Assembly: GCA_027923505.1 (NCBI GenBank)
Contig: BROI01000024.1
Location: 372,001 to 436,000 of the forward strand
Length of the DNA: 64,000 bases
Direction: 5' to 3'
DNA from: Mayamaea pseudoterrestris
Lineage: Eukaryota
Shown: positions 1 through 64,000 of the stretch, piece by piece
Position numbering within the stretch: the stretch's first letter is position 1
Layout: each line of letters starts with the position of its first letter
Program-made: the position numbers and the translations under genes
Notes under the pieces: generated by a model
What the model was told of the DNA's origin: nothing
Seen by the model: the letters and a program-made list of their open reading frames with translations, nothing else
Databases searched by the model: none

Positions 1-1276
1 ACTCGCATCGCTCCTCCATGCCAGCCTTGTCACCGAGACCATCTTGGATAATGGTATCATTCTTGGAAATGGAAGCCTTCTTGGATCGACCCAAGTGTTC
101 CGGCCGGACTTCCTCCAGCTTGAGGCCAATGTCTTCCGAAATGACAGTTCCGCCAGTCAAAAGGGCAATATCCTGCATGGTCGCCTTGCGGTTGTCTCCA
201 AAGCCAGGCGCCTTGACGGCGCAAACCTTGATTCCGGCGCGAAGCTTGTTCACGACAAGAGTTGCAAGCGCCTCACTCTCAACATCCTCGGCAATAATCA
301 GCAAGGATGACTGCGACTTGATGACGGACTCGAGCAAAGGGACTAGTTGCTGCAGGTTGCTAACCTTCTTTTCAACCAACAAAATCAAAGGATTCTCAAG
401 CTCGCAAGTTTGCGTCTTGGCATCCGTGATAAAGTAGGGGCTAATGTAACCACGGTCAAACTTCATACCCTCGACAACGTTAAGCTCATTTTCAATCGTC
501 TTGCCGTCTTCAACCGTAATGACGCCTTCCTTGCCAACCTTTTCCATGGCATCGGCAATCAAGTTTCCAATCTCCGAGTCCGAGTTTGCCGAAATGGTTC
601 CAACCTGCGACACTTCCTCCTTTGACGAAATGGGTCGACTAATTTCACCAAGAGTCTTGACGACACTATCCACTGCCAGCTGAATACCCCGACGCAAGTC
701 TTGCGGATTCAGTCCAGCCGCCACCGCCTTGCATCCCTCCGAGTAAATGGCCCGCGCCAAGACAGTCGCCGTCGTGGTGCCATCTCCCGCTAAATCGTTC
801 GTTTTGGAAGCAACACTCTTGATGAGTTGGGCGCCCATGTCCTCAAAGGGATCCTCAAAGTCAATCGACTTGGCCACAGTCACGCCGTCCTTGGTAATCT
901 TGGGAGGTCCGTAGGGTTGCTGGATAATGGCGTTGCGGCCCTTGGGTCCAAGAGTTACCTGGAATAGTGGAGCAAATGATAACGTTACGTGAGAGACTCA
1001 TTCGTTGTTCTTTCGCGGCGACTGCATGTTCGATTGTTCTGCGCAAAAGACTGCCAATCGCCCTAATACAGTCATCTTCATTAGTTCAACCATATTACTA
1101 TACAAACATTTTCTTGTACATACCTGCACGGCATCCGCCAGCGTGTTGACTCCGGCCAGCATGGCGTTGCGTCCGTCGACGCCAAACTTGATTTCCTTGG
1201 CGAATCCGCGGGAAACGACGCGCGTGCTGCGGGCAGCCACGCGGGCTCCCGTCTTGTGTAGTGCAGAAAGCATCAT
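1..1276 (-). CDS. HSP60: Mitochondrial chaperonin 60 (GroEL family), runs off the window's left edge; exons 1276-1124 and 958-<1
   Basis: Arg-rich presequence [25 protein letters not shown], then [35 protein letters not shown]...TKDGVTVAK...[16 protein letters not shown] intron 1123-959 restores the frame. Confidence 0.96.
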
Positions 1277-1609
1277 GTTTATAATATAACGAATGAGTTA
1301 ATAAGTTACGGAAGAACGCGAAATGTACTCGAGTCAAGTCTGCTGGTTTGAAAGAACTTGTGTGTGATGAGCGAAAAACCAAAAGCGACGCGCTTGGTTG
1401 GTCGTCGAACGCTTTCACGTGGAAGCAGGTGGCGAAAGAGCCTGACATGACGTCATCGAATGAGACAGCGTCGCAGCGGTGAAGAAATCGAGTCACGCGT
1501 CATGCTCGTGTCACGCGCAAACTTGAATCCGCGATCTTTCCGTTTTCTTCAAAAAGCAAACCTTGACACTTGGCTTGCTCGGGCTTCTTACAATATCTGC
1601 TGCAACATC
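1277..1609. promoter_or_regulatory. Bidirectional promoter region between HSP60 and the LHC gene, with CACGTGGAA (1416-1424) and the palindrome ATGACGTCAT (1447-1456)
   Basis: 333 bp between divergent ATGs; motifs read directly, function inferred. Confidence 0.5.
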
Positions 1610-2639
1610 ATGATGAAGTCTGCCATTCTCTTCACGGTCTTATCATCGGCTGCTGCCTTTGCGCCGGTGCAAACCTCCAGCGCCAAGTCGACGTTGGAAG
1701 CGTACGTTTCTTCATTCTTGTCGATGTTGCATCTTCGTTCGTATCAATGTTCCAATGACAGTCGATTCTCACATGTCTTTCGTCGCTCACTCCAATTCGC
1801 AGAGGCAAGGCTGACCTTCAAGTCATTGCGGAAAAAGCGAATCCATTGGTCAAGTTTTATGATCCGCTCTCGCTTGCGGACGCTGACTTTTGGGGCTTTG
1901 GCAATGAAGCAACGGTGCGTGTGAATTTAGGTTATCTTCAACACGGACATGCGCGTAGAGTAAATTATAGGAATAGCTAACAAACTCCATATTTACATAT
2001 ACTACAGATTGGGTGGCTTCGGCATTCCGAGATCAAACACGGACGCATTGCCCAAGCGGCATTCGTCGGATACGTTGTGCAAAGCAACGTTGTCTTTCCT
2101 TGGCCGCAGACCTTGGATGGAAGTAAGTGTAACAAGCGGAAGATCATCATGCTTATTTTGACCAATCTAACGTTTAACGCTCTATTTCCTAACCTTCGAT
2201 AGCCGCACACCCTTCAGCGGACCTGATCCCTGAAGCCCAGTGGGACGCTGTTCCGGTGGGAGCCAAGTGGCAAATCTTTGCCGTCATTTCCTTGTTGGAG
2301 CTCTGGGACGAATGCGGAGGTGGCGGAGTCCTTCCCCACTACACCAAGGGGCGCAAGCCGGGACAGTATCCTTCCTTTCAAACCTTTCGCGAAAACGTGC
2401 ACCCTGTCTTGGACCTCTATGACCCATTTGGCTTTAGCAAGAACGCGTCAGCGGAAACGAAGGAGCGTCGTCTCATTGCAGAATTAAACAATGGAAGGCT
2501 GGCAATGCTAGGAATATTCGGCTTTCTTTGCGCAGACAAGATCCCCGGGTCCGTTCCGCTCCTTGACGCGCTTGGCGTCTCTAGCCCTTACAGTGGGGAC
2601 CCAATGATTCCATTTGAAGGACAGTTCTCTTACTTTTAA
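1610..2639 (+). CDS. Fucoxanthin-chlorophyll a/c light-harvesting protein (probably Lhcq-type); exons 1610-1701, 1803-1914, 2008-2122, 2203-2639
   Basis: Signal peptide plus AAAFAP plastid motif; [18 protein letters not shown] (helix 1), YDPFG and [11 protein letters not shown] (helix 3); three GT-AG introns join in frame. Confidence 0.93.
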
Positions 2640-3001
2640 ATAAAGAAGACTGATCAATGTTGGTGCATCGTGCATCGACGACTTACTGCCCCTGCTGCGC
2701 CCTTCAATGCTTACCAAAGAAACACCATACTCGTGCACTGCAGTCACTTAATGCTAATTCTTGAATCTCTGGCTCTTGAGCTATCCTACATCCTTATGTT
2801 ATACTACTAGGTCAATTTATTTCCGCTCAAACGACACTATGTCTGTGCTCTGTGCATTAAGCTGATATTTTCTGAGGCTACTCGCAGGCTGCAAACTTTG
2901 AATTCCTTCAATGTTAAGCAACCTTCTCCTCACTCGAGCAATACACTTCGGTGCAGCAGCTTTAGATTTTAGTGCAAGAGAGTGTGATAGTGGGTTCACA
3001 C

Positions 3002-3805
3002 TCATTCGTTTTCGCCGTAGATTACGCCGCGCTTTAGCGCCGCCACTTCCGACTGCAAGTTCTGTCGAGCTTGCGTTTCAAACGCTGTTCCCAGCACATG
3101 CGTGCCATAGATTAAACCTTGCGCTAGAAATGCTTCCAGAACTTTTGCGCGCTTGGTGCAGTATACGTTTCGGTCGACGAAACCATATTCCCTACGAATC
3201 AGTGTTGCGTAAGTTTGATAGGCACTTTGTTGCTTGCCAAGCACCGCCATGTCCAAATCCAAAAACAGCGCCAGCGACAAAGGATTGTCAGCCGACAAGA
3301 CATGCTTCTTGGTGGCGAGAATGTAACGTGAAACGTCTTCGACGAGGGCTGCATGTGTCGTAGCAAAGCCTGCTTGATTGGCAAAGGTTTCAAAGAGCTG
3401 CGCACTGTCTTCTTCGTTGCAAGCAGACTTGGGGTCGTAGATGGCGTCGTGGAAAAAGATGGAGAGCAAAATCGTTTGTTCATCGCCCATAAAGGAAAGG
3501 TACCCTTCGTCCGTGAGCATTGCCAAGTAGTGAAGCATTTCTTCAAGGTGCACGGCAGTGTGGTAATGCCTCGACGGTTCCGTATGGAGATCCCATAGTC
3601 GGCCATACCACGTCTCTATCATTTCAACCTGTATATTCAATCCTGCGGTCGCTCGGAGCCAATCTTCGTGCAGCATGGTTTTCAGAAGCGGGCGTTGTGA
3701 CGGATCAAAGCAGCCGTTTCGAGCGACGGATGAGCCTGCAATCAGCAACGAAAGCTGCTCGTTTTTTCTGTCATTATTACATTTCTCTGTTGACTCGTCT
3801 GACAT
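3002..3805 (-). CDS. Predicted HD-superfamily metal-dependent phosphohydrolase (COG4339-like)
   Basis: RHYHTAVHL, FHDAIYDP..NEEDSA, FLDLDMAVLG and IRREY motifs; single exon. Confidence 0.85.
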   Translation of the reverse strand: MSDESTEKCNNDRKNEQLSLLIAGSSVARNGCFDPSQRPLLKTMLHEDWLRATAGLNIQVEMIETWYGRLWDLHTEPSRHYHTAVHLEEMLHYLAMLTDEGYLSFMGDEQTILLSIFFHDAIYDPKSACNEEDSAQLFETFANQAGFATTHAALVEDVSRYILATKKHVLSADNPLSLALFLDLDMAVLGKQQSAYQTYATLIRREYGFVDRNVYCTKRAKVLEAFLAQGLIYGTHVLGTAFETQARQNLQSEVAALKRGVIYGENE

Positions 3806-3969
3806 ATTGTGATGTGACAGTGCTAACTAAGTATCTAGATCGTCACTGATGCTGCTAATGGTTTGAAGCAAAAGACTTGTTGATCCCGAGAGGTGGTCGA
3901 GAATTGGAAACGTCACGTCGTCTCCCGCGCCGGCGCGCCAAGACTCAGACGCGTTAGGGTTGAGGATCG

Positions 3970-5040
3970 ATGCACCGCGCGATTCGTCTCGACCATGGCA
4001 GACTTGCCTTCGCTCGCATCACTCCAGCCGCAGCTTCCATGATGCTACCAAGACCGGGAAAACCAAAGCAACAAAAGAAATATACTGATACTAACTTGTA
4101 TCAGCCTTCAATATATTCATTCAAATGCCGCGGCATTTACAGTCTCTCCTCAGAGCCAGCACTGCAGCCTCAACATAGTCGCCAAGGATTATGCCGCGGC
4201 TTGCGCACGTCGCTGGAACTCTTGGCCGACATGGAACCGTGCGATCGCGAGTCTGCCATCAAGAGTTTCACGTACATGACTGACTACGATCTGGACGAGT
4301 CGGATGCAAACTCGTTGAACCAAAAGACCAAGAGTATTCTCGTATCGCCTGCAATAATCTATAAGGAACAAGGTACTTCTGATGAATCTAAACAATCTAC
4401 TCCACTGCTGGAGGAAGAATTAATCAAGCGACAGGAATGGTCCTGCTATGGATCGACCGAGGTGGATGTGCTGGTGCTAAAGAATGAAGCGGAAGGGACG
4501 GAACATGTTGCCGCCGTGGCGCCACGAAACGTTGGTTTATCGATTCGCAAGATTGAAACGGAGGAGGGAAACATTTCGTCGATTGGCATTGGCTTTGTGA
4601 ATATCGTCGTTGACACTGGTCCCATTTTGGACGAGCATGGGCAGCAGCCTGGTAGACTGGCAGGTGCTGCTGGTGCAACTCCTGGTGCGACGCGCAAGGG
4701 AAACCGACAGGAAACAATTGCCAAGGGCGGCGACGACAAGACGAATGCACCATCACCCGCAACACCAGGCGTCCCTCCAGTACTGTCCCCAGTGAGTCTG
4801 GAGGGACTCAAGACGCATTTGTTCAATACGTTTGAGTTTTCCAAAAAGGTTGGCGAGCACGTAAAGCATAATCTGGATTTCTTGTCGGATACAATGCAGG
4901 ATGACTTTCCCTCCAGATGCTGGTCAGCCGGCACCAAGATTGTCGACGAGATTCCTCGGACGGCTCGTCGAACAGCGTCGTACATGGGAAAAATGTATGG
5001 TCGATGGATGAATGATGAGGATGACGAAAATGGGCACTAA
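3970..5040 (+). CDS. Hypothetical protein (start uncertain)
   Basis: 356-codon ORF filling the gap between genes; no motif recognised. Confidence 0.6.
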   Translation: MHRAIRLDHGRLAFARITPAAASMMLPRPGKPKQQKKYTDTNLYQPSIYSFKCRGIYSLSSEPALQPQHSRQGLCRGLRTSLELLADMEPCDRESAIKSFTYMTDYDLDESDANSLNQKTKSILVSPAIIYKEQGTSDESKQSTPLLEEELIKRQEWSCYGSTEVDVLVLKNEAEGTEHVAAVAPRNVGLSIRKIETEEGNISSIGIGFVNIVVDTGPILDEHGQQPGRLAGAAGATPGATRKGNRQETIAKGGDDKTNAPSPATPGVPPVLSPVSLEGLKTHLFNTFEFSKKVGEHVKHNLDFLSDTMQDDFPSRCWSAGTKIVDEIPRTARRTASYMGKMYGRWMNDEDDENGH

Positions 5041-5552
5041 GAGTATATGGCAGCAAGAAGTTGGTGGCGCTCGAAGAAGTCAGACCGTATTTGCCTAAGT
5101 ATGACCTATGTTTACCTATACATTCTGTATTTTCACTTGGGTCCTGCTCTGTACATGGAATGTAGATAGAGCTGGCGGATGGCCTATCATCTTAGTCCGT
5201 GCCCTGCCAGTACGGAACGCGAGTCGACATTTTGGAACATCCATTGCTTGCCAGCCACACAGGGTATAATTGTGTTATGATTAGAATGAGTCCATAGCGA
5301 CAGCTGAATGAAAAGAGCTTGTCCATTTTTAACTGTATGATCTCGTTTGGATCCGATTCCTTCGTCGCCTCGATTCCTCTCACGATTCAAAATTGTGTCG
5401 CACCGTTTCTGAAGTTGATGACGAGTCGAAAGATTCGACCACGTCGCTTTTTCGCCACGACGAACGACGATTGAACAGCCTCGAAGCTCGAGTCCGCGAT
5501 CCAAATGCGCTCACAAATAATCCAAACTACGCAAACCAACAATTTTTCCATC

Positions 5553-5807
5553 ATGAGTTTCCGCCAAATTGTCTCCAAGCTTGTCTTTCCCACGTTGGAA
5601 CGGGACTTGAGCCGCAGCATGGCGACGGAAATGTCTACCGCCAGCGAAATGGTGGAAAACATGCTTGCTCCTTCCCTCGTCTATGGATATGCAACCGCCA
5701 AGTCGTCTGGTGCCTTTCAAGCGTCTGGAGCTCGCCATGAGTTCGTCAAGGTTCACTATCCCATTACAAAGGAAGGACTCTTCCAGGACAAGGAGAGCTG
5801 GCATTAG
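5553..5807 (+). CDS. Small hypothetical protein (84 aa), possible mitochondrial presequence
   Basis: ATG follows a C/A-rich leader; coding-like codon usage; MSFRQIVSKLVFPTLERDLSRSM N-terminus. Confidence 0.55.
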   Translation: MSFRQIVSKLVFPTLERDLSRSMATEMSTASEMVENMLAPSLVYGYATAKSSGAFQASGARHEFVKVHYPITKEGLFQDKESWH

Positions 5808-6073
5808 ATTTCTCTCGTCATTGCTCGAGCTACCGCTCGTTGGATTCGAGCTTCGGTTGTGCTCTCTCGCTGTGTGTGTGCTCCTTGCAAGACTCGAGTC
5901 ACGATCATACAACATACATGTTTCTACGCAGCTGCTGGCTGTTCAAGACAATGGATTGAATGGTGCGCATCCACTTCTTTTGCATACTGTATAGACAAGA
6001 AATAAGATAATAAGAACAGGTTCCATGCATATCTATCATCAGTTTCTTTATCTTAAACATAATATATTCGTGT

Positions 6074-7138
6074 TTATTTGTCAACATTTGGTTCGACCCA
6101 GAAGGTTTGTCCATTGGAGCATTCAACAAGCTTGCGTCCATCCGCAAAGTGACGCTCCACTTGCCCACTGGCAGCAAACTCATAGATGATCGAATCGTCC
6201 TCCGGATGCGTTGACTTTGTCACTTGCGACGCGGCAAAATAGTATTTCGACGTCTTGGTGCGAGCGTTGCAGGTGTGAACGTCGCCATTGGCAAAGCGCG
6301 TGACGGTCGTGCCGTCGTCAAATATTTCCTTTTCGGCGCCGTTCCAGTATTGAATGACAACATTGCCAGCGTCATTCAAGGTCTTGAAACGACGACGACG
6401 CAAATTATTGTCATCGTTTGTATGATTTTCTTGGTCGTCGGGAGTCGATGGAAAGAAGGGTGCGTCTTGCGGATGCGGCGTCGTACAATCAGATTCGCCA
6501 GGCGACGGTGGATTTGGATTCTCCTTTTCCTGGACAGAATCTTTCATGTTCAGCTGATCCTCCAACTCAGCGATGCGATGTTGCTGATACATGAGACCCT
6601 TGTGCATTTGCTCATGTAGTTTCTCGTATTGCTGGACAGAGTCTTGGTGCGTTGCCTGCAGCGCGTCATACTTTTCCTGCAGCTGCACGAGCGCCTGCGC
6701 ATAGGATTCGAGCTGCTGCGAAACTTGAGCTCGCTCGCAATCAATGAGTTCTCGCTCCCTATTCACCCAACGATGAACTGCATTGCGCATTTGTTCCGTC
6801 CAGTCCGACGGAGCAATTGCTTGAAGAGTGGATTGCAGTTGCTGTGAATGGTTGATTGAGTCGTTTATTGCATCAGATCCAGTCGAAATGAACGACTCAT
6901 CTATGGTCGGACCTGGCTTGGAACCAAAATCGTGCATTACTTTCTCAATCAATCTTTGACTGCCCATGGAAAGATTCGCTTGTTCATTCAGAATTTTGCT
7001 CGGCTGCAATGGTGTGCGCTGCTCGGGCGTTGCTGCTGCGGCTGCGGATCCTTGAGGCTTTCGCAAAATCATGGGCGTCGTATCTACCGACAAACTAAAG
7101 TCGTTCAATGTTTTCAGGATGTCTTCAATTTCATTCAT
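6074..7138 (-). CDS. Coiled-coil protein with C-terminal TCP10/G-box domain (SAS-4/CENPJ-like)
   Basis: Central heptad coiled coil; C-terminal glycine-turn beta repeats YWNGAEKEIFDDGTTVTRFANGDV...YYFAASQV...GQVERHFADGRKLVECSNG, typical of Tcp10_C. Confidence 0.8.
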   Translation of the reverse strand: MNEIEDILKTLNDFSLSVDTTPMILRKPQGSAAAAATPEQRTPLQPSKILNEQANLSMGSQRLIEKVMHDFGSKPGPTIDESFISTGSDAINDSINHSQQLQSTLQAIAPSDWTEQMRNAVHRWVNRERELIDCERAQVSQQLESYAQALVQLQEKYDALQATHQDSVQQYEKLHEQMHKGLMYQQHRIAELEDQLNMKDSVQEKENPNPPSPGESDCTTPHPQDAPFFPSTPDDQENHTNDDNNLRRRRFKTLNDAGNVVIQYWNGAEKEIFDDGTTVTRFANGDVHTCNARTKTSKYYFAASQVTKSTHPEDDSIIYEFAASGQVERHFADGRKLVECSNGQTFWVEPNVDK

Positions 7139-7411
7139 GATAGCAAATTGTAGGGTGAATAGAAAGACAAGTGCATTGCTGAAGCAAGAAGCAAGTGATT
7201 CGCCATGGTCGTTTGATGCCTTGATAAAGTCGTGACGTCGGGCGAGCTTTGCTGCACGCGAGGCGGCCTTGACCGTTGCATACGTTCCGCCGGTGCGACA
7301 TTTTGGACATTATCGCTCATTCATCGACCATGACATTTGCCGTGCACACTGCTCACTCTGGTCTCGCAAGTCTGTACTGCTGCATAGAAAGAGTAGACAA
7401 ACGAACTAACA

Positions 7412-10400
7412 ATGAGCTCTTCTGCTCCCGTACCGCCGAAACGGGCTCCATTGGGGACGCGATCAAACAAAGCGCCTGGAAATTTGCAAGGTTTTGAATA
7501 CAGCAATAAGCATCGCACGTCAAAGCTCCAGCCACTAGCAACTCATCATAATGACAGTGAAAACACTTTGAATCGAAAGTCGACAATCAGCAATAGCGAA
7601 AAGAGCAAGCGAGTTAGCTTTGGCTTGAGCAACAATGAAGAGAAAGTACGTGGCTTTGCCGAAGCTACCACCTCGACGCAAACGTCGGCCGCCACGAAAT
7701 CAACAACACCGTTGCAAGTCGCTCGCCAACCTCTCGGTCTACGCGGAATCCGACAGTCACTGCGAGAGACGATTTCGCCGCTTCCTCTCAAGGCTCGCAA
7801 GCAGACGCCGGCGCGACCGTCAGTTGGAATGACTAGTCTTGTGGACATGACACCAAGATCCTTGCTTCGAAGCGAATTGGATGAGACGGACGAGCTATTT
7901 GAAGAGTCTCTCTTGCTGTCGCCTGCAATTTTAAGCAAGAAAAGTCTTGCTATTCGCAATGTCGCGCAAGATGTAACTCATCCGCTGGGTAGAGCCGCGG
8001 ATCGCTGTGCAGAAGCAGTCGCTAAAATGGATGAAACGTCCCTGCCAAGCGCACAGAAGATGGAAAGATTACAGTCTGACACGCTTTTGCAAACTGCTCG
8101 GGTTCACAAGAAGGCAGATGAGGCAAAAGTGATTGCATTGCATTCCAAACCCGAGTTTGCAGCTTCTGCCGTCGCTGCATACCGCGCTCCTCGGACCACC
8201 TTCTCGCCACTGACTGGAACCAACGCTGTTTGTATGGATCTTTCTGGTATGTTTCGAGACGTTGCGTCGACCACCAAACCTACACCGCTCTCGAAATTTA
8301 CAATGTCGCTGCAAAATCGTCTAGCGACGGCACAGAAACCAAAGCAGTCAATTGCAGCGCCAAATACTCATACGGTTAGTATCAAGAAGTCGATTCCGTT
8401 GAGGCCTAAAGGACCGAGACTTCCACCAAGCGAATCCATAGCAATCAGTGACAACAGCCAGGAGTGGTCAATCAAGCAATGCGAAACATTTACAAACTGG
8501 CTCAATTTTACCATCCAGCCTCCGGATGAGGACGAGGAACTTATCGCTTCAGTGGACGAAAAGAACCGATCGGCTCTTCGTTGTCTCTTGATGCATCAGC
8601 AATTGGCGCAAGCCCGCCAGAGGGCATCAATTCTATACAAAAGCAAAATTATGGATTTGGTTCGCAAAGCAATCGGCAATGAGATAGCCAAGGGCAAGAT
8701 GACGCTAAGAAAGGACAAGGACTTGAATGCAGACTTGACACTCCGAAAGCAAATCATCAATCAACTGCTTTCGTATTCCACTCCATTTCTGCGAGTCTGC
8801 CTGGAGACCATGTTTGGAACATTGATTGATCCTCAAGCACTTATTGAAGCATCGGCTATTCGCGAAAAACTTGGTGTCAAGGGTACGATTAAAAAAGGAT
8901 CGACGATGTCGCGGATGAAGGTGGCTTTGAAACAGTTCCTTGTCACCAAAGTGCTTTCGGATGATAAGACGTTGGCCAAATATACTAAACATCATTGCAA
9001 GGTGCCTTCGGGAAGGTTTGGAATCGAGTACCAGGCAGAGATGCAAGCGCTGATTCTAAACCGGTTAATTATCCTGTTCGTCTTCCTCGACAAATGCAAG
9101 GAAGCAAACATAATCGACAAGGCCCCCAAACTATTTGAAGATACAGCTCCAGTCAAGTCTTCGCGTGATGTCCTATTGATGTTCTCGCGCGAATATTTGT
9201 CTGCCGAAGGTGATTTTGTCAAGCATTTAAGTCGTATCGGAGTAAAGGTGTCTTATGTGCAGAATCCTATTGATGAACTTGAATTTGCAGTGTCAAACCT
9301 TGCGACAGACCTTCGTGACGGCGTAAAGCTGGCTCGCATGACTGAGGTGCTACGCAAGATTCCTCGAACAACGATACTTGGATCACTTCGACTTCCAGCT
9401 GTCTCTCGCCTGCAAAAGCTTCACAACCTTGGACTTGTCTTGCACAACCTTCGAGCTTTCGGCATTCCCATTCCTGTCGACATTGCGCCGCACCATATAG
9501 TCGACAGTCACCGTGAAATTGTTCTCAAACTCCTGTGGTCAGTTGTTGCTCATTGCTGCATGAACGACTTAGTCGACTTTGATAGGATGCGCAATGAGGT
9601 AACTCGCATCGAACGCTTGAATACATTCCGTAAAATAAGCAATTCTTTACAAAACGTCTCGTCAAATCCCGGTGACACTTTGAATGATGAACAAACACTT
9701 AAATCTCTACTTAAGCGGTGGTCAAAGGCAATCTGCATCCGCTTTCATGTTTCTGTACAAAATCTCTCATCCGATTTCGCTGATGGAAAAGCCTTGTGCC
9801 TTCTGATCCATTACTATCAGCCGACGATTCTCCGACAGAACGAGATAAAGGATACCACACGAGATTTGCCAAGTGCCTGCCGCTTTTTAGATGACGTTGT
9901 GGAAAAGGCACGAGCAAATGAGCGCTACAATATCAGTCTTGCCAATTCCCGACTTGCTGAATTAGGTGGCATTCCAAAAATGATCCCGGCCTGTGACACT
10001 TCAGCAATCCCGGACGAAAAATCCATGCTCTTGTGTTTAGCCTACATGTTCTCTCGTCTCTTTGAGGCGAATGGCGAAGTCCGCGCTGCCGTTATGATTC
10101 AGCGCAACTATCGTCGCTGTCGACGTATTATCGAAATGCAGCTCAAGGAAGCAGCTGCGCGGCTGATTTATTCGACTTGGTGCAAGCGCAAAAATGATTT
10201 CTACGCAAATACACGGCTGAAATACGCTCATGCGGTTCGTGTCATAGAGAGATTTGTCACGAAGAACGGTGATGGCATCTTACGGATGAAAAGGAATCGA
10301 GTTGTCGGCGAACAATACTGTCGATCCGCCACAATTCTCCAGGCTTACATCCGGAGAATCTTGGCGCAGGATCGTTACTTTTCCATGCTCCAGTTCCATC

Positions 10401-13300
10401 ATGCAGCAGTTCTTATCCAAACGCGCTGGCGCAGCTTCGGTGCCCGTCGACGATTTACGACCATGATTCGACAGAGCAAGGCAGCAACGATCATAAAGAA
10501 GGCCTGGGGCAGGTGTCAGAGTCGACGAGATATCTGTATCACGGCAGCTATTGACATCCAGCGTACATGGCGAGGATTCTGGGACCGTTTACAATGTCGA
10601 ATCGATGTGCAGGATATCATATGCGTACAAAGTTGCGCTCGTCGATTCTTTGCAGCGAAAGCATATCAGCGACGAGCGTCAGCTGCGATTTTAGTTACTA
10701 GATATATGAAAGACTTCTTGTTGTGTCAACACCACCAGAGGAAGAAGCTTCAACTGCTCGCAGCTGTGAATTGTCAAGCAGCAATACGTGCGTTTCTTGC
10801 TCAGCGACGCGTTAACCAAATCAGAGCTGAGCATTACGCCGCAATTAACATTCAAGCAATTTGTCGAAGACGTCTTGTTCAGACTCGTGTACATCAAATG
10901 CACCTCGCCTGCCGAATCATCCAAGCTCAAGCGAAAATGATAAAAGATTTAAAACATTATCGCCGTGTTCGACAAGGCGTATTGCATTTTCAAAGTGCGT
11001 GGCGAGGGTTGCAAGTTTTTAATACGTATCAAGAAATGATGGGTCAGGTCAGGAGATGTCAAGCGACTGCACGTCGCTTTTTAGCCCGTCTCGAACGTGA
11101 TCGTCGCATAGCACAGCGCGATGGAGCATGCATCACTCTCCAAGCACTCATCCGCGGATACTCAGCACGGAGAGGATTTGTGCGAGCTGTGGAAAGCATC
11201 ATAGTAATTCAAAAGTTATGGAAAATGTCTTTAACACGAAAGGGATATTCAAATTGGCGCTCGAGTCTCTTGATCTGCCAGAAAATGGCTCGCACTTGGC
11301 TAGCTTGCAGGGCTGCTGTCCATCGCAGTTTCGCAATTTTGAAGATTCAGTGTGGTTGTCGTGTCTTGCTCGCCAAGCGCGATTTTTCACGACGCTCACA
11401 ACAAAAGGAGACGGAGATCACTTCAGTAATAACTCTTCAGCGTGTTTGGAGAGGGTTGGTCGCTTACCAAGAGTATCGGATAACATTATCTTCCGCGATT
11501 ACTCTCCAAAGCATGTTACGAGCTGCGGAAGCTTGCCGACGCGTTAAAATACGCCGTCATGCGATTCGTGCACTTCAATGCTCGGTTCGATGTTTCCTGG
11601 CTCAAAGAATCTTAAATAACTTAAAGATCGCATATGCTTTAAAAGAGGAGCGACGTCGATCAAGTGCCCTCGATATTCAATCTCTTCATCGCGGGTACCT
11701 CGTTCGCAGGGAGCTGGCATGCCTTCGCAACTCAGCCACTCAAATCCAGCGAATCGTTCGCGGTTTTGTCGCGTATACAAATTATGGGATCGATCGGACG
11801 TATATAATTTGCATTCAAACCCTTGCCAGAATGGTTCTCGCCCAGCGGGAGGCGTCGCAACGGAGAGATAGTATATTGCAACTGCAATCGTATGCCAGGC
11901 GATTTATTGGAACTTTACGAGCGCTATCCTTGCGACGAGTGAAGGAAACGCAAGTACTAGAATGCGTGGCGGCAACGACTTTTCAGAGGTTGTTTCGTGG
12001 GCATCGGGCAAGAATGTTATACAAAGTTCATTCAGCCGCACGGAAGATACAAAAGACATGGCGCTGCTACACGGTTCATGTGGATTTTCTGCTCTCATTT
12101 CTTGCCACTATTGACATACAGACATGCGTTCGTCGCCATCTCGCTATTCTACAGAGCGAGAGGCGCTTAGCAGCAGTCTACACGCTGCAAGATTTTGTTG
12201 AAGAATCACTTGTTAAAATTAGAGCAGCCAAGACAGTCCAACGCTATGTCAGAGGTAACATTGTACGCAGCAACTTACGATCCCTTTCATCTTCGGCTTG
12301 CGAGATACAACGAGTCTGGAGAGGATACCTTGAGTTCTGTAAATTCACATGTGATCGTTGGGCTGCCGTCCGAATTCAGACAGTATTAAGAGTTGCTCTG
12401 GCTAAAAATTACCTTGACCAACTTTATCTGGAGCAAGATATTCAATTCATACGGCGTAAAAGCAGCGCCCTCGCCATTCAGCGCCGATTCCGCCTTTACA
12501 TATGGGAACGGCTGCAACGCTCGGCCGCAAGTACGATTCAAAGCTCAGTTCGACGCTTTCTGGCTCGCTGCAGAAGCAAACGACAGCGATATGGCTTGGT
12601 TCGTCTCCAAAGCTTTGCTCGAGCACATCATGTGCGTCGAAAACGGGATAAGGCGACAAGGATTTTGGCCAACAAAATTGCGAAAGCCAACAAAAATGCA
12701 ATAAAAAACCCTGGCATGCGACTCAATAATAGGTGCTCTGCAGCACTCAGTGTGCTTCAGACGAGTCATCGACTCGCCCAAGTGGCATCGGCCATCAAGA
12801 CGTTGGAGACGGCGACTAAATTATCCGAAGTATGTTGCCAATCCTTCACAGACGCTGGGGCGGCTCGCATAATTCTTAACCTCATTAGCACGTGCAACCG
12901 TAGCTTACCACATGTTGAGATTCTCCATTCAACAATGCAGGCGCTGACCAACGTTGCCAAGTACGAGTATTTGCTACCGTCCCTCGCCACACAACTTGCG
13001 GTCGAAACGTTTTTAAATTTGGTTCAAATGTTCCGAGACAAGGAGTCAATCTTTACTCTCACCACTGCGCTCCTCGAGCGTGTCGTCTTTTACCAAAAAA
13101 GTCTCTTGACTATCTGCAAGGCCAAGGACAATGTCAAACGCTTGCACGGAATTGTGGCGCTTTGTGAGCGCCGGACTGGATTGGACCACAATGCGAGCGC
13201 CCTTAATGGTCGCCGCGTCACTCGATTAAGCCTGGTGAACGATAGCTCCAAGGGCCTTCGATCTCTCAAGCGGATTATAGCTGCAGCTTCCATTGTCTAA
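7412..13300 (+). CDS. ASPM: Abnormal spindle-like protein (ASPM/Asp): disordered N-terminus, CH domains, long IQ-motif array, ARM-like C-terminus
   Basis: FTNWLN; VSNLATDLRDGVKLARMTE; PAVSRLQKLHN; HHIVDSHREIVLKLLW; SDFADGKALCLLIHYYQP; many IQxxxRG repeats; CNRSLPH; single 1962-codon ORF. Confidence 0.92.
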   Translation: MSSSAPVPPKRAPLGTRSNKAPGNLQGFEYSNKHRTSKLQPLATHHNDSENTLNRKSTISNSEKSKRVSFGLSNNEEKVRGFAEATTSTQTSAATKSTTPLQVARQPLGLRGIRQSLRETISPLPLKARKQTPARPSVGMTSLVDMTPRSLLRSELDETDELFEESLLLSPAILSKKSLAIRNVAQDVTHPLGRAADRCAEAVAKMDETSLPSAQKMERLQSDTLLQTARVHKKADEAKVIALHSKPEFAASAVAAYRAPRTTFSPLTGTNAVCMDLSGMFRDVASTTKPTPLSKFTMSLQNRLATAQKPKQSIAAPNTHTVSIKKSIPLRPKGPRLPPSESIAISDNSQEWSIKQCETFTNWLNFTIQPPDEDEELIASVDEKNRSALRCLLMHQQLAQARQRASILYKSKIMDLVRKAIGNEIAKGKMTLRKDKDLNADLTLRKQIINQLLSYSTPFLRVCLETMFGTLIDPQALIEASAIREKLGVKGTIKKGSTMSRMKVALKQFLVTKVLSDDKTLAKYTKHHCKVPSGRFGIEYQAEMQALILNRLIILFVFLDKCKEANIIDKAPKLFEDTAPVKSSRDVLLMFSREYLSAEGDFVKHLSRIGVKVSYVQNPIDELEFAVSNLATDLRDGVKLARMTEVLRKIPRTTILGSLRLPAVSRLQKLHNLGLVLHNLRAFGIPIPVDIAPHHIVDSHREIVLKLLWSVVAHCCMNDLVDFDRMRNEVTRIERLNTFRKISNSLQNVSSNPGDTLNDEQTLKSLLKRWSKAICIRFHVSVQNLSSDFADGKALCLLIHYYQPTILRQNEIKDTTRDLPSACRFLDDVVEKARANERYNISLANSRLAELGGIPKMIPACDTSAIPDEKSMLLCLAYMFSRLFEANGEVRAAVMIQRNYRRCRRIIEMQLKEAAARLIYSTWCKRKNDFYANTRLKYAHAVRVIERFVTKNGDGILRMKRNRVVGEQYCRSATILQAYIRRILAQDRYFSMLQFHHAAVLIQTRWRSFGARRRFTTMIRQSKAATIIKKAWGRCQSRRDICITAAIDIQRTWRGFWDRLQCRIDVQDIICVQSCARRFFAAKAYQRRASAAILVTRYMKDFLLCQHHQRKKLQLLAAVNCQAAIRAFLAQRRVNQIRAEHYAAINIQAICRRRLVQTRVHQMHLACRIIQAQAKMIKDLKHYRRVRQGVLHFQSAWRGLQVFNTYQEMMGQVRRCQATARRFLARLERDRRIAQRDGACITLQALIRGYSARRGFVRAVESIIVIQKLWKMSLTRKGYSNWRSSLLICQKMARTWLACRAAVHRSFAILKIQCGCRVLLAKRDFSRRSQQKETEITSVITLQRVWRGLVAYQEYRITLSSAITLQSMLRAAEACRRVKIRRHAIRALQCSVRCFLAQRILNNLKIAYALKEERRRSSALDIQSLHRGYLVRRELACLRNSATQIQRIVRGFVAYTNYGIDRTYIICIQTLARMVLAQREASQRRDSILQLQSYARRFIGTLRALSLRRVKETQVLECVAATTFQRLFRGHRARMLYKVHSAARKIQKTWRCYTVHVDFLLSFLATIDIQTCVRRHLAILQSERRLAAVYTLQDFVEESLVKIRAAKTVQRYVRGNIVRSNLRSLSSSACEIQRVWRGYLEFCKFTCDRWAAVRIQTVLRVALAKNYLDQLYLEQDIQFIRRKSSALAIQRRFRLYIWERLQRSAASTIQSSVRRFLARCRSKRQRYGLVRLQSFARAHHVRRKRDKATRILANKIAKANKNAIKNPGMRLNNRCSAALSVLQTSHRLAQVASAIKTLETATKLSEVCCQSFTDAGAARIILNLISTCNRSLPHVEILHSTMQALTNVAKYEYLLPSLATQLAVETFLNLVQMFRDKESIFTLTTALLERVVFYQKSLLTICKAKDNVKRLHGIVALCERRTGLDHNASALNGRRVTRLSLVNDSSKGLRSLKRIIAAASIV

Positions 13301-13689
13301 TGTGCTGAAGCACATTTTTGATTGTTCCAGCGAGCACCGCACCTTGTCGCGTACTCGTACCTTTTAAAAATCAAATGTAACTTACGTGTCTATACTCTAC
13401 TCCATCTCTGGATCTCTCTTTGACGAAGCGCATACCATTTATTAGTGCAAGAGTGTCATGACGACGAGCAAGCAGTTCAAAACCTCCTTTCAGCTACCCA
13501 TGCATGGAGTGATGGATCGGCGACGCATGTCCGCCTTGCGCGCCCCCAAGCGCGCGGTCGATTGTCGCAACGTCGGATCTCATTTTCAAATCTCACAATG
13601 CTCGACCACAAAGCCATCCATTGCGCTTCTCCTCGTGATTACCTTCAATTACTGCTACAGCAATATAGCCTTCGCTTGCTATAGACATC

Positions 13690-14614
13690 ATGCCCCGCTA
13701 CTACGATATTGACGCAATACTTGCCGAGGAAGAGCTCATTCCATGCACAACGCTCTTTGACTTTTCCTACCTTTCGCACCTTGACCCCGACGTGGCACCC
13801 CAGCGAATGCACCAGCTACCGGAAGGCTCTCGCATCAAAATGCCGCTCTGGGGCGTTCAAAAGTGGGCCATGATGGGTTTCGTCCGACTCTCGCTGCCGC
13901 GGCACTTTCAGCGCAAGTCGCGCGAGCGAATTGAGGCCGAGCCGGCGGAAGTTGATTTGCGGTGAGTGATGATAATGTCATGATCATCCATTCTCGCTAG
14001 GTTCATGAACGTTACTAATTCATACATTTTCTCTTTGTCTATCAGAAAACGCAATGAACGATTCTTTTTGTCTGGAATTTCGCTGGTGAATTTAATTGAG
14101 GCAAGCTCCAAGCAAGTCGCCAAGGCGATTGCCAACAGCGGACGAAATCCCCGACGAAACAAACATTCGGCAGCCTTTGAAGCAGTAAAACTGGAAGCCG
14201 ATGAATTGCGAAAGACGTTGCTACTGGTACGTTTGCTTCTGCTTCTGCTAGCTCATGTATGCTGTCGGAAAAAAGTGATTTAACGTCCACTCGTCATTTA
14301 AGCGCCCAGTCATTCAACTCACCGTTAACCTTTCATATTGATCTATCCAGGCATACACGGGAGATCGACTAGGACATACGCTTGATTGGGCGCTGAGTAG
14401 TGTTGGAGACGATGTGACGCAATACACTTGCAAATTGACGGAGATGGAGCGTCGCTTGTTCGCCAGCGGCGCCAAGGCAATCTCCAACCTGACTCGATGG
14501 AAGCTACACGGCAATAAGCGCTGCGTGATTCGCAAGATTGCTCCATTCACAAAGGAGGAGCGAGAAATGATGGACGAGGATCGCGAAAATAAGCGGCAGC
14601 GGATTAATCAATAA
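13690..14614 (+). CDS. PSF3: GINS complex subunit 3; exons 13690-13961, 14046-14226, 14351-14614
   Basis: YYDIDAILAEEELIPC...LPEGSRIKMPLW, VDLR, KLTEMERRLF; two GT-AG introns join in frame. Confidence 0.88.
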
Positions 14615-14779
14615 TATAATGGCTTTTATATCATACATAATCACTACTTGGGTTTTGTGTGGAAGCCGCGCATCGTACCATTATCAAGCCGCCAAACTCC
14701 ACGACGCTCTCCAATTTCTCTCCATGAGCTCCAGTTTGAAACTCATTCTCCCTCTGGCAATATATATATAGCGTTTTCA

Positions 14780-15582
14780 TTATTTGCTCGCCTGCTGCGC
14801 CGAACCAGCAGCTCCTTCATTTGCCACCCAGCCTTCTCCACGTCCTTCTGCCGCCTCGTCCGCGGCAAACTCTTCCTGGCTAATGTTGAACATTTGGCGT
14901 AGTTCCTCGGCGCTGTACATAGTTGTAATGATAGTTGCAATGTGAGAAGGGATAATTACATCAATCAAGCGAAGCCATGCGTGTACAGATTCGTTTAAAA
15001 CTCAGTTTTCAAGCAAACACAAGCATATACTGTACTTTACATACCTCTTTCCCTTGATTAAAATACTCGTCGCAAGACACGTCAAATCCAAAAGCGGCTT
15101 GATGTCCATAAAGTTGGCCGCCGCCACCATGTCAAACAGTAAATTGCGCTCCACATCGCAAAAATCAGCGTACCACGGCTGCACCAGGTCCGCCAACGCA
15201 TTGGAGCGCAGCGGCGTCGAAATGGTCGTCATGACTTCCTCCTTGTAGTGCTTCATGTAGTCGACCACCTTTGCCAATACCTCGGCGGAAACGTTTGGCA
15301 CTGGAATCTTGATGCTTTTGGCAAGGTCCTCCTCGTCATCATCGTCACGCTCGACGGAGGCTTCGACGAAGGCTGAAAGACTCGCCGTCGACAAGGGGAG
15401 TTCATAGAGAGGCTCCTTCTCGCGAGGTTCCTACATGCGAAGAGGATTTTTTAAATTCGTAAGTTTCATTCGCAATAGAAGAAGCTTGGTTGCTGACACC
15501 CTCTCGCTCCTGCTACCATCCATCTTGACTGACACAACCGGCAACATGAACGTACCAAGATTATGATGGTTTCGTCAGTCAT
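14780..15582 (-). CDS. SKP1: Skp1-family protein, three exons (about 15582-15556, 15430-15045, 14912-14780)
   Basis: IPVPNVSAEVLAKVVDYMKHY...WYADFC...LFDMVAAANFMDIKPLLDLTC...IKGKSAEELRQMFNI. Confidence 0.88.
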
Positions 15583-15915
15583 GCTAATGAATCAATGAAG
15601 GTATAAAGAGTAGTTCACACGAACGGGCAAGAGGTAAGAGACTCGCGGAAAAGAAAACGAAACGGATTGTGGAGGGAGGACGCGAAGCACGCGATGCTCC
15701 GCGCGGTGCCGGAAACCCTGGCCTTAACTGAGAAGGAACGGTGGAAATGGAATGACCGCAAGTAGTCGTAGCGGTACACAACCTGAAACGTGACGGCGCG
15801 CCATGGAGATTGGCATCGTCATCGGCCATTTCCAAGTACAACAGGGATCGTTCGTCAAACAGCTCTTGATCATCTCTCATTCATACAGTTACACCAATAC
15901 ATTACAGAATCAAAA

Positions 15916-18031
15916 ATGCCAGAATCACGCCAGTGGTCTACCATAGTTCCACATACATCTCGCTCGGACCGCGGAAACATTCGCCGCGCCTGGGATCCAC
16001 TCGTCCACCCCGAGCTTGGCTTGCACGGCTGTCACACGCTCTACGAAGGCTTTCGGCGCGGCGCCAAGCTGCATCCGCTGGGGCCGTGCATGGGCTTTCG
16101 AGCGATCAGTACGAGTGGCTTTGCGACGCCCTATATCTACAGTAGTTACACGGAGTGTTTGGCGCGAGTCAACGCGATTGCGGCTGGTTTGGATGTTTTG
16201 AATCTAGTGCAAGCGAATGAGGACGATGGACTCAAGATTCTTGGCATTTACATGAAGAATTGCATGGAGTGGGTACTTTCGGAGCATGCTGCCTACACTA
16301 TTGGAGGTTGCACGGCTCCATTTTATGATACGCTGGGGCCCGAGACGGTGCAGTTCATCTTGACGCAAACTGGATTAACGTCGGTAATTTCAACACGAGC
16401 CGAATTGGCGAGTCTTTGCGCGGCGAAACAAACTGGTCTTTGTCCAAACTTCGAGTACATTATTCTGGTTGATGGAGTCACTCCTCAGGCAGAAGCCATG
16501 ACAAAGCAAGACGGCCTGCAAGTCATTTCCTTGGCCAAGGTGGAAGCGACTGGCGCTGCCCGCATTGCAGCATCGGGACACAAGCATTCTCCACCCAAGA
16601 GCGACGACGTTGCTACCTTTTGCTACACGAGCGGAACGACTGGAGACCCAAAGGGAGCGTTAATGACGCACCGAAACTTTGTCAGCACGGCTGCGGGGAT
16701 GCATCGCGTCATTTCAGATTCAGAGCCGCACATGTTTGATCGTCACTTGAGCTACTTGCCATTGGCGCATATTTTTGAGCGAGTCGTTTCGGCGCAACTG
16801 CTCATGGCGGGAGGATCGATTGCATTCTATCGGGGCGATCCAACGTTGCTCATTGAGGATTTGCAGGCGTGTCGGCCGACCATGCTGCCAGTGGCGCCTC
16901 GTGTATTGAACAAGATCTTTGATAAGGTACGTTTAATAATAGTGGACAGGATATAAAGTAAACAGAACATGACAACTCATTCAATAATCTCTCTCGTCGC
17001 AGATACACGCCGGTATTGCTAGCACCGGCGGTATGAAGAAGAAGATATTCGATGCTGCCCTGGCAGCCAAGACGGAAGGCCTCAAGCATGGTCGCTTGGC
17101 GCATCCCCTCTACGATCGTCTTCTTTTCAACAAGATCAAAAAGGGTCTTGGCATGGACTACGTTCGATTCATGGTGAGTGGATCTGCTCCGCTGAGCGAA
17201 AATGTCATGACCTTTTATCGTTGCCTACTGGGCGTCGGCGTTGTTGAAGGGTATGGGCAAACCGAGGGCACGGCTGGAGGAACGATCAGTCACCCCGATG
17301 ATATCACTACCGTTGGACATGTTGGAGGTCCTACTGGCGCGTGTGAGATTTGCCTCTTTGACGTGCCGGAAATGGGCTACTTACACACGGATCGCGACCA
17401 TCACGGCGCTCCATGCGAAGGCAGAGGAGAGATTTGCCTTCGCGGTCCAAACGTCTTTAAAGGCTACTACAAGGACGAGGAAAAATCGCGAGAGGCGATT
17501 GACGAGGAAGGATGGTTGCACAGCGGTGACATTGGCCTTTGGCGACCGAATGGAACCCTACAGATCATTGATCGTAAGAAGAATATATTCAAATTATCTC
17601 AAGGTGAATATGTTGCGCCAGAGAAGATTGAGAACATTCTAAATCTATGCCCATTGATTGCACAATCGTTTGTTTATGGCGACTCGAAGGAAAGCTTTCT
17701 GGTAGCGATTGTAGTCCCTGACGAAGAAAGTGTTCGACACTGGGCGAAGGAGCATGAACCGAGCCTTGTTTCAGCATCCGCAGCTGAGATGTGCCAGAGC
17801 CGCACCTTGAACGATGCCATCTTGAAGCTGATCCAGTCTAAATCAAAGGACCATAAGTTGCCCGGCTTTGAAATTGTTCGAGCTGTCTATCTTGAGCCAT
17901 CGCCGTTCACTGTTGAGCAGGATCTCATGACTCCCACATTCAAGCTTAAGCGGAATAAGATACGAGATCTTTACGAAAAGCAAATACGGGAGTTGTACAA
18001 AAAGGGGACTACTTTGCAGAGCAAACTATAA
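15916..18031 (+). CDS. Long-chain acyl-CoA synthetase with peroxisomal PTS1; intron 16927-17002
   Basis: YTSGTTGDPKG AMP-binding motif, SYLPLAHIFER, EGYGQTE, GWLHSGDIG, IIDRKKNIFKLSQGEYVAPEKIE; C-terminal SKL. Confidence 0.95.
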
Positions 18032-18286
18032 TGTTATAGCAATTGATTCCTTTGTAAGCGTATGCCTTTTTGGTTCCGCACCAGCCTTGCACAATTATGG
18101 TTCTCTACCGGCTTCGCACTTTTGCGGTGACATTTCTCATCAGCGAGACATGCACATCATGACTATGACGACCTTTATATTATACCAACAAAGAAACGAT
18201 TTTAAAGCAAAACATCGAACAAAATTATTAGCTTGTCAACATTTAAAGACTAATGGCGCATGATGCAGACATGTCCTCCAAAATCA

Positions 18287-19216
18287 TTACATCTCCTCCG
18301 AAATCTCCAAAGCAACCGTTGACGAAACGCTGATTGACAAGTCTCCATCGATCTTCGACGATTGGTATAGCACGTAGGGCTCCAAAAACTTTCGTTCCTG
18401 GCGTTTCCGATAGCCCAATGTGGCAACGTGTTTCGTCGCTCGCAGCAGACGCTCCGCCAACTCATGGAGCCTGTCCAAATTTTGAACCTCCTTGGATCGC
18501 TGACGATTCCGGCGAGTAATATTCACCGGTTTGGTAAGGTCAACAATTTCGTTGCGTCCATAGCCTGCTCGCCGTAGAATTTGCTGTCGCATTGACGAAG
18601 GCATCACCATTTCAGCGTACAAGCGCCGCGGCGGGCGCGTCGACTCGTACTCCTCCACAGGTAGTTCCATTGTTTGCTGCTCGTTCCAATCTATCGACAA
18701 GGGAGGTCCAGTAAAGCAACCGGGATTGTCGCCAAGCACCATGGGAAACTCGTGAATCGTCACCAGATTAAATTTCACCGACGCTGGTTCTGTTGAGAGG
18801 GCTTTGCACTTATACCGACGATCTCGTCTCTCCCGATATTCCTCCATTGACTGCGCATATGCAGCAGGACTCTGCCACTCCCGGTTGCATCGAACAATCA
18901 TAATGCCTCGTCTCCTACTGCTTCGTTGCTCGGCCAGTTCATGGAAATAGGCTGCTGCATCGTCATTGTGTAATTCTTCCTTTTCAATAGCAATAATTTC
19001 GTTCGTCATACTCCTCAATGCTTCTTTCTTGTCAAGGGACGGAAAGCATTCTGACGATTCAATACTGCAAGGTGTAAATTCTTCAATTGCTTTTGGTGAC
19101 GGCGCCGACTCTATCATTTCGTCGATTACTGCATGCTCGCTGTGCGACTTCAAGCTCTCCATCAAACGAGGCTGCTCCGGAAGCAAAACATTGCTTTCGT
19201 CAAGCTGAATTGACAT
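18287..19216 (-). CDS. Hypothetical protein of the diatom 'LGDNP...GPP' family
   Basis: SVKFNLVTIHEFPMVLGDNPGCFTGPPLSIDW...VEEYESTRPPRR motif; 309-codon ORF. Confidence 0.75.
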   Translation of the reverse strand: MSIQLDESNVLLPEQPRLMESLKSHSEHAVIDEMIESAPSPKAIEEFTPCSIESSECFPSLDKKEALRSMTNEIIAIEKEELHNDDAAAYFHELAEQRSSRRRGIMIVRCNREWQSPAAYAQSMEEYRERRDRRYKCKALSTEPASVKFNLVTIHEFPMVLGDNPGCFTGPPLSIDWNEQQTMELPVEEYESTRPPRRLYAEMVMPSSMRQQILRRAGYGRNEIVDLTKPVNITRRNRQRSKEVQNLDRLHELAERLLRATKHVATLGYRKRQERKFLEPYVLYQSSKIDGDLSISVSSTVALEISEEM

Positions 19217-19814
19217 TTAAAGTGACTTGTTACCAAATTCTTGTCAAGGGTGAGTTGTTAAAGCAGAGCCGATTAGACTGCAGCAGCTACTCTTTACTCT
19301 TTACGATATTGTTTGGATTGATAGTGAATGTGCGTGGTTATTCTTTCCTCCTTTTCACTTCGCCCCAATTGCTGTATACAAATTGCTATGGTAATCAAGA
19401 AGACGAAGAAGTTCTAATGGGACTGTATGTTCTATAACGCTGACTGCTTGCTGTTCGCCGTCGCATGAAAGTGATGATGCGTCGAAGTTCGGCAGCAAAG
19501 CAAGCATAATCGCAGTGGCACTCGAGTAACTTGCCAGCTGTTTTATCGAGTTCAAAGACGCTAGCTAAAGCAAGGAGAGTATTGTTTGCCGCTTCTTGCA
19601 ATATTAAGTCGTGGACCTTTTACTAAACATCATGTCTCCGTATTATTTGGCTGCCAGCGTTGGGCCGGCAATTTCCAACACGCCTGCTTGCAAAGAGACC
19701 ATCGACGGCTCACAAGGCTGTGAGTGACTGGATTTCGAATTACGTCGGAAGAAGACGCTCATTTTAACAAAACCTTTTCGAATCTTGCCAGGCAATCTCG
19801 CCACAAATTTCTCT

Positions 19815-21161
19815 TCACTCGACAGAGCCCTCGTCGCTCGAGTGAGCTCCCTTGTGCCGATCCGCAAGGCTTCGCCAAATCACAGTGAACACAACGCTTT
19901 GGATAGCATTTGCCATTACTCGCGTTCCCAGTCCTCGACCAAAAAGTCCCTTCCAACCATCGGCGGCAAGCACCATGCGGATTGCCTCGCTGTAGCTGAC
20001 GGAGTGTTTTGCCCCAAGCGATTGCTTGGTTGTCTTAATGACGCGAACAGAATTGATAACGGTGTCACTCACAACGCTTGCCAAGAATCCAATCCCTGCG
20101 GATCGAAGCAAGTTCCATTGAATGACTTTGGCAAGCCAAGCATTTGACTCGAGCATGTTATATGTCCAAAACTGCGAGGAAATGGCAGCTTAAGTTGTTA
20201 ACTCAAATTTGCAGAACACGTCGACATATGAGGCAACTTACCCATGGAAAATGCCCCATGACGGAGGATATATATGTAGCAAATGTTCCTTGATAGAGAA
20301 GACCAAATCTGCCAGCTTTGATCCGACGCATAAGATTGCGAAAGCCTTCAACCGAATCCACCTGTAGGACCGTCTTCATCGTGTCAATCGCTGGACAACG
20401 AATCAAGATAGCATCATGAGAATACCCCAACGGAATTGCAATAATGTGCTTCACACTCCATACTTACGCATAAGCACCATTCTCCAAAAGCCAACGACCA
20501 AACTAGCAATGGCAACCTTACGTGCCGTACTCCAAGACTTTGTCGCTTCAAGCCGCCCCAGCAGTAGATTGACTCCATCGTTCGCCGCCGTGCTGACAAA
20601 CCGCGACAGTGGAGCCTGCACCAAGGCAAACACCAATCCCCGATATAGTCGTGCTATACCTCCATCACGTAACAGTGTATGTAGCGCTTGCGAAAAATTG
20701 GTTCCATAACGAAGCTGATAGGTCATGATGGTGCGAAGCCACATGAGTGTGAACACTTGTATTATGCCGGCGAACGCGCCATAGACACCTCCACCAAGCC
20801 CCTTGCGAAAGGCTGTCATGACAAGTTGGGTCGACTTGAATTGAGCGGCATCAGTTGCCTGACGTTCCTGCAGAGTTGCTTGTGGCAGAGCGCCGCCTCG
20901 GATGCGCATATCCCTCCGCGTCTTGCCTCGTCGAATGAATGGAGAGCCGTTCCTACTATCCTCTTCTTCAGATACGTCTTGAGCATAGGCAAACATGCTC
21001 CAGCCCCTATAATATCCCCGACAAGCTATGTCGGAGCAGCTATCCGACGACGTCGCCAACCATTCATGATAGAATAGAATCCAGACGACGAAAAACGACC
21101 ATCGGCAGCTCCGTAGAACGAAAGAAGGACTACTGCATCTTGCTCTTTTGTGTTTCGTCAT
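19815..21161 (-). CDS. Mitochondrial-carrier-family (SLC25-like) protein with long N-terminal extension; exons 21161-20468, 20390-20242, 20171-19815
   Basis: DGGIARLYRGL, PIDTMKTVLQ (PxDxxK formed across a splice junction), DGWKGLFGRGL; two GT-AG introns. Confidence 0.85.
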
Positions 21162-21439
21162 TGATAATGATCACTTGCGCTATCAATTGTTGCAGTGTGG
21201 TCACGCGAATGAGCGTTTGGTGCAAATCATCATTCGAAATGGCGCGCGCTTTGCAGTGCTGTTGCGACAAGCATTTCAATCATGCTTTCCATTAGAATGC
21301 CAATCGCCAAAACAATCTCAACGCACGAAACGCGAGAAACTGCATCGCTTCTTTGAGAGCAAGCACCAAAAGGCGCATTGTTTTCTCGACGGCAAGAAAC
21401 GTTTCTACATTGGTTCTAGACCAAGGTCTGCTTATCGAG

Positions 21440-22533
21440 ATGTCTACCATGATGCTGACAAGGATCGCAACGTTCGCTTTCGTTTTATTTTCAGCCGTGC
21501 AGGCATTGGATTTCGAGATTACTGGCTTTGATTGTGATGAGAATCTTTACATTACTGCAACTGACCTGTCCATCAAATGTGACGGTAATTCACGTTGCTC
21601 CTTTGGGTCGTCTGTTGCCACTGTCGCTGGTACATGTAAGTGAGGAAACCATTGATTTTGAATAAATTTGAATAACGGAGCAGAGCAGATCCACTGCTGC
21701 GGAGCAATTATAGCTCGGCGACAAAAATACCATGAGTTTGTCACGCGATATACCATCACTCACACGTTTGCTTTTCCTTGTTTTCAGTAAACTACAATAA
21801 GGTTTACAACACTGGCATCGTTGACAATATTGGATACTTGAGCTCCGACATGGAACTCGTCACACTGCAGTACCAATTCTTCGACAAGGCTCAAATTCCG
21901 CTCTGCAGCGACGGTCTCACGGCAACCACTGACGACGCTGCCTGTCCTGGAGACGGATCGTATCAATTCTCCGTCGAATACAATCTTCCAAGCGCAGGAA
22001 ACGAACATCAAAGCTGGCTGGCGAGTGGATGGAACGGCAATGGCGTCATTCAAATCTTTGCCGAGGCGGACGAAAACATGCTCATTGGCGAGTGCACCTT
22101 TGTGCTCGATACCTTCGTCACGCCTGCCACGGAAGCCAACTTTTACAGCCGCACGGTCAATCCGCCATCAGCGGCTGCCACCGTCGGCATTGTCATGGGC
22201 GCACTTGCTGTGCTTGGTCTGATTTGCTTGTACTGCTACTGCTGCAGGCGAAAGTCCAAAGTTCTTGCTGACACTGACGATGAGTATTACGTTCCAACCA
22301 ACGCGTCCAAGCAGCCTGATGATGTTTCGGCGTTCTTCAAGCGTTTGGACGACGAGACTGGGTCTGCTCCACCAACATCGATTACGGCGCCAACGATCAC
22401 GACGCAATCCATTGGATCATCCTCCAGAGCATTGACTCAGGATGTCCAAGAGGTGCCGCGTAGAAAAATTGGAAGCAGGTTCTTTAGTAGCTTGGGAAGG
22501 AAAAAGGCTAATCCGTCTACGGGTATGGTGTAA
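21440..22533 (+). CDS. Single-pass type I membrane protein with a Cys-containing ectodomain; intron 21636-21787
   Basis: Signal peptide (...FVLFSAVQA); TM helix VGIVMGALAVLGLICLY followed by CYCCRRK. Confidence 0.8.
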
Positions 22534-22809
22534 GAGCCGACTGAGTAAAGGCACCGCATATCGGCGATAGACGTACTTAATTGGCATACCGAAAATAGTT
22601 GTTAAATTACCTTTTACACAATCTCTTCATTACAAATTTGAGCGCTTTGGTTCGAGATAGGGCGCCTTGGTTAGCACTCGTAGAATGACTGGTTCACTTT
22701 TCTGTAGTTGTCGCAGCGGTTCAATGGCATTCGTTTTCGCTCGTCAACTTGCAGAGCGATCTTCGCCCCATTTTATTCGACAGTGATGTGTTCATGCAGC
22801 AAGAGTACC

Positions 22810-24417
22810 ATGACAACGACTAGAATAAAAACATTAACAGCCCTTTGTCTGATTCTGTCGATAATTGCAGAGAGAGGACTTGCTTTTCAACCTAATGTAC
22901 GACAGCAGCGACTGCGTCGACAATGTGACTCATCGCTGCACGCCGTTTCCCCAACCTTTAGCATGCTTGACAAGTTTCGACGAAAGCCCAAGCCAGTCGA
23001 GCAGGCTAGTATATGCATCATTGGTGGAGGCGTCGCCGGATTGGTGGCCGCATCAGAGGCAGCCAAAGGTGTCAAGCCCTCTGACGAACGCAGAATTGTC
23101 CTACTGGAAGCTGCCGATACACTAGGTGGTCGAGTTCAATCCGACAAGACTCCGGATGGTTTCATTCTCGACCGAGGATTCGCCGTCTTTATTGAGGAAT
23201 ATCCCATGGCCAAGCAGCTTTTGGACTACGAAAAACTAGAGCTTGGAAAATTCCTTCCTGGAGCGCTCGTGAAAATCAAGAACCGTCGCGAATTGGCTCG
23301 AGTCGCTGATCCCTTTCGACAGCCGGAAGCAATCATTGAGGGCATTCTGGCTCCGATTGGAAGTTTAATTGACAAGATCAGCTTGCTGCCAGCCATTTTT
23401 CATTGCACGAGTAGTACGGTTGAAAGCCTATTTGAGGAGGAAGAGGCAGATACCTTGTCGACTCTCATGGTGCGATGGAATTTGGGACCAGACATTGTCG
23501 ACCGTTTCTTCAAGCCCTTTCTGGAGGGAATCTACCTGGCGCCGCTGGAGGAGCAATCGTCACGCATGTTTCACTTTATATTCAAAATGTTTTCCGAAGG
23601 TGCGGCGACGTTACCACATGGAGGAATTGGTGCGATTTCCGAGCAGCTCGCCGTCAAGGCCAGATTGGCGGGAGTGGAACTGCGCACTCGGTCGCCGGTA
23701 GTTGCAATTGCTAAAACTGAAGAGGGATATATGATTGAAACAAGTGCGGGTGACAAATTGCAAGCAGCAACTGTCATTATTGCGACGGAAGGACCTTCGG
23801 CACAAAAGCTCGTTTCGAAAATTGACGGATTTGAATCACTAGAATCATTACCGGGTCAGCCACAGAGATCTGTCGGCTGCTTGTATTACTCATTCGATGG
23901 CCCGGCTCCAGTCAGCGAGCCCATCTTGATATTGAATGGAATCGGAGCGGAACGAGGCGACGCAAATAACCCAGTCAACAATGTTTGCTTCCCTTCGGTC
24001 GTTAACCCCAGCTATGCTCCTGCTGGTAAGAATTTGATTAGCGTGACGGTATTGAAGGATGCGATGGACGCCTATCGAAATGCCGACGCAGCATTGGACT
24101 CGGCTGTCCGAGAGCAATTGGCCACATGGTTTCCCTATTATGAGCGAGACATTTTATATAAATGGGAGCTAAAGGGCATGTATGACATTCCCAATGCTCA
24201 ACCTGGGCAATGGAAAGGACCTTTTCCTGCCAATGTTCATGGGGGAAGAGATTGCACCAAGTATCGCGGCAAGGAATTACCTAGCGGCCTGTTTGTTTGC
24301 GGTGACCACATGGCAACTGCAACGTTAAATGGGGCTCTGGAAAGTGGCTTGGCTGCGGGAGTTGCAGCCAGCAAAGCTGCCAAGCTTGCAATCAAGCGTA
24401 CTTCTGTAACCTCGTAA
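22810..24417 (+). CDS. FAD-dependent oxidoreductase (amine oxidase/phytoene desaturase/PPO superfamily), probably plastid-targeted
   Basis: Signal peptide plus GLAFQP; IIGGGVAGL, LEAADTLGGRVQSD...LDRGF, CGDHMATATLNGALESG. Confidence 0.88.
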   Translation: MTTTRIKTLTALCLILSIIAERGLAFQPNVRQQRLRRQCDSSLHAVSPTFSMLDKFRRKPKPVEQASICIIGGGVAGLVAASEAAKGVKPSDERRIVLLEAADTLGGRVQSDKTPDGFILDRGFAVFIEEYPMAKQLLDYEKLELGKFLPGALVKIKNRRELARVADPFRQPEAIIEGILAPIGSLIDKISLLPAIFHCTSSTVESLFEEEEADTLSTLMVRWNLGPDIVDRFFKPFLEGIYLAPLEEQSSRMFHFIFKMFSEGAATLPHGGIGAISEQLAVKARLAGVELRTRSPVVAIAKTEEGYMIETSAGDKLQAATVIIATEGPSAQKLVSKIDGFESLESLPGQPQRSVGCLYYSFDGPAPVSEPILILNGIGAERGDANNPVNNVCFPSVVNPSYAPAGKNLISVTVLKDAMDAYRNADAALDSAVREQLATWFPYYERDILYKWELKGMYDIPNAQPGQWKGPFPANVHGGRDCTKYRGKELPSGLFVCGDHMATATLNGALESGLAAGVAASKAAKLAIKRTSVTS

Positions 24418-24545
24418 ATTATTCTTCTTTTTGAGAGCCATGGCTACACAAGGGTGTGTTTGAGGTTTTCTTGCGTCAAAAGTTAGGCTCAATACCGGCA
24501 TATGTTAATACAGTGCGATAATTTGTAGCTATAACTAATAACATC

Positions 24546-25945
24546 CTACGCAAGACCATTTTTTACAAGAATGTCTTGAACCGGGACGAAGCTCGGAGAA
24601 GGTTGACCCGAGGTGACCAGATCCATGAGGTCTTCCATAAAGCCAATCAAATGACCCTTGAACGAGTCAGTGACTGTATCCTCTGGCGGAGCTGCAGGAT
24701 TCACATTTGCCTCCAGCAGAAAGAGCTTGCTATCCTCCGTCACCATGAGATCCAACCCAGCGAGACAAAACTTTCGAATGTTGCCATTCGTTTCGTCCTC
24801 GTTCAAACTCATTCCCACTCGTCGAGCAATGTCTGGGAGGAGATGTTTGCCAAATATTTCGGCAATAAATGTTTCGAGTGCGGCTGGAATATTTCTGCTA
24901 GTCAGTTCTTCAACTTCGTCAATCAAAACTCGCTCCGTCTGCTTGGAGAGTGCTCCATTGGTAATGTGTGACCTTGGGTCTCGTTCCGTTCCAGTGTCTT
25001 CCACTGGGACTGCAGCAATCCTGACTTCATGACGATTAAAGACAAAGATATCAAGCATATCGGGTAGATGGGGCTGTTCTAGTAGCACGACGTATGATCT
25101 GATGTGAAACTTGCGGTTCCCCTTGATCAGCAAAGAAGGGACAATCTCCGCTTGCAGAACTGATTGCAAGAAGCAACATGATTCAGTGAGAATATCAGCT
25201 GCTGCTATTTCACAGGTCTTGTACCTTTTCGTCTTTGTTACTCACCCCAAGATGGAATTCTGCCCTTGTCGCTGATCAAGTTATCCAGAAACGACGGCTC
25301 TGCCATGGCCCTTTCGCGTTGCTCGTCAATAATCGCATGAATCTCTTCTGCGTCCTTCACAAAGAAGATCCCTTTTCCTTGACTTCCCATGGGTTCTTTT
25401 AACACAGCTACAATGTCGTCGCCCTTGTTATTGTCCATCGTAGGTAGTACCTTGCCGACGACGTTGAGGCACTCCTCCTTTGTCACATCCCAGTTGATGA
25501 GAATGGAAGGCGGCGACAAGCCAAGATTTTCACAGCGACAACGCTGCAAAGTACGAACCAACTCGTCCTTGTCTTCCAGTCCGTCAAATGCAGTCGAGGA
25601 TCCATGGACCGCATACATCAAGGCGCCCGTTTGCTTGTCCGCAATCTCAATCTTCAACGTTGACGGCCGATTCAAGCGACGATTCTGACGTCTCCTACGC
25701 GTCGCCGGCGTACTCGACTGCGTCAAAGCACCAGGAGTTCCTTCCTGCGCAGCAATCGCCTTTGCCGATGGTAGCTCTGGAATGCCACTGACTTGGGTCA
25801 TGGTTTGCGCCTTTTTTATGCACTTCATGACCCATTCCCACGGATGCCTGACCATATAAAAGACTTGCTCGTCCTCTCCACTGCCCCAAAGATTCTCTGG
25901 AGGTGGCGGCGGCGCCAGGTCGCTTCCATTATCGTGCTGTACCAT
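24546..25945 (-). CDS. Tubulin-tyrosine-ligase-like ATP-grasp protein; intron 25245-25160
   Basis: VLKEPMGSQGKGIFFV, RKFHIRSYV, HITN, GLDLMVTEDSKLFLLEANVNP. Confidence 0.85.
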
Positions 25946-26323
25946 AGTCTTGGCCTACGTTGCTCTATTGGTTTCGGTTGACCATTCAGCGGAAAACGAG
26001 TCGATGAGAGAGGTGTTGTTGTTTTGTCGCGTGCGGCGGAGGCTTGTCGCCGTCACGCAACGCGGCGCGAACGTTCGTACACTTTATTGCAGTGTAAATA
26101 GCTCGTGCGCCAATAAGACTCGTTGGTTCGTGCCAGTGACACGGTCTGTCGCTAGCCACATGAATGACGAAACTTAGCTATGCTCACTTACCAGCAATTG
26201 ACGTACCTTGGCGGAGCTTTCATATACAATATCGTACTTGGCTTTGTCGAACAAAATGATATGCTAGTTCTATGTAAATTCATTCGACTAGTAGAATGAA
26301 ACATGTACAGATTGGTAGTAAAT

Positions 26324-27720
26324 TTACGCCGTGCGTCCAAAAATCCAGCTGAATGCTTTCTTCTCGTCCACGACATCCTCCGTGGCCTTCTTCTTCTTGT
26401 TCATGGAGCGCTCCGCAAGCTTGCGGAAGCGCTCTGGGAGCTTGCAGAGGTAGTCGCGCTCCTTTTCAGCGTCGGCGGACAGACCGTCCACCGAGTCAAG
26501 GCTCCATCGGCGGTTCAAATGCTCGAGAATGTCAGCATAGTCAATCGCCGTGTAGACTCCAAGGCGCTGTGCAACACCGGAAAAGTCGGCGTAGAGGTTG
26601 GGGTTGACTCCATCCGTCATTTCCTCGGCAGGCATGCTAATCATTCCACGCATCATGTCGCCATAGACGGACATGAAGCCGTTGGGGTCTCGCTTGAGAA
26701 TCTCCTCGCTAAACTGCTGGTAAGCCTTTTCGTGGCGGCCTTCGTCTCCAGCAATCTGCGCGCAAATCTTGGCCAAGTTCTTTTCGCCATGTCCACGGGC
26801 AATCTTGCCAACGTTTCCATGAGAAATCTTGGTCGCTCGCTCCTGAAAGGACGTGTAGACAAATCCTCGGTAAGGATCCTTCTTGGCACCTGGGTTGAAT
26901 CCACTAGTGATCAAGTGCTGAATGGTGACTTCGACGCTGCGCATGTCGCACTTTCCTTGCAGAAACAAATACTTGTTGAGCAAGTCTCCGTGACGGTTCT
27001 CCTCGGACGTCCATCCGCGGCTCCAGCGTGCCCAGGCGCTTTCTGACGTTCCAGTCGGGTCGTCGCATCCTTCAAAGGTATTCAAAAGCGTTTGGTAGGT
27101 TGGCAGAGCTTCCTCCGTGACCATGTCTCCAATCAAGACAATGAGAAGATCGTCAGGGACGCCTTGTGCCATTTCGCGATATTCCTTGATGTTTTCGAGC
27201 CAAGCATCGCTGGATGTGTCGGGAAGAAAGTCTTGGGGCTGCCAGGATTTTTCACCAGTTTCGAGCAGCTGTAGAAGAAAGGTATTAGTAGAAGCAGGTT
27301 AATGAGTATATGATCAAAATTCACAATCTAGCGATCGCAGGTCTCGACGTCATGATGGTGTCAACGACGACATCACCATGGTCATCCTGAGTAAAAGTGG
27401 CCATGACGAGCAACGAAACCAATTTCAAAACTTACCACTTCGTCAACCATGGCTCCCGCAATAGGGGCAATGTCTTGAATCACTTCGACGTGTTTCGGGT
27501 AGAGGTAGTTGGTGCTTTCCAATCGCTTGAAAAGTGTGTCCTCGTCAAAACTGACGCCGCAAATGTCTTGGTATTCCTTCTTGGTCACGACGGAAGGGTC
27601 AGTGACAACGTTCAGTGAGGAAGAGACGCGCGAGTTGGAAGTCGTGGAAGGCGCAAAGGCTGCCACGCTCGCGGCCGAAGCAAGGATGGTTCCAATGGCG
27701 AATGATCGAGGTGACGGCAT
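26324..27720 (-). CDS. Plastid soluble acyl-ACP (delta-9) desaturase; intron 27435-27269
   Basis: VAAFAP plastid presequence; SWQPQDFLP, GDMVTEEALPTY, WTSEENRHG and IAGDEGRHE di-iron motifs. Confidence 0.95.
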
Positions 27721-28560
27721 TTTGTTCTTTGAAAAGCTTGGCAAATGATCTTTGGCGACAAGCGAGACTAAAGACGTAGGTGCAAGTGATCGACGAGAGC
27801 TTGTGCGATTGCTCTGAAGAAAGTTTTGCAGGAACGAGACGCCTTGGTGTAAATGACGACGAGTTACTGAGATTCATCCGTCGACGACGATGAGACGAAC
27901 AGGCGACGATGATGGATGCGAAGAGGTGCCGTGGCTTGTTTTGCACCAGATCGATGACGTATGCAGAATTTCGTCGTCCATTTTGTACTCTATGATGCAC
28001 AGTCTTGTCGCAACGCGATCTCCGTTCTGATGATGGGCGATGTAAGTGGGACTCGCATCATCTTCTCGTCGAGGCGAGTATCACTGCCAGCAGGTCCAGC
28101 AGAACAACAAACGATGATAAGCAATGCGAACCATAGTCGACTCTAGGACGCAAAATGGACTTTTCGTTAGCTACCTACGTGAACACGTCGATTTTTCCGA
28201 GTGCCATGAGCGACACTTCTACCGGTACTGTACGGGGCGCTTTGACATTGGCTAGCTAGCCGGACGTTGTATAGTTGATTTCGCTGAACTTTTGACCTTA
28301 TGTACAATATTGGTCGTTAAAAGCACATCGAAGTGGAAATCAATCTCATTGAGGTGATGTCGGCGTTTCAAGACAGCTCTCTGCGCTGTCAACCGCACGG
28401 AAGCTGGTGCACCTCAAGTCGATAAAGGGCAGCACAACATGGCTCACACCGGAAAGGTACTTCTCAACCAAATAGACAATCGTGTTAAGGTCCTCGCTGC
28501 CGTTTCTGTTTTTACGCTGAATAAGTCGCTCAGCATACAAAGCAACCACCGTTTAACAAG

Positions 28561-29829
28561 CTATATCCAATCACCCTCCTTCAGCTTCCGCGGGAGATAT
28601 TCCTCCGTAATGTACTGGAAACCAAAGCTCGACAAGGCTTGAATCTCAGCCTTCTTCTTAGTCTTGACCATAATTTCAAGCTCCTTCATCCACTGTGGGT
28701 TCTTTTGAATAAAGTCTTCCTTCAAAAGTTCCTTGCCAGTTTTTATATCGTTCTCCGTCATGTCAAGTCGGCATTGCTCCGGCAACTTGTATCGATTCAG
28801 ATCCGACGGTCGCAAGCCTAGCCATTTGATATCAGGAGTCGTCAAGCTCGCACTGTCGTAGCTCATATTCTTGCTGCCACTCATGTAGACGGAAAGGATC
28901 TTCAAACCGTACGGATCGGAATCTACAAGCCCAAGCACTGGAATCTTAAGCTCGGACGTGATTCGAGACAAAAACATGCGAGTCGCGACGTCAGGTTGAC
29001 CCTTGGCAGTAATGACAATGCAGGGGTACCGATTGTAAAAGCGATCTTCCGCCATGCGCATGTAAGCAGCTTCCTTTTCTACCAAGAGAATAAACTCTGC
29101 GTCTGAAACGATATTGTCAATCTTATCAATATAGGGCGGTATCGCCTTACCACCAACTCCCATCTTTGTACAGTCAATGTAGTCGCCATCCTCCTCAAAC
29201 TGAATGCGTCCAACCACGAGACCCTTGTCCGACGCAACTACATGAAGATTCGATCGAGTGCACCCAATCATGGTCGCTATATCGTCCAAGACTCCATCCG
29301 ACTCTGATTGATCGATAAAAAGCTTCACGTCAGTGTAAAACAAGTCGCGCTTAGTAATATGAATCCGCTTCACCAAAACGGCATGCAGCAACTGAAAGAC
29401 GCGAAGCGTAATGGCCGACTTTCGTGCCTCCTTGACATTGAGAAAGGATCTAGTCGACTTCTTGCCTCCCAGTACGATGCGATCCCATTCCTTCACGTAT
29501 ATTTGGTTGGAGCTTGCTCGACTTGGCACTTCCATGGCAAAACCTTGCTTGTTCAACACTTGCTTGGCAATGCCAAGGGCAATCGCCTCCATGGCTTCCA
29601 ACACTTGCGGACCATCAAGCTCTGCCACTTCCAAAATATCCGACGGAACGCCTTCCGGTAGAGTTATTGCAGTTTCGCCTTGGTGCTGCTCTTCCTCTTG
29701 CCGACGATTCGCCTTGACCATCAATTCCTGCTTGAGCTTGCGGCACTTGCGCAATACGTCGTCCGCATCCTCGGCGAGCGGCACGACGGCTCTCTTTTTT
29801 CGAATTGGATTGTTTCTGGCCGTTGCCAT
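28561..29829 (-). CDS. TOP6A: DNA topoisomerase VI subunit A (SPO11-3 type)
   Basis: [13 protein letters not shown] (catalytic Tyr), [35 protein letters not shown]. Confidence 0.93.
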
Positions 29830-30194
29830 GTGAATTGCTTTGTACCGGAGTGAATCCTTTAGTTAGCAGGGACAATAATCGTGGATTGCATCGAAGATAT
29901 CGCCATGGTGGAAACGGACATGAATCGAAGGTCGCGAAACGTCACACTTTTCATTCACGCTTCATACCGTGACATTTGATCCTGAACTCTAACTCGTCAC
30001 AAGGGTCATTCGGGAACAGCGACAATGACCGCGTCGAGATGTGCCGATCCTTTTGTGTGGTGCGTTGAAGCGACTTGGTGGCAGATCGGTGATGTCCATC
30101 AAGCGGCGGAGAATCCAAAGTCTACTACTTGTTGCTGTTGTGACCCATTGATTATATTATTGTAGTCTCGCTGTTGTCGCATTGATTGAGCAAC

Positions 30195-32835
30195 ATGAAG
30201 AACTTTCCGTTCCTCCGGACAAAGGACAAGAAGGAGAAGAAGGAGAAAGAAAAGGAGAAGGACAAGGATAAGGACAAGGAAAAAGAAAGGAAGACGAGTA
30301 GCAGCAAGAGTAGCTCTCGTAGCTCCAAGACCTCGAGTCGAAAGGAAAAGGATGGCATGGTACGTGATAATGATGTGTGGTTTTGGGCTGCTTTCTATTT
30401 TCCATGATTCACATTCCTGTACCTCTTGACACATGGCAGGACATTGAACCTACCAGCCCGGCTCCAGCCGCTGCTCCGGCCCAAGACAATGGCGACAAGG
30501 GCGATACGACCGCCGTCAAGCGCGAGGAGAACATTAACATTCACAACAAAGTTCGTCAGAAGCGTGCGCAAAATATTTTTTCGGCGCCCGTCGATCTCAA
30601 GGAGGAGTTTCATACGCCGCGCTACCCCAAGTCAGATGCTGCCGTCCAATTCATTGATTCGGCGCTGGAGGACAACTTTATTTTCGCTTCGTTGACTGTC
30701 AAGGAGCGTCGCTTGCTCATTGATGCCATGATGATGGAGCAGGTTCCTGCTGGGCAAGTCATCATTAAGCAGGGAGAGACGGGTGATTTCTTTTACGTTA
30801 TCGAAGAGGGACAGGTTTCCTTCGCGGTCGATAACCAGCATGTTGGCGCGGCTGGCCGCGGAGGGTCGTTTGGAGAGCTTGCTTTGCTCTGTAAGTGAAA
30901 GAAGCAGGAGATTGCCTCGTCGTAATGATTCGGACCGGGTCCGTCTCATATGCCTGTTTCCCTTTTCTTTTAGACAACTGCCCTCGTGCTGCTACCTGCA
31001 TTGCTACGACTGCTTGCCGACTCTGGAAAGTCGACCAAAAGACGTTTCGTTACATGTTGGCCAACAACAATAGTAGTCAACAGAGCGATATCTTTGACGT
31101 TCTTCGCAAGGTTCCATTCTTGGCCGAGCTCGACAATCGAGACTTGCTTCGTATTTCGGATGCTTTGACCTCAGTTACCTTCCCGGAAGGCGAACGCATT
31201 ATCAACAAAGGCGACGTTGGCGAAGTCTTCTACATCATCCGCGAGGGTACAACCAAGGTTCATGACATTGGTTTTGGAGATTCGACCTACGTCGATCAGC
31301 CGCTTGGGCCTGGTGACTTTTTCGGAGAGCGCGCGCTCATTACGGGAGATCCTCGTGTGGCCAATGTCACGGCGACTAGCACCTGTACATGCCTCTGCTT
31401 GTCGCGCGACACTTTCGAAAAGGTGCTTGGTCCTTTGCAGGATTTGATTGATGTGGCCATGCGCAAGCGCACCTTGCTCGGTGTGCCCATCTTTTCCAAC
31501 TCGCAGTTCCAGCCGCATGAACTTGCTCGCTTAACGGATATGATTGTCGAGACGACCTATCAGCCTGGAACTATTCTTGCCGAAATTGGAAAGCCGGTGA
31601 ACCAGAATCTGTATATTATCCGGTCTGGAACTGTCGCTGTTGCCAACGAGGATGGGGTGATCAACAATCTCCGCGACGCCGACTACTTTGGCGACCAGAC
31701 GCTGAAGCTGGACGAGGGCATTATCAGCAAACAGACTATCACCGTGCAGACAGAAACTTCTTGCGGTGTATTGTCGAGAAGGGACATTGAAAATACTATT
31801 GGTCAGATGAAACGTTTGGGAGCTCCGTTGCAGCCGCAAGGCTCCTCACTTAACAAGTCGATCCGCTTCAAGGACCTTGTAAAGTTCCGCATTCTCGGTG
31901 TGGGTACTTTTGGAAAGGTATGGCTAGTTAGTCACAAGCGTACTGGCACTCCCTACGCTCTCAAGTTGTTGAGCAAGCGTGAAATTATTGGACATCATCA
32001 AGTGGAGGGTGTGATTCGCGAGAAAAATATCATGGCTTCACTGGATCACCCGTTTGTTGTCAACCTAGTGTCCACTTTTCAGGATGAACGCAACCTCTAC
32101 ATGCTGATTGAGTTGGTGCAAGGAGGAGAATTGTTTTCAGTGATTCACACCGAGACGCGGGACGGCATTCCGAATGGTAACTCGCGTTTCTACGCGGCAT
32201 GTATTCTTGAGTCGCTCGCTCATCTTCATCACCGCTCGATCTGCTACCGTGATTTAAAGCCGGAGAACATTCTTATTGACAACAAGGGCTACTGTGTATT
32301 AGTGGATCTCGGTTTCGCCAAGATCGTCGTGGACAAGACGTACACACTTTGTGGTACCCCCGAGTACCTCGCTCCGGAAATTATTCTTTCCAAGGGTCAC
32401 GACAAGGGAGTCGATTACTGGGCGTATGGTGTGCTGATTTACGAGATGCTTGTTGGTCGCTCTCCTTTCTACTCGTACGGAACCGACCAAGTGAGTCTTT
32501 TCAAGCGCATTGTACAGGTCAAGTACAGCTTCCCGCACGGCGGCATGGTTCACGAGCTGGCGCAGGACTTAATCCAGCGTTTGATTGTCCGAAGGCAGGC
32601 AAACCGTTTGGGTTGCTTGGCGCGAGCTGACATGGACGTTCGTGACCACGCATGGTTCAGCATCATTGATGTCACCAAGTTGCTTCGCAAGCAAATTCCT
32701 CCACCATGGATTCCTCGCATCAAGGATCCCTTGGATGCAACTCATTTTGATTCTTACAGGCACTTAGAGAATGAGCCACCGTCGTCTAAGCCGAATCTGA
32801 CTCCGGCACAGCAGGCACAGTTCAAAGACTTTTAG
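30195..32835 (+). CDS. Cyclic-nucleotide-dependent AGC protein kinase (three CNB domains plus kinase, PKG-like layout); exons 30195-30359, 30440-30890, 30974-32835
   Basis: FGELALLYNCPRAAT, FGERALITGDPRVAN; GVGTFGKV, YRDLKPEN, DLGFAK, TLCGTPEYLAPE; two GT-AG introns. Confidence 0.92.
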
Positions 32836-33322
32836 GTTTGTCATTGTTGTATTTCTGTTGCAGCAAAAGAGTTTATAATGCAGAGCGGGGACAAATAGTA
32901 GAAATTGTGATTAAGATCATGGTAAAGTCATTAAATTACATCAGGTGTGGCTAAGGTTGTGTAGACAAATGATGGTACAGCCGCTTAAAGCAGTCTAGCA
33001 TAACTTTGCTTAATGGTAACATGATAGGACAACTCTTAGCTCCAAGTCCTAAATCGGCATGTAGGTGTGCAACATTGGTATGTTCATCACATAGTGTTCG
33101 AGTATGGAAGGATGCCTTGCCATGTTCTAGCGTGAATTGCATCGACACGATTCGGCAAGAAATCTGAACGCCGAGCGGGCATAGTATTTCGAATGATCAA
33201 GCTGACGAGAAAACGAACATGTCTATAGAACTATTCATAATCCTATGCTAAAGGTTATAGTTGTGTGTGTGTGTGATTGGCTGGTGAGCGAATAGCAATT
33301 GCCTTGTTTCTCGCGCTCTCCT

Positions 33323-34500
33323 CTAGTAAAAGTTCCACTGCGACGTGGTCGACGCCTCGGATACTTCGCAGCGCCACAAGTAAAGTGCTTCTCCGAATTT
33401 GGGGTGGTGGGTGTTTGCTACGCATCCATCGCTGGCCCATACTGGGTGAATCTCAAAGGGACCGCTCCAGTCGGCCTTTGGAGTGGTGGTGAAGAGCTGT
33501 CGCTCGTTGTTCGAGTCGCAGTATTCAACAGTAAATCTGTCTTGAGTGTTTGATGGAACCGTGATACAGAGATCACTGGCGACTAACTTCCAAAAGAAGC
33601 TTGTTTCATCGGGAAGATAGAGGAACTGCCACTGACTAATCATGTCAGTGTCGCAGTCGGTAATGTAAACACGTCGACCTGGGCTGCACTCCTGATTGTC
33701 CGAGTCGCATCGCAAGCACCTACAATCGTAGAAAGGAACACAAGTTATGTGAGTGACTAAGCTGTTATCGTACTTGCCGCGCTCCATTTAGTAGCGACAT
33801 ACCATTTGCGTTCAAACGTTTCATCCTGCCATCTGTATCCTTGCTCCCAATAAATCTTGAGTCCAAACGTTTCGGAAACACTTCCTTCGCCCAGCGGTTG
33901 AGTTGGAGCTACAGTCGCTTCAACTTGCGAGCCATATGGATCAATGCAGTAGTCCGAGTTGGAATTGTCGTTCTCACCTCCAGAGCATCCAGGAACAGCA
34001 TCTCCGCCGGATCGCTGAAAGCAAGTTAATCCAGTCGCACAGTCAGAGTCAGAGTCGCAGTCTCCCTGGCACAAGCCGAGTGGAAAGGCACTGGAAGGAC
34101 TTCCATCATTTCCCTTGAGCTTTACTTCTGTCGTGATGGTTGTTTCAGTAGTAATTTCTGGAGGCGACGTGCTAGTATAGGTGGGCGGTCGAATGCAATA
34201 GTCCCAGTTGCTTTCGGCGACGCCGCTGCAACCTGGGACCTCCTCTCCGTCGTCGCGCTGGTGGCACACCAAGTCGCCGTCGCAATCATTGTCCGAGTCG
34301 CAGTCTCCTTGGCACTCGCCCAATGGAAAGGCATTGCCAGGATTTCCATTGTCTCCCTTTAAGGAAAGCGAGTTCAATTTACGTCGGACGTTTGATAGCG
34401 AGATCTTTTCGTTGCTGGACGATCCTCCCAAAGTCAAAAAGGCAATCGCGCCAAGAATGGCAGCAGTGACAGCAGCAAACGACAAGGCTTTTCTCATCAT
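33323..34500 (-). CDS. Frustulin-like cell-wall protein: two acidic Cys-rich repeats, a Thr-rich linker and a Trp-rich C-terminal domain; intron 33802-33720
   Basis: PLGECQGDCDSDNDC...VPGC...DYC and PLGLCQGDCDSDSDC...VPGC...DYC; LKIYWEQGYRWQDETFERKWC; N-terminal hydrophobic segment. Confidence 0.85.
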
Positions 34501-35357
34501 GGTGGATTCAAAGCAACAGTTTCGTCAAGCGAGCTCGTGTATCGGTATAGATCGGCGAGAGAGGTACGAAATTGTGACAGCCGAGGGTTGCGAAGACCAA
34601 AGTGTGACGAGCTTTCGCGAGCGAGCAAACGGCCACTCTCGAGCGTTCGTGAATGAGCGAACGGAAGGGACAACGGTCAGAGCGAGCCAGTCATTTGGAG
34701 ACGAATTTAGTACCGCCTGGCGTGGATACAAGGGTATCGTTGAGTCGTGTACACAACTGCGTCACGACATATGGCTTATATAAAAAATCATCTGGGCATA
34801 TTCTGAAACAGTCGGGCAATAGTCTTTAAAACAGCTGTCATTTTCTAAATCCGTCGCGCCGCGGGACAAGGTTGCGAGAACAGATGAGAGCCAAGCCACA
34901 ATGAGATGAGTCGTAATATGAAGCAAAGGCACGCAAGATCTTTGTGGAGCTTGGTCGTGCTTTATACAGGTATGATTTAGAAATTGAGAGGCCGGGTCTG
35001 GGTGAGGCGACGACCATTAATGATTAGCTGGAAAGGACGCTTGATGCAGCAATGTATGGTTTTTTGAAACAAGTAGCTTGAGCAAGTGGCATTTAACAAG
35101 CTTTGATATTAGATGGGTCAACGCGTCGTTATGTCCTGTGCCTCTGCAGAGATGCGCTTACTCACGCAGTGCGGGTAAATGTGACCAGTTAAATAATCAA
35201 ACTCCAATCAACCTTTACTTTGTTGAAAGTACAGAAACGTAGCAGCTTTCTGAGGCACAGTTGTGCTTGATAAAATCCCTGCTGACTAGTTTAATTCGGT
35301 TGCTGCAATCTAACAGCCATATGCTTGAGCATAAAATTTGGAGGAGACGCATGTAAA

Positions 35358-35400
35358 GCAATAGCTTGACGCAATAGTTTGACGCAATGGTTGACGCATA
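35358..35400. repeat. Three imperfect 12-13 bp tandem units (GCAATAGYTTGAC), each containing TTGACGCA
   Basis: gcaatagcttgac gcaatagtttgac gcaatggttgac gcata. Confidence 0.7.
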
Positions 35401-35592
35401 TCATTTATACTTTACTGTTTGGCTCGCTGGTGCTTTACTCGCAACTGCGTGGACATCTCTTTACATAAACGACGTGCGGTATCAGACAGCCGCACTGACG
35501 AGCCACCGGCACGGCACGCCACCGACACAACTAGTAGAATGCGACATAAAGGCGCATAAATATTAATAGGACAATAAAAAAATAAACTCCTC

Positions 35593-36327
35593 TTAATGCG
35601 TTCCCATAACCTTGTCGGCAATCAACGAAAAGACGGCAAATCCGCCGCATCCAAATGCTGCAGCCTGTGGTCCGGACTTGGCCTGCAGTGCAGCTCCAGT
35701 AATGCATCCACTATAAACTGAATTCCACATGTCGCTCTTGCCTCTATACTTTTCTACCAAACATTCACTACCTCCAAATATACCCGTCAAGAATGCAAAG
35801 TTCTTGCACCAATACAAGGACTTCTCTCCAGTAGCTCGCAACACTACCCTCATTTGCTCTCGAAAGGGTGCCTGCGGCACATCCTTGCCGGCAATGACTG
35901 TCACGGGCGGCGTTGCGTCACTCATGGCGCCCATGAATACACCCATGAGCAGTCCCATTCCGGCACCTCCCATGGTGCCAACCAAGGCGCGCAGGGCGCA
36001 CGAGTTGGAGATCCAGGAGAAATCTGGTGGAAGTTCGCGGGGCGATGCGCTCGGCTGCCATGGTAATGGGTATGGAAGCGATCGACGGGTAATTGTTTCT
36101 AGTGAATATGGAGAGTCGTCATGAGTTGGAACTGGTCGGTGCATGGCCATTTGCGGAGAATAAAGGTCGGATGTGAGGGGTGGCTGTGAAAGAATCGTCT
36201 CGTAAATCGTCTTGCACCCTTCCTGATGATGAGAAATGTCTGTATTTGCCGGAGGCGATCGATTTGCCGAGGGAACATCTTTTTTCTTGAAAATGGACAG
36301 CTGTCCTTGAGATGGATCGTTGTTCAT
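35593..36327 (-). CDS. TIM22: Mitochondrial inner-membrane translocase, Tim17/22/23 family (TIM22-like)
   Basis: NSC...GAGMGLLMGVFMGAM; KNFAFLTGIFGGSECLVEKYRGKSDMWNSVYSGCITGA...GCGGFAVFS. Confidence 0.87.
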   Translation of the reverse strand: MNNDPSQGQLSIFKKKDVPSANRSPPANTDISHHQEGCKTIYETILSQPPLTSDLYSPQMAMHRPVPTHDDSPYSLETITRRSLPYPLPWQPSASPRELPPDFSWISNSCALRALVGTMGGAGMGLLMGVFMGAMSDATPPVTVIAGKDVPQAPFREQMRVVLRATGEKSLYWCKNFAFLTGIFGGSECLVEKYRGKSDMWNSVYSGCITGAALQAKSGPQAAAFGCGGFAVFSLIADKVMGTH

Positions 36328-36443
36328 GGTTAAAGGCTGACAACGAGATGGTTTTGATCATGTTGCAGTCGCCGCGAAGAAATTCGGGTGCCGGTACGAA
36401 TTTTAGTAATCCTGCGACATCAAACGCGCACCGCGACGGCGCG

Positions 36444-36468
36444 CCACGTGGAACAACCTTCCACGTGG
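36444..36468. promoter_or_regulatory. Perfect palindrome CCACGTGGAA-caacc-TTCCACGTGG (double G-box) in the TIM22/HSP70 divergent promoter
   Basis: 10-bp arms with a 5-bp spacer, read directly. Confidence 0.6.
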
Positions 36469-36695
36469 TCAAACTACTCGTCAGCGTTTACTTTGCATGT
36501 ATAGTAAGTAAAATTGTGTAAGCTTCATCGTCATCGAACGCCAAGGAATCATGCTAATGGCCACACGTTTGGGTTTCGTGGCGCGCCCAAGATAAACATC
36601 GAAGCGCCCAAGCATTGCTGCCTTCTCATCACAAAACGCAATTCCTGCGCAAATCGTATCGTTTCCTTACCAAAGCATACAAACAACAAACAAAC

Positions 36696-37199
36696 ATGAG
36701 CAGTAAGTAATAACAGAATGAATTAGAGACGATTACAGGCTGGGATGATACGCTGAGGGCGTCGCTTTTCGTGGCGCGGATCGGATGTTAATTGTCACGC
36801 TTGCTCATTCCGAATCGTTTCCGTCGCACATTGCTAACTCGCATGTTTCGTCTCGCTTTTACAGCTGTTACCGGAGAATCCGTCGGTATCGATCTCGGAA
36901 CCACGTACTCGTGCGTCGGTGTCTGGCAGAATGATCGCGTCGAAATCATTGCCAATGACCAGGGTAACCGCACCACGCCGTCGTACGTTGCCTTTACCGA
37001 GACGGAGCGTCTCATTGGAGATGCCGCCAAGTCTCAGGCCGCCATGAACTCGAGCAACACTGTCTTTGACGCCAAGCGTTTGATTGGACGCAAGTTTTCT
37101 GACCCTAGTGTCCAGGCGGACATGAAGCACTGGCCGTTCAAGGTTGTTTCGGGTGTTGGTGGTACACCAGTCATTGAAGTCGAATACAAGGGCGAGAAG

Positions 37200-37237
<38 letters not shown>

Positions 37238-38066
37238 TTCCAAGATGAAGGAGATTGCCGAAGCTTACCTGGCTAAGGAAGTCAAGAATGCCGTCATTAC
37301 TGTACCGGCTTACTTCAACGACTCGCAGCGCCAGGCTACCAAGGATGCTGGAGCCATTTCGGGCCTCAATGTTCTTCGTATCATTAACGAGCCGACGGCT
37401 GCTGCCATCGCCTACGGTCTTGACCAGAAGGGAGACGAGAAGAATGTTCTTATTTTCGATCTTGGTGGTGGTACCTTTGATGTTTCACTCTTGACGATTG
37501 AGGAGGGAATTTTCGAGGTCAAGGCGACTGCCGGAGACACGCATTTGGGAGGAGAGGACTTTGACAACCGCATGGTCGACTATTTCCTCCAAGATTTCAA
37601 GCGCCGCAACAAGAAGGACATGTCGGAGAACCAGCGTGCCCTCCGTCGTCTTCGTACCGCCTGTGAGCGCGCCAAGCGCACGCTTTCCTCGTCCACCCAG
37701 GCACACATTGAAATTGACTCGCTTTTTGACGGCGTCGATTACAATGCTACGATCACCCGTGCTCGTTTCGAAGACTTGTGCATGGACTATTTCAAGAAGT
37801 GCATGGAGCCAGTAGAGAAGGTTCTTCGCGACTCGAAGCTTGCCAAGAGCCAGGTTGATGAGGTTGTCCTTGTCGGAGGTTCCACCCGTATCCCCAAGGT
37901 TCAGCAGATGCTTTCCGACTTCTTCAACGGCAAGGAGCCATGCAAGAGCATCAACCCTGATGAGGCTGTCGCTTTTGGTGCCACTGTCCAGGCTGCCATT
38001 CTATCCGGTGCTGACAAGTCTGAGAAGCTTTCGGAACTCTTGTTGCTTGACGTTACTCCCTTGTCG

Positions 38067-38101
<35 letters not shown>

Positions 38102-38150
38102 GCTCATCAAGCGTAACACGACTGTTCCCGCCAAGAAGTCGCAGACCTTT

Positions 38151-38185
<35 letters not shown>

Positions 38186-38438
38186 TCAGGTCTTTGAGGG
38201 TGAACGCTCCATGACCAAGGACAACAACTTGCTCGGAAAGTTCAACCTTGACGGTATTCCACCCATGCCTCGTGGTCAGCCCCAGATTGATGTTACCTTT
38301 GACATTGACGCCAATGGTATCCTTAATGTTTCGGCTGTCGAGAAGTCGACTGGAAAGGAGCAGAAGATTACCATTACCAACGACAAGGGCCGCTTGTCGC
38401 AGGACGAGATTGAGCGCATGGTCGCCGAAGCTGAGCGT

Positions 38439-38470
<32 letters not shown>

Positions 38471-38813
38471 CATTGAAGCCAAGAACGGACTCGAGAACTA
38501 TTGCTACAGTCTCAAGTCGTCGATTAGCAGCGAGGAGGTCCAGGGCAAGATTCCTGCGGATGACAAGGCCAAGCTCGAGGCTGCCATTGAGGACACCATC
38601 AAGTGGGTCGATGGTAATTTGACGGCTGAGAAAGAGGAATTCGAGGAGAAGCAGAAGAGTCTTGAGGCCATTGCCACGCCCATTTTGCAGTCGATGGCTG
38701 GTGGTGCTGGCGGCATGCCGGACATGAGTGGCATGGGTGGCATGCCTGGTGCTGGCGGCGCTCCGCCTGCGGCTGACCCGGCGAGTGGACCAACCATTGA
38801 GGAGATTGATTAA
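36696..38813 (+). CDS. HSP70: Cytosolic HSP70; 7-nt first coding exon 36696-36702, intron 36703-36864
   Basis: [35 protein letters not shown] repeats, C-terminal GPTIEEID. Confidence 0.97.
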
Positions 38814-38956
38814 AAGAATAATAATGCATTCGTACTAATTTTATCAAATTATTGTTATTACTTTCTTTCTTGATGTTAGCAAGTGATATGTAATGTATAA
38901 TCTCGTCTTGTGGAACGAGGATAGTAATAATGATCATCCGGCAAGCCTTGTGCTTG

Positions 38957-39098
38957 ATACACTACACTCTCCCCTGCAGCAGAAAGCAAGCTTGAAAGTC
39001 GTTATTAAGTCTGCTGCCTCGCACTGAATACACTATAATCTCCATTGTAGCAGAAGCAAGCTCAAGAGTCGTTATCAGGTGTGCTGCCTCGCTCATAC
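38957..39098. repeat. Degenerate ~70-bp tandem repeat (two units) downstream of HSP70; second copy at 51453-51594
   Basis: atacacta..ctcc..gcagcagaaagcaagcttgaaagtcgttattaagtctgctgcctcgc vs atacacta..ctcc..gtagcagaagcaagctcaagagtcgttatcaggtgtgctgcctcgc. Confidence 0.75.
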
Positions 39099-39495
39099 TG
39101 CAAGCTAAATCTTAGAAGTGAAATGTCCGATTCCTACAAAAAGCTATATTATGGAGCCGGCGACACTACCATCAAGACTTACCGACCACAAATATATGGG
39201 GTGCTTGTTACTTCCGTTTATTTAGTGCTATCTAGGCCATCAGAGGCCGTCATCCAAAATCAAACTTGGAAAAGCCACTCATGGAGCAATCGATTGTCAG
39301 CTTCCCAGACATGTGTGATATCTGCAGCTGCCGAAAGCGTACATCTCCGCCAAAACCCTTTAACGGCGATTTCGGACAATAGGGTATAATGAAGACTCCG
39401 TAACGCAACATTCCATCGTTAATTCTTGGCCCAAGAATTTTGTTAAGGACAAATCGCGTACAATAACAAGTCTGTCACCAGGGATCCATTACATC

Positions 39496-42400
39496 TCACC
39501 TCCAACTCTCGTCTGTCTTGCTTCCTGATGCGTCTGACAGTTTCGAGTCGGATCGCTCCCGCTGTAAAACATGAATGCTCAGGTCGCTAAACATTGGCGA
39601 AACGTCGTCAACCACCTTAAACAGTCGAGGCAGGTTGATGGGCTTGCTTTCCATGACATCCAGACCCGCATCCTTAAACTTCATCAGTTCGCTTCTTTCA
39701 AAGTCATCGACGTACGTAGCCGTCAACGCGCAGATAGGTTGACGCGCCCCGGGACGCATTTTATCCTCCCACTCTCTCAATTGCTTCGTCGCCTCGAAGC
39801 CATTCATGACCGGCATGTCGATATCCATAAATGCAATATCATAAATAGATTGCTTCAGTTTATCCACGCCCTCGGCACCGTTCGAAGCGGTGTCAACGAA
39901 AAAGTCTGCGTTTTCGAAAGCGCGCTTGACCATTTTTCTCGTAACTCCACTATCATCAATGACTAAAATCTTCCGTTTGAGGCCTGTATGTCTCCAGCCG
40001 TCAAGTCCGCTGTTCATACAGTGATAGCGGAGCTGGCGTAGAATCATTAAGGAAGCTTCAGCGTATTGGGTGAGGATTACTTGGTGTTGCATCGGATCCT
40101 CTTCTTGCTCAATCATATCCATGGCCGTGCCCTTTAACTCTTCTAACTGTTGCTCGAACTGAGGGAACATGGTAATACGCGCTTTTACTTTGTTCTTCCG
40201 CTCCTTTTCCTTGTCCAAATTCGATTCGACGGACTCTCCCTGGCCCAGCTGGTTCGTAGATCGGACCATGCCGCCACCATGATCGCTGTCGTCGTTCGAA
40301 GTAGAGCCCAAACCATGATCCGGTTCAGATTGGGACGATTGCTCCTGTTCATGCCCATCTTCATTTATGTGATCTGTATTATCGACATCTTCAATTATAA
40401 ATTTTGCAGGTGGATCAGCAAGTAGGCCTTGAAAGGACGCCCAAGTGTTCCAGTCGGCGTTCGCCTGTAATTTATCGAGGTCAAGCCCAACGGAGCCCTT
40501 GAGGCTTGGCAGTAGGTTCGGTAGCTCGTCACGAATCTCCCCCGCCACCTCACTATCAAGAGCAGCCAACAAATCTCCGCGAAGCTTCAGATTTATGTAA
40601 CCATCGCTTCCTCGATCACCCTCGCCGCCATCGGGATCATAAAAATACTTCTGGAGCGCAGTCAACTCATCTTCATCGAACGGAATTCTACTCAGCCAGC
40701 CGAGAAGTCGGAAATAGGCATTTTGCGATGGGGAACCATGTATGTCGTTGATCATCGCCACAAAGTCTGGCGTAAGAAACCTTCTATCCTGGCTATTTGC
40801 ACCTAGAGCGGCGGAAAGGTCGAGATCAAAGCCGTCATTCCGAGCGCCCTGGTTTTTCGCAAGTCGGTTGTTTTCCATCCATTGCAGTATCGTTTTCATT
40901 TGTTCGTCCTTTCGAATACGAAAGCATACTTCATTTGGTTCATCTTGAAGCGAGGGGTCAAGTGCACCAATCGCAACCATCGGCGGTCCAGCAGCAAAGC
41001 CACGAACTCGTTTCATTGGAACCCATCTGTTTGAAATTATACCCGTGGCGATATGGCACTGCGCCGCTTGTCCGAGACAGCAATTGTCAAGATCGAGCTC
41101 CTCAAGGCGAGGATGTTGCGCAAGCGTGTAAGCAAGGGCAATCGCGCCAGATATTCGAAGAATGTTGCCGGAAAGACCGAGATAAGTGATCGACTCACAC
41201 CCGATAAGACTCCTCATCAGACTCGTTATTCCACGGCTTCCAATCTGGTTGAAGCTAAGGTTAAGTCGCGAAAGCGCCGTCATACTTTGAAGGGAGGCGG
41301 CGACGAGTTGACATCCTTGGTCACCAATTGCATTCTTATCCAAGGAGAGGCTTCTAAGCTCGTGCTGTAGCAGCTTGTTCATTATTGTTTCAACGCCACC
41401 AGCACCGATTGAATTTGACGAAAGCTTCAAATCCACTAGAGGACTTTTAGTGCGCTTCGAAATAATCTTCGTTAACTGGGTAGTACCATCGTCACCGAGA
41501 TTGTTATTTGACATGTCTAATCGATCGAGAAATTCCATGGGAACGAACTTTTGTCTGCTTTCAAGGAACCGCACCAAGACGCCAGCTCCGCTCGTACCGA
41601 ATTTATTTGAGGATAAGTTAAGCTCCTGAATTTTACTCTTCGGTCCAAGACCGTCAAACAACCGACTGATAGCATCAGCCGTCATCGAACAATTCGCAAG
41701 ATGTAGCACCTTCAGCTCATTCTGGTCTCGCTTGTCTGAAATGCCATTATCACCAGGCTTTTTAATCTTGGTTTTTCGTTTTGACGTCGACAAAAAATCT
41801 TCATCGTCGTCATCATCGTCTGAGGAAGTCTCATCAGAGTCGTATCCAGTCTTTCTTGTAGTTGAATCCCTTGAGCGTTTCCTCCTTTGCTTCCGAACTT
41901 CTTCAGAAGGTGACAAAGATGTACCTAGCTCCGCAGCGGACCGGACAGATACATAGTTGCCTGACAAGATAAGGCCGCGCAAGGGAGGCAAGCCTCGCCG
42001 TTTTCGCTTGGCAAGAGTTCGCGCAAGCGCTAACAATCCCTTCTCCTCAATTTTACAAAAGCTGATGTCCAACGTTTTCAAGCAAGAATGTTCGCTGTGG
42101 ATAATTTCGGATAGCATCTCCATACCAGCGTTACCAATATATGTATACGAGAGATTAATGACAGATATTGGAGGCGGTGCAGATTGTGGTTGGGCCGGAA
42201 TGTTAAATGATGGTCGCCGGTTGGGAGTGAGCTGGCCAGAGCGTCCCGTCGGCGTCGAGTTTGACCCAGGCGGACTCAGACTTTGTCGCTCGCTATCGAG
42301 CAGCAAATGCGCAAACGCGTCCTTCAGACTTATGCCGTTTTGTAAAGTAGCAATCATCAAAGGTGCCACTTTGTCCACAGCGAGTTTACCCGACAGCACA

Positions 42401-43696
42401 AGCGTAATCATTTTTATTTCCTCGGGGTAAAGGCGCGTCAGTCCCATGTCAAGTCGAACACCTTCTCGCACAGACTGTATCATGGACCATGGGTCAAACG
42501 TTTTCTTTTGAGCGCCAGTAACACTTTCCTTCAACGCCTGCTCCATTTGCGACTCAGCCGTGCCACTGCCCCCAAGAGGATTTCCGCCTGACGCAGCGAT
42601 TCGAACCAAATTGATATCTTCTTGACTCATTCCGGAGGCTGACATGGATTCTAGAATCGACTGATACACTGCCAAGTCCTCCATCGATGTCATGCTTTCA
42701 AAATTCGGTGGCGGTGTGGGTTCTTCTTGGACATTCTGCTGTTCGGCTTCATTGGTCGTCGGTTTAGCACCCATCAGAAACGAAGCCTCGACTGCCTGCA
42801 CTAATATAGCAGTTATCCTCGTTATTCGATTTATCCGCCTCGCTAGCTCTTCATCATGCACGTACGACTCCAGTAGTATTATCGCTGGTATTGGTTCGTG
42901 AACGTATTCCACCGCTCTCGACAATAGCCATATCCATTGGCCGCCGAGCTCCGGCACAGTCCGTCGCCGCAAGTAGACTGGGACACCGGATTGACCCTTG
43001 TCCCAAAAATGCGACTTTATAAATAAGAAACCAGGCAAGTCCTGTTCGTCTACATTGTCATACGCCGTAGTCATTAACAACGCTTCCGGAGGAAAGCCAG
43101 TGACAGTTCGTGTCGCCTCAAGAATAGTGCCTAGAAAACGGAGGTAAACGGTCAGAAACGAACAATATACGACAAGCCTAATGTGATTATTGCTTACCAT
43201 TTTGAGCAATTGTCAAGTAGTGCCCCTCGGGAAGCGACGCCAAAGGATTCTCGTTGGAAAAGCTCATCTCGTCAAAGGGTTGTTGGTGTTGGTGTTGAAG
43301 AAATTGCTGGAAATACTCGTGCGGAATTTGTTGCTGCATTCCACCATCTTGATGCATGACTCCATCTGTTGATTGCTGATATATGTTTTGAAACGGAGGC
43401 TGTGCTTGTCGATGGAATGGTGATACGCCACTCTTCTCTTCGGGTTGCGCAATTTGAAAATTAATTTGCCCCTGATGTAGCCCCATCACCTCATGAAGAA
43501 GATGCTGATCACCATTGGAAATTTCACCATTGCTACTCGACTGTTCCAGCTCGTTGATGAATTGCAACTGCTGATCATCCAGCTGCACCTGGTTTTGTTT
43601 TGTATTCGATGACCAGGGGCCCATTGGAATACCCTCGCGCTGAGCAGCTTCCAGCATGGCCGCGCGAGCGGCTTTCTCTGCCGCTTGCATCATCAT
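39496..43696 (-). CDS. Multidomain signalling protein: Gln-rich N-terminus, PAS-like domain, RI-type leucine-rich repeats, C-terminal response-regulator receiver; intron 43197-43131
   Basis: LRRs such as LDRLDMSNNNLGDDG and LSRLNLSFNQIGSRG; receiver KILVIDD...FMDIDMPVMNGFEAT...ALTA...SKP; the spliced region reads GTILEATRTVTGFPPEALL...RRRT...GQWIWL. Confidence 0.88.
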
Positions 43697-44233
43697 TTTC
43701 CGAGACCCTCTCACTCTCTATCAATGTTTTGGAAGATCAAGAAAGTGACCAAAGAATAGATTTAGACTGCGCTCGGATATAAAGGTGCGTTCACCTTGAC
43801 TACACTGCGCGAGTGGATTGCCGTCATCGTTGATCTGCAGCTGTCGCTCACCACGAGGAGTTGGATCCCGTATTTCCGAAAATGACCCGAAAGGTAATCT
43901 GGTGGTCGTAAGAAACCCACTGTGAATGACGCCACAGCGGAACACTGATTTCCCATTGACGTGAACCGACCCGCAGCTCCGTACTTGTGATACGTTGAAT
44001 GGCCTTCTGCAGTTCCAGCGAATTCTGGTCTTCCCAAAGAAATTCGCATTCGAGTCATTTTCGATCTGTATCGATTTAAAAGTACTATTACGTACACTCC
44101 GCTTTACTTGTTTTAATTCGGTGCGACATGTCCACGACGCCGCGCGGCCATCACGACGTTTCGTCCACATTCCACATCTCCATCGATCGTTGATCCTTAC
44201 ATTAGCGACGGAAGTAAACCTTACTCACGAAAA

Positions 44234-44539
44234 ATGACAGAGGAAAACAAGGTATTTGTCAAGCTCGTTTCAGCGGAAGGCCAAGATTTCTTCGTCGACC
44301 AAGAAGTGGCTACCACGGCGTCCAATACGATTCGATGCATGCTGGAAGGCTCGTTTCGCGAAGCGCAAGACAAGGTCATTCGCTTTCCCGACATTTCCAG
44401 CTACGTGCTTGAAAGAGTGATCAAGTACATGCATTACAAGGCTCAATATAGCAATTCAAATTCCCGTCTGCCGCAGTTTGTCATTGAGCCGGAGTGTGCG
44501 CTGGAGCTGCTGATTGCCGCAAAGTATTTGGATTGCTAA
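44234..44539 (+). CDS. ELOC: Elongin C
   Basis: VKLVSAEGQDFFV...SNTIRCMLEGSFREA...FPDISSYVLERVIKYMHYK...ALELLIAAKYLDC. Confidence 0.93.
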   Translation: MTEENKVFVKLVSAEGQDFFVDQEVATTASNTIRCMLEGSFREAQDKVIRFPDISSYVLERVIKYMHYKAQYSNSNSRLPQFVIEPECALELLIAAKYLDC

Positions 44540-44666
44540 GAGTTACGAAGACGAGGAAATTAAGCCGATTATCTGACAACGATATACATTTGTTTTAATA
44601 ACCTTTAACTATAGGCAATTGGCGAACTTTGGTGAATGATGCAACTTGTGACATGTTTCGTAGCAT

Positions 44667-45820
44667 TTACTCGTTGCCTTTACCTTTGCTTTTGCCGGCG
44701 AGATGTAGTCGAACCAGGTCAGCCGCAGAGGCATGATCGGATATTTTATAGTTCTCCAATAGCCATGGAGACTTCATCAGTATGGATGCGGGTATTCGCT
44801 TAGCTATGCACGCGAATTGAGGCGAAAAGGCAGTGAGTGAAGCGAATGAAATAGCATGGCAAATCGTTTCCACTATCCGTAAAACATACCAGGATGTTGC
44901 TGTAAGCAAGCACTTAACATTTCTGCGAGCCCAGACTCTGCATTCGCAGGAATAATTGACTTTGTACTCGTCTCTTCCACAGTGACCAACAACTCCACCA
45001 AGGAACGACAGTCTTCCCATGGCGCTTCCAGAGTCAAGCACTGCACCAAGCAAAGCCCGAAACTCCACAAATCGCTCGACCGACCGTAGGCACGTCCTCG
45101 CAATCGTTCCGGCGCCATGAACTTGCTCGTTCCGAGCAGAGTCGTGTTGAGGCAGGAGGACGAAACATCCGACGCCAGTCCAAAGTCGGCCAGTTTCACA
45201 ACTCCTTTCGACGCATCAAGGAGAATGTTCGCCGGTTTCAAGTCGCGGTGTAAAATCTTGTGCGCATGTAGAGCACTCAAGCCATCCAATGTTTGAAACG
45301 CTACTCCGGCAATCATGTCATGCGGCACACTGCTCGTTCTTCCAGAAATGTAGTCCTCCAACGAACCACCGTCCATGTACTCCACAATCATGGCAACCTG
45401 CTCATGCTGCAGAAAGGCACCATGGAGTTGGATCAACGATGGCGACGTTTGCTGGAGTGACTGCTGCAGAGACACCAAGGCCTTGAGCTCCTTGACCAGC
45501 ATGTCACTGTGACTCGCCATGTCGATCGAAAACGTTTTGACAGCCACAATGACGTCAATGTTCGATGAATCACTCGCAGTTTGCTTCCACGTCGCTCGAT
45601 GCACCTTGGAAAAGGCTCCCTTGCCGAGTAGCTCGTGCAGCTCCACACAGTCGGGCAGTAGCTGGTTTCGCGAAATGGTGGCGCCATCGAAGCGAAGGTA
45701 GTCGGGACCAATGGAGATGTTATTTTGACGAAAGGTTGTCACGAGCTCATCCAGCTCATGGTCGGGTTGTTCAAACAGCTCCGCGTCAAGTGTTAACCGA
45801 GGTCGTTGCTGCTTCTGCAT
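44667..45820 (-). CDS. MAP kinase kinase (STE7/MAP2K-like); intron 44889-44804
   Basis: LGKGAFSKV, VEYMDGGSLED, HRDLKPANILL, DFG, GTSKFMAPERL, SDLWSFGL. Confidence 0.85.
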
Positions 45821-46185
45821 GTTATGCTTGGTTGCTTGTCGTGCTGGCGAATGAGCGAATGAGCGATTTTTGATGCGTGATGAACGATGAGCAAGCAGCT
45901 TCCACGGCGAATGAGCGGAGCACTATTAGCGACTTTTGATAGTTTAATTGTCCCTTAACCAAGCTTTAGTGCAAATTGATCGGGTCGTTTCGTAACCTTG
46001 TGGCATTTGTGGCCGTTTTATCATTGGATGCGGCGGAGAAAGAAGTGATGCAACCCGTTGAGTACCGGTCCGACTCCTCTGCGTGACGCTTTCGCGGAAC
46101 GAACAAAATGGCACTCGACGACCCGCGCTCATAATCACCATGGCCATATCTCGCTCCAACCAAACCTGAATAGCTCTCTGTTATC

Positions 46186-47466
46186 ATGCCGTGGTCCTTG
46201 TTCGCCAAGGATGAAGATGAAAAACCGGACGAAGGAAATGAGAAGCGGTATTTCCAAGACATGCAGGATGCACTCTTGATGCGACGGCCTGCCGCTTCGT
46301 CTTCCACTGATGTACTCGACAAGCAAGAAAAGGCGGTACTGCACAAACTGAATCAAGCAGCAGAATTGAAACGAGTCGGAAAAAGCAAGGAAGCACTAGC
46401 GCTTTATGAGACTGCATTGGACGAAGGTCTACAGCTTTGTCGGCGGCTCGACCATCAAACCAGTTTGAAGAATCGTCTCCGCATCGCCATGACGGACGCG
46501 GAAAACATCAAGGCATCCATCACCAAGCAACCCAAACCAGCAATGAATGGAAAACTATCCGAGCTGCAGCAATCAATCATTGACGACTTTTACGTTGATT
46601 CATCATCGCTGCAGTCAACCTCCTGGAGCGACATTGCCGGCCTCGAAGCAGTCAAACAGTCGCTTCAGGAAAATGTCATACTGCCACTGCTCCGCCCCGA
46701 CCTGTTTCAAATGGGCCTTCGCAAGCCCCAAAATATACTACTGTATGGTCCGCCCGGCACGGGCAAGACCATGCTGGTGCGAGCGTGTGCGCTCGAGTCG
46801 CCATCGTGCCACTTGTTTGTGTGCGCCGCCTCGAGCTTGGTGTCCAAGTGGATGGGCGAGTCGGAAAAGATTGTCAAGTGCCTGTTTGAAACGGCGCGCA
46901 GCATGGAGCCGGCGTCAATATTGTTTATTGATGAATTGGATAGTGTGTTGGGCCGTCGCAAGTCGGAGGAGCATGAAGCGAGTCGGCGGTTAAAGACGGA
47001 GTTTATGGTGCAGTTGGATGGCATCCAGCAAAAGCAACAGCAACAATCGCATGTCATTGTCATTGGGTGTACGAATTGTCCATTTGACGTGGATGAAGCT
47101 GTCATTCGGCGCTTTCCAAAAATGATTTACGTGCCTCTTCCAGACGCCAAGACGAGGCGAGCATTGATCAAGAAACTGCTCGGCAAGGCGGGAAAGCATA
47201 CGTTAACGAAAGCTGACATTGACTGGCTAGTGGAACAAACAAAAGGCTACTCTTGTTCCGATATTACAGCCTTGGCATCGGAAGCATCCTACGGTCCACT
47301 GCGGTCACTGGGAGGTGTTGACGCGATTCGTAAGGTCAAGGCACAGGACATTCGTCCCATTGCAATTGAGGATTTTGAAAGCGCACTGAAGCAATCGACG
47401 AGAAGCGTTTCTAACAAGCTGTTGAAGCAGTATAGTGACTGGAAGCGAGAGCATGCGTCAATGTGA
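46186..47466 (+). CDS. MIT-like domain plus meiotic-clade AAA ATPase (spastin/fidgetin-like)
   Basis: WSDIAGLEAVKQSLQENVILPLLRPDLF, GPPGTGKT, SLVSKWMGESEK, FIDELDS, EHEASRRLKTEF. Confidence 0.88.
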   Translation: MPWSLFAKDEDEKPDEGNEKRYFQDMQDALLMRRPAASSSTDVLDKQEKAVLHKLNQAAELKRVGKSKEALALYETALDEGLQLCRRLDHQTSLKNRLRIAMTDAENIKASITKQPKPAMNGKLSELQQSIIDDFYVDSSSLQSTSWSDIAGLEAVKQSLQENVILPLLRPDLFQMGLRKPQNILLYGPPGTGKTMLVRACALESPSCHLFVCAASSLVSKWMGESEKIVKCLFETARSMEPASILFIDELDSVLGRRKSEEHEASRRLKTEFMVQLDGIQQKQQQQSHVIVIGCTNCPFDVDEAVIRRFPKMIYVPLPDAKTRRALIKKLLGKAGKHTLTKADIDWLVEQTKGYSCSDITALASEASYGPLRSLGGVDAIRKVKAQDIRPIAIEDFESALKQSTRSVSNKLLKQYSDWKREHASM

Positions 47467-47701
47467 TGGTTAAGTGCAAACTGCTATGTAATCAGGTTTT
47501 CGGCTAATCGTACGATGCCAGTCATTCTAAACACTTCCTACCATTTATACCGAATAGATGAAATGCGTTCAAACGATATAAGCTTAGCCAATGCACACAT
47601 AATTTAGCAATTAACTGTAGGTCCAGCGGAAACATAAATTTTACCGCACACACACAACACTTGCACCGACAAACAAACATTCAGTTGCTAATAGCTGCTC
47701 A

Positions 47702-48585
47702 TTAGCAATCTGTGAACCAGCACGACGTCCAGCTCTTTCGCTCCGGTTCCGGAAACAGATTGACGACGGGAGCCGCTGCCGCGCGACCATTGTGACTTCC
47801 GTTTGGTTCGTGCGGCTTATGCTTGTCCGTCTTGCGGCGGCGCTGCGAAGCCGTCACGGCAGGATTCACTCGCGAGTCTTGACTCGACGGAGTGACGCTA
47901 GCTGATGATTGTTGCGGCAGGACGATGGAACCATTTGCGAGAGCCATCTTGAGCGCCTCTGTCACTTTGGAGCCGCTGTGTTGCTGCAGCATGTCGGCAG
48001 CAGCCGATGGATCGGATACGAACTGATATCCCTGGTGTTCTTGTGACAATTTGAGCTGTAGAAAATAGAGAGAAGTGAGAATAAGCAAACAATTGCATCT
48101 GCTGCTTCCAATCAGAGTCACAATGAGCAAATACCCACCTTCAAGTGCATTCCGATGCTGCCCAGCGGAGCAACTCCAGTCGCTAGAAAGTCAGAGTCAT
48201 TTATAACAAGCTTGAAGAAGAGTCGATTCTTTAATTCATTGTCGAGTTTTTTACTTGACTTGGTATGCAATGTCACTGGCTGTATTCGTTCCAAGCTCGA
48301 TCGAACGTCCATGCCAGTTTCCTCGTACAGTTCCCTCGCCGCTGCTGATCTGGCCGCCCACAAGAGTTGCGCGTCACGATCATTCGCAAATTTAACAGCT
48401 GCTTTTATGAATTCTTGCTCGTCCAAATGGCCGCCGGGAGTCTGAAAGTGAGGACCCTTGGAAAGCTTGCGCGTGCAGTGCAGCAGCAGCAAACCGTGCG
48501 TTTCGTGAATGACAAAAATAAAGCCGCGATAGTCCTTGCTCTTGTAATCGACCAAAATATTATTGGTGATATTTGATGGACTCAT
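47702..48585 (-). CDS. Nudix hydrolase; intron 48138-48056
   Basis: PGGHLDEQE...AAARELYEETG, followed by LKLSQEH. Confidence 0.82.
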
Positions 48586-48846
48586 ATTCAAATGAGTGCT
48601 TTGTATTTGGTATGCTTGTTCACAGATTCCGTTGTTCAATTGCCATGGTCGACTTCGAAAGTGAAGAAGAAAGATCGGGGCTGCTTCGCTCAGTCGAATA
48701 TAGCGATGGGGTTAGGCTGTGACGTCATATTGTTCGCCGCAGCGTCCGTTTTTTCCTTTCCTCGACCATGATGATTGATGAACGCAATTACCGCTGCGTT
48801 GCTTTGCTCGAATTCGCGCTTGTAAATTCGTGCAGCAGCTTGAATC

Positions 48847-50022
48847 ATGGCATCCGCGTACCTGCGGTCACTCTTGTCAAGGCCTCTCGCAGTGCCGATG
48901 CTATGGTACGCGTCAATGTCCATTTTCGACAAGCAGCCATCGGCATCAAAATCGGCTCGTTGCGAGGCAGAAGTAAACAAGAATAACAATGCTTCAACGA
49001 AAGAAACCAAGCAGCAGCAGTTGCAAGCGCGACTCATATTCCTTGGAACAGGCTCCAGTACAGGCTGTCCCAGGCCCCTATGTACCATGCTCTTTCGCGG
49101 TGCCAGTCCCAGCCATGACCCCAAAGTGAAGGATTACTTTGACTGCACCGTTTCCAATCTAGCCGTTCCATTTCATGCCAACAACCCGGCAAACAACAAG
49201 AACTACCGCAACAATCCTTCATTGCTACTGCAAACCGAAAATGGCTGTATTACCATCATTGACGTTGGCAAAACCTTTCGGGAAGGCGCGCTGCGCTGGT
49301 TTCCGCGCTACCAGATTGGATCCATTGACTCCATTGTCTTGACGCACGAGCACATGGACGCCGCCGGAGGTTTGGATGACGTGCGGGGATTTCAACAATA
49401 TGCAATAATTAATGACAAAGAGTCGCAACAGCGGCGAACCAAGGTGGTCCCCATGCCGCTGCACCTTTCGCAACATTGCTACAATGACTTGCAGCAGCGG
49501 TTTCCCTGGCTCTTGCCGCAACCAGCGTCAACGATAGATGCTGCTGCTGCTTCTAGCGACGAAAGCAAGCCAGTCGTTCAACGACACGTGGCAACCTTCC
49601 AAGTCGAAACCTTTGAAGCGTTCCAACCATTTTTGACGAATGACGGTCAATTGGAAATAACGCCACTACCCGTCATGCACGGCGAAGACCTAATTTCCTA
49701 CGGCTTTAGCTTCACCATTGGCACGTTGAACGTTGTCTACTTGAGCGACATTTCCCGCATGCTTCCTTCAACCCTCGACTACATTTTAGACAAGCCAACG
49801 GACATTTTGATTGTGGACGCGCTGCACGAGGCGGAGTCCAACGCCGTGCACTACACGCTGCACGAGGCGCTGGCATTGGTTGCAACGATACAGCCAAAGC
49901 AAACGTACTTTGTGGGAATGAGCTGCGATAGCTTTCTGCCGCATGACGACATGAACAAAATGCTTGCTGGAAAATATGGCAACGTTGCGTTTGCGCATGA
50001 TGGCTTGGAAATATTGGCATGA
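48847..50022 (+). CDS. Metallo-beta-lactamase-fold hydrolase (PhnP/YycJ-like eukaryotic subfamily)
   Basis: FLGTGSSTGCP, NKNYRNNPSLL, IDVGKTFRE, LTHEHMDAAGGLDDVR, PVMHG, YLSD, AHDGL. Confidence 0.9.
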   Translation: MASAYLRSLLSRPLAVPMLWYASMSIFDKQPSASKSARCEAEVNKNNNASTKETKQQQLQARLIFLGTGSSTGCPRPLCTMLFRGASPSHDPKVKDYFDCTVSNLAVPFHANNPANNKNYRNNPSLLLQTENGCITIIDVGKTFREGALRWFPRYQIGSIDSIVLTHEHMDAAGGLDDVRGFQQYAIINDKESQQRRTKVVPMPLHLSQHCYNDLQQRFPWLLPQPASTIDAAAASSDESKPVVQRHVATFQVETFEAFQPFLTNDGQLEITPLPVMHGEDLISYGFSFTIGTLNVVYLSDISRMLPSTLDYILDKPTDILIVDALHEAESNAVHYTLHEALALVATIQPKQTYFVGMSCDSFLPHDDMNKMLAGKYGNVAFAHDGLEILA

Positions 50023-50103
50023 CACTAACGATAATAGAGGTTCTACTGTAGATTTAATCTTTGTACATTGTTTAGTAGAAGATCTCTTTTACATTCACCT
50101 CAT

Positions 50104-50910
50104 TCATTGCCGTTGCTTGGAGCGAAACTCGTCAAAATTCTGTTTCGCTCCCGTCTGAAAACTCGTTACGGCAAAGTTCACCACCGCCTGGTTAACAACG
50201 TTGGACGCCGCCCTGATGGTTGGTTCCGGCAGTAGGCGCAGCGGCAGCGGCAAGACTCCCTTGGTTGCAAAGGCAATGGCTCCAAACACTCCCCTGCCGT
50301 TGCTGCTTGGTTTCATTTGACCAAACACTTGAATGGAAACATTGAGCGACGCGGGCGTGACGGTCAACCCCGGCAATCCCAACACTTGCACGTTTGGGTT
50401 GTAGTCGACGCTCTGCAGCGAAAAAATGGGGTCTCCCGTAACGCGGCTCACGAGCGTCTTCATTTCCACGTCCACGGTCGGAGACAGTTGAATCGTGAAA
50501 AACTGCAGCGTCATGACTTGGAGGCGAAAAATGTGGCGGTCAATTTGCGACAAGAGTTTGGGGTCCCAAATGCTGCGCGCCAAGCCGACCGTGTCGTTGA
50601 GCCAGTGGCGAATGGTGTGCCGATCGTCCCGTTCGACGAGTAACGTTTGAAGGTTGGCGGTTGCTCCAAACTCGATGTGACCAGTGGATTTATCGAGCTT
50701 GAAGTATGGTCCTTTGCGACTCAATAACTCGCGGCGGCGGTTTTCCGAAACAGGAGTCTGTCTTTGGGTTGCTTGTAGTTTTGAAAAGGAAAAGCGATGA
50801 TGATTACGTTGTATCGTCGTTTGTCGTTGCAAGTCAAAGGCGCTCGATGCTCCAAGCGTGAATAACACGCCGGCTGCAGCTGCAAGCAGCTTTGGTGCAT
50901 TCATCCTCAT
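50104..50910 (-). CDS. Probably plastid-targeted protein of unknown function (DUF1997-like)
   Basis: Signal peptide plus ASSAF motif; FRLQVMTLQFFTIQLSPTVDV and LPLPLRLLPE segments resemble DUF1997. Confidence 0.65.
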   Translation of the reverse strand: MRMNAPKLLAAAAGVLFTLGASSAFDLQRQTTIQRNHHRFSFSKLQATQRQTPVSENRRRELLSRKGPYFKLDKSTGHIEFGATANLQTLLVERDDRHTIRHWLNDTVGLARSIWDPKLLSQIDRHIFRLQVMTLQFFTIQLSPTVDVEMKTLVSRVTGDPIFSLQSVDYNPNVQVLGLPGLTVTPASLNVSIQVFGQMKPSSNGRGVFGAIAFATKGVLPLPLRLLPEPTIRAASNVVNQAVVNFAVTSFQTGAKQNFDEFRSKQRQ

Positions 50911-51054
50911 TTTGTATCGAGTCTTTCGTGAGCCTTGGCGTTACAGTCTACTTGGAGGATGATGAGAGACGAAGTGCATGGAAAGGGAACAGCAAGGATG
51001 TGATGGTTTGCGGATTGTTCGACGCGAACGAGAGGTGCTGAGTCATGAGAACTA

Positions 51055-51309
51055 GATGACAAGGCCAAGCTCGAGGCTGCCATTGAGGACACCATCAAGT
51101 GGGTCGATGGTAATTTGACGGCTGAGAAAGAGGAATTCGAGGAGAAGCAGAAGAGTCTTGAGGCCATTGCCACGCCCATTTTGCAGTCGATGGCTGGTGG
51201 TGCTGGCGGCATGCCGGACATGAGTGGCATGGGTGGCATGCCTGGTGCTGGCGGCGCTCCGCCTGCGGCTGACCCGGCGAGTGGACCAACCATTGAGGAG
51301 ATTGATTAA
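51055..51309 (+). pseudogene. HSP70: 5'-truncated HSP70 fragment (last 84 codons) created by the duplication junction
   Basis: Matches 38559-38813; no upstream HSP70 exons or promoter. Confidence 0.9.
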
Positions 51310-51991
51310 AAGAATAATAATGCATTCGTACTAATTTTATCAAATTATTGTTATTACTTTCTTTCTTGATGTTAGCAAGTGATATGTAATGTATAATCTC
51401 GTCTTGTGGAACGAGGATAGTAATAATGATCATCCGGCAAGCCTTGTGCTTGATACACTACACTCTCCCCTGCAGCAGAAAGCAAGCTTGAAAGTCGTTA
51501 TTAAGTCTGCTGCCTCGCACTGAATACACTATAATCTCCATTGTAGCAGAAGCAAGCTCAAGAGTCGTTATCAGGTGTGCTGCCTCGCTCATACTGCAAG
51601 CTAAATCTTAGAAGTGAAATGTCCGATTCCTACAAAAAGCTATATTATGGAGCCGGCGACACTACCATCAAGACTTACCGACCACAAATATATGGGGTGC
51701 TTGTTACTTCCGTTTATTTAGTGCTATCTAGGCCATCAGAGGCCGTCATCCAAAATCAAACTTGGAAAAGCCACTCATGGAGCAATCGATTGTCAGCTTC
51801 CCAGACATGTGTGATATCTGCAGCTGCCGAAAGCGTACATCTCCGCCAAAACCCTTTAACGGCGATTTCGGACAATAGGGTATAATGAAGACTCCGTAAC
51901 GCAACATTCCATCGTTAATTCTTGGCCCAAGAATTTTGTTAAGGACAAATCGCGTACAATAACAAGTCTGTCACCAGGGATCCATTACATC

Positions 51992-54900
51992 TCACCTCCA
52001 ACTCTCGTCTGTCTTGCTTCCTGATGCGTCTGACAGTTTCGAGTCGGATCGCTCCCGCTGTAAAACATGAATGCTCAGGTCGCTAAACATTGGCGAAACG
52101 TCGTCAACCACCTTAAACAGTCGAGGCAGGTTGATGGGCTTGCTTTCCATGACATCCAGACCCGCATCCTTAAACTTCATCAGTTCGCTTCTTTCAAAGT
52201 CATCGACGTACGTAGCCGTCAACGCGCAGATAGGTTGACGCGCCCCGGGACGCATTTTATCCTCCCACTCTCTCAATTGCTTCGTCGCCTCGAAGCCATT
52301 CATGACCGGCATGTCGATATCCATAAATGCAATATCATAAATAGATTGCTTCAGTTTATCCACGCCCTCGGCACCGTTCGAAGCGGTGTCAACGAAAAAG
52401 TCTGCGTTTTCGAAAGCGCGCTTGACCATTTTTCTCGTAACTCCACTATCATCAATGACTAAAATCTTCCGTTTGAGGCCTGTATGTCTCCAGCCGTCAA
52501 GTCCGCTGTTCATACAGTGATAGCGGAGCTGGCGTAGAATCATTAAGGAAGCTTCAGCGTATTGGGTGAGGATTACTTGGTGTTGCATCGGATCCTCTTC
52601 TTGCTCAATCATATCCATGGCCGTGCCCTTTAACTCTTCTAACTGTTGCTCGAACTGAGGGAACATGGTAATACGCGCTTTTACTTTGTTCTTCCGCTCC
52701 TTTTCCTTGTCCAAATTCGATTCGACGGACTCTCCCTGGCCCAGCTGGTTCGTAGATCGGACCATGCCGCCACCATGATCGCTGTCGTCGTTCGAAGTAG
52801 AGCCCAAACCATGATCCGGTTCAGATTGGGACGATTGCTCCTGTTCATGCCCATCTTCATTTATGTGATCTGTATTATCGACATCTTCAATTATAAATTT
52901 TGCAGGTGGATCAGCAAGTAGGCCTTGAAAGGACGCCCAAGTGTTCCAGTCGGCGTTCGCCTGTAATTTATCGAGGTCAAGCCCAACGGAGCCCTTGAGG
53001 CTTGGCAGTAGGTTCGGTAGCTCGTCACGAATCTCCCCCGCCACCTCACTATCAAGAGCAGCCAACAAATCTCCGCGAAGCTTCAGATTTATGTAACCAT
53101 CGCTTCCTCGATCACCCTCGCCGCCATCGGGATCATAAAAATACTTCTGGAGCGCAGTCAACTCATCTTCATCGAACGGAATTCTACTCAGCCAGCCGAG
53201 AAGTCGGAAATAGGCATTTTGCGATGGGGAACCATGTATGTCGTTGATCATCGCCACAAAGTCTGGCGTAAGAAACCTTCTATCCTGGCTATTTGCACCT
53301 AGAGCGGCGGAAAGGTCGAGATCAAAGCCGTCATTCCGAGCGCCCTGGTTTTTCGCAAGTCGGTTGTTTTCCATCCATTGCAGTATCGTTTTCATTTGTT
53401 CGTCCTTTCGAATACGAAAGCATACTTCATTTGGTTCATCTTGAAGCGAGGGGTCAAGTGCACCAATCGCAACCATCGGCGGTCCAGCAGCAAAGCCACG
53501 AACTCGTTTCATTGGAACCCATCTGTTTGAAATTATACCCGTGGCGATATGGCACTGCGCCGCTTGTCCGAGACAGCAATTGTCAAGATCGAGCTCCTCA
53601 AGGCGAGGATGTTGCGCAAGCGTGTAAGCAAGGGCAATCGCGCCAGATATTCGAAGAATGTTGCCGGAAAGACCGAGATAAGTGATCGACTCACACCCGA
53701 TAAGACTCCTCATCAGACTCGTTATTCCACGGCTTCCAATCTGGTTGAAGCTAAGGTTAAGTCGCGAAAGCGCCGTCATACTTTGAAGGGAGGCGGCGAC
53801 GAGTTGACATCCTTGGTCACCAATTGCATTCTTATCCAAGGAGAGGCTTCTAAGCTCGTGCTGTAGCAGCTTGTTCATTATTGTTTCAACGCCACCAGCA
53901 CCGATTGAATTTGACGAAAGCTTCAAATCCACTAGAGGACTTTTAGTGCGCTTCGAAATAATCTTCGTTAACTGGGTAGTACCATCGTCACCGAGATTGT
54001 TATTTGACATGTCTAATCGATCGAGAAATTCCATGGGAACGAACTTTTGTCTGCTTTCAAGGAACCGCACCAAGACGCCAGCTCCGCTCGTACCGAATTT
54101 ATTTGAGGATAAGTTAAGCTCCTGAATTTTACTCTTCGGTCCAAGACCGTCAAACAACCGACTGATAGCATCAGCCGTCATCGAACAATTCGCAAGATGT
54201 AGCACCTTCAGCTCATTCTGGTCTCGCTTGTCTGAAATGCCATTATCACCAGGCTTTTTAATCTTGGTTTTTCGTTTTGACGTCGACAAAAAATCTTCAT
54301 CGTCGTCATCATCGTCTGAGGAAGTCTCATCAGAGTCGTATCCAGTCTTTCTTGTAGTTGAATCCCTTGAGCGTTTCCTCCTTTGCTTCCGAACTTCTTC
54401 AGAAGGTGACAAAGATGTACCTAGCTCCGCAGCGGACCGGACAGATACATAGTTGCCTGACAAGATAAGGCCGCGCAAGGGAGGCAAGCCTCGCCGTTTT
54501 CGCTTGGCAAGAGTTCGCGCAAGCGCTAACAATCCCTTCTCCTCAATTTTACAAAAGCTGATGTCCAACGTTTTCAAGCAAGAATGTTCGCTGTGGATAA
54601 TTTCGGATAGCATCTCCATACCAGCGTTACCAATATATGTATACGAGAGATTAATGACAGATATTGGAGGCGGTGCAGATTGTGGTTGGGCCGGAATGTT
54701 AAATGATGGTCGCCGGTTGGGAGTGAGCTGGCCAGAGCGTCCCGTCGGCGTCGAGTTTGACCCAGGCGGACTCAGACTTTGTCGCTCGCTATCGAGCAGC
54801 AAATGCGCAAACGCGTCCTTCAGACTTATGCCGTTTTGTAAAGTAGCAATCATCAAAGGTGCCACTTTGTCCACAGCGAGTTTACCCGACAGCACAAGCG

Positions 54901-56192
54901 TAATCATTTTTATTTCCTCGGGGTAAAGGCGCGTCAGTCCCATGTCAAGTCGAACACCTTCTCGCACAGACTGTATCATGGACCATGGGTCAAACGTTTT
55001 CTTTTGAGCGCCAGTAACACTTTCCTTCAACGCCTGCTCCATTTGCGACTCAGCCGTGCCACTGCCCCCAAGAGGATTTCCGCCTGACGCAGCGATTCGA
55101 ACCAAATTGATATCTTCTTGACTCATTCCGGAGGCTGACATGGATTCTAGAATCGACTGATACACTGCCAAGTCCTCCATCGATGTCATGCTTTCAAAAT
55201 TCGGTGGCGGTGTGGGTTCTTCTTGGACATTCTGCTGTTCGGCTTCATTGGTCGTCGGTTTAGCACCCATCAGAAACGAAGCCTCGACTGCCTGCACTAA
55301 TATAGCAGTTATCCTCGTTATTCGATTTATCCGCCTCGCTAGCTCTTCATCATGCACGTACGACTCCAGTAGTATTATCGCTGGTATTGGTTCGTGAACG
55401 TATTCCACCGCTCTCGACAATAGCCATATCCATTGGCCGCCGAGCTCCGGCACAGTCCGTCGCCGCAAGTAGACTGGGACACCGGATTGACCCTTGTCCC
55501 AAAAATGCGACTTTATAAATAAGAAACCAGGCAAGTCCTGTTCGTCTACATTGTCATACGCCGTAGTCATTAACAACGCTTCCGGAGGAAAGCCAGTGAC
55601 AGTTCGTGTCGCCTCAAGAATAGTGCCTAGAAAACGGAGGTAAACGGTCAGAAACGAACAATATACGACAAGCCTAATGTGATTATTGCTTACCATTTTG
55701 AGCAATTGTCAAGTAGTGCCCCTCGGGAAGCGACGCCAAAGGATTCTCGTTGGAAAAGCTCATCTCGTCAAAGGGTTGTTGGTGTTGGTGTTGAAGAAAT
55801 TGCTGGAAATACTCGTGCGGAATTTGTTGCTGCATTCCACCATCTTGATGCATGACTCCATCTGTTGATTGCTGATATATGTTTTGAAACGGAGGCTGTG
55901 CTTGTCGATGGAATGGTGATACGCCACTCTTCTCTTCGGGTTGCGCAATTTGAAAATTAATTTGCCCCTGATGTAGCCCCATCACCTCATGAAGAAGATG
56001 CTGATCACCATTGGAAATTTCACCATTGCTACTCGACTGTTCCAGCTCGTTGATGAATTGCAACTGCTGATCATCCAGCTGCACCTGGTTTTGTTTTGTA
56101 TTCGATGACCAGGGGCCCATTGGAATACCCTCGCGCTGAGCAGCTTCCAGCATGGCCGCGCGAGCGGCTTTCTCTGCCGCTTGCATCATCAT
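51992..56192 (-). CDS. PAS-LRR-receiver protein, copy 2
   Basis: Same translation as 39496-43696, shifted +12496. Confidence 0.85.
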
Positions 56193-56729
56193 TTTCCGAG
56201 ACCCTCTCACTCTCTATCAATGTTTTGGAAGATCAAGAAAGTGACCAAAGAATAGATTTAGACTGCGCTCGGATATAAAGGTGCGTTCACCTTGACTACA
56301 CTGCGCGAGTGGATTGCCGTCATCGTTGATCTGCAGCTGTCGCTCACCACGAGGAGTTGGATCCCGTATTTCCGAAAATGACCCGAAAGGTAATCTGGTG
56401 GTCGTAAGAAACCCACTGTGAATGACGCCACAGCGGAACACTGATTTCCCATTGACGTGAACCGACCCGCAGCTCCGTACTTGTGATACGTTGAATGGCC
56501 TTCTGCAGTTCCAGCGAATTCTGGTCTTCCCAAAGAAATTCGCATTCGAGTCATTTTCGATCTGTATCGATTTAAAAGTACTATTACGTACACTCCGCTT
56601 TACTTGTTTTAATTCGGTGCGACATGTCCACGACGCCGCGCGGCCATCACGACGTTTCGTCCACATTCCACATCTCCATCGATCGTTGATCCTTACATTA
56701 GCGACGGAAGTAAACCTTACTCACGAAAA

Positions 56730-57035
56730 ATGACAGAGGAAAACAAGGTATTTGTCAAGCTCGTTTCAGCGGAAGGCCAAGATTTCTTCGTCGACCAAGA
56801 AGTGGCTACCACGGCGTCCAATACGATTCGATGCATGCTGGAAGGCTCGTTTCGCGAAGCGCAAGACAAGGTCATTCGCTTTCCCGACATTTCCAGCTAC
56901 GTGCTTGAAAGAGTGATCAAGTACATGCATTACAAGGCTCAATATAGCAATTCAAATTCCCGTCTGCCGCAGTTTGTCATTGAGCCGGAGTGTGCGCTGG
57001 AGCTGCTGATTGCCGCAAAGTATTTGGATTGCTAA
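56730..57035 (+). CDS. ELOC: Elongin C, copy 2
   Basis: Same translation as 44234-44539. Confidence 0.9.
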   Translation: MTEENKVFVKLVSAEGQDFFVDQEVATTASNTIRCMLEGSFREAQDKVIRFPDISSYVLERVIKYMHYKAQYSNSNSRLPQFVIEPECALELLIAAKYLDC

Positions 57036-57162
57036 GAGTTACGAAGACGAGGAAATTAAGCCGATTATCTGACAACGATATACATTTGTTTTAATAACCT
57101 TTAACTATAGGCAATTGGCGAACTTTGGTGAATGATGCAACTTGTGACATGTTTCGTAGCAT

Positions 57163-58316
57163 TTACTCGTTGCCTTTACCTTTGCTTTTGCCGGCGAGAT
57201 GTAGTCGAACCAGGTCAGCCGCAGAGGCATGATCGGATATTTTATAGTTCTCCAATAGCCATGGAGACTTCATCAGTATGGATGCGGGTATTCGCTTAGC
57301 TATGCACGCGAATTGAGGCGAAAAGGCAGTGAGTGAAGCGAATGAAATAGCATGGCAAATCGTTTCCACTATCCGTAAAACATACCAGGATGTTGCTGTA
57401 AGCAAGCACTTAACATTTCTGCGAGCCCAGACTCTGCATTCGCAGGAATAATTGACTTTGTACTCGTCTCTTCCACAGTGACCAACAACTCCACCAAGGA
57501 ACGACAGTCTTCCCATGGCGCTTCCAGAGTCAAGCACTGCACCAAGCAAAGCCCGAAACTCCACAAATCGCTCGACCGACCGTAGGCACGTCCTCGCAAT
57601 CGTTCCGGCGCCATGAACTTGCTCGTTCCGAGCAGAGTCGTGTTGAGGCAGGAGGACGAAACATCCGACGCCAGTCCAAAGTCGGCCAGTTTCACAACTC
57701 CTTTCGACGCATCAAGGAGAATGTTCGCCGGTTTCAAGTCGCGGTGTAAAATCTTGTGCGCATGTAGAGCACTCAAGCCATCCAATGTTTGAAACGCTAC
57801 TCCGGCAATCATGTCATGCGGCACACTGCTCGTTCTTCCAGAAATGTAGTCCTCCAACGAACCACCGTCCATGTACTCCACAATCATGGCAACCTGCTCA
57901 TGCTGCAGAAAGGCACCATGGAGTTGGATCAACGATGGCGACGTTTGCTGGAGTGACTGCTGCAGAGACACCAAGGCCTTGAGCTCCTTGACCAGCATGT
58001 CACTGTGACTCGCCATGTCGATCGAAAACGTTTTGACAGCCACAATGACGTCAATGTTCGATGAATCACTCGCAGTTTGCTTCCACGTCGCTCGATGCAC
58101 CTTGGAAAAGGCTCCCTTGCCGAGTAGCTCGTGCAGCTCCACACAGTCGGGCAGTAGCTGGTTTCGCGAAATGGTGGCGCCATCGAAGCGAAGGTAGTCG
58201 GGACCAATGGAGATGTTATTTTGACGAAAGGTTGTCACGAGCTCATCCAGCTCATGGTCGGGTTGTTCAAACAGCTCCGCGTCAAGTGTTAACCGAGGTC
58301 GTTGCTGCTTCTGCAT
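57163..58316 (-). CDS. MAP2K-like kinase, copy 2
   Basis: Same translation as 44667-45820. Confidence 0.83.
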
Positions 58317-58681
58317 GTTATGCTTGGTTGCTTGTCGTGCTGGCGAATGAGCGAATGAGCGATTTTTGATGCGTGATGAACGATGAGCAAGCAGCTTCCA
58401 CGGCGAATGAGCGGAGCACTATTAGCGACTTTTGATAGTTTAATTGTCCCTTAACCAAGCTTTAGTGCAAATTGATCGGGTCGTTTCGTAACCTTGTGGC
58501 ATTTGTGGCCGTTTTATCATTGGATGCGGCGGAGAAAGAAGTGATGCAACCCGTTGAGTACCGGTCCGACTCCTCTGCGTGACGCTTTCGCGGAACGAAC
58601 AAAATGGCACTCGACGACCCGCGCTCATAATCACCATGGCCATATCTCGCTCCAACCAAACCTGAATAGCTCTCTGTTATC

Positions 58682-59962
58682 ATGCCGTGGTCCTTGTTCG
58701 CCAAGGATGAAGATGAAAAACCGGACGAAGGAAATGAGAAGCGGTATTTCCAAGACATGCAGGATGCACTCTTGATGCGACGGCCTGCCGCTTCGTCTTC
58801 CACTGATGTACTCGACAAGCAAGAAAAGGCGGTACTGCACAAACTGAATCAAGCAGCAGAATTGAAACGAGTCGGAAAAAGCAAGGAAGCACTAGCGCTT
58901 TATGAGACTGCATTGGACGAAGGTCTACAGCTTTGTCGGCGGCTCGACCATCAAACCAGTTTGAAGAATCGTCTCCGCATCGCCATGACGGACGCGGAAA
59001 ACATCAAGGCATCCATCACCAAGCAACCCAAACCAGCAATGAATGGAAAACTATCCGAGCTGCAGCAATCAATCATTGACGACTTTTACGTTGATTCATC
59101 ATCGCTGCAGTCAACCTCCTGGAGCGACATTGCCGGCCTCGAAGCAGTCAAACAGTCGCTTCAGGAAAATGTCATACTGCCACTGCTCCGCCCCGACCTG
59201 TTTCAAATGGGCCTTCGCAAGCCCCAAAATATACTACTGTATGGTCCGCCCGGCACGGGCAAGACCATGCTGGTGCGAGCGTGTGCGCTCGAGTCGCCAT
59301 CGTGCCACTTGTTTGTGTGCGCCGCCTCGAGCTTGGTGTCCAAGTGGATGGGCGAGTCGGAAAAGATTGTCAAGTGCCTGTTTGAAACGGCGCGCAGCAT
59401 GGAGCCGGCGTCAATATTGTTTATTGATGAATTGGATAGTGTGTTGGGCCGTCGCAAGTCGGAGGAGCATGAAGCGAGTCGGCGGTTAAAGACGGAGTTT
59501 ATGGTGCAGTTGGATGGCATCCAGCAAAAGCAACAGCAACAATCGCATGTCATTGTCATTGGGTGTACGAATTGTCCATTTGACGTGGATGAAGCTGTCA
59601 TTCGGCGCTTTCCAAAAATGATTTACGTGCCTCTTCCAGACGCCAAGACGAGGCGAGCATTGATCAAGAAACTGCTCGGCAAGGCGGGAAAGCATACGTT
59701 AACGAAAGCTGACATTGACTGGCTAGTGGAACAAACAAAAGGCTACTCTTGTTCCGATATTACAGCCTTGGCATCGGAAGCATCCTACGGTCCACTGCGG
59801 TCACTGGGAGGTGTTGACGCGATTCGTAAGGTCAAGGCACAGGACATTCGTCCCATTGCAATTGAGGATTTTGAAAGCGCACTGAAGCAATCGACGAGAA
59901 GCGTTTCTAACAAGCTGTTGAAGCAGTATAGTGACTGGAAGCGAGAGCATGCGTCAATGTGA
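58682..59962 (+). CDS. Spastin/fidgetin-like AAA ATPase, copy 2
   Basis: Same translation as 46186-47466. Confidence 0.86.
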   Translation: MPWSLFAKDEDEKPDEGNEKRYFQDMQDALLMRRPAASSSTDVLDKQEKAVLHKLNQAAELKRVGKSKEALALYETALDEGLQLCRRLDHQTSLKNRLRIAMTDAENIKASITKQPKPAMNGKLSELQQSIIDDFYVDSSSLQSTSWSDIAGLEAVKQSLQENVILPLLRPDLFQMGLRKPQNILLYGPPGTGKTMLVRACALESPSCHLFVCAASSLVSKWMGESEKIVKCLFETARSMEPASILFIDELDSVLGRRKSEEHEASRRLKTEFMVQLDGIQQKQQQQSHVIVIGCTNCPFDVDEAVIRRFPKMIYVPLPDAKTRRALIKKLLGKAGKHTLTKADIDWLVEQTKGYSCSDITALASEASYGPLRSLGGVDAIRKVKAQDIRPIAIEDFESALKQSTRSVSNKLLKQYSDWKREHASM

Positions 59963-60197
59963 TGGTTAAGTGCAAACTGCTATGTAATCAGGTTTTCGGC
60001 TAATCGTACGATGCCAGTCATTCTAAACACTTCCTACCATTTATACCGAATAGATGAAATGCGTTCAAACGATATAAGCTTAGCCAATGCACACATAATT
60101 TAGCAATTAACTGTAGGTCCAGCGGAAACATAAATTTTACCGCACACACACAACACTTGCACCGACAAACAAACATTCAGTTGCTAATAGCTGCTCA

Positions 60198-61081
60198 TTA
60201 GCAATCTGTGAACCAGCACGACGTCCAGCTCTTTCGCTCCGGTTCCGGAAACAGATTGACGACGGGAGCCGCTGCCGCGCGACCATTGTGACTTCCGTTT
60301 GGTTCGTGCGGCTTATGCTTGTCCGTCTTGCGGCGGCGCTGCGAAGCCGTCACGGCAGGATTCACTCGCGAGTCTTGACTCGACGGAGTGACGCTAGCTG
60401 ATGATTGTTGCGGCAGGACGATGGAACCATTTGCGAGAGCCATCTTGAGCGCCTCTGTCACTTTGGAGCCGCTGTGTTGCTGCAGCATGTCGGCAGCAGC
60501 CGATGGATCGGATACGAACTGATATCCCTGGTGTTCTTGTGACAATTTGAGCTGTAGAAAATAGAGAGAAGTGAGAATAAGCAAACAATTGCATCTGCTG
60601 CTTCCAATCAGAGTCACAATGAGCAAATACCCACCTTCAAGTGCATTCCGATGCTGCCCAGCGGAGCAACTCCAGTCGCTAGAAAGTCAGAGTCATTTAT
60701 AACAAGCTTGAAGAAGAGTCGATTCTTTAATTCATTGTCGAGTTTTTTACTTGACTTGGTATGCAATGTCACTGGCTGTATTCGTTCCAAGCTCGATCGA
60801 ACGTCCATGCCAGTTTCCTCGTACAGTTCCCTCGCCGCTGCTGATCTGGCCGCCCACAAGAGTTGCGCGTCACGATCATTCGCAAATTTAACAGCTGCTT
60901 TTATGAATTCTTGCTCGTCCAAATGGCCGCCGGGAGTCTGAAAGTGAGGACCCTTGGAAAGCTTGCGCGTGCAGTGCAGCAGCAGCAAACCGTGCGTTTC
61001 GTGAATGACAAAAATAAAGCCGCGATAGTCCTTGCTCTTGTAATCGACCAAAATATTATTGGTGATATTTGATGGACTCAT
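60198..61081 (-). CDS. Nudix hydrolase, copy 2
   Basis: Same translation as 47702-48585. Confidence 0.8.
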
Positions 61082-61342
61082 ATTCAAATGAGTGCTTTGT
61101 ATTTGGTATGCTTGTTCACAGATTCCGTTGTTCAATTGCCATGGTCGACTTCGAAAGTGAAGAAGAAAGATCGGGGCTGCTTCGCTCAGTCGAATATAGC
61201 GATGGGGTTAGGCTGTGACGTCATATTGTTCGCCGCAGCGTCCGTTTTTTCCTTTCCTCGACCATGATGATTGATGAACGCAATTACCGCTGCGTTGCTT
61301 TGCTCGAATTCGCGCTTGTAAATTCGTGCAGCAGCTTGAATC

Positions 61343-62518
61343 ATGGCATCCGCGTACCTGCGGTCACTCTTGTCAAGGCCTCTCGCAGTGCCGATGCTAT
61401 GGTACGCGTCAATGTCCATTTTCGACAAGCAGCCATCGGCATCAAAATCGGCTCGTTGCGAGGCAGAAGTAAACAAGAATAACAATGCTTCAACGAAAGA
61501 AACCAAGCAGCAGCAGTTGCAAGCGCGACTCATATTCCTTGGAACAGGCTCCAGTACAGGCTGTCCCAGGCCCCTATGTACCATGCTCTTTCGCGGTGCC
61601 AGTCCCAGCCATGACCCCAAAGTGAAGGATTACTTTGACTGCACCGTTTCCAATCTAGCCGTTCCATTTCATGCCAACAACCCGGCAAACAACAAGAACT
61701 ACCGCAACAATCCTTCATTGCTACTGCAAACCGAAAATGGCTGTATTACCATCATTGACGTTGGCAAAACCTTTCGGGAAGGCGCGCTGCGCTGGTTTCC
61801 GCGCTACCAGATTGGATCCATTGACTCCATTGTCTTGACGCACGAGCACATGGACGCCGCCGGAGGTTTGGATGACGTGCGGGGATTTCAACAATATGCA
61901 ATAATTAATGACAAAGAGTCGCAACAGCGGCGAACCAAGGTGGTCCCCATGCCGCTGCACCTTTCGCAACATTGCTACAATGACTTGCAGCAGCGGTTTC
62001 CCTGGCTCTTGCCGCAACCAGCGTCAACGATAGATGCTGCTGCTGCTTCTAGCGACGAAAGCAAGCCAGTCGTTCAACGACACGTGGCAACCTTCCAAGT
62101 CGAAACCTTTGAAGCGTTCCAACCATTTTTGACGAATGACGGTCAATTGGAAATAACGCCACTACCCGTCATGCACGGCGAAGACCTAATTTCCTACGGC
62201 TTTAGCTTCACCATTGGCACGTTGAACGTTGTCTACTTGAGCGACATTTCCCGCATGCTTCCTTCAACCCTCGACTACATTTTAGACAAGCCAACGGACA
62301 TTTTGATTGTGGACGCGCTGCACGAGGCGGAGTCCAACGCCGTGCACTACACGCTGCACGAGGCGCTGGCATTGGTTGCAACGATACAGCCAAAGCAAAC
62401 GTACTTTGTGGGAATGAGCTGCGATAGCTTTCTGCCGCATGACGACATGAACAAAATGCTTGCTGGAAAATATGGCAACGTTGCGTTTGCGCATGATGGC
62501 TTGGAAATATTGGCATGA
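61343..62518 (+). CDS. MBL-fold hydrolase, copy 2
   Basis: Same translation as 48847-50022. Confidence 0.88.
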   Translation: MASAYLRSLLSRPLAVPMLWYASMSIFDKQPSASKSARCEAEVNKNNNASTKETKQQQLQARLIFLGTGSSTGCPRPLCTMLFRGASPSHDPKVKDYFDCTVSNLAVPFHANNPANNKNYRNNPSLLLQTENGCITIIDVGKTFREGALRWFPRYQIGSIDSIVLTHEHMDAAGGLDDVRGFQQYAIINDKESQQRRTKVVPMPLHLSQHCYNDLQQRFPWLLPQPASTIDAAAASSDESKPVVQRHVATFQVETFEAFQPFLTNDGQLEITPLPVMHGEDLISYGFSFTIGTLNVVYLSDISRMLPSTLDYILDKPTDILIVDALHEAESNAVHYTLHEALALVATIQPKQTYFVGMSCDSFLPHDDMNKMLAGKYGNVAFAHDGLEILA

Positions 62519-62599
62519 CACTAACGATAATAGAGGTTCTACTGTAGATTTAATCTTTGTACATTGTTTAGTAGAAGATCTCTTTTACATTCACCTCAT

Positions 62600-63406
62600 T
62601 CATTGCCGTTGCTTGGAGCGAAACTCGTCAAAATTCTGTTTCGCTCCCGTCTGAAAACTCGTTACGGCAAAGTTCACCACCGCCTGGTTAACAACGTTGG
62701 ACGCCGCCCTGATGGTTGGTTCCGGCAGTAGGCGCAGCGGCAGCGGCAAGACTCCCTTGGTTGCAAAGGCAATGGCTCCAAACACTCCCCTGCCGTTGCT
62801 GCTTGGTTTCATTTGACCAAACACTTGAATGGAAACATTGAGCGACGCGGGCGTGACGGTCAACCCCGGCAATCCCAACACTTGCACGTTTGGGTTGTAG
62901 TCGACGCTCTGCAGCGAAAAAATGGGGTCTCCCGTAACGCGGCTCACGAGCGTCTTCATTTCCACGTCCACGGTCGGAGACAGTTGAATCGTGAAAAACT
63001 GCAGCGTCATGACTTGGAGGCGAAAAATGTGGCGGTCAATTTGCGACAAGAGTTTGGGGTCCCAAATGCTGCGCGCCAAGCCGACCGTGTCGTTGAGCCA
63101 GTGGCGAATGGTGTGCCGATCGTCCCGTTCGACGAGTAACGTTTGAAGGTTGGCGGTTGCTCCAAACTCGATGTGACCAGTGGATTTATCGAGCTTGAAG
63201 TATGGTCCTTTGCGACTCAATAACTCGCGGCGGCGGTTTTCCGAAACAGGAGTCTGTCTTTGGGTTGCTTGTAGTTTTGAAAAGGAAAAGCGATGATGAT
63301 TACGTTGTATCGTCGTTTGTCGTTGCAAGTCAAAGGCGCTCGATGCTCCAAGCGTGAATAACACGCCGGCTGCAGCTGCAAGCAGCTTTGGTGCATTCAT
63401 CCTCAT
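62600..63406 (-). CDS. DUF1997-like protein, copy 2
   Basis: Same translation as 50104-50910. Confidence 0.63.
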   Translation of the reverse strand: MRMNAPKLLAAAAGVLFTLGASSAFDLQRQTTIQRNHHRFSFSKLQATQRQTPVSENRRRELLSRKGPYFKLDKSTGHIEFGATANLQTLLVERDDRHTIRHWLNDTVGLARSIWDPKLLSQIDRHIFRLQVMTLQFFTIQLSPTVDVEMKTLVSRVTGDPIFSLQSVDYNPNVQVLGLPGLTVTPASLNVSIQVFGQMKPSSNGRGVFGAIAFATKGVLPLPLRLLPEPTIRAASNVVNQAVVNFAVTSFQTGAKQNFDEFRSKQRQ

Positions 63407-63550
63407 TTTGTATCGAGTCTTTCGTGAGCCTTGGCGTTACAGTCTACTTGGAGGATGATGAGAGACGAAGTGCATGGAAAGGGAACAGCAAGGATGTGAT
63501 GGTTTGCGGAATGTTCGACGCGAACGTGAGGTGCTGACTCATGAGAACTA

Positions 63551-64000
63551 TTCTGCCTAGGGGGCTCGGTTTATGGTTGTGGTTGTGTTTGTGTTTGTGT
63601 TTGAATAGACTACTCTTTCGATAACAGTTTGTATTGAATGTACTGAATGTAGATGTAGAAGCACAGAAGCAGTAAAACTGATTACATTGCTGCAAGTGTA
63701 TGTATGTAGGAGTAAGCAACCCTCAAAGAAGTTGTGCAAAAGGCTTGCTAGGAGGTGTAGTGGCTGGCAAGATACTACATAGATTTGTTGCCAAAAAGCT
63801 AGAGCCATGTGCATGCCCAAATCAAGCCAGAATGGTGCTAACATCCTTATTTTGGGTGGCTACAAGATGCCTTGCCTGGCTGGTCCTTTGGTAGACTGCT
63901 ATGAGCTTGGTGACAACTTGTCACCAGTCTCAGCCAGCAGCTGCCATGCCTTTCAAACGCCTATACCTAGAGCCCTGTGCATGCCCAAATCAAGCCAGAA
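63551..64000. repeat. CpG-depleted repetitive DNA (degenerate transposon or satellite edge), continuing beyond the window
   Basis: I count only 3 CpG in 450 bp; GTGTTT-type microsatellite near 63575-63602; 34-bp direct repeat at 63799-63832 and 63967-64000 with one mismatch; palindrome TGGTGACAA-C-TTGTCACCA at 63908-63926. Confidence 0.7.

Follow-up and report, generated by a model that had tools for sequence, protein, structure and literature searches.

In the window analysed (64,000 nucleotides of the Mayamaea pseudoterrestris genome), there is a real, expressed-looking two-exon nuclear gene for a 1377-aa soluble signalling protein. The protein consists, in order, of a conserved helix at the N-terminus, a PAS domain followed by a long exit helix, a block of LRRs carrying a charged insert, a middle domain, a helical hairpin, a receiver and a C-terminal tail. 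We infer from these parts, with a probability of roughly 55%, that this orphan multi-domain protein functions as a terminal response regulator of the diatom His-Asp phosphorelay. The features of the gene and of its product, all on the minus strand, are as follows.

43198..43696 (-): coding exon 1, residues 1-166 and the first base of Gly167; N-terminus conserved in full-length orthologues
43131..43197 (-): GT..AG intron of 67 nt, separating strands A and B of the PAS domain
39496..43130 (-): coding exon 2 (residues 167-1377) and the stop codon at 39498-39496
42862..43225 (-): PAS core, residues 158-256, across the intron (AF2, Foldseek, family profile, PAS_3 in orthologues)
42769..42852 (-): long helix straight after the PAS core (EELARRINRITRITAILVQAVEASFLMG); model helix 111-138, block pLDDT 95-97
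42310..42498 (-): conserved segment linking PAS and LRRs (FDPWSMIQSVREGVRLDMGLTRL...), with invariant P380, R388, G390, L393, D394 and G396
41020..42168 (-): ribonuclease-inhibitor-type LRR block, about 11 repeats, residues 488-870 (Pfam and PDB matches)
41719..41895 (-): basic then acidic insert at the boundary of LRR 3 and LRR 4, residues 579-637 (RKQRRKRSR...DDDDDDED...KRKTKIKK)
40462..41019 (-): family-specific middle domain, residues 871-1056, mostly helical, with many invariant positions
40009..40164 (-): helical hairpin directly before the receiver, residues 1156-1207 (model helices 322-341 and 345-373)
39610..39969 (-): receiver (REC), residues 1221-1340 (Pfam Response_reg, fold match, invariant residues)
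39574..39630 (-): near-invariant tail overlapping the end of the receiver (PRLFKVVDDVSPMFSDLSI), P1334 to I1352
51992..56192 (-): second copy of the whole gene, 100% identical, part of a tandem duplication

The coding sequence runs from an ATG at 43696, the earliest of its ORF, to the stop codon at 39498-39496. The original prediction placed an intron at 43197-43131, and this is borne out. The intron begins with GT (43197-43196) and ends with AG (43132-43131), its removal joins ...YLTIAQN-G-TILEATR... in frame, and the spliced product (166 + 1 + 1210 = 1377 aa) matches the Mayamaea pseudoterrestris database entry "hypothetical protein MPSEU_000965300" (P0003) at 100% identity. Contigs from two of four public runs, of unrecorded kind, join 43125 to 43195 with two letters between, a net loss of 67 nt. 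We take this to be the predicted junction, in a variant that carries two synonymous changes; an unjoined contig came from a third run. Alignment slices of the PAS region show colinearity across the junction for 20 of 22 full-length orthologues, some of which derive from transcripts. That many orthologue ORF calls begin at G-TILEAT is consistent with conservation of the intron position. Besides the first PAS strand (GHYLTIAQN), exon 1 encodes a stretch of low complexity rich in Gln and, N-terminally, a conserved helix (MMMQAAEKAARAAMLEAAQR); the N-terminus MMxAAQxAAEAA is common to the full-length orthologues.

The gene lies within a tandem duplication that is perfect over 12,456 bp (38559-51014 = 51055-63510), and the duplicated stretch may be an assembly problem. 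The second identical gene copy, like the middle domain, the helical hairpin and the invariant C-terminal tail, is an observation that goes beyond the original prediction. The locus tag MPSEU_000965300 was not found in two supplementary files of the Mayamaea genome paper.

The domain order recurs in more than 120 orthologues, among them complete transcript-derived MMETSP proteins. The family ranges through pennate and centric diatoms, from radial centrics to raphid pennates, and into the sister group Parmales, with the receiver and tail almost unchanged over that range. Phaeodactylum tricornutum and Thalassiosira pseudonana are not among the named matches listed, which does not imply that they lack the gene. 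The combination of PAS, ribonuclease-inhibitor-like LRRs, new domain and receiver was not found outside this lineage in a profile search of 1.84 billion representatives or in the ESM Atlas, and a full-text literature search found no paper on a PAS-LRR-receiver architecture. We conclude that the architecture is real and strongly conserved and, as had been claimed, is undescribed in the searchable literature; it has apparently never been studied.

In Pfam the receiver matches Response_reg (PF00072) at 7e-17 (62.0 bits against a cut-off of 30.2) over profile positions 1-110 of 111. Its catalytic positions had been described as intact, and they are: D1225, D1226, the phospho-acceptor D1269, T1303, K1329 and P1330 (the cis-Pro position) are invariant in all 22 orthologues and throughout a set of 13 sequences, among them the centrics Corethron and Mediolabrus as well as Triparma. 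AF2 predicts a (beta-alpha)5 fold, with strands and helices at model residues 386-486 and a block pLDDT of about 55-83. VIA-align superimposed the receiver on that of AtCRE1 (7p8d) with Z 12.2 and rmsd 2.6 over 89 residues at 37% identity, and all 50 entries listed contain a receiver or CheY-like domain; this wide search covered residues 382-510 of the model of the last 543 residues only, and is therefore uninformative on the middle domain and hairpin. Sequence matches in the PDB include 8phn (6.4e-15) and 7p8d (1.9e-10). By sequence and fold the receiver lies nearest to its hybrid-kinase counterparts (AtCRE1, C. thermophilum HK3, SLN1 and GacS D1), and these are often relay intermediates, not allosteric switches. 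The position three before K1329, which we take to be the aromatic switch residue of CheY, is Met in this protein and Phe in Triparma, and no aromatic occurs there in the diatoms. The hybrid-kinase-like receiver and this Met weigh against the reading as a terminal response regulator.

The claim that a histidine kinase is missing likewise stands. HisKA, HATPase_c and HPt (PF01627) had no Pfam match in eight of eight proteins at E<=1 and none in 20 of 20 further members at E<=0.01 (0/28 overall). No conserved stretch of HATPase_c size is left over in the 22-orthologue alignment, and a profile search unrestricted by length returned no longer fused form, all family matches being 1353 aa or shorter. 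Database names of the orthologues include "PAS/PAC sensor hybrid histidine kinase" and "Peroxide stress-activated histidine kinase". Several such names look wrong, since a kinase domain was not found.

A PAS-like segment had been proposed across the intron, and modelling agrees. The AF2 model of this region (pLDDT 90.3, pTM 0.79) has elements in the order b-b-a-a-b-b-b, as in the five-stranded antiparallel sheet and helical connector of PAS domains, and Foldseek matched it to ARNT PAS-B at E 7e-6 (probability 1.00, target TM 0.80, rmsd 2.1, 112 columns). Matches extended to 192 chains at E<=0.001, and CLOCK and AhR PAS-B were also found; among the 43 chains listed, 42 are bHLH-PAS or PER PAS domains and one is the Aer PAS domain. 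A family profile of the PAS region recovered AhR and CLOCK PAS-B from the PDB at about 1e-3, together with BMAL1 and ARNT PAS-B. The Mayamaea protein itself has no Pfam PAS match even at E<=1. PAS_3 is present at the homologous place in seven of eight family members scanned, reaching the gathering score (25.6 bits) in three of the eight. Alignment of the PAS profile with the Triparma protein by hhalign was not significant (probability 2.6%), although the N-terminus of that protein is PAS-like by eye. On the basis of the predicted structure, we consider this a real PAS domain of the PAS-B (PAS_3) type.

The domain resembles protein-binding PAS-B domains. Inspection by eye found no cofactor motif of the kinds sought, namely a LOV-type Cys motif or a conserved helix His. 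No bHLH DNA-binding domain precedes it, to judge from the lack of an HLH Pfam match at E<=1, and the region there is of low complexity. The long helix that follows the PAS core has four positions invariant among 22 orthologues (R268, R271, Q278 and V280) and is a candidate signalling or dimerisation helix.

The LRR block has a Pfam LRR_6 match at 2.9e-20, with repeats of 28-29 residues, and its top PDB match is ribonuclease inhibitor (4.4e-19, aligned over P0001 residues 470-688), with matches also to the LRRs of NLR, RanGAP and LRRC34 proteins. These matches, and the about 11 repeats that we counted by eye over residues 488-870, accord with the "roughly ten RI/NLR-type LRRs" first reported. 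A NACHT/NB-ARC NTPase domain had no Pfam match at E<=1. The conserved linking segment (FDPWSMIQSVREGVRLDMGLTRL) has an LRR-like pattern by eye and is possibly an extra N-terminal LRR or cap. The invariant NCCLGQAAQCH was considered as a zinc site and rejected; its Cys positions match what we presume to be the consensus of ribonuclease-inhibitor-type repeats, and it is thus the last LRR. An EF-hand at DRGSDGYINLKL was also rejected, the loop positions being non-canonical and Pfam giving no EF-hand match at E<=1.

The charged insert in the LRR block was originally described as basic and NLS-like, then acidic. Its presence is confirmed, with a length of 31-76 aa across 22 orthologues, a basic cluster in 13 of them and an acidic cluster in 14; the NLS reading is weak, because the basic cluster is missing in the other nine. 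Composition and variable length suggest that the insert is a disordered loop.

Judged by sequence searches, the middle domain appears to have no known relative. Its profile had two PDB matches (E 0.077 and 1.1), which we take as chance, and 49 matches among 1.84 billion representative proteins. When 14 matches of at least 50 bits were scanned, 13 proved to be LRR_6 proteins of the family, 11 of those with a receiver. The ESM Atlas returned only LRR clusters for this domain, at scores of 0.87 or below that serve as leads only. PF27087 was rejected as the middle domain, as it is LRR_TMOD-LMOD, another LRR family. The AF2 model of the last 543 residues has a mean pLDDT of 58 and, outside the receiver, is confident only for the hairpin and for a helical piece at model residues 40-100. 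As the middle domain is modelled without confidence, any account of how receiver and scaffold communicate is a guess. The hairpin (block pLDDT 77-95) is kept as far as Triparma and has no invariant His, H1203 being Gln in P0136. A complex prediction with two copies of hairpin plus receiver scored 0.02. The tail from P1334 to I1352 is invariant in 22 of 22 orthologues, and its Triparma version is PRLFKVVDDVSDMFSDL.

In passages of PMC6324907, the eukaryotic scheme is given as HHK -> Hpt -> RR, and the diatom Fistulifera solaris is credited with 34 histidine kinases, including phytochrome-, CHASE- and ethylene-receptor-like ones. We propose that D1269 would be phosphorylated, with an HPt protein, itself supplied by the many hybrid histidine kinases of diatoms, as the most likely donor. 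Phosphorylated D1269 may then alter how the hairpin/receiver end packs against the scaffold of LRRs and middle domain, and the altered packing would change the set of partner proteins bound to the scaffold. A second control could come from the PAS domain and exit helix, through ligand binding or PAS-PAS pairing. Phosphorylation, the source of the phosphate, the direction of the signal and the output are all inferred here. A wider reading, which we offer tentatively and regard as doubtful, sees in the family the chief output regulator of the His-Asp phosphorelay in diatoms and Parmales, one that defines the lineage and acts as a dual-input hub. One input would be the PAS-B-type domain with a small ligand or another PAS protein (e.g., a diatom bHLH-PAS clock factor), the other would be phosphorylation of the receiver by hybrid kinases of phytochrome, CHASE or ethylene type, and both inputs together would gate an LRR scaffold that carries a new effector-binding domain.

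Several other readings of the protein were weighed against a terminal response regulator. It is unlikely, in our judgement, that the protein is what remained of a hybrid histidine kinase after loss of the kinase core, with a receiver that acts as a phosphate sink or relay intermediate competing for HPt~P and with PAS and LRRs that merely position the protein in the cell or in a complex. The kinship of the receiver to those of hybrid kinases would suit such an origin, as would the missing aromatic at K-3 in diatoms and a two-helix hairpin placed roughly where the DHp hairpin precedes the receiver in a hybrid kinase; intermediate receivers without allosteric change are also described in passages of PMC9981736. 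Against it, the hairpin has no invariant His, the protein scans gave no HisKA match at E<=1, and the scaffold, middle domain and tail are conserved like the receiver, which is a better fit to a working output than to anchoring. Quite improbable, too, is signalling in the reverse of the originally proposed direction, with the LRR solenoid sensing a protein or small ligand and the PAS domain and receiver serving for regulation or output. The ribonuclease-inhibitor/NLR type to which the LRRs belong is one that serves as a ligand-recognition surface. However, Pfam finds neither NACHT/NB-ARC nor any other effector domain, the LRR positions show strong conservation among diatoms, unlike those of fast-evolving recognition LRRs, and receivers whose active site is intact normally serve as inputs.

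The invariance of every catalytic residue from Mayamaea to Triparma makes it very improbable that the domain is a pseudo-receiver that is never phosphorylated, in a protein that is a constitutive scaffold; pseudo-receivers typically lack some of these residues. Nothing specific favours this idea beyond the fact that pseudo-receivers are common, as stated in the abstract of PMC12632262. That the architecture is an annotation artefact, a fusion of two neighbouring genes, is scarcely credible. The gene does lie in a duplicated stretch that is possibly misassembled, but a single uninterrupted ORF of 1238 codons spans PAS to receiver, and the domain order recurs in the orthologues noted above, complete transcript-derived proteins among them.

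Hybrid histidine kinases are numerous in diatoms, and on the signalling that lies downstream of diatom phytochrome "nothing is known", according to a 2026 review (PMC13150293). With its intact receiver, its lack of a kinase, its wide range and its near-unchanged receiver and tail, the protein is a concrete, testable candidate for the output side. If the hub reading were true, the empty "downstream" box in the two-component and phytochrome signalling of diatoms would be filled. Within the databases searched, the domain combination is peculiar to the lineage.

Eukaryotic hybrid-kinase receivers (Arabidopsis CRE1/AHK4 and AHK5, Chaetomium thermophilum HK3 and yeast SLN1 R1) are the top receiver matches and have the same DD-D-T-K site, although they follow HisKA and HATPase_c in the same chain, whereas the diatom protein has no kinase core. 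The fungal proteins Ssk1 and Rim15 are response regulators that do not bind DNA, Rim15 being composed of PAS, kinase and receiver. The diatom protein is like them in being eukaryotic, in its C-terminal receiver and in the non-transcriptional output proposed here, and shares PAS plus receiver with Rim15. In contrast to them, it has no Ser/Thr kinase or Ssk1-type region, its body being an LRR solenoid and an unknown domain; a sequence relation was not found beyond the receiver. Bacterial and archaeal PAS-receiver regulators are likewise kinase-free and form the nearest non-diatom ESM Atlas clusters, at scores of 0.77-0.80 that lie below the level of kinship and are leads only; they measure about 250-430 aa and have neither LRRs nor the middle domain. 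The closest fold and profile matches of the diatom PAS domain are the PAS-B domains of animal bHLH-PAS factors (ARNT, CLOCK, BMAL1, HIF-2alpha and AhR), which engage in PAS-PAS pairing and, in AhR and HIF-2alpha, bind small ligands. The diatom protein differs from these factors in having a single PAS domain, no bHLH, 15-23% identity and another protein context. Finally, the LRRs are of the same subtype (LRR_6, LRR_TMOD-LMOD) as those of ribonuclease inhibitor, NLR and RanGAP proteins; the diatom solenoid is without their NACHT or RanGAP context, and is instead flanked by a PAS domain and a receiver.

The protein encoded on the minus strand at 39496-43696 has no kinase; it combines a PAS-B-like domain, a solenoid resembling ribonuclease inhibitor and a receiver whose active site is complete and invariant. 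Pfam places the receiver (Response_reg, 7e-17) at residues 1221-1340. D1225, D1226, D1269 (in FMDIDMP), T1303 and K1329-P1330 are invariant in all 22 full-length orthologues, and the same catalytic residues are retained in 13/13 sequences that include the centric diatoms Mediolabrus and Corethron as well as Triparma. The full set of catalytic positions claimed in the original prediction is therefore borne out, and a pseudo-receiver, which would never be phosphorylated, is very unlikely. The modelled receiver superimposes on that of AtCRE1 (Z 12.2, rmsd 2.6, 89 residues, 37% identity), with GacS D1 and C. thermophilum HK3 as further fold matches.

The proposed absence of a kinase core was likewise upheld. 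None of eight proteins showed a Pfam HisKA, HATPase_c or Hpt match at E<=1, nor did any of another 20, members of the family or close to it, at E<=0.01. NCBIfam matches covered the receiver alone, and a length-unrestricted profile search turned up no family member that was longer through fusion. Two relatives bear histidine kinase names in their source records, 'Peroxide stress-activated histidine kinase' (P0076, Seminavis robusta) and 'PAS/PAC sensor hybrid histidine kinase' (P0087, Nitzschia inconspicua); these names do not fit, because a Pfam kinase domain was found in neither.

Pfam analysis of the full protein at E<=1 gave nothing of note besides LRR_6 and Response_reg, and the PAS domain went unseen. 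In 7/8 scanned family members a PAS_3 match occurs at the homologous place, reaching the curated cut-off in three of the eight. A profile built from residues 150-300 and ten orthologues matched the PAS-B domains of AhR/spineless (1.2e-3) and CLOCK (1.3e-3) in PDB, and also BMAL1 and ARNT. AlphaFold2, given the same alignment, predicted a strand-strand-helices-strand-strand-strand order followed by a long helix (model residues 111-138) with pLDDT 90.3 and pTM 0.79. Foldseek matched this model to 192 PDB chains at E<=0.001, with ARNT PAS-B at the top (4gs9_B; E 7e-6, target TM 0.80, rmsd 2.1, 112 columns), followed by CLOCK, BMAL1, HIF-2alpha, AhR and Aer. On the strength of the predicted model and its PAS-B matches, the PAS domain is confirmed at fold level.

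The LRR block (LRR_6, 2.9e-20 over the full protein) spans residues 488-870 and contains about 11 repeats, counted by eye, where roughly ten had been proposed. The repeats are of the predicted ribonuclease-inhibitor/NLR type, matching ribonuclease inhibitor in PDB at 4.4e-19 and also the LRRs of NLR, RanGAP and LRRC34 proteins. An invariant NCCLGQAAQCH stretch was considered as a metal site and set aside; it is better explained as the last ribonuclease-inhibitor-type repeat, going by the consensus of such repeats. Between repeats 3 and 4 the Mayamaea protein does contain the basic, then acidic, insert described from its sequence as NLS-like. Across the 22 orthologues this insert varies from 31 to 76 aa, and basic residues cluster in 13 of the inserts and acidic residues in 14, so a nuclear-localization role is not a conserved feature.

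Three further conserved elements had been overlooked. The first, at residues 871-1056, is a middle domain that is mainly helical and strongly conserved. Its profile found no relative in PDB; of 1.84 billion representative proteins only 49 matched, 20 with E<=1e-30. Among the 14 scanned hits of at least 50 bits, 11 combine LRR_6 with Response_reg, four of these with PAS_3 as well (E<=0.01). Two others, P0135 and P0141, have LRRs without a receiver and look like truncated family members (P0135 also has a PAS_3 match), and P0157 has LRRs only. Among the six weaker hits scanned, five are LRR-only proteins, which match the last repeat alone, and one is an unrelated PPC-domain protein. Immediately N-terminal to the receiver is a hairpin of two helices (residues 1156-1207; block pLDDT 77-95), which is kept as far as Triparma and has no invariant His; it may be very distantly akin to DHp/HPt families. 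The third element is the tail PRLFKVVDDVSPMFSDLSI, invariant in the 22 orthologues and nearly so in Triparma.

More than 120 pennate diatom orthologues share 50-83% identity with the protein, from Fistulifera, Seminavis, Nitzschia, Cylindrotheca, Amphora, Epithemia and Grammatophora, along with many metagenome contigs. Family members also occur in the centric diatoms Mediolabrus, Skeletonema, Thalassiosira, Cyclotella and Corethron, with C. cryptica among the Cyclotella sources, and in Parmales, the sister group of diatoms (Triparma strigata, T. verrucosa and T. laevis, the last of 994 aa). Outside these two groups, the middle-domain profile met only weak LRR-only matches among the 1.84 billion representatives. 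A gene-fusion artefact as the origin of the architecture is barely credible.

The gene model comprises two overlapping reading frames and one intron:
39496-43212, minus strand, uninterrupted main ORF of 1238 codons
43187-43717, minus strand, upstream ORF ending ...EGHYLTIAQNGKQ
43197-43131, minus strand, intron of 67 nt, with GT at 43197-43196 and AG at 43132-43131

Removal of the 67 nt gives an in-frame AAT G|GC ACT junction, read as ...YLTIAQN-G-TILEATR.... Exon 1 (166 residues), a split Gly codon and exon 2 (1210 residues) sum to 1377 aa, the length of the deposited Mayamaea protein P0003 ('hypothetical protein MPSEU_000965300 [Mayamaea pseudoterrestris]'), to which exon 2 is 100% identical. 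The splice sites, the in-frame join and the product length all agree with the intron as predicted. The ATG at 43696 is the earliest in its own ORF, and the N-terminus MMxAAQxAAEAA is common to full-length orthologues. Slices of the PAS region are colinear across the junction in 20 of the 22; the other two, P0037 and P0043, have extra residues precisely there, which look like introns retained in their gene models. The start of many ORF-called orthologues at G-TILEAT is in keeping with an intron of conserved position. A second group, derived from metagenomes, starts slightly further on, just before YDAVYEDDLPG, and suggests that part of the family may have its intron elsewhere inside the PAS domain.

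In contigs of two of four public runs, 43125 is joined to 43195 with two letters between (net loss 67 nt), which we read as the same splice junction in a variant that differs by two synonymous changes; in a third run a contig is unjoined. These contigs are consistent with splicing and short of proof, because no record gives the type of run. In one run, a contig has 73 other letters in place of the intron region, a divergent intron. Over 39300-43900 the contigs of the four runs form two classes, one at 99% identity to the window or above and the other at 95-99%, with numerous transitions; a second haplotype of the gene, or a close variant of it, would fit this pattern.

The surrounding features are as follows:
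36792-38813, plus strand, Hsp70 (PF00012, 9.9e-264)
44117-44539, plus strand, Skp1/elongin-C-like POZ protein (PF03931, 1.1e-10)
44873-45922, minus strand, Ser/Thr protein kinase (PF00069, 1.2e-49)
51992-56192, second copy of the whole PAS-LRR-receiver gene

The three neighbours have no evident link to the gene, and no two-component gene was identified among ORFs of at least 220 aa, where the domain scan was of these neighbours only. At 7397-13300 on the plus strand lies a very long ORF (1967 codons). The second copy belongs to a tandem duplication of 12,456 bp (38559-51014 and 51055-63510, offset 12,496, 100% identical), whose start lies within the 3' end of the Hsp70 coding sequence and which also takes in the ORFs of the Skp1-like protein and the kinase along with another three. 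Run contigs over the gene show many differences from the window, so the perfect identity of the copies suggests that the duplication is very recent, that gene conversion has taken place or that the assembly is at fault.

We propose that an HPt protein would phosphorylate D1269, that this would alter the packing of the hairpin/receiver end against the scaffold and with it partner binding, and that the PAS domain and its exit helix may add a second control through ligand or PAS-PAS contacts; we put the whole scheme at a probability of about 0.55. The main rival makes the receiver the remnant of a hybrid kinase, now serving as a relay intermediate or phosphate sink. It is suggested by the nearest relatives of the receiver and by a Met where an aromatic switch residue usually stands, and is weakened by the rest of the protein being as strongly conserved as the receiver; we regard it as a tentative, rather doubtful alternative. 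Intermediate receivers that are non-allosteric are described in PMC9981736. A reading in which the LRRs act as the sensor is unlikely. The original prediction of a PAS-LRR-receiver protein without histidine kinase is thus confirmed as an observation, and its interpretation, a regulator combining ligand or redox input with phosphorelay input, is supported in part only; none of the results ties the protein to phytochrome in particular.

No paper on this architecture was found in the full-text literature outside subscription journals, so an older description may exist, and locus tag MPSEU_000965300 is absent from two supplements of PMC9724779. Passages of PMC12558739, PMC4558063 and PMC6944256 contained nothing further on the response regulators of diatoms. 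Small bacterial PAS-receiver proteins, from an ESM Atlas feature search (0.77-0.80), are leads only. Eukaryotic phosphorelays run from hybrid kinase through HPt to response regulator, and the histidine kinases of a diatom can number 34 (PMC6324907); passages of that source treat only kinases on the diatom side, with 0 occurrences of 'LRR' or 'leucine-rich'. The review PMC13150293 holds that nothing is known of signalling downstream of diatom phytochrome. We conclude that the protein is probably a response regulator whose body has no known precedent and which is confined to diatoms and Parmales, and that it makes a concrete candidate for the output end of two-component signalling in diatoms.
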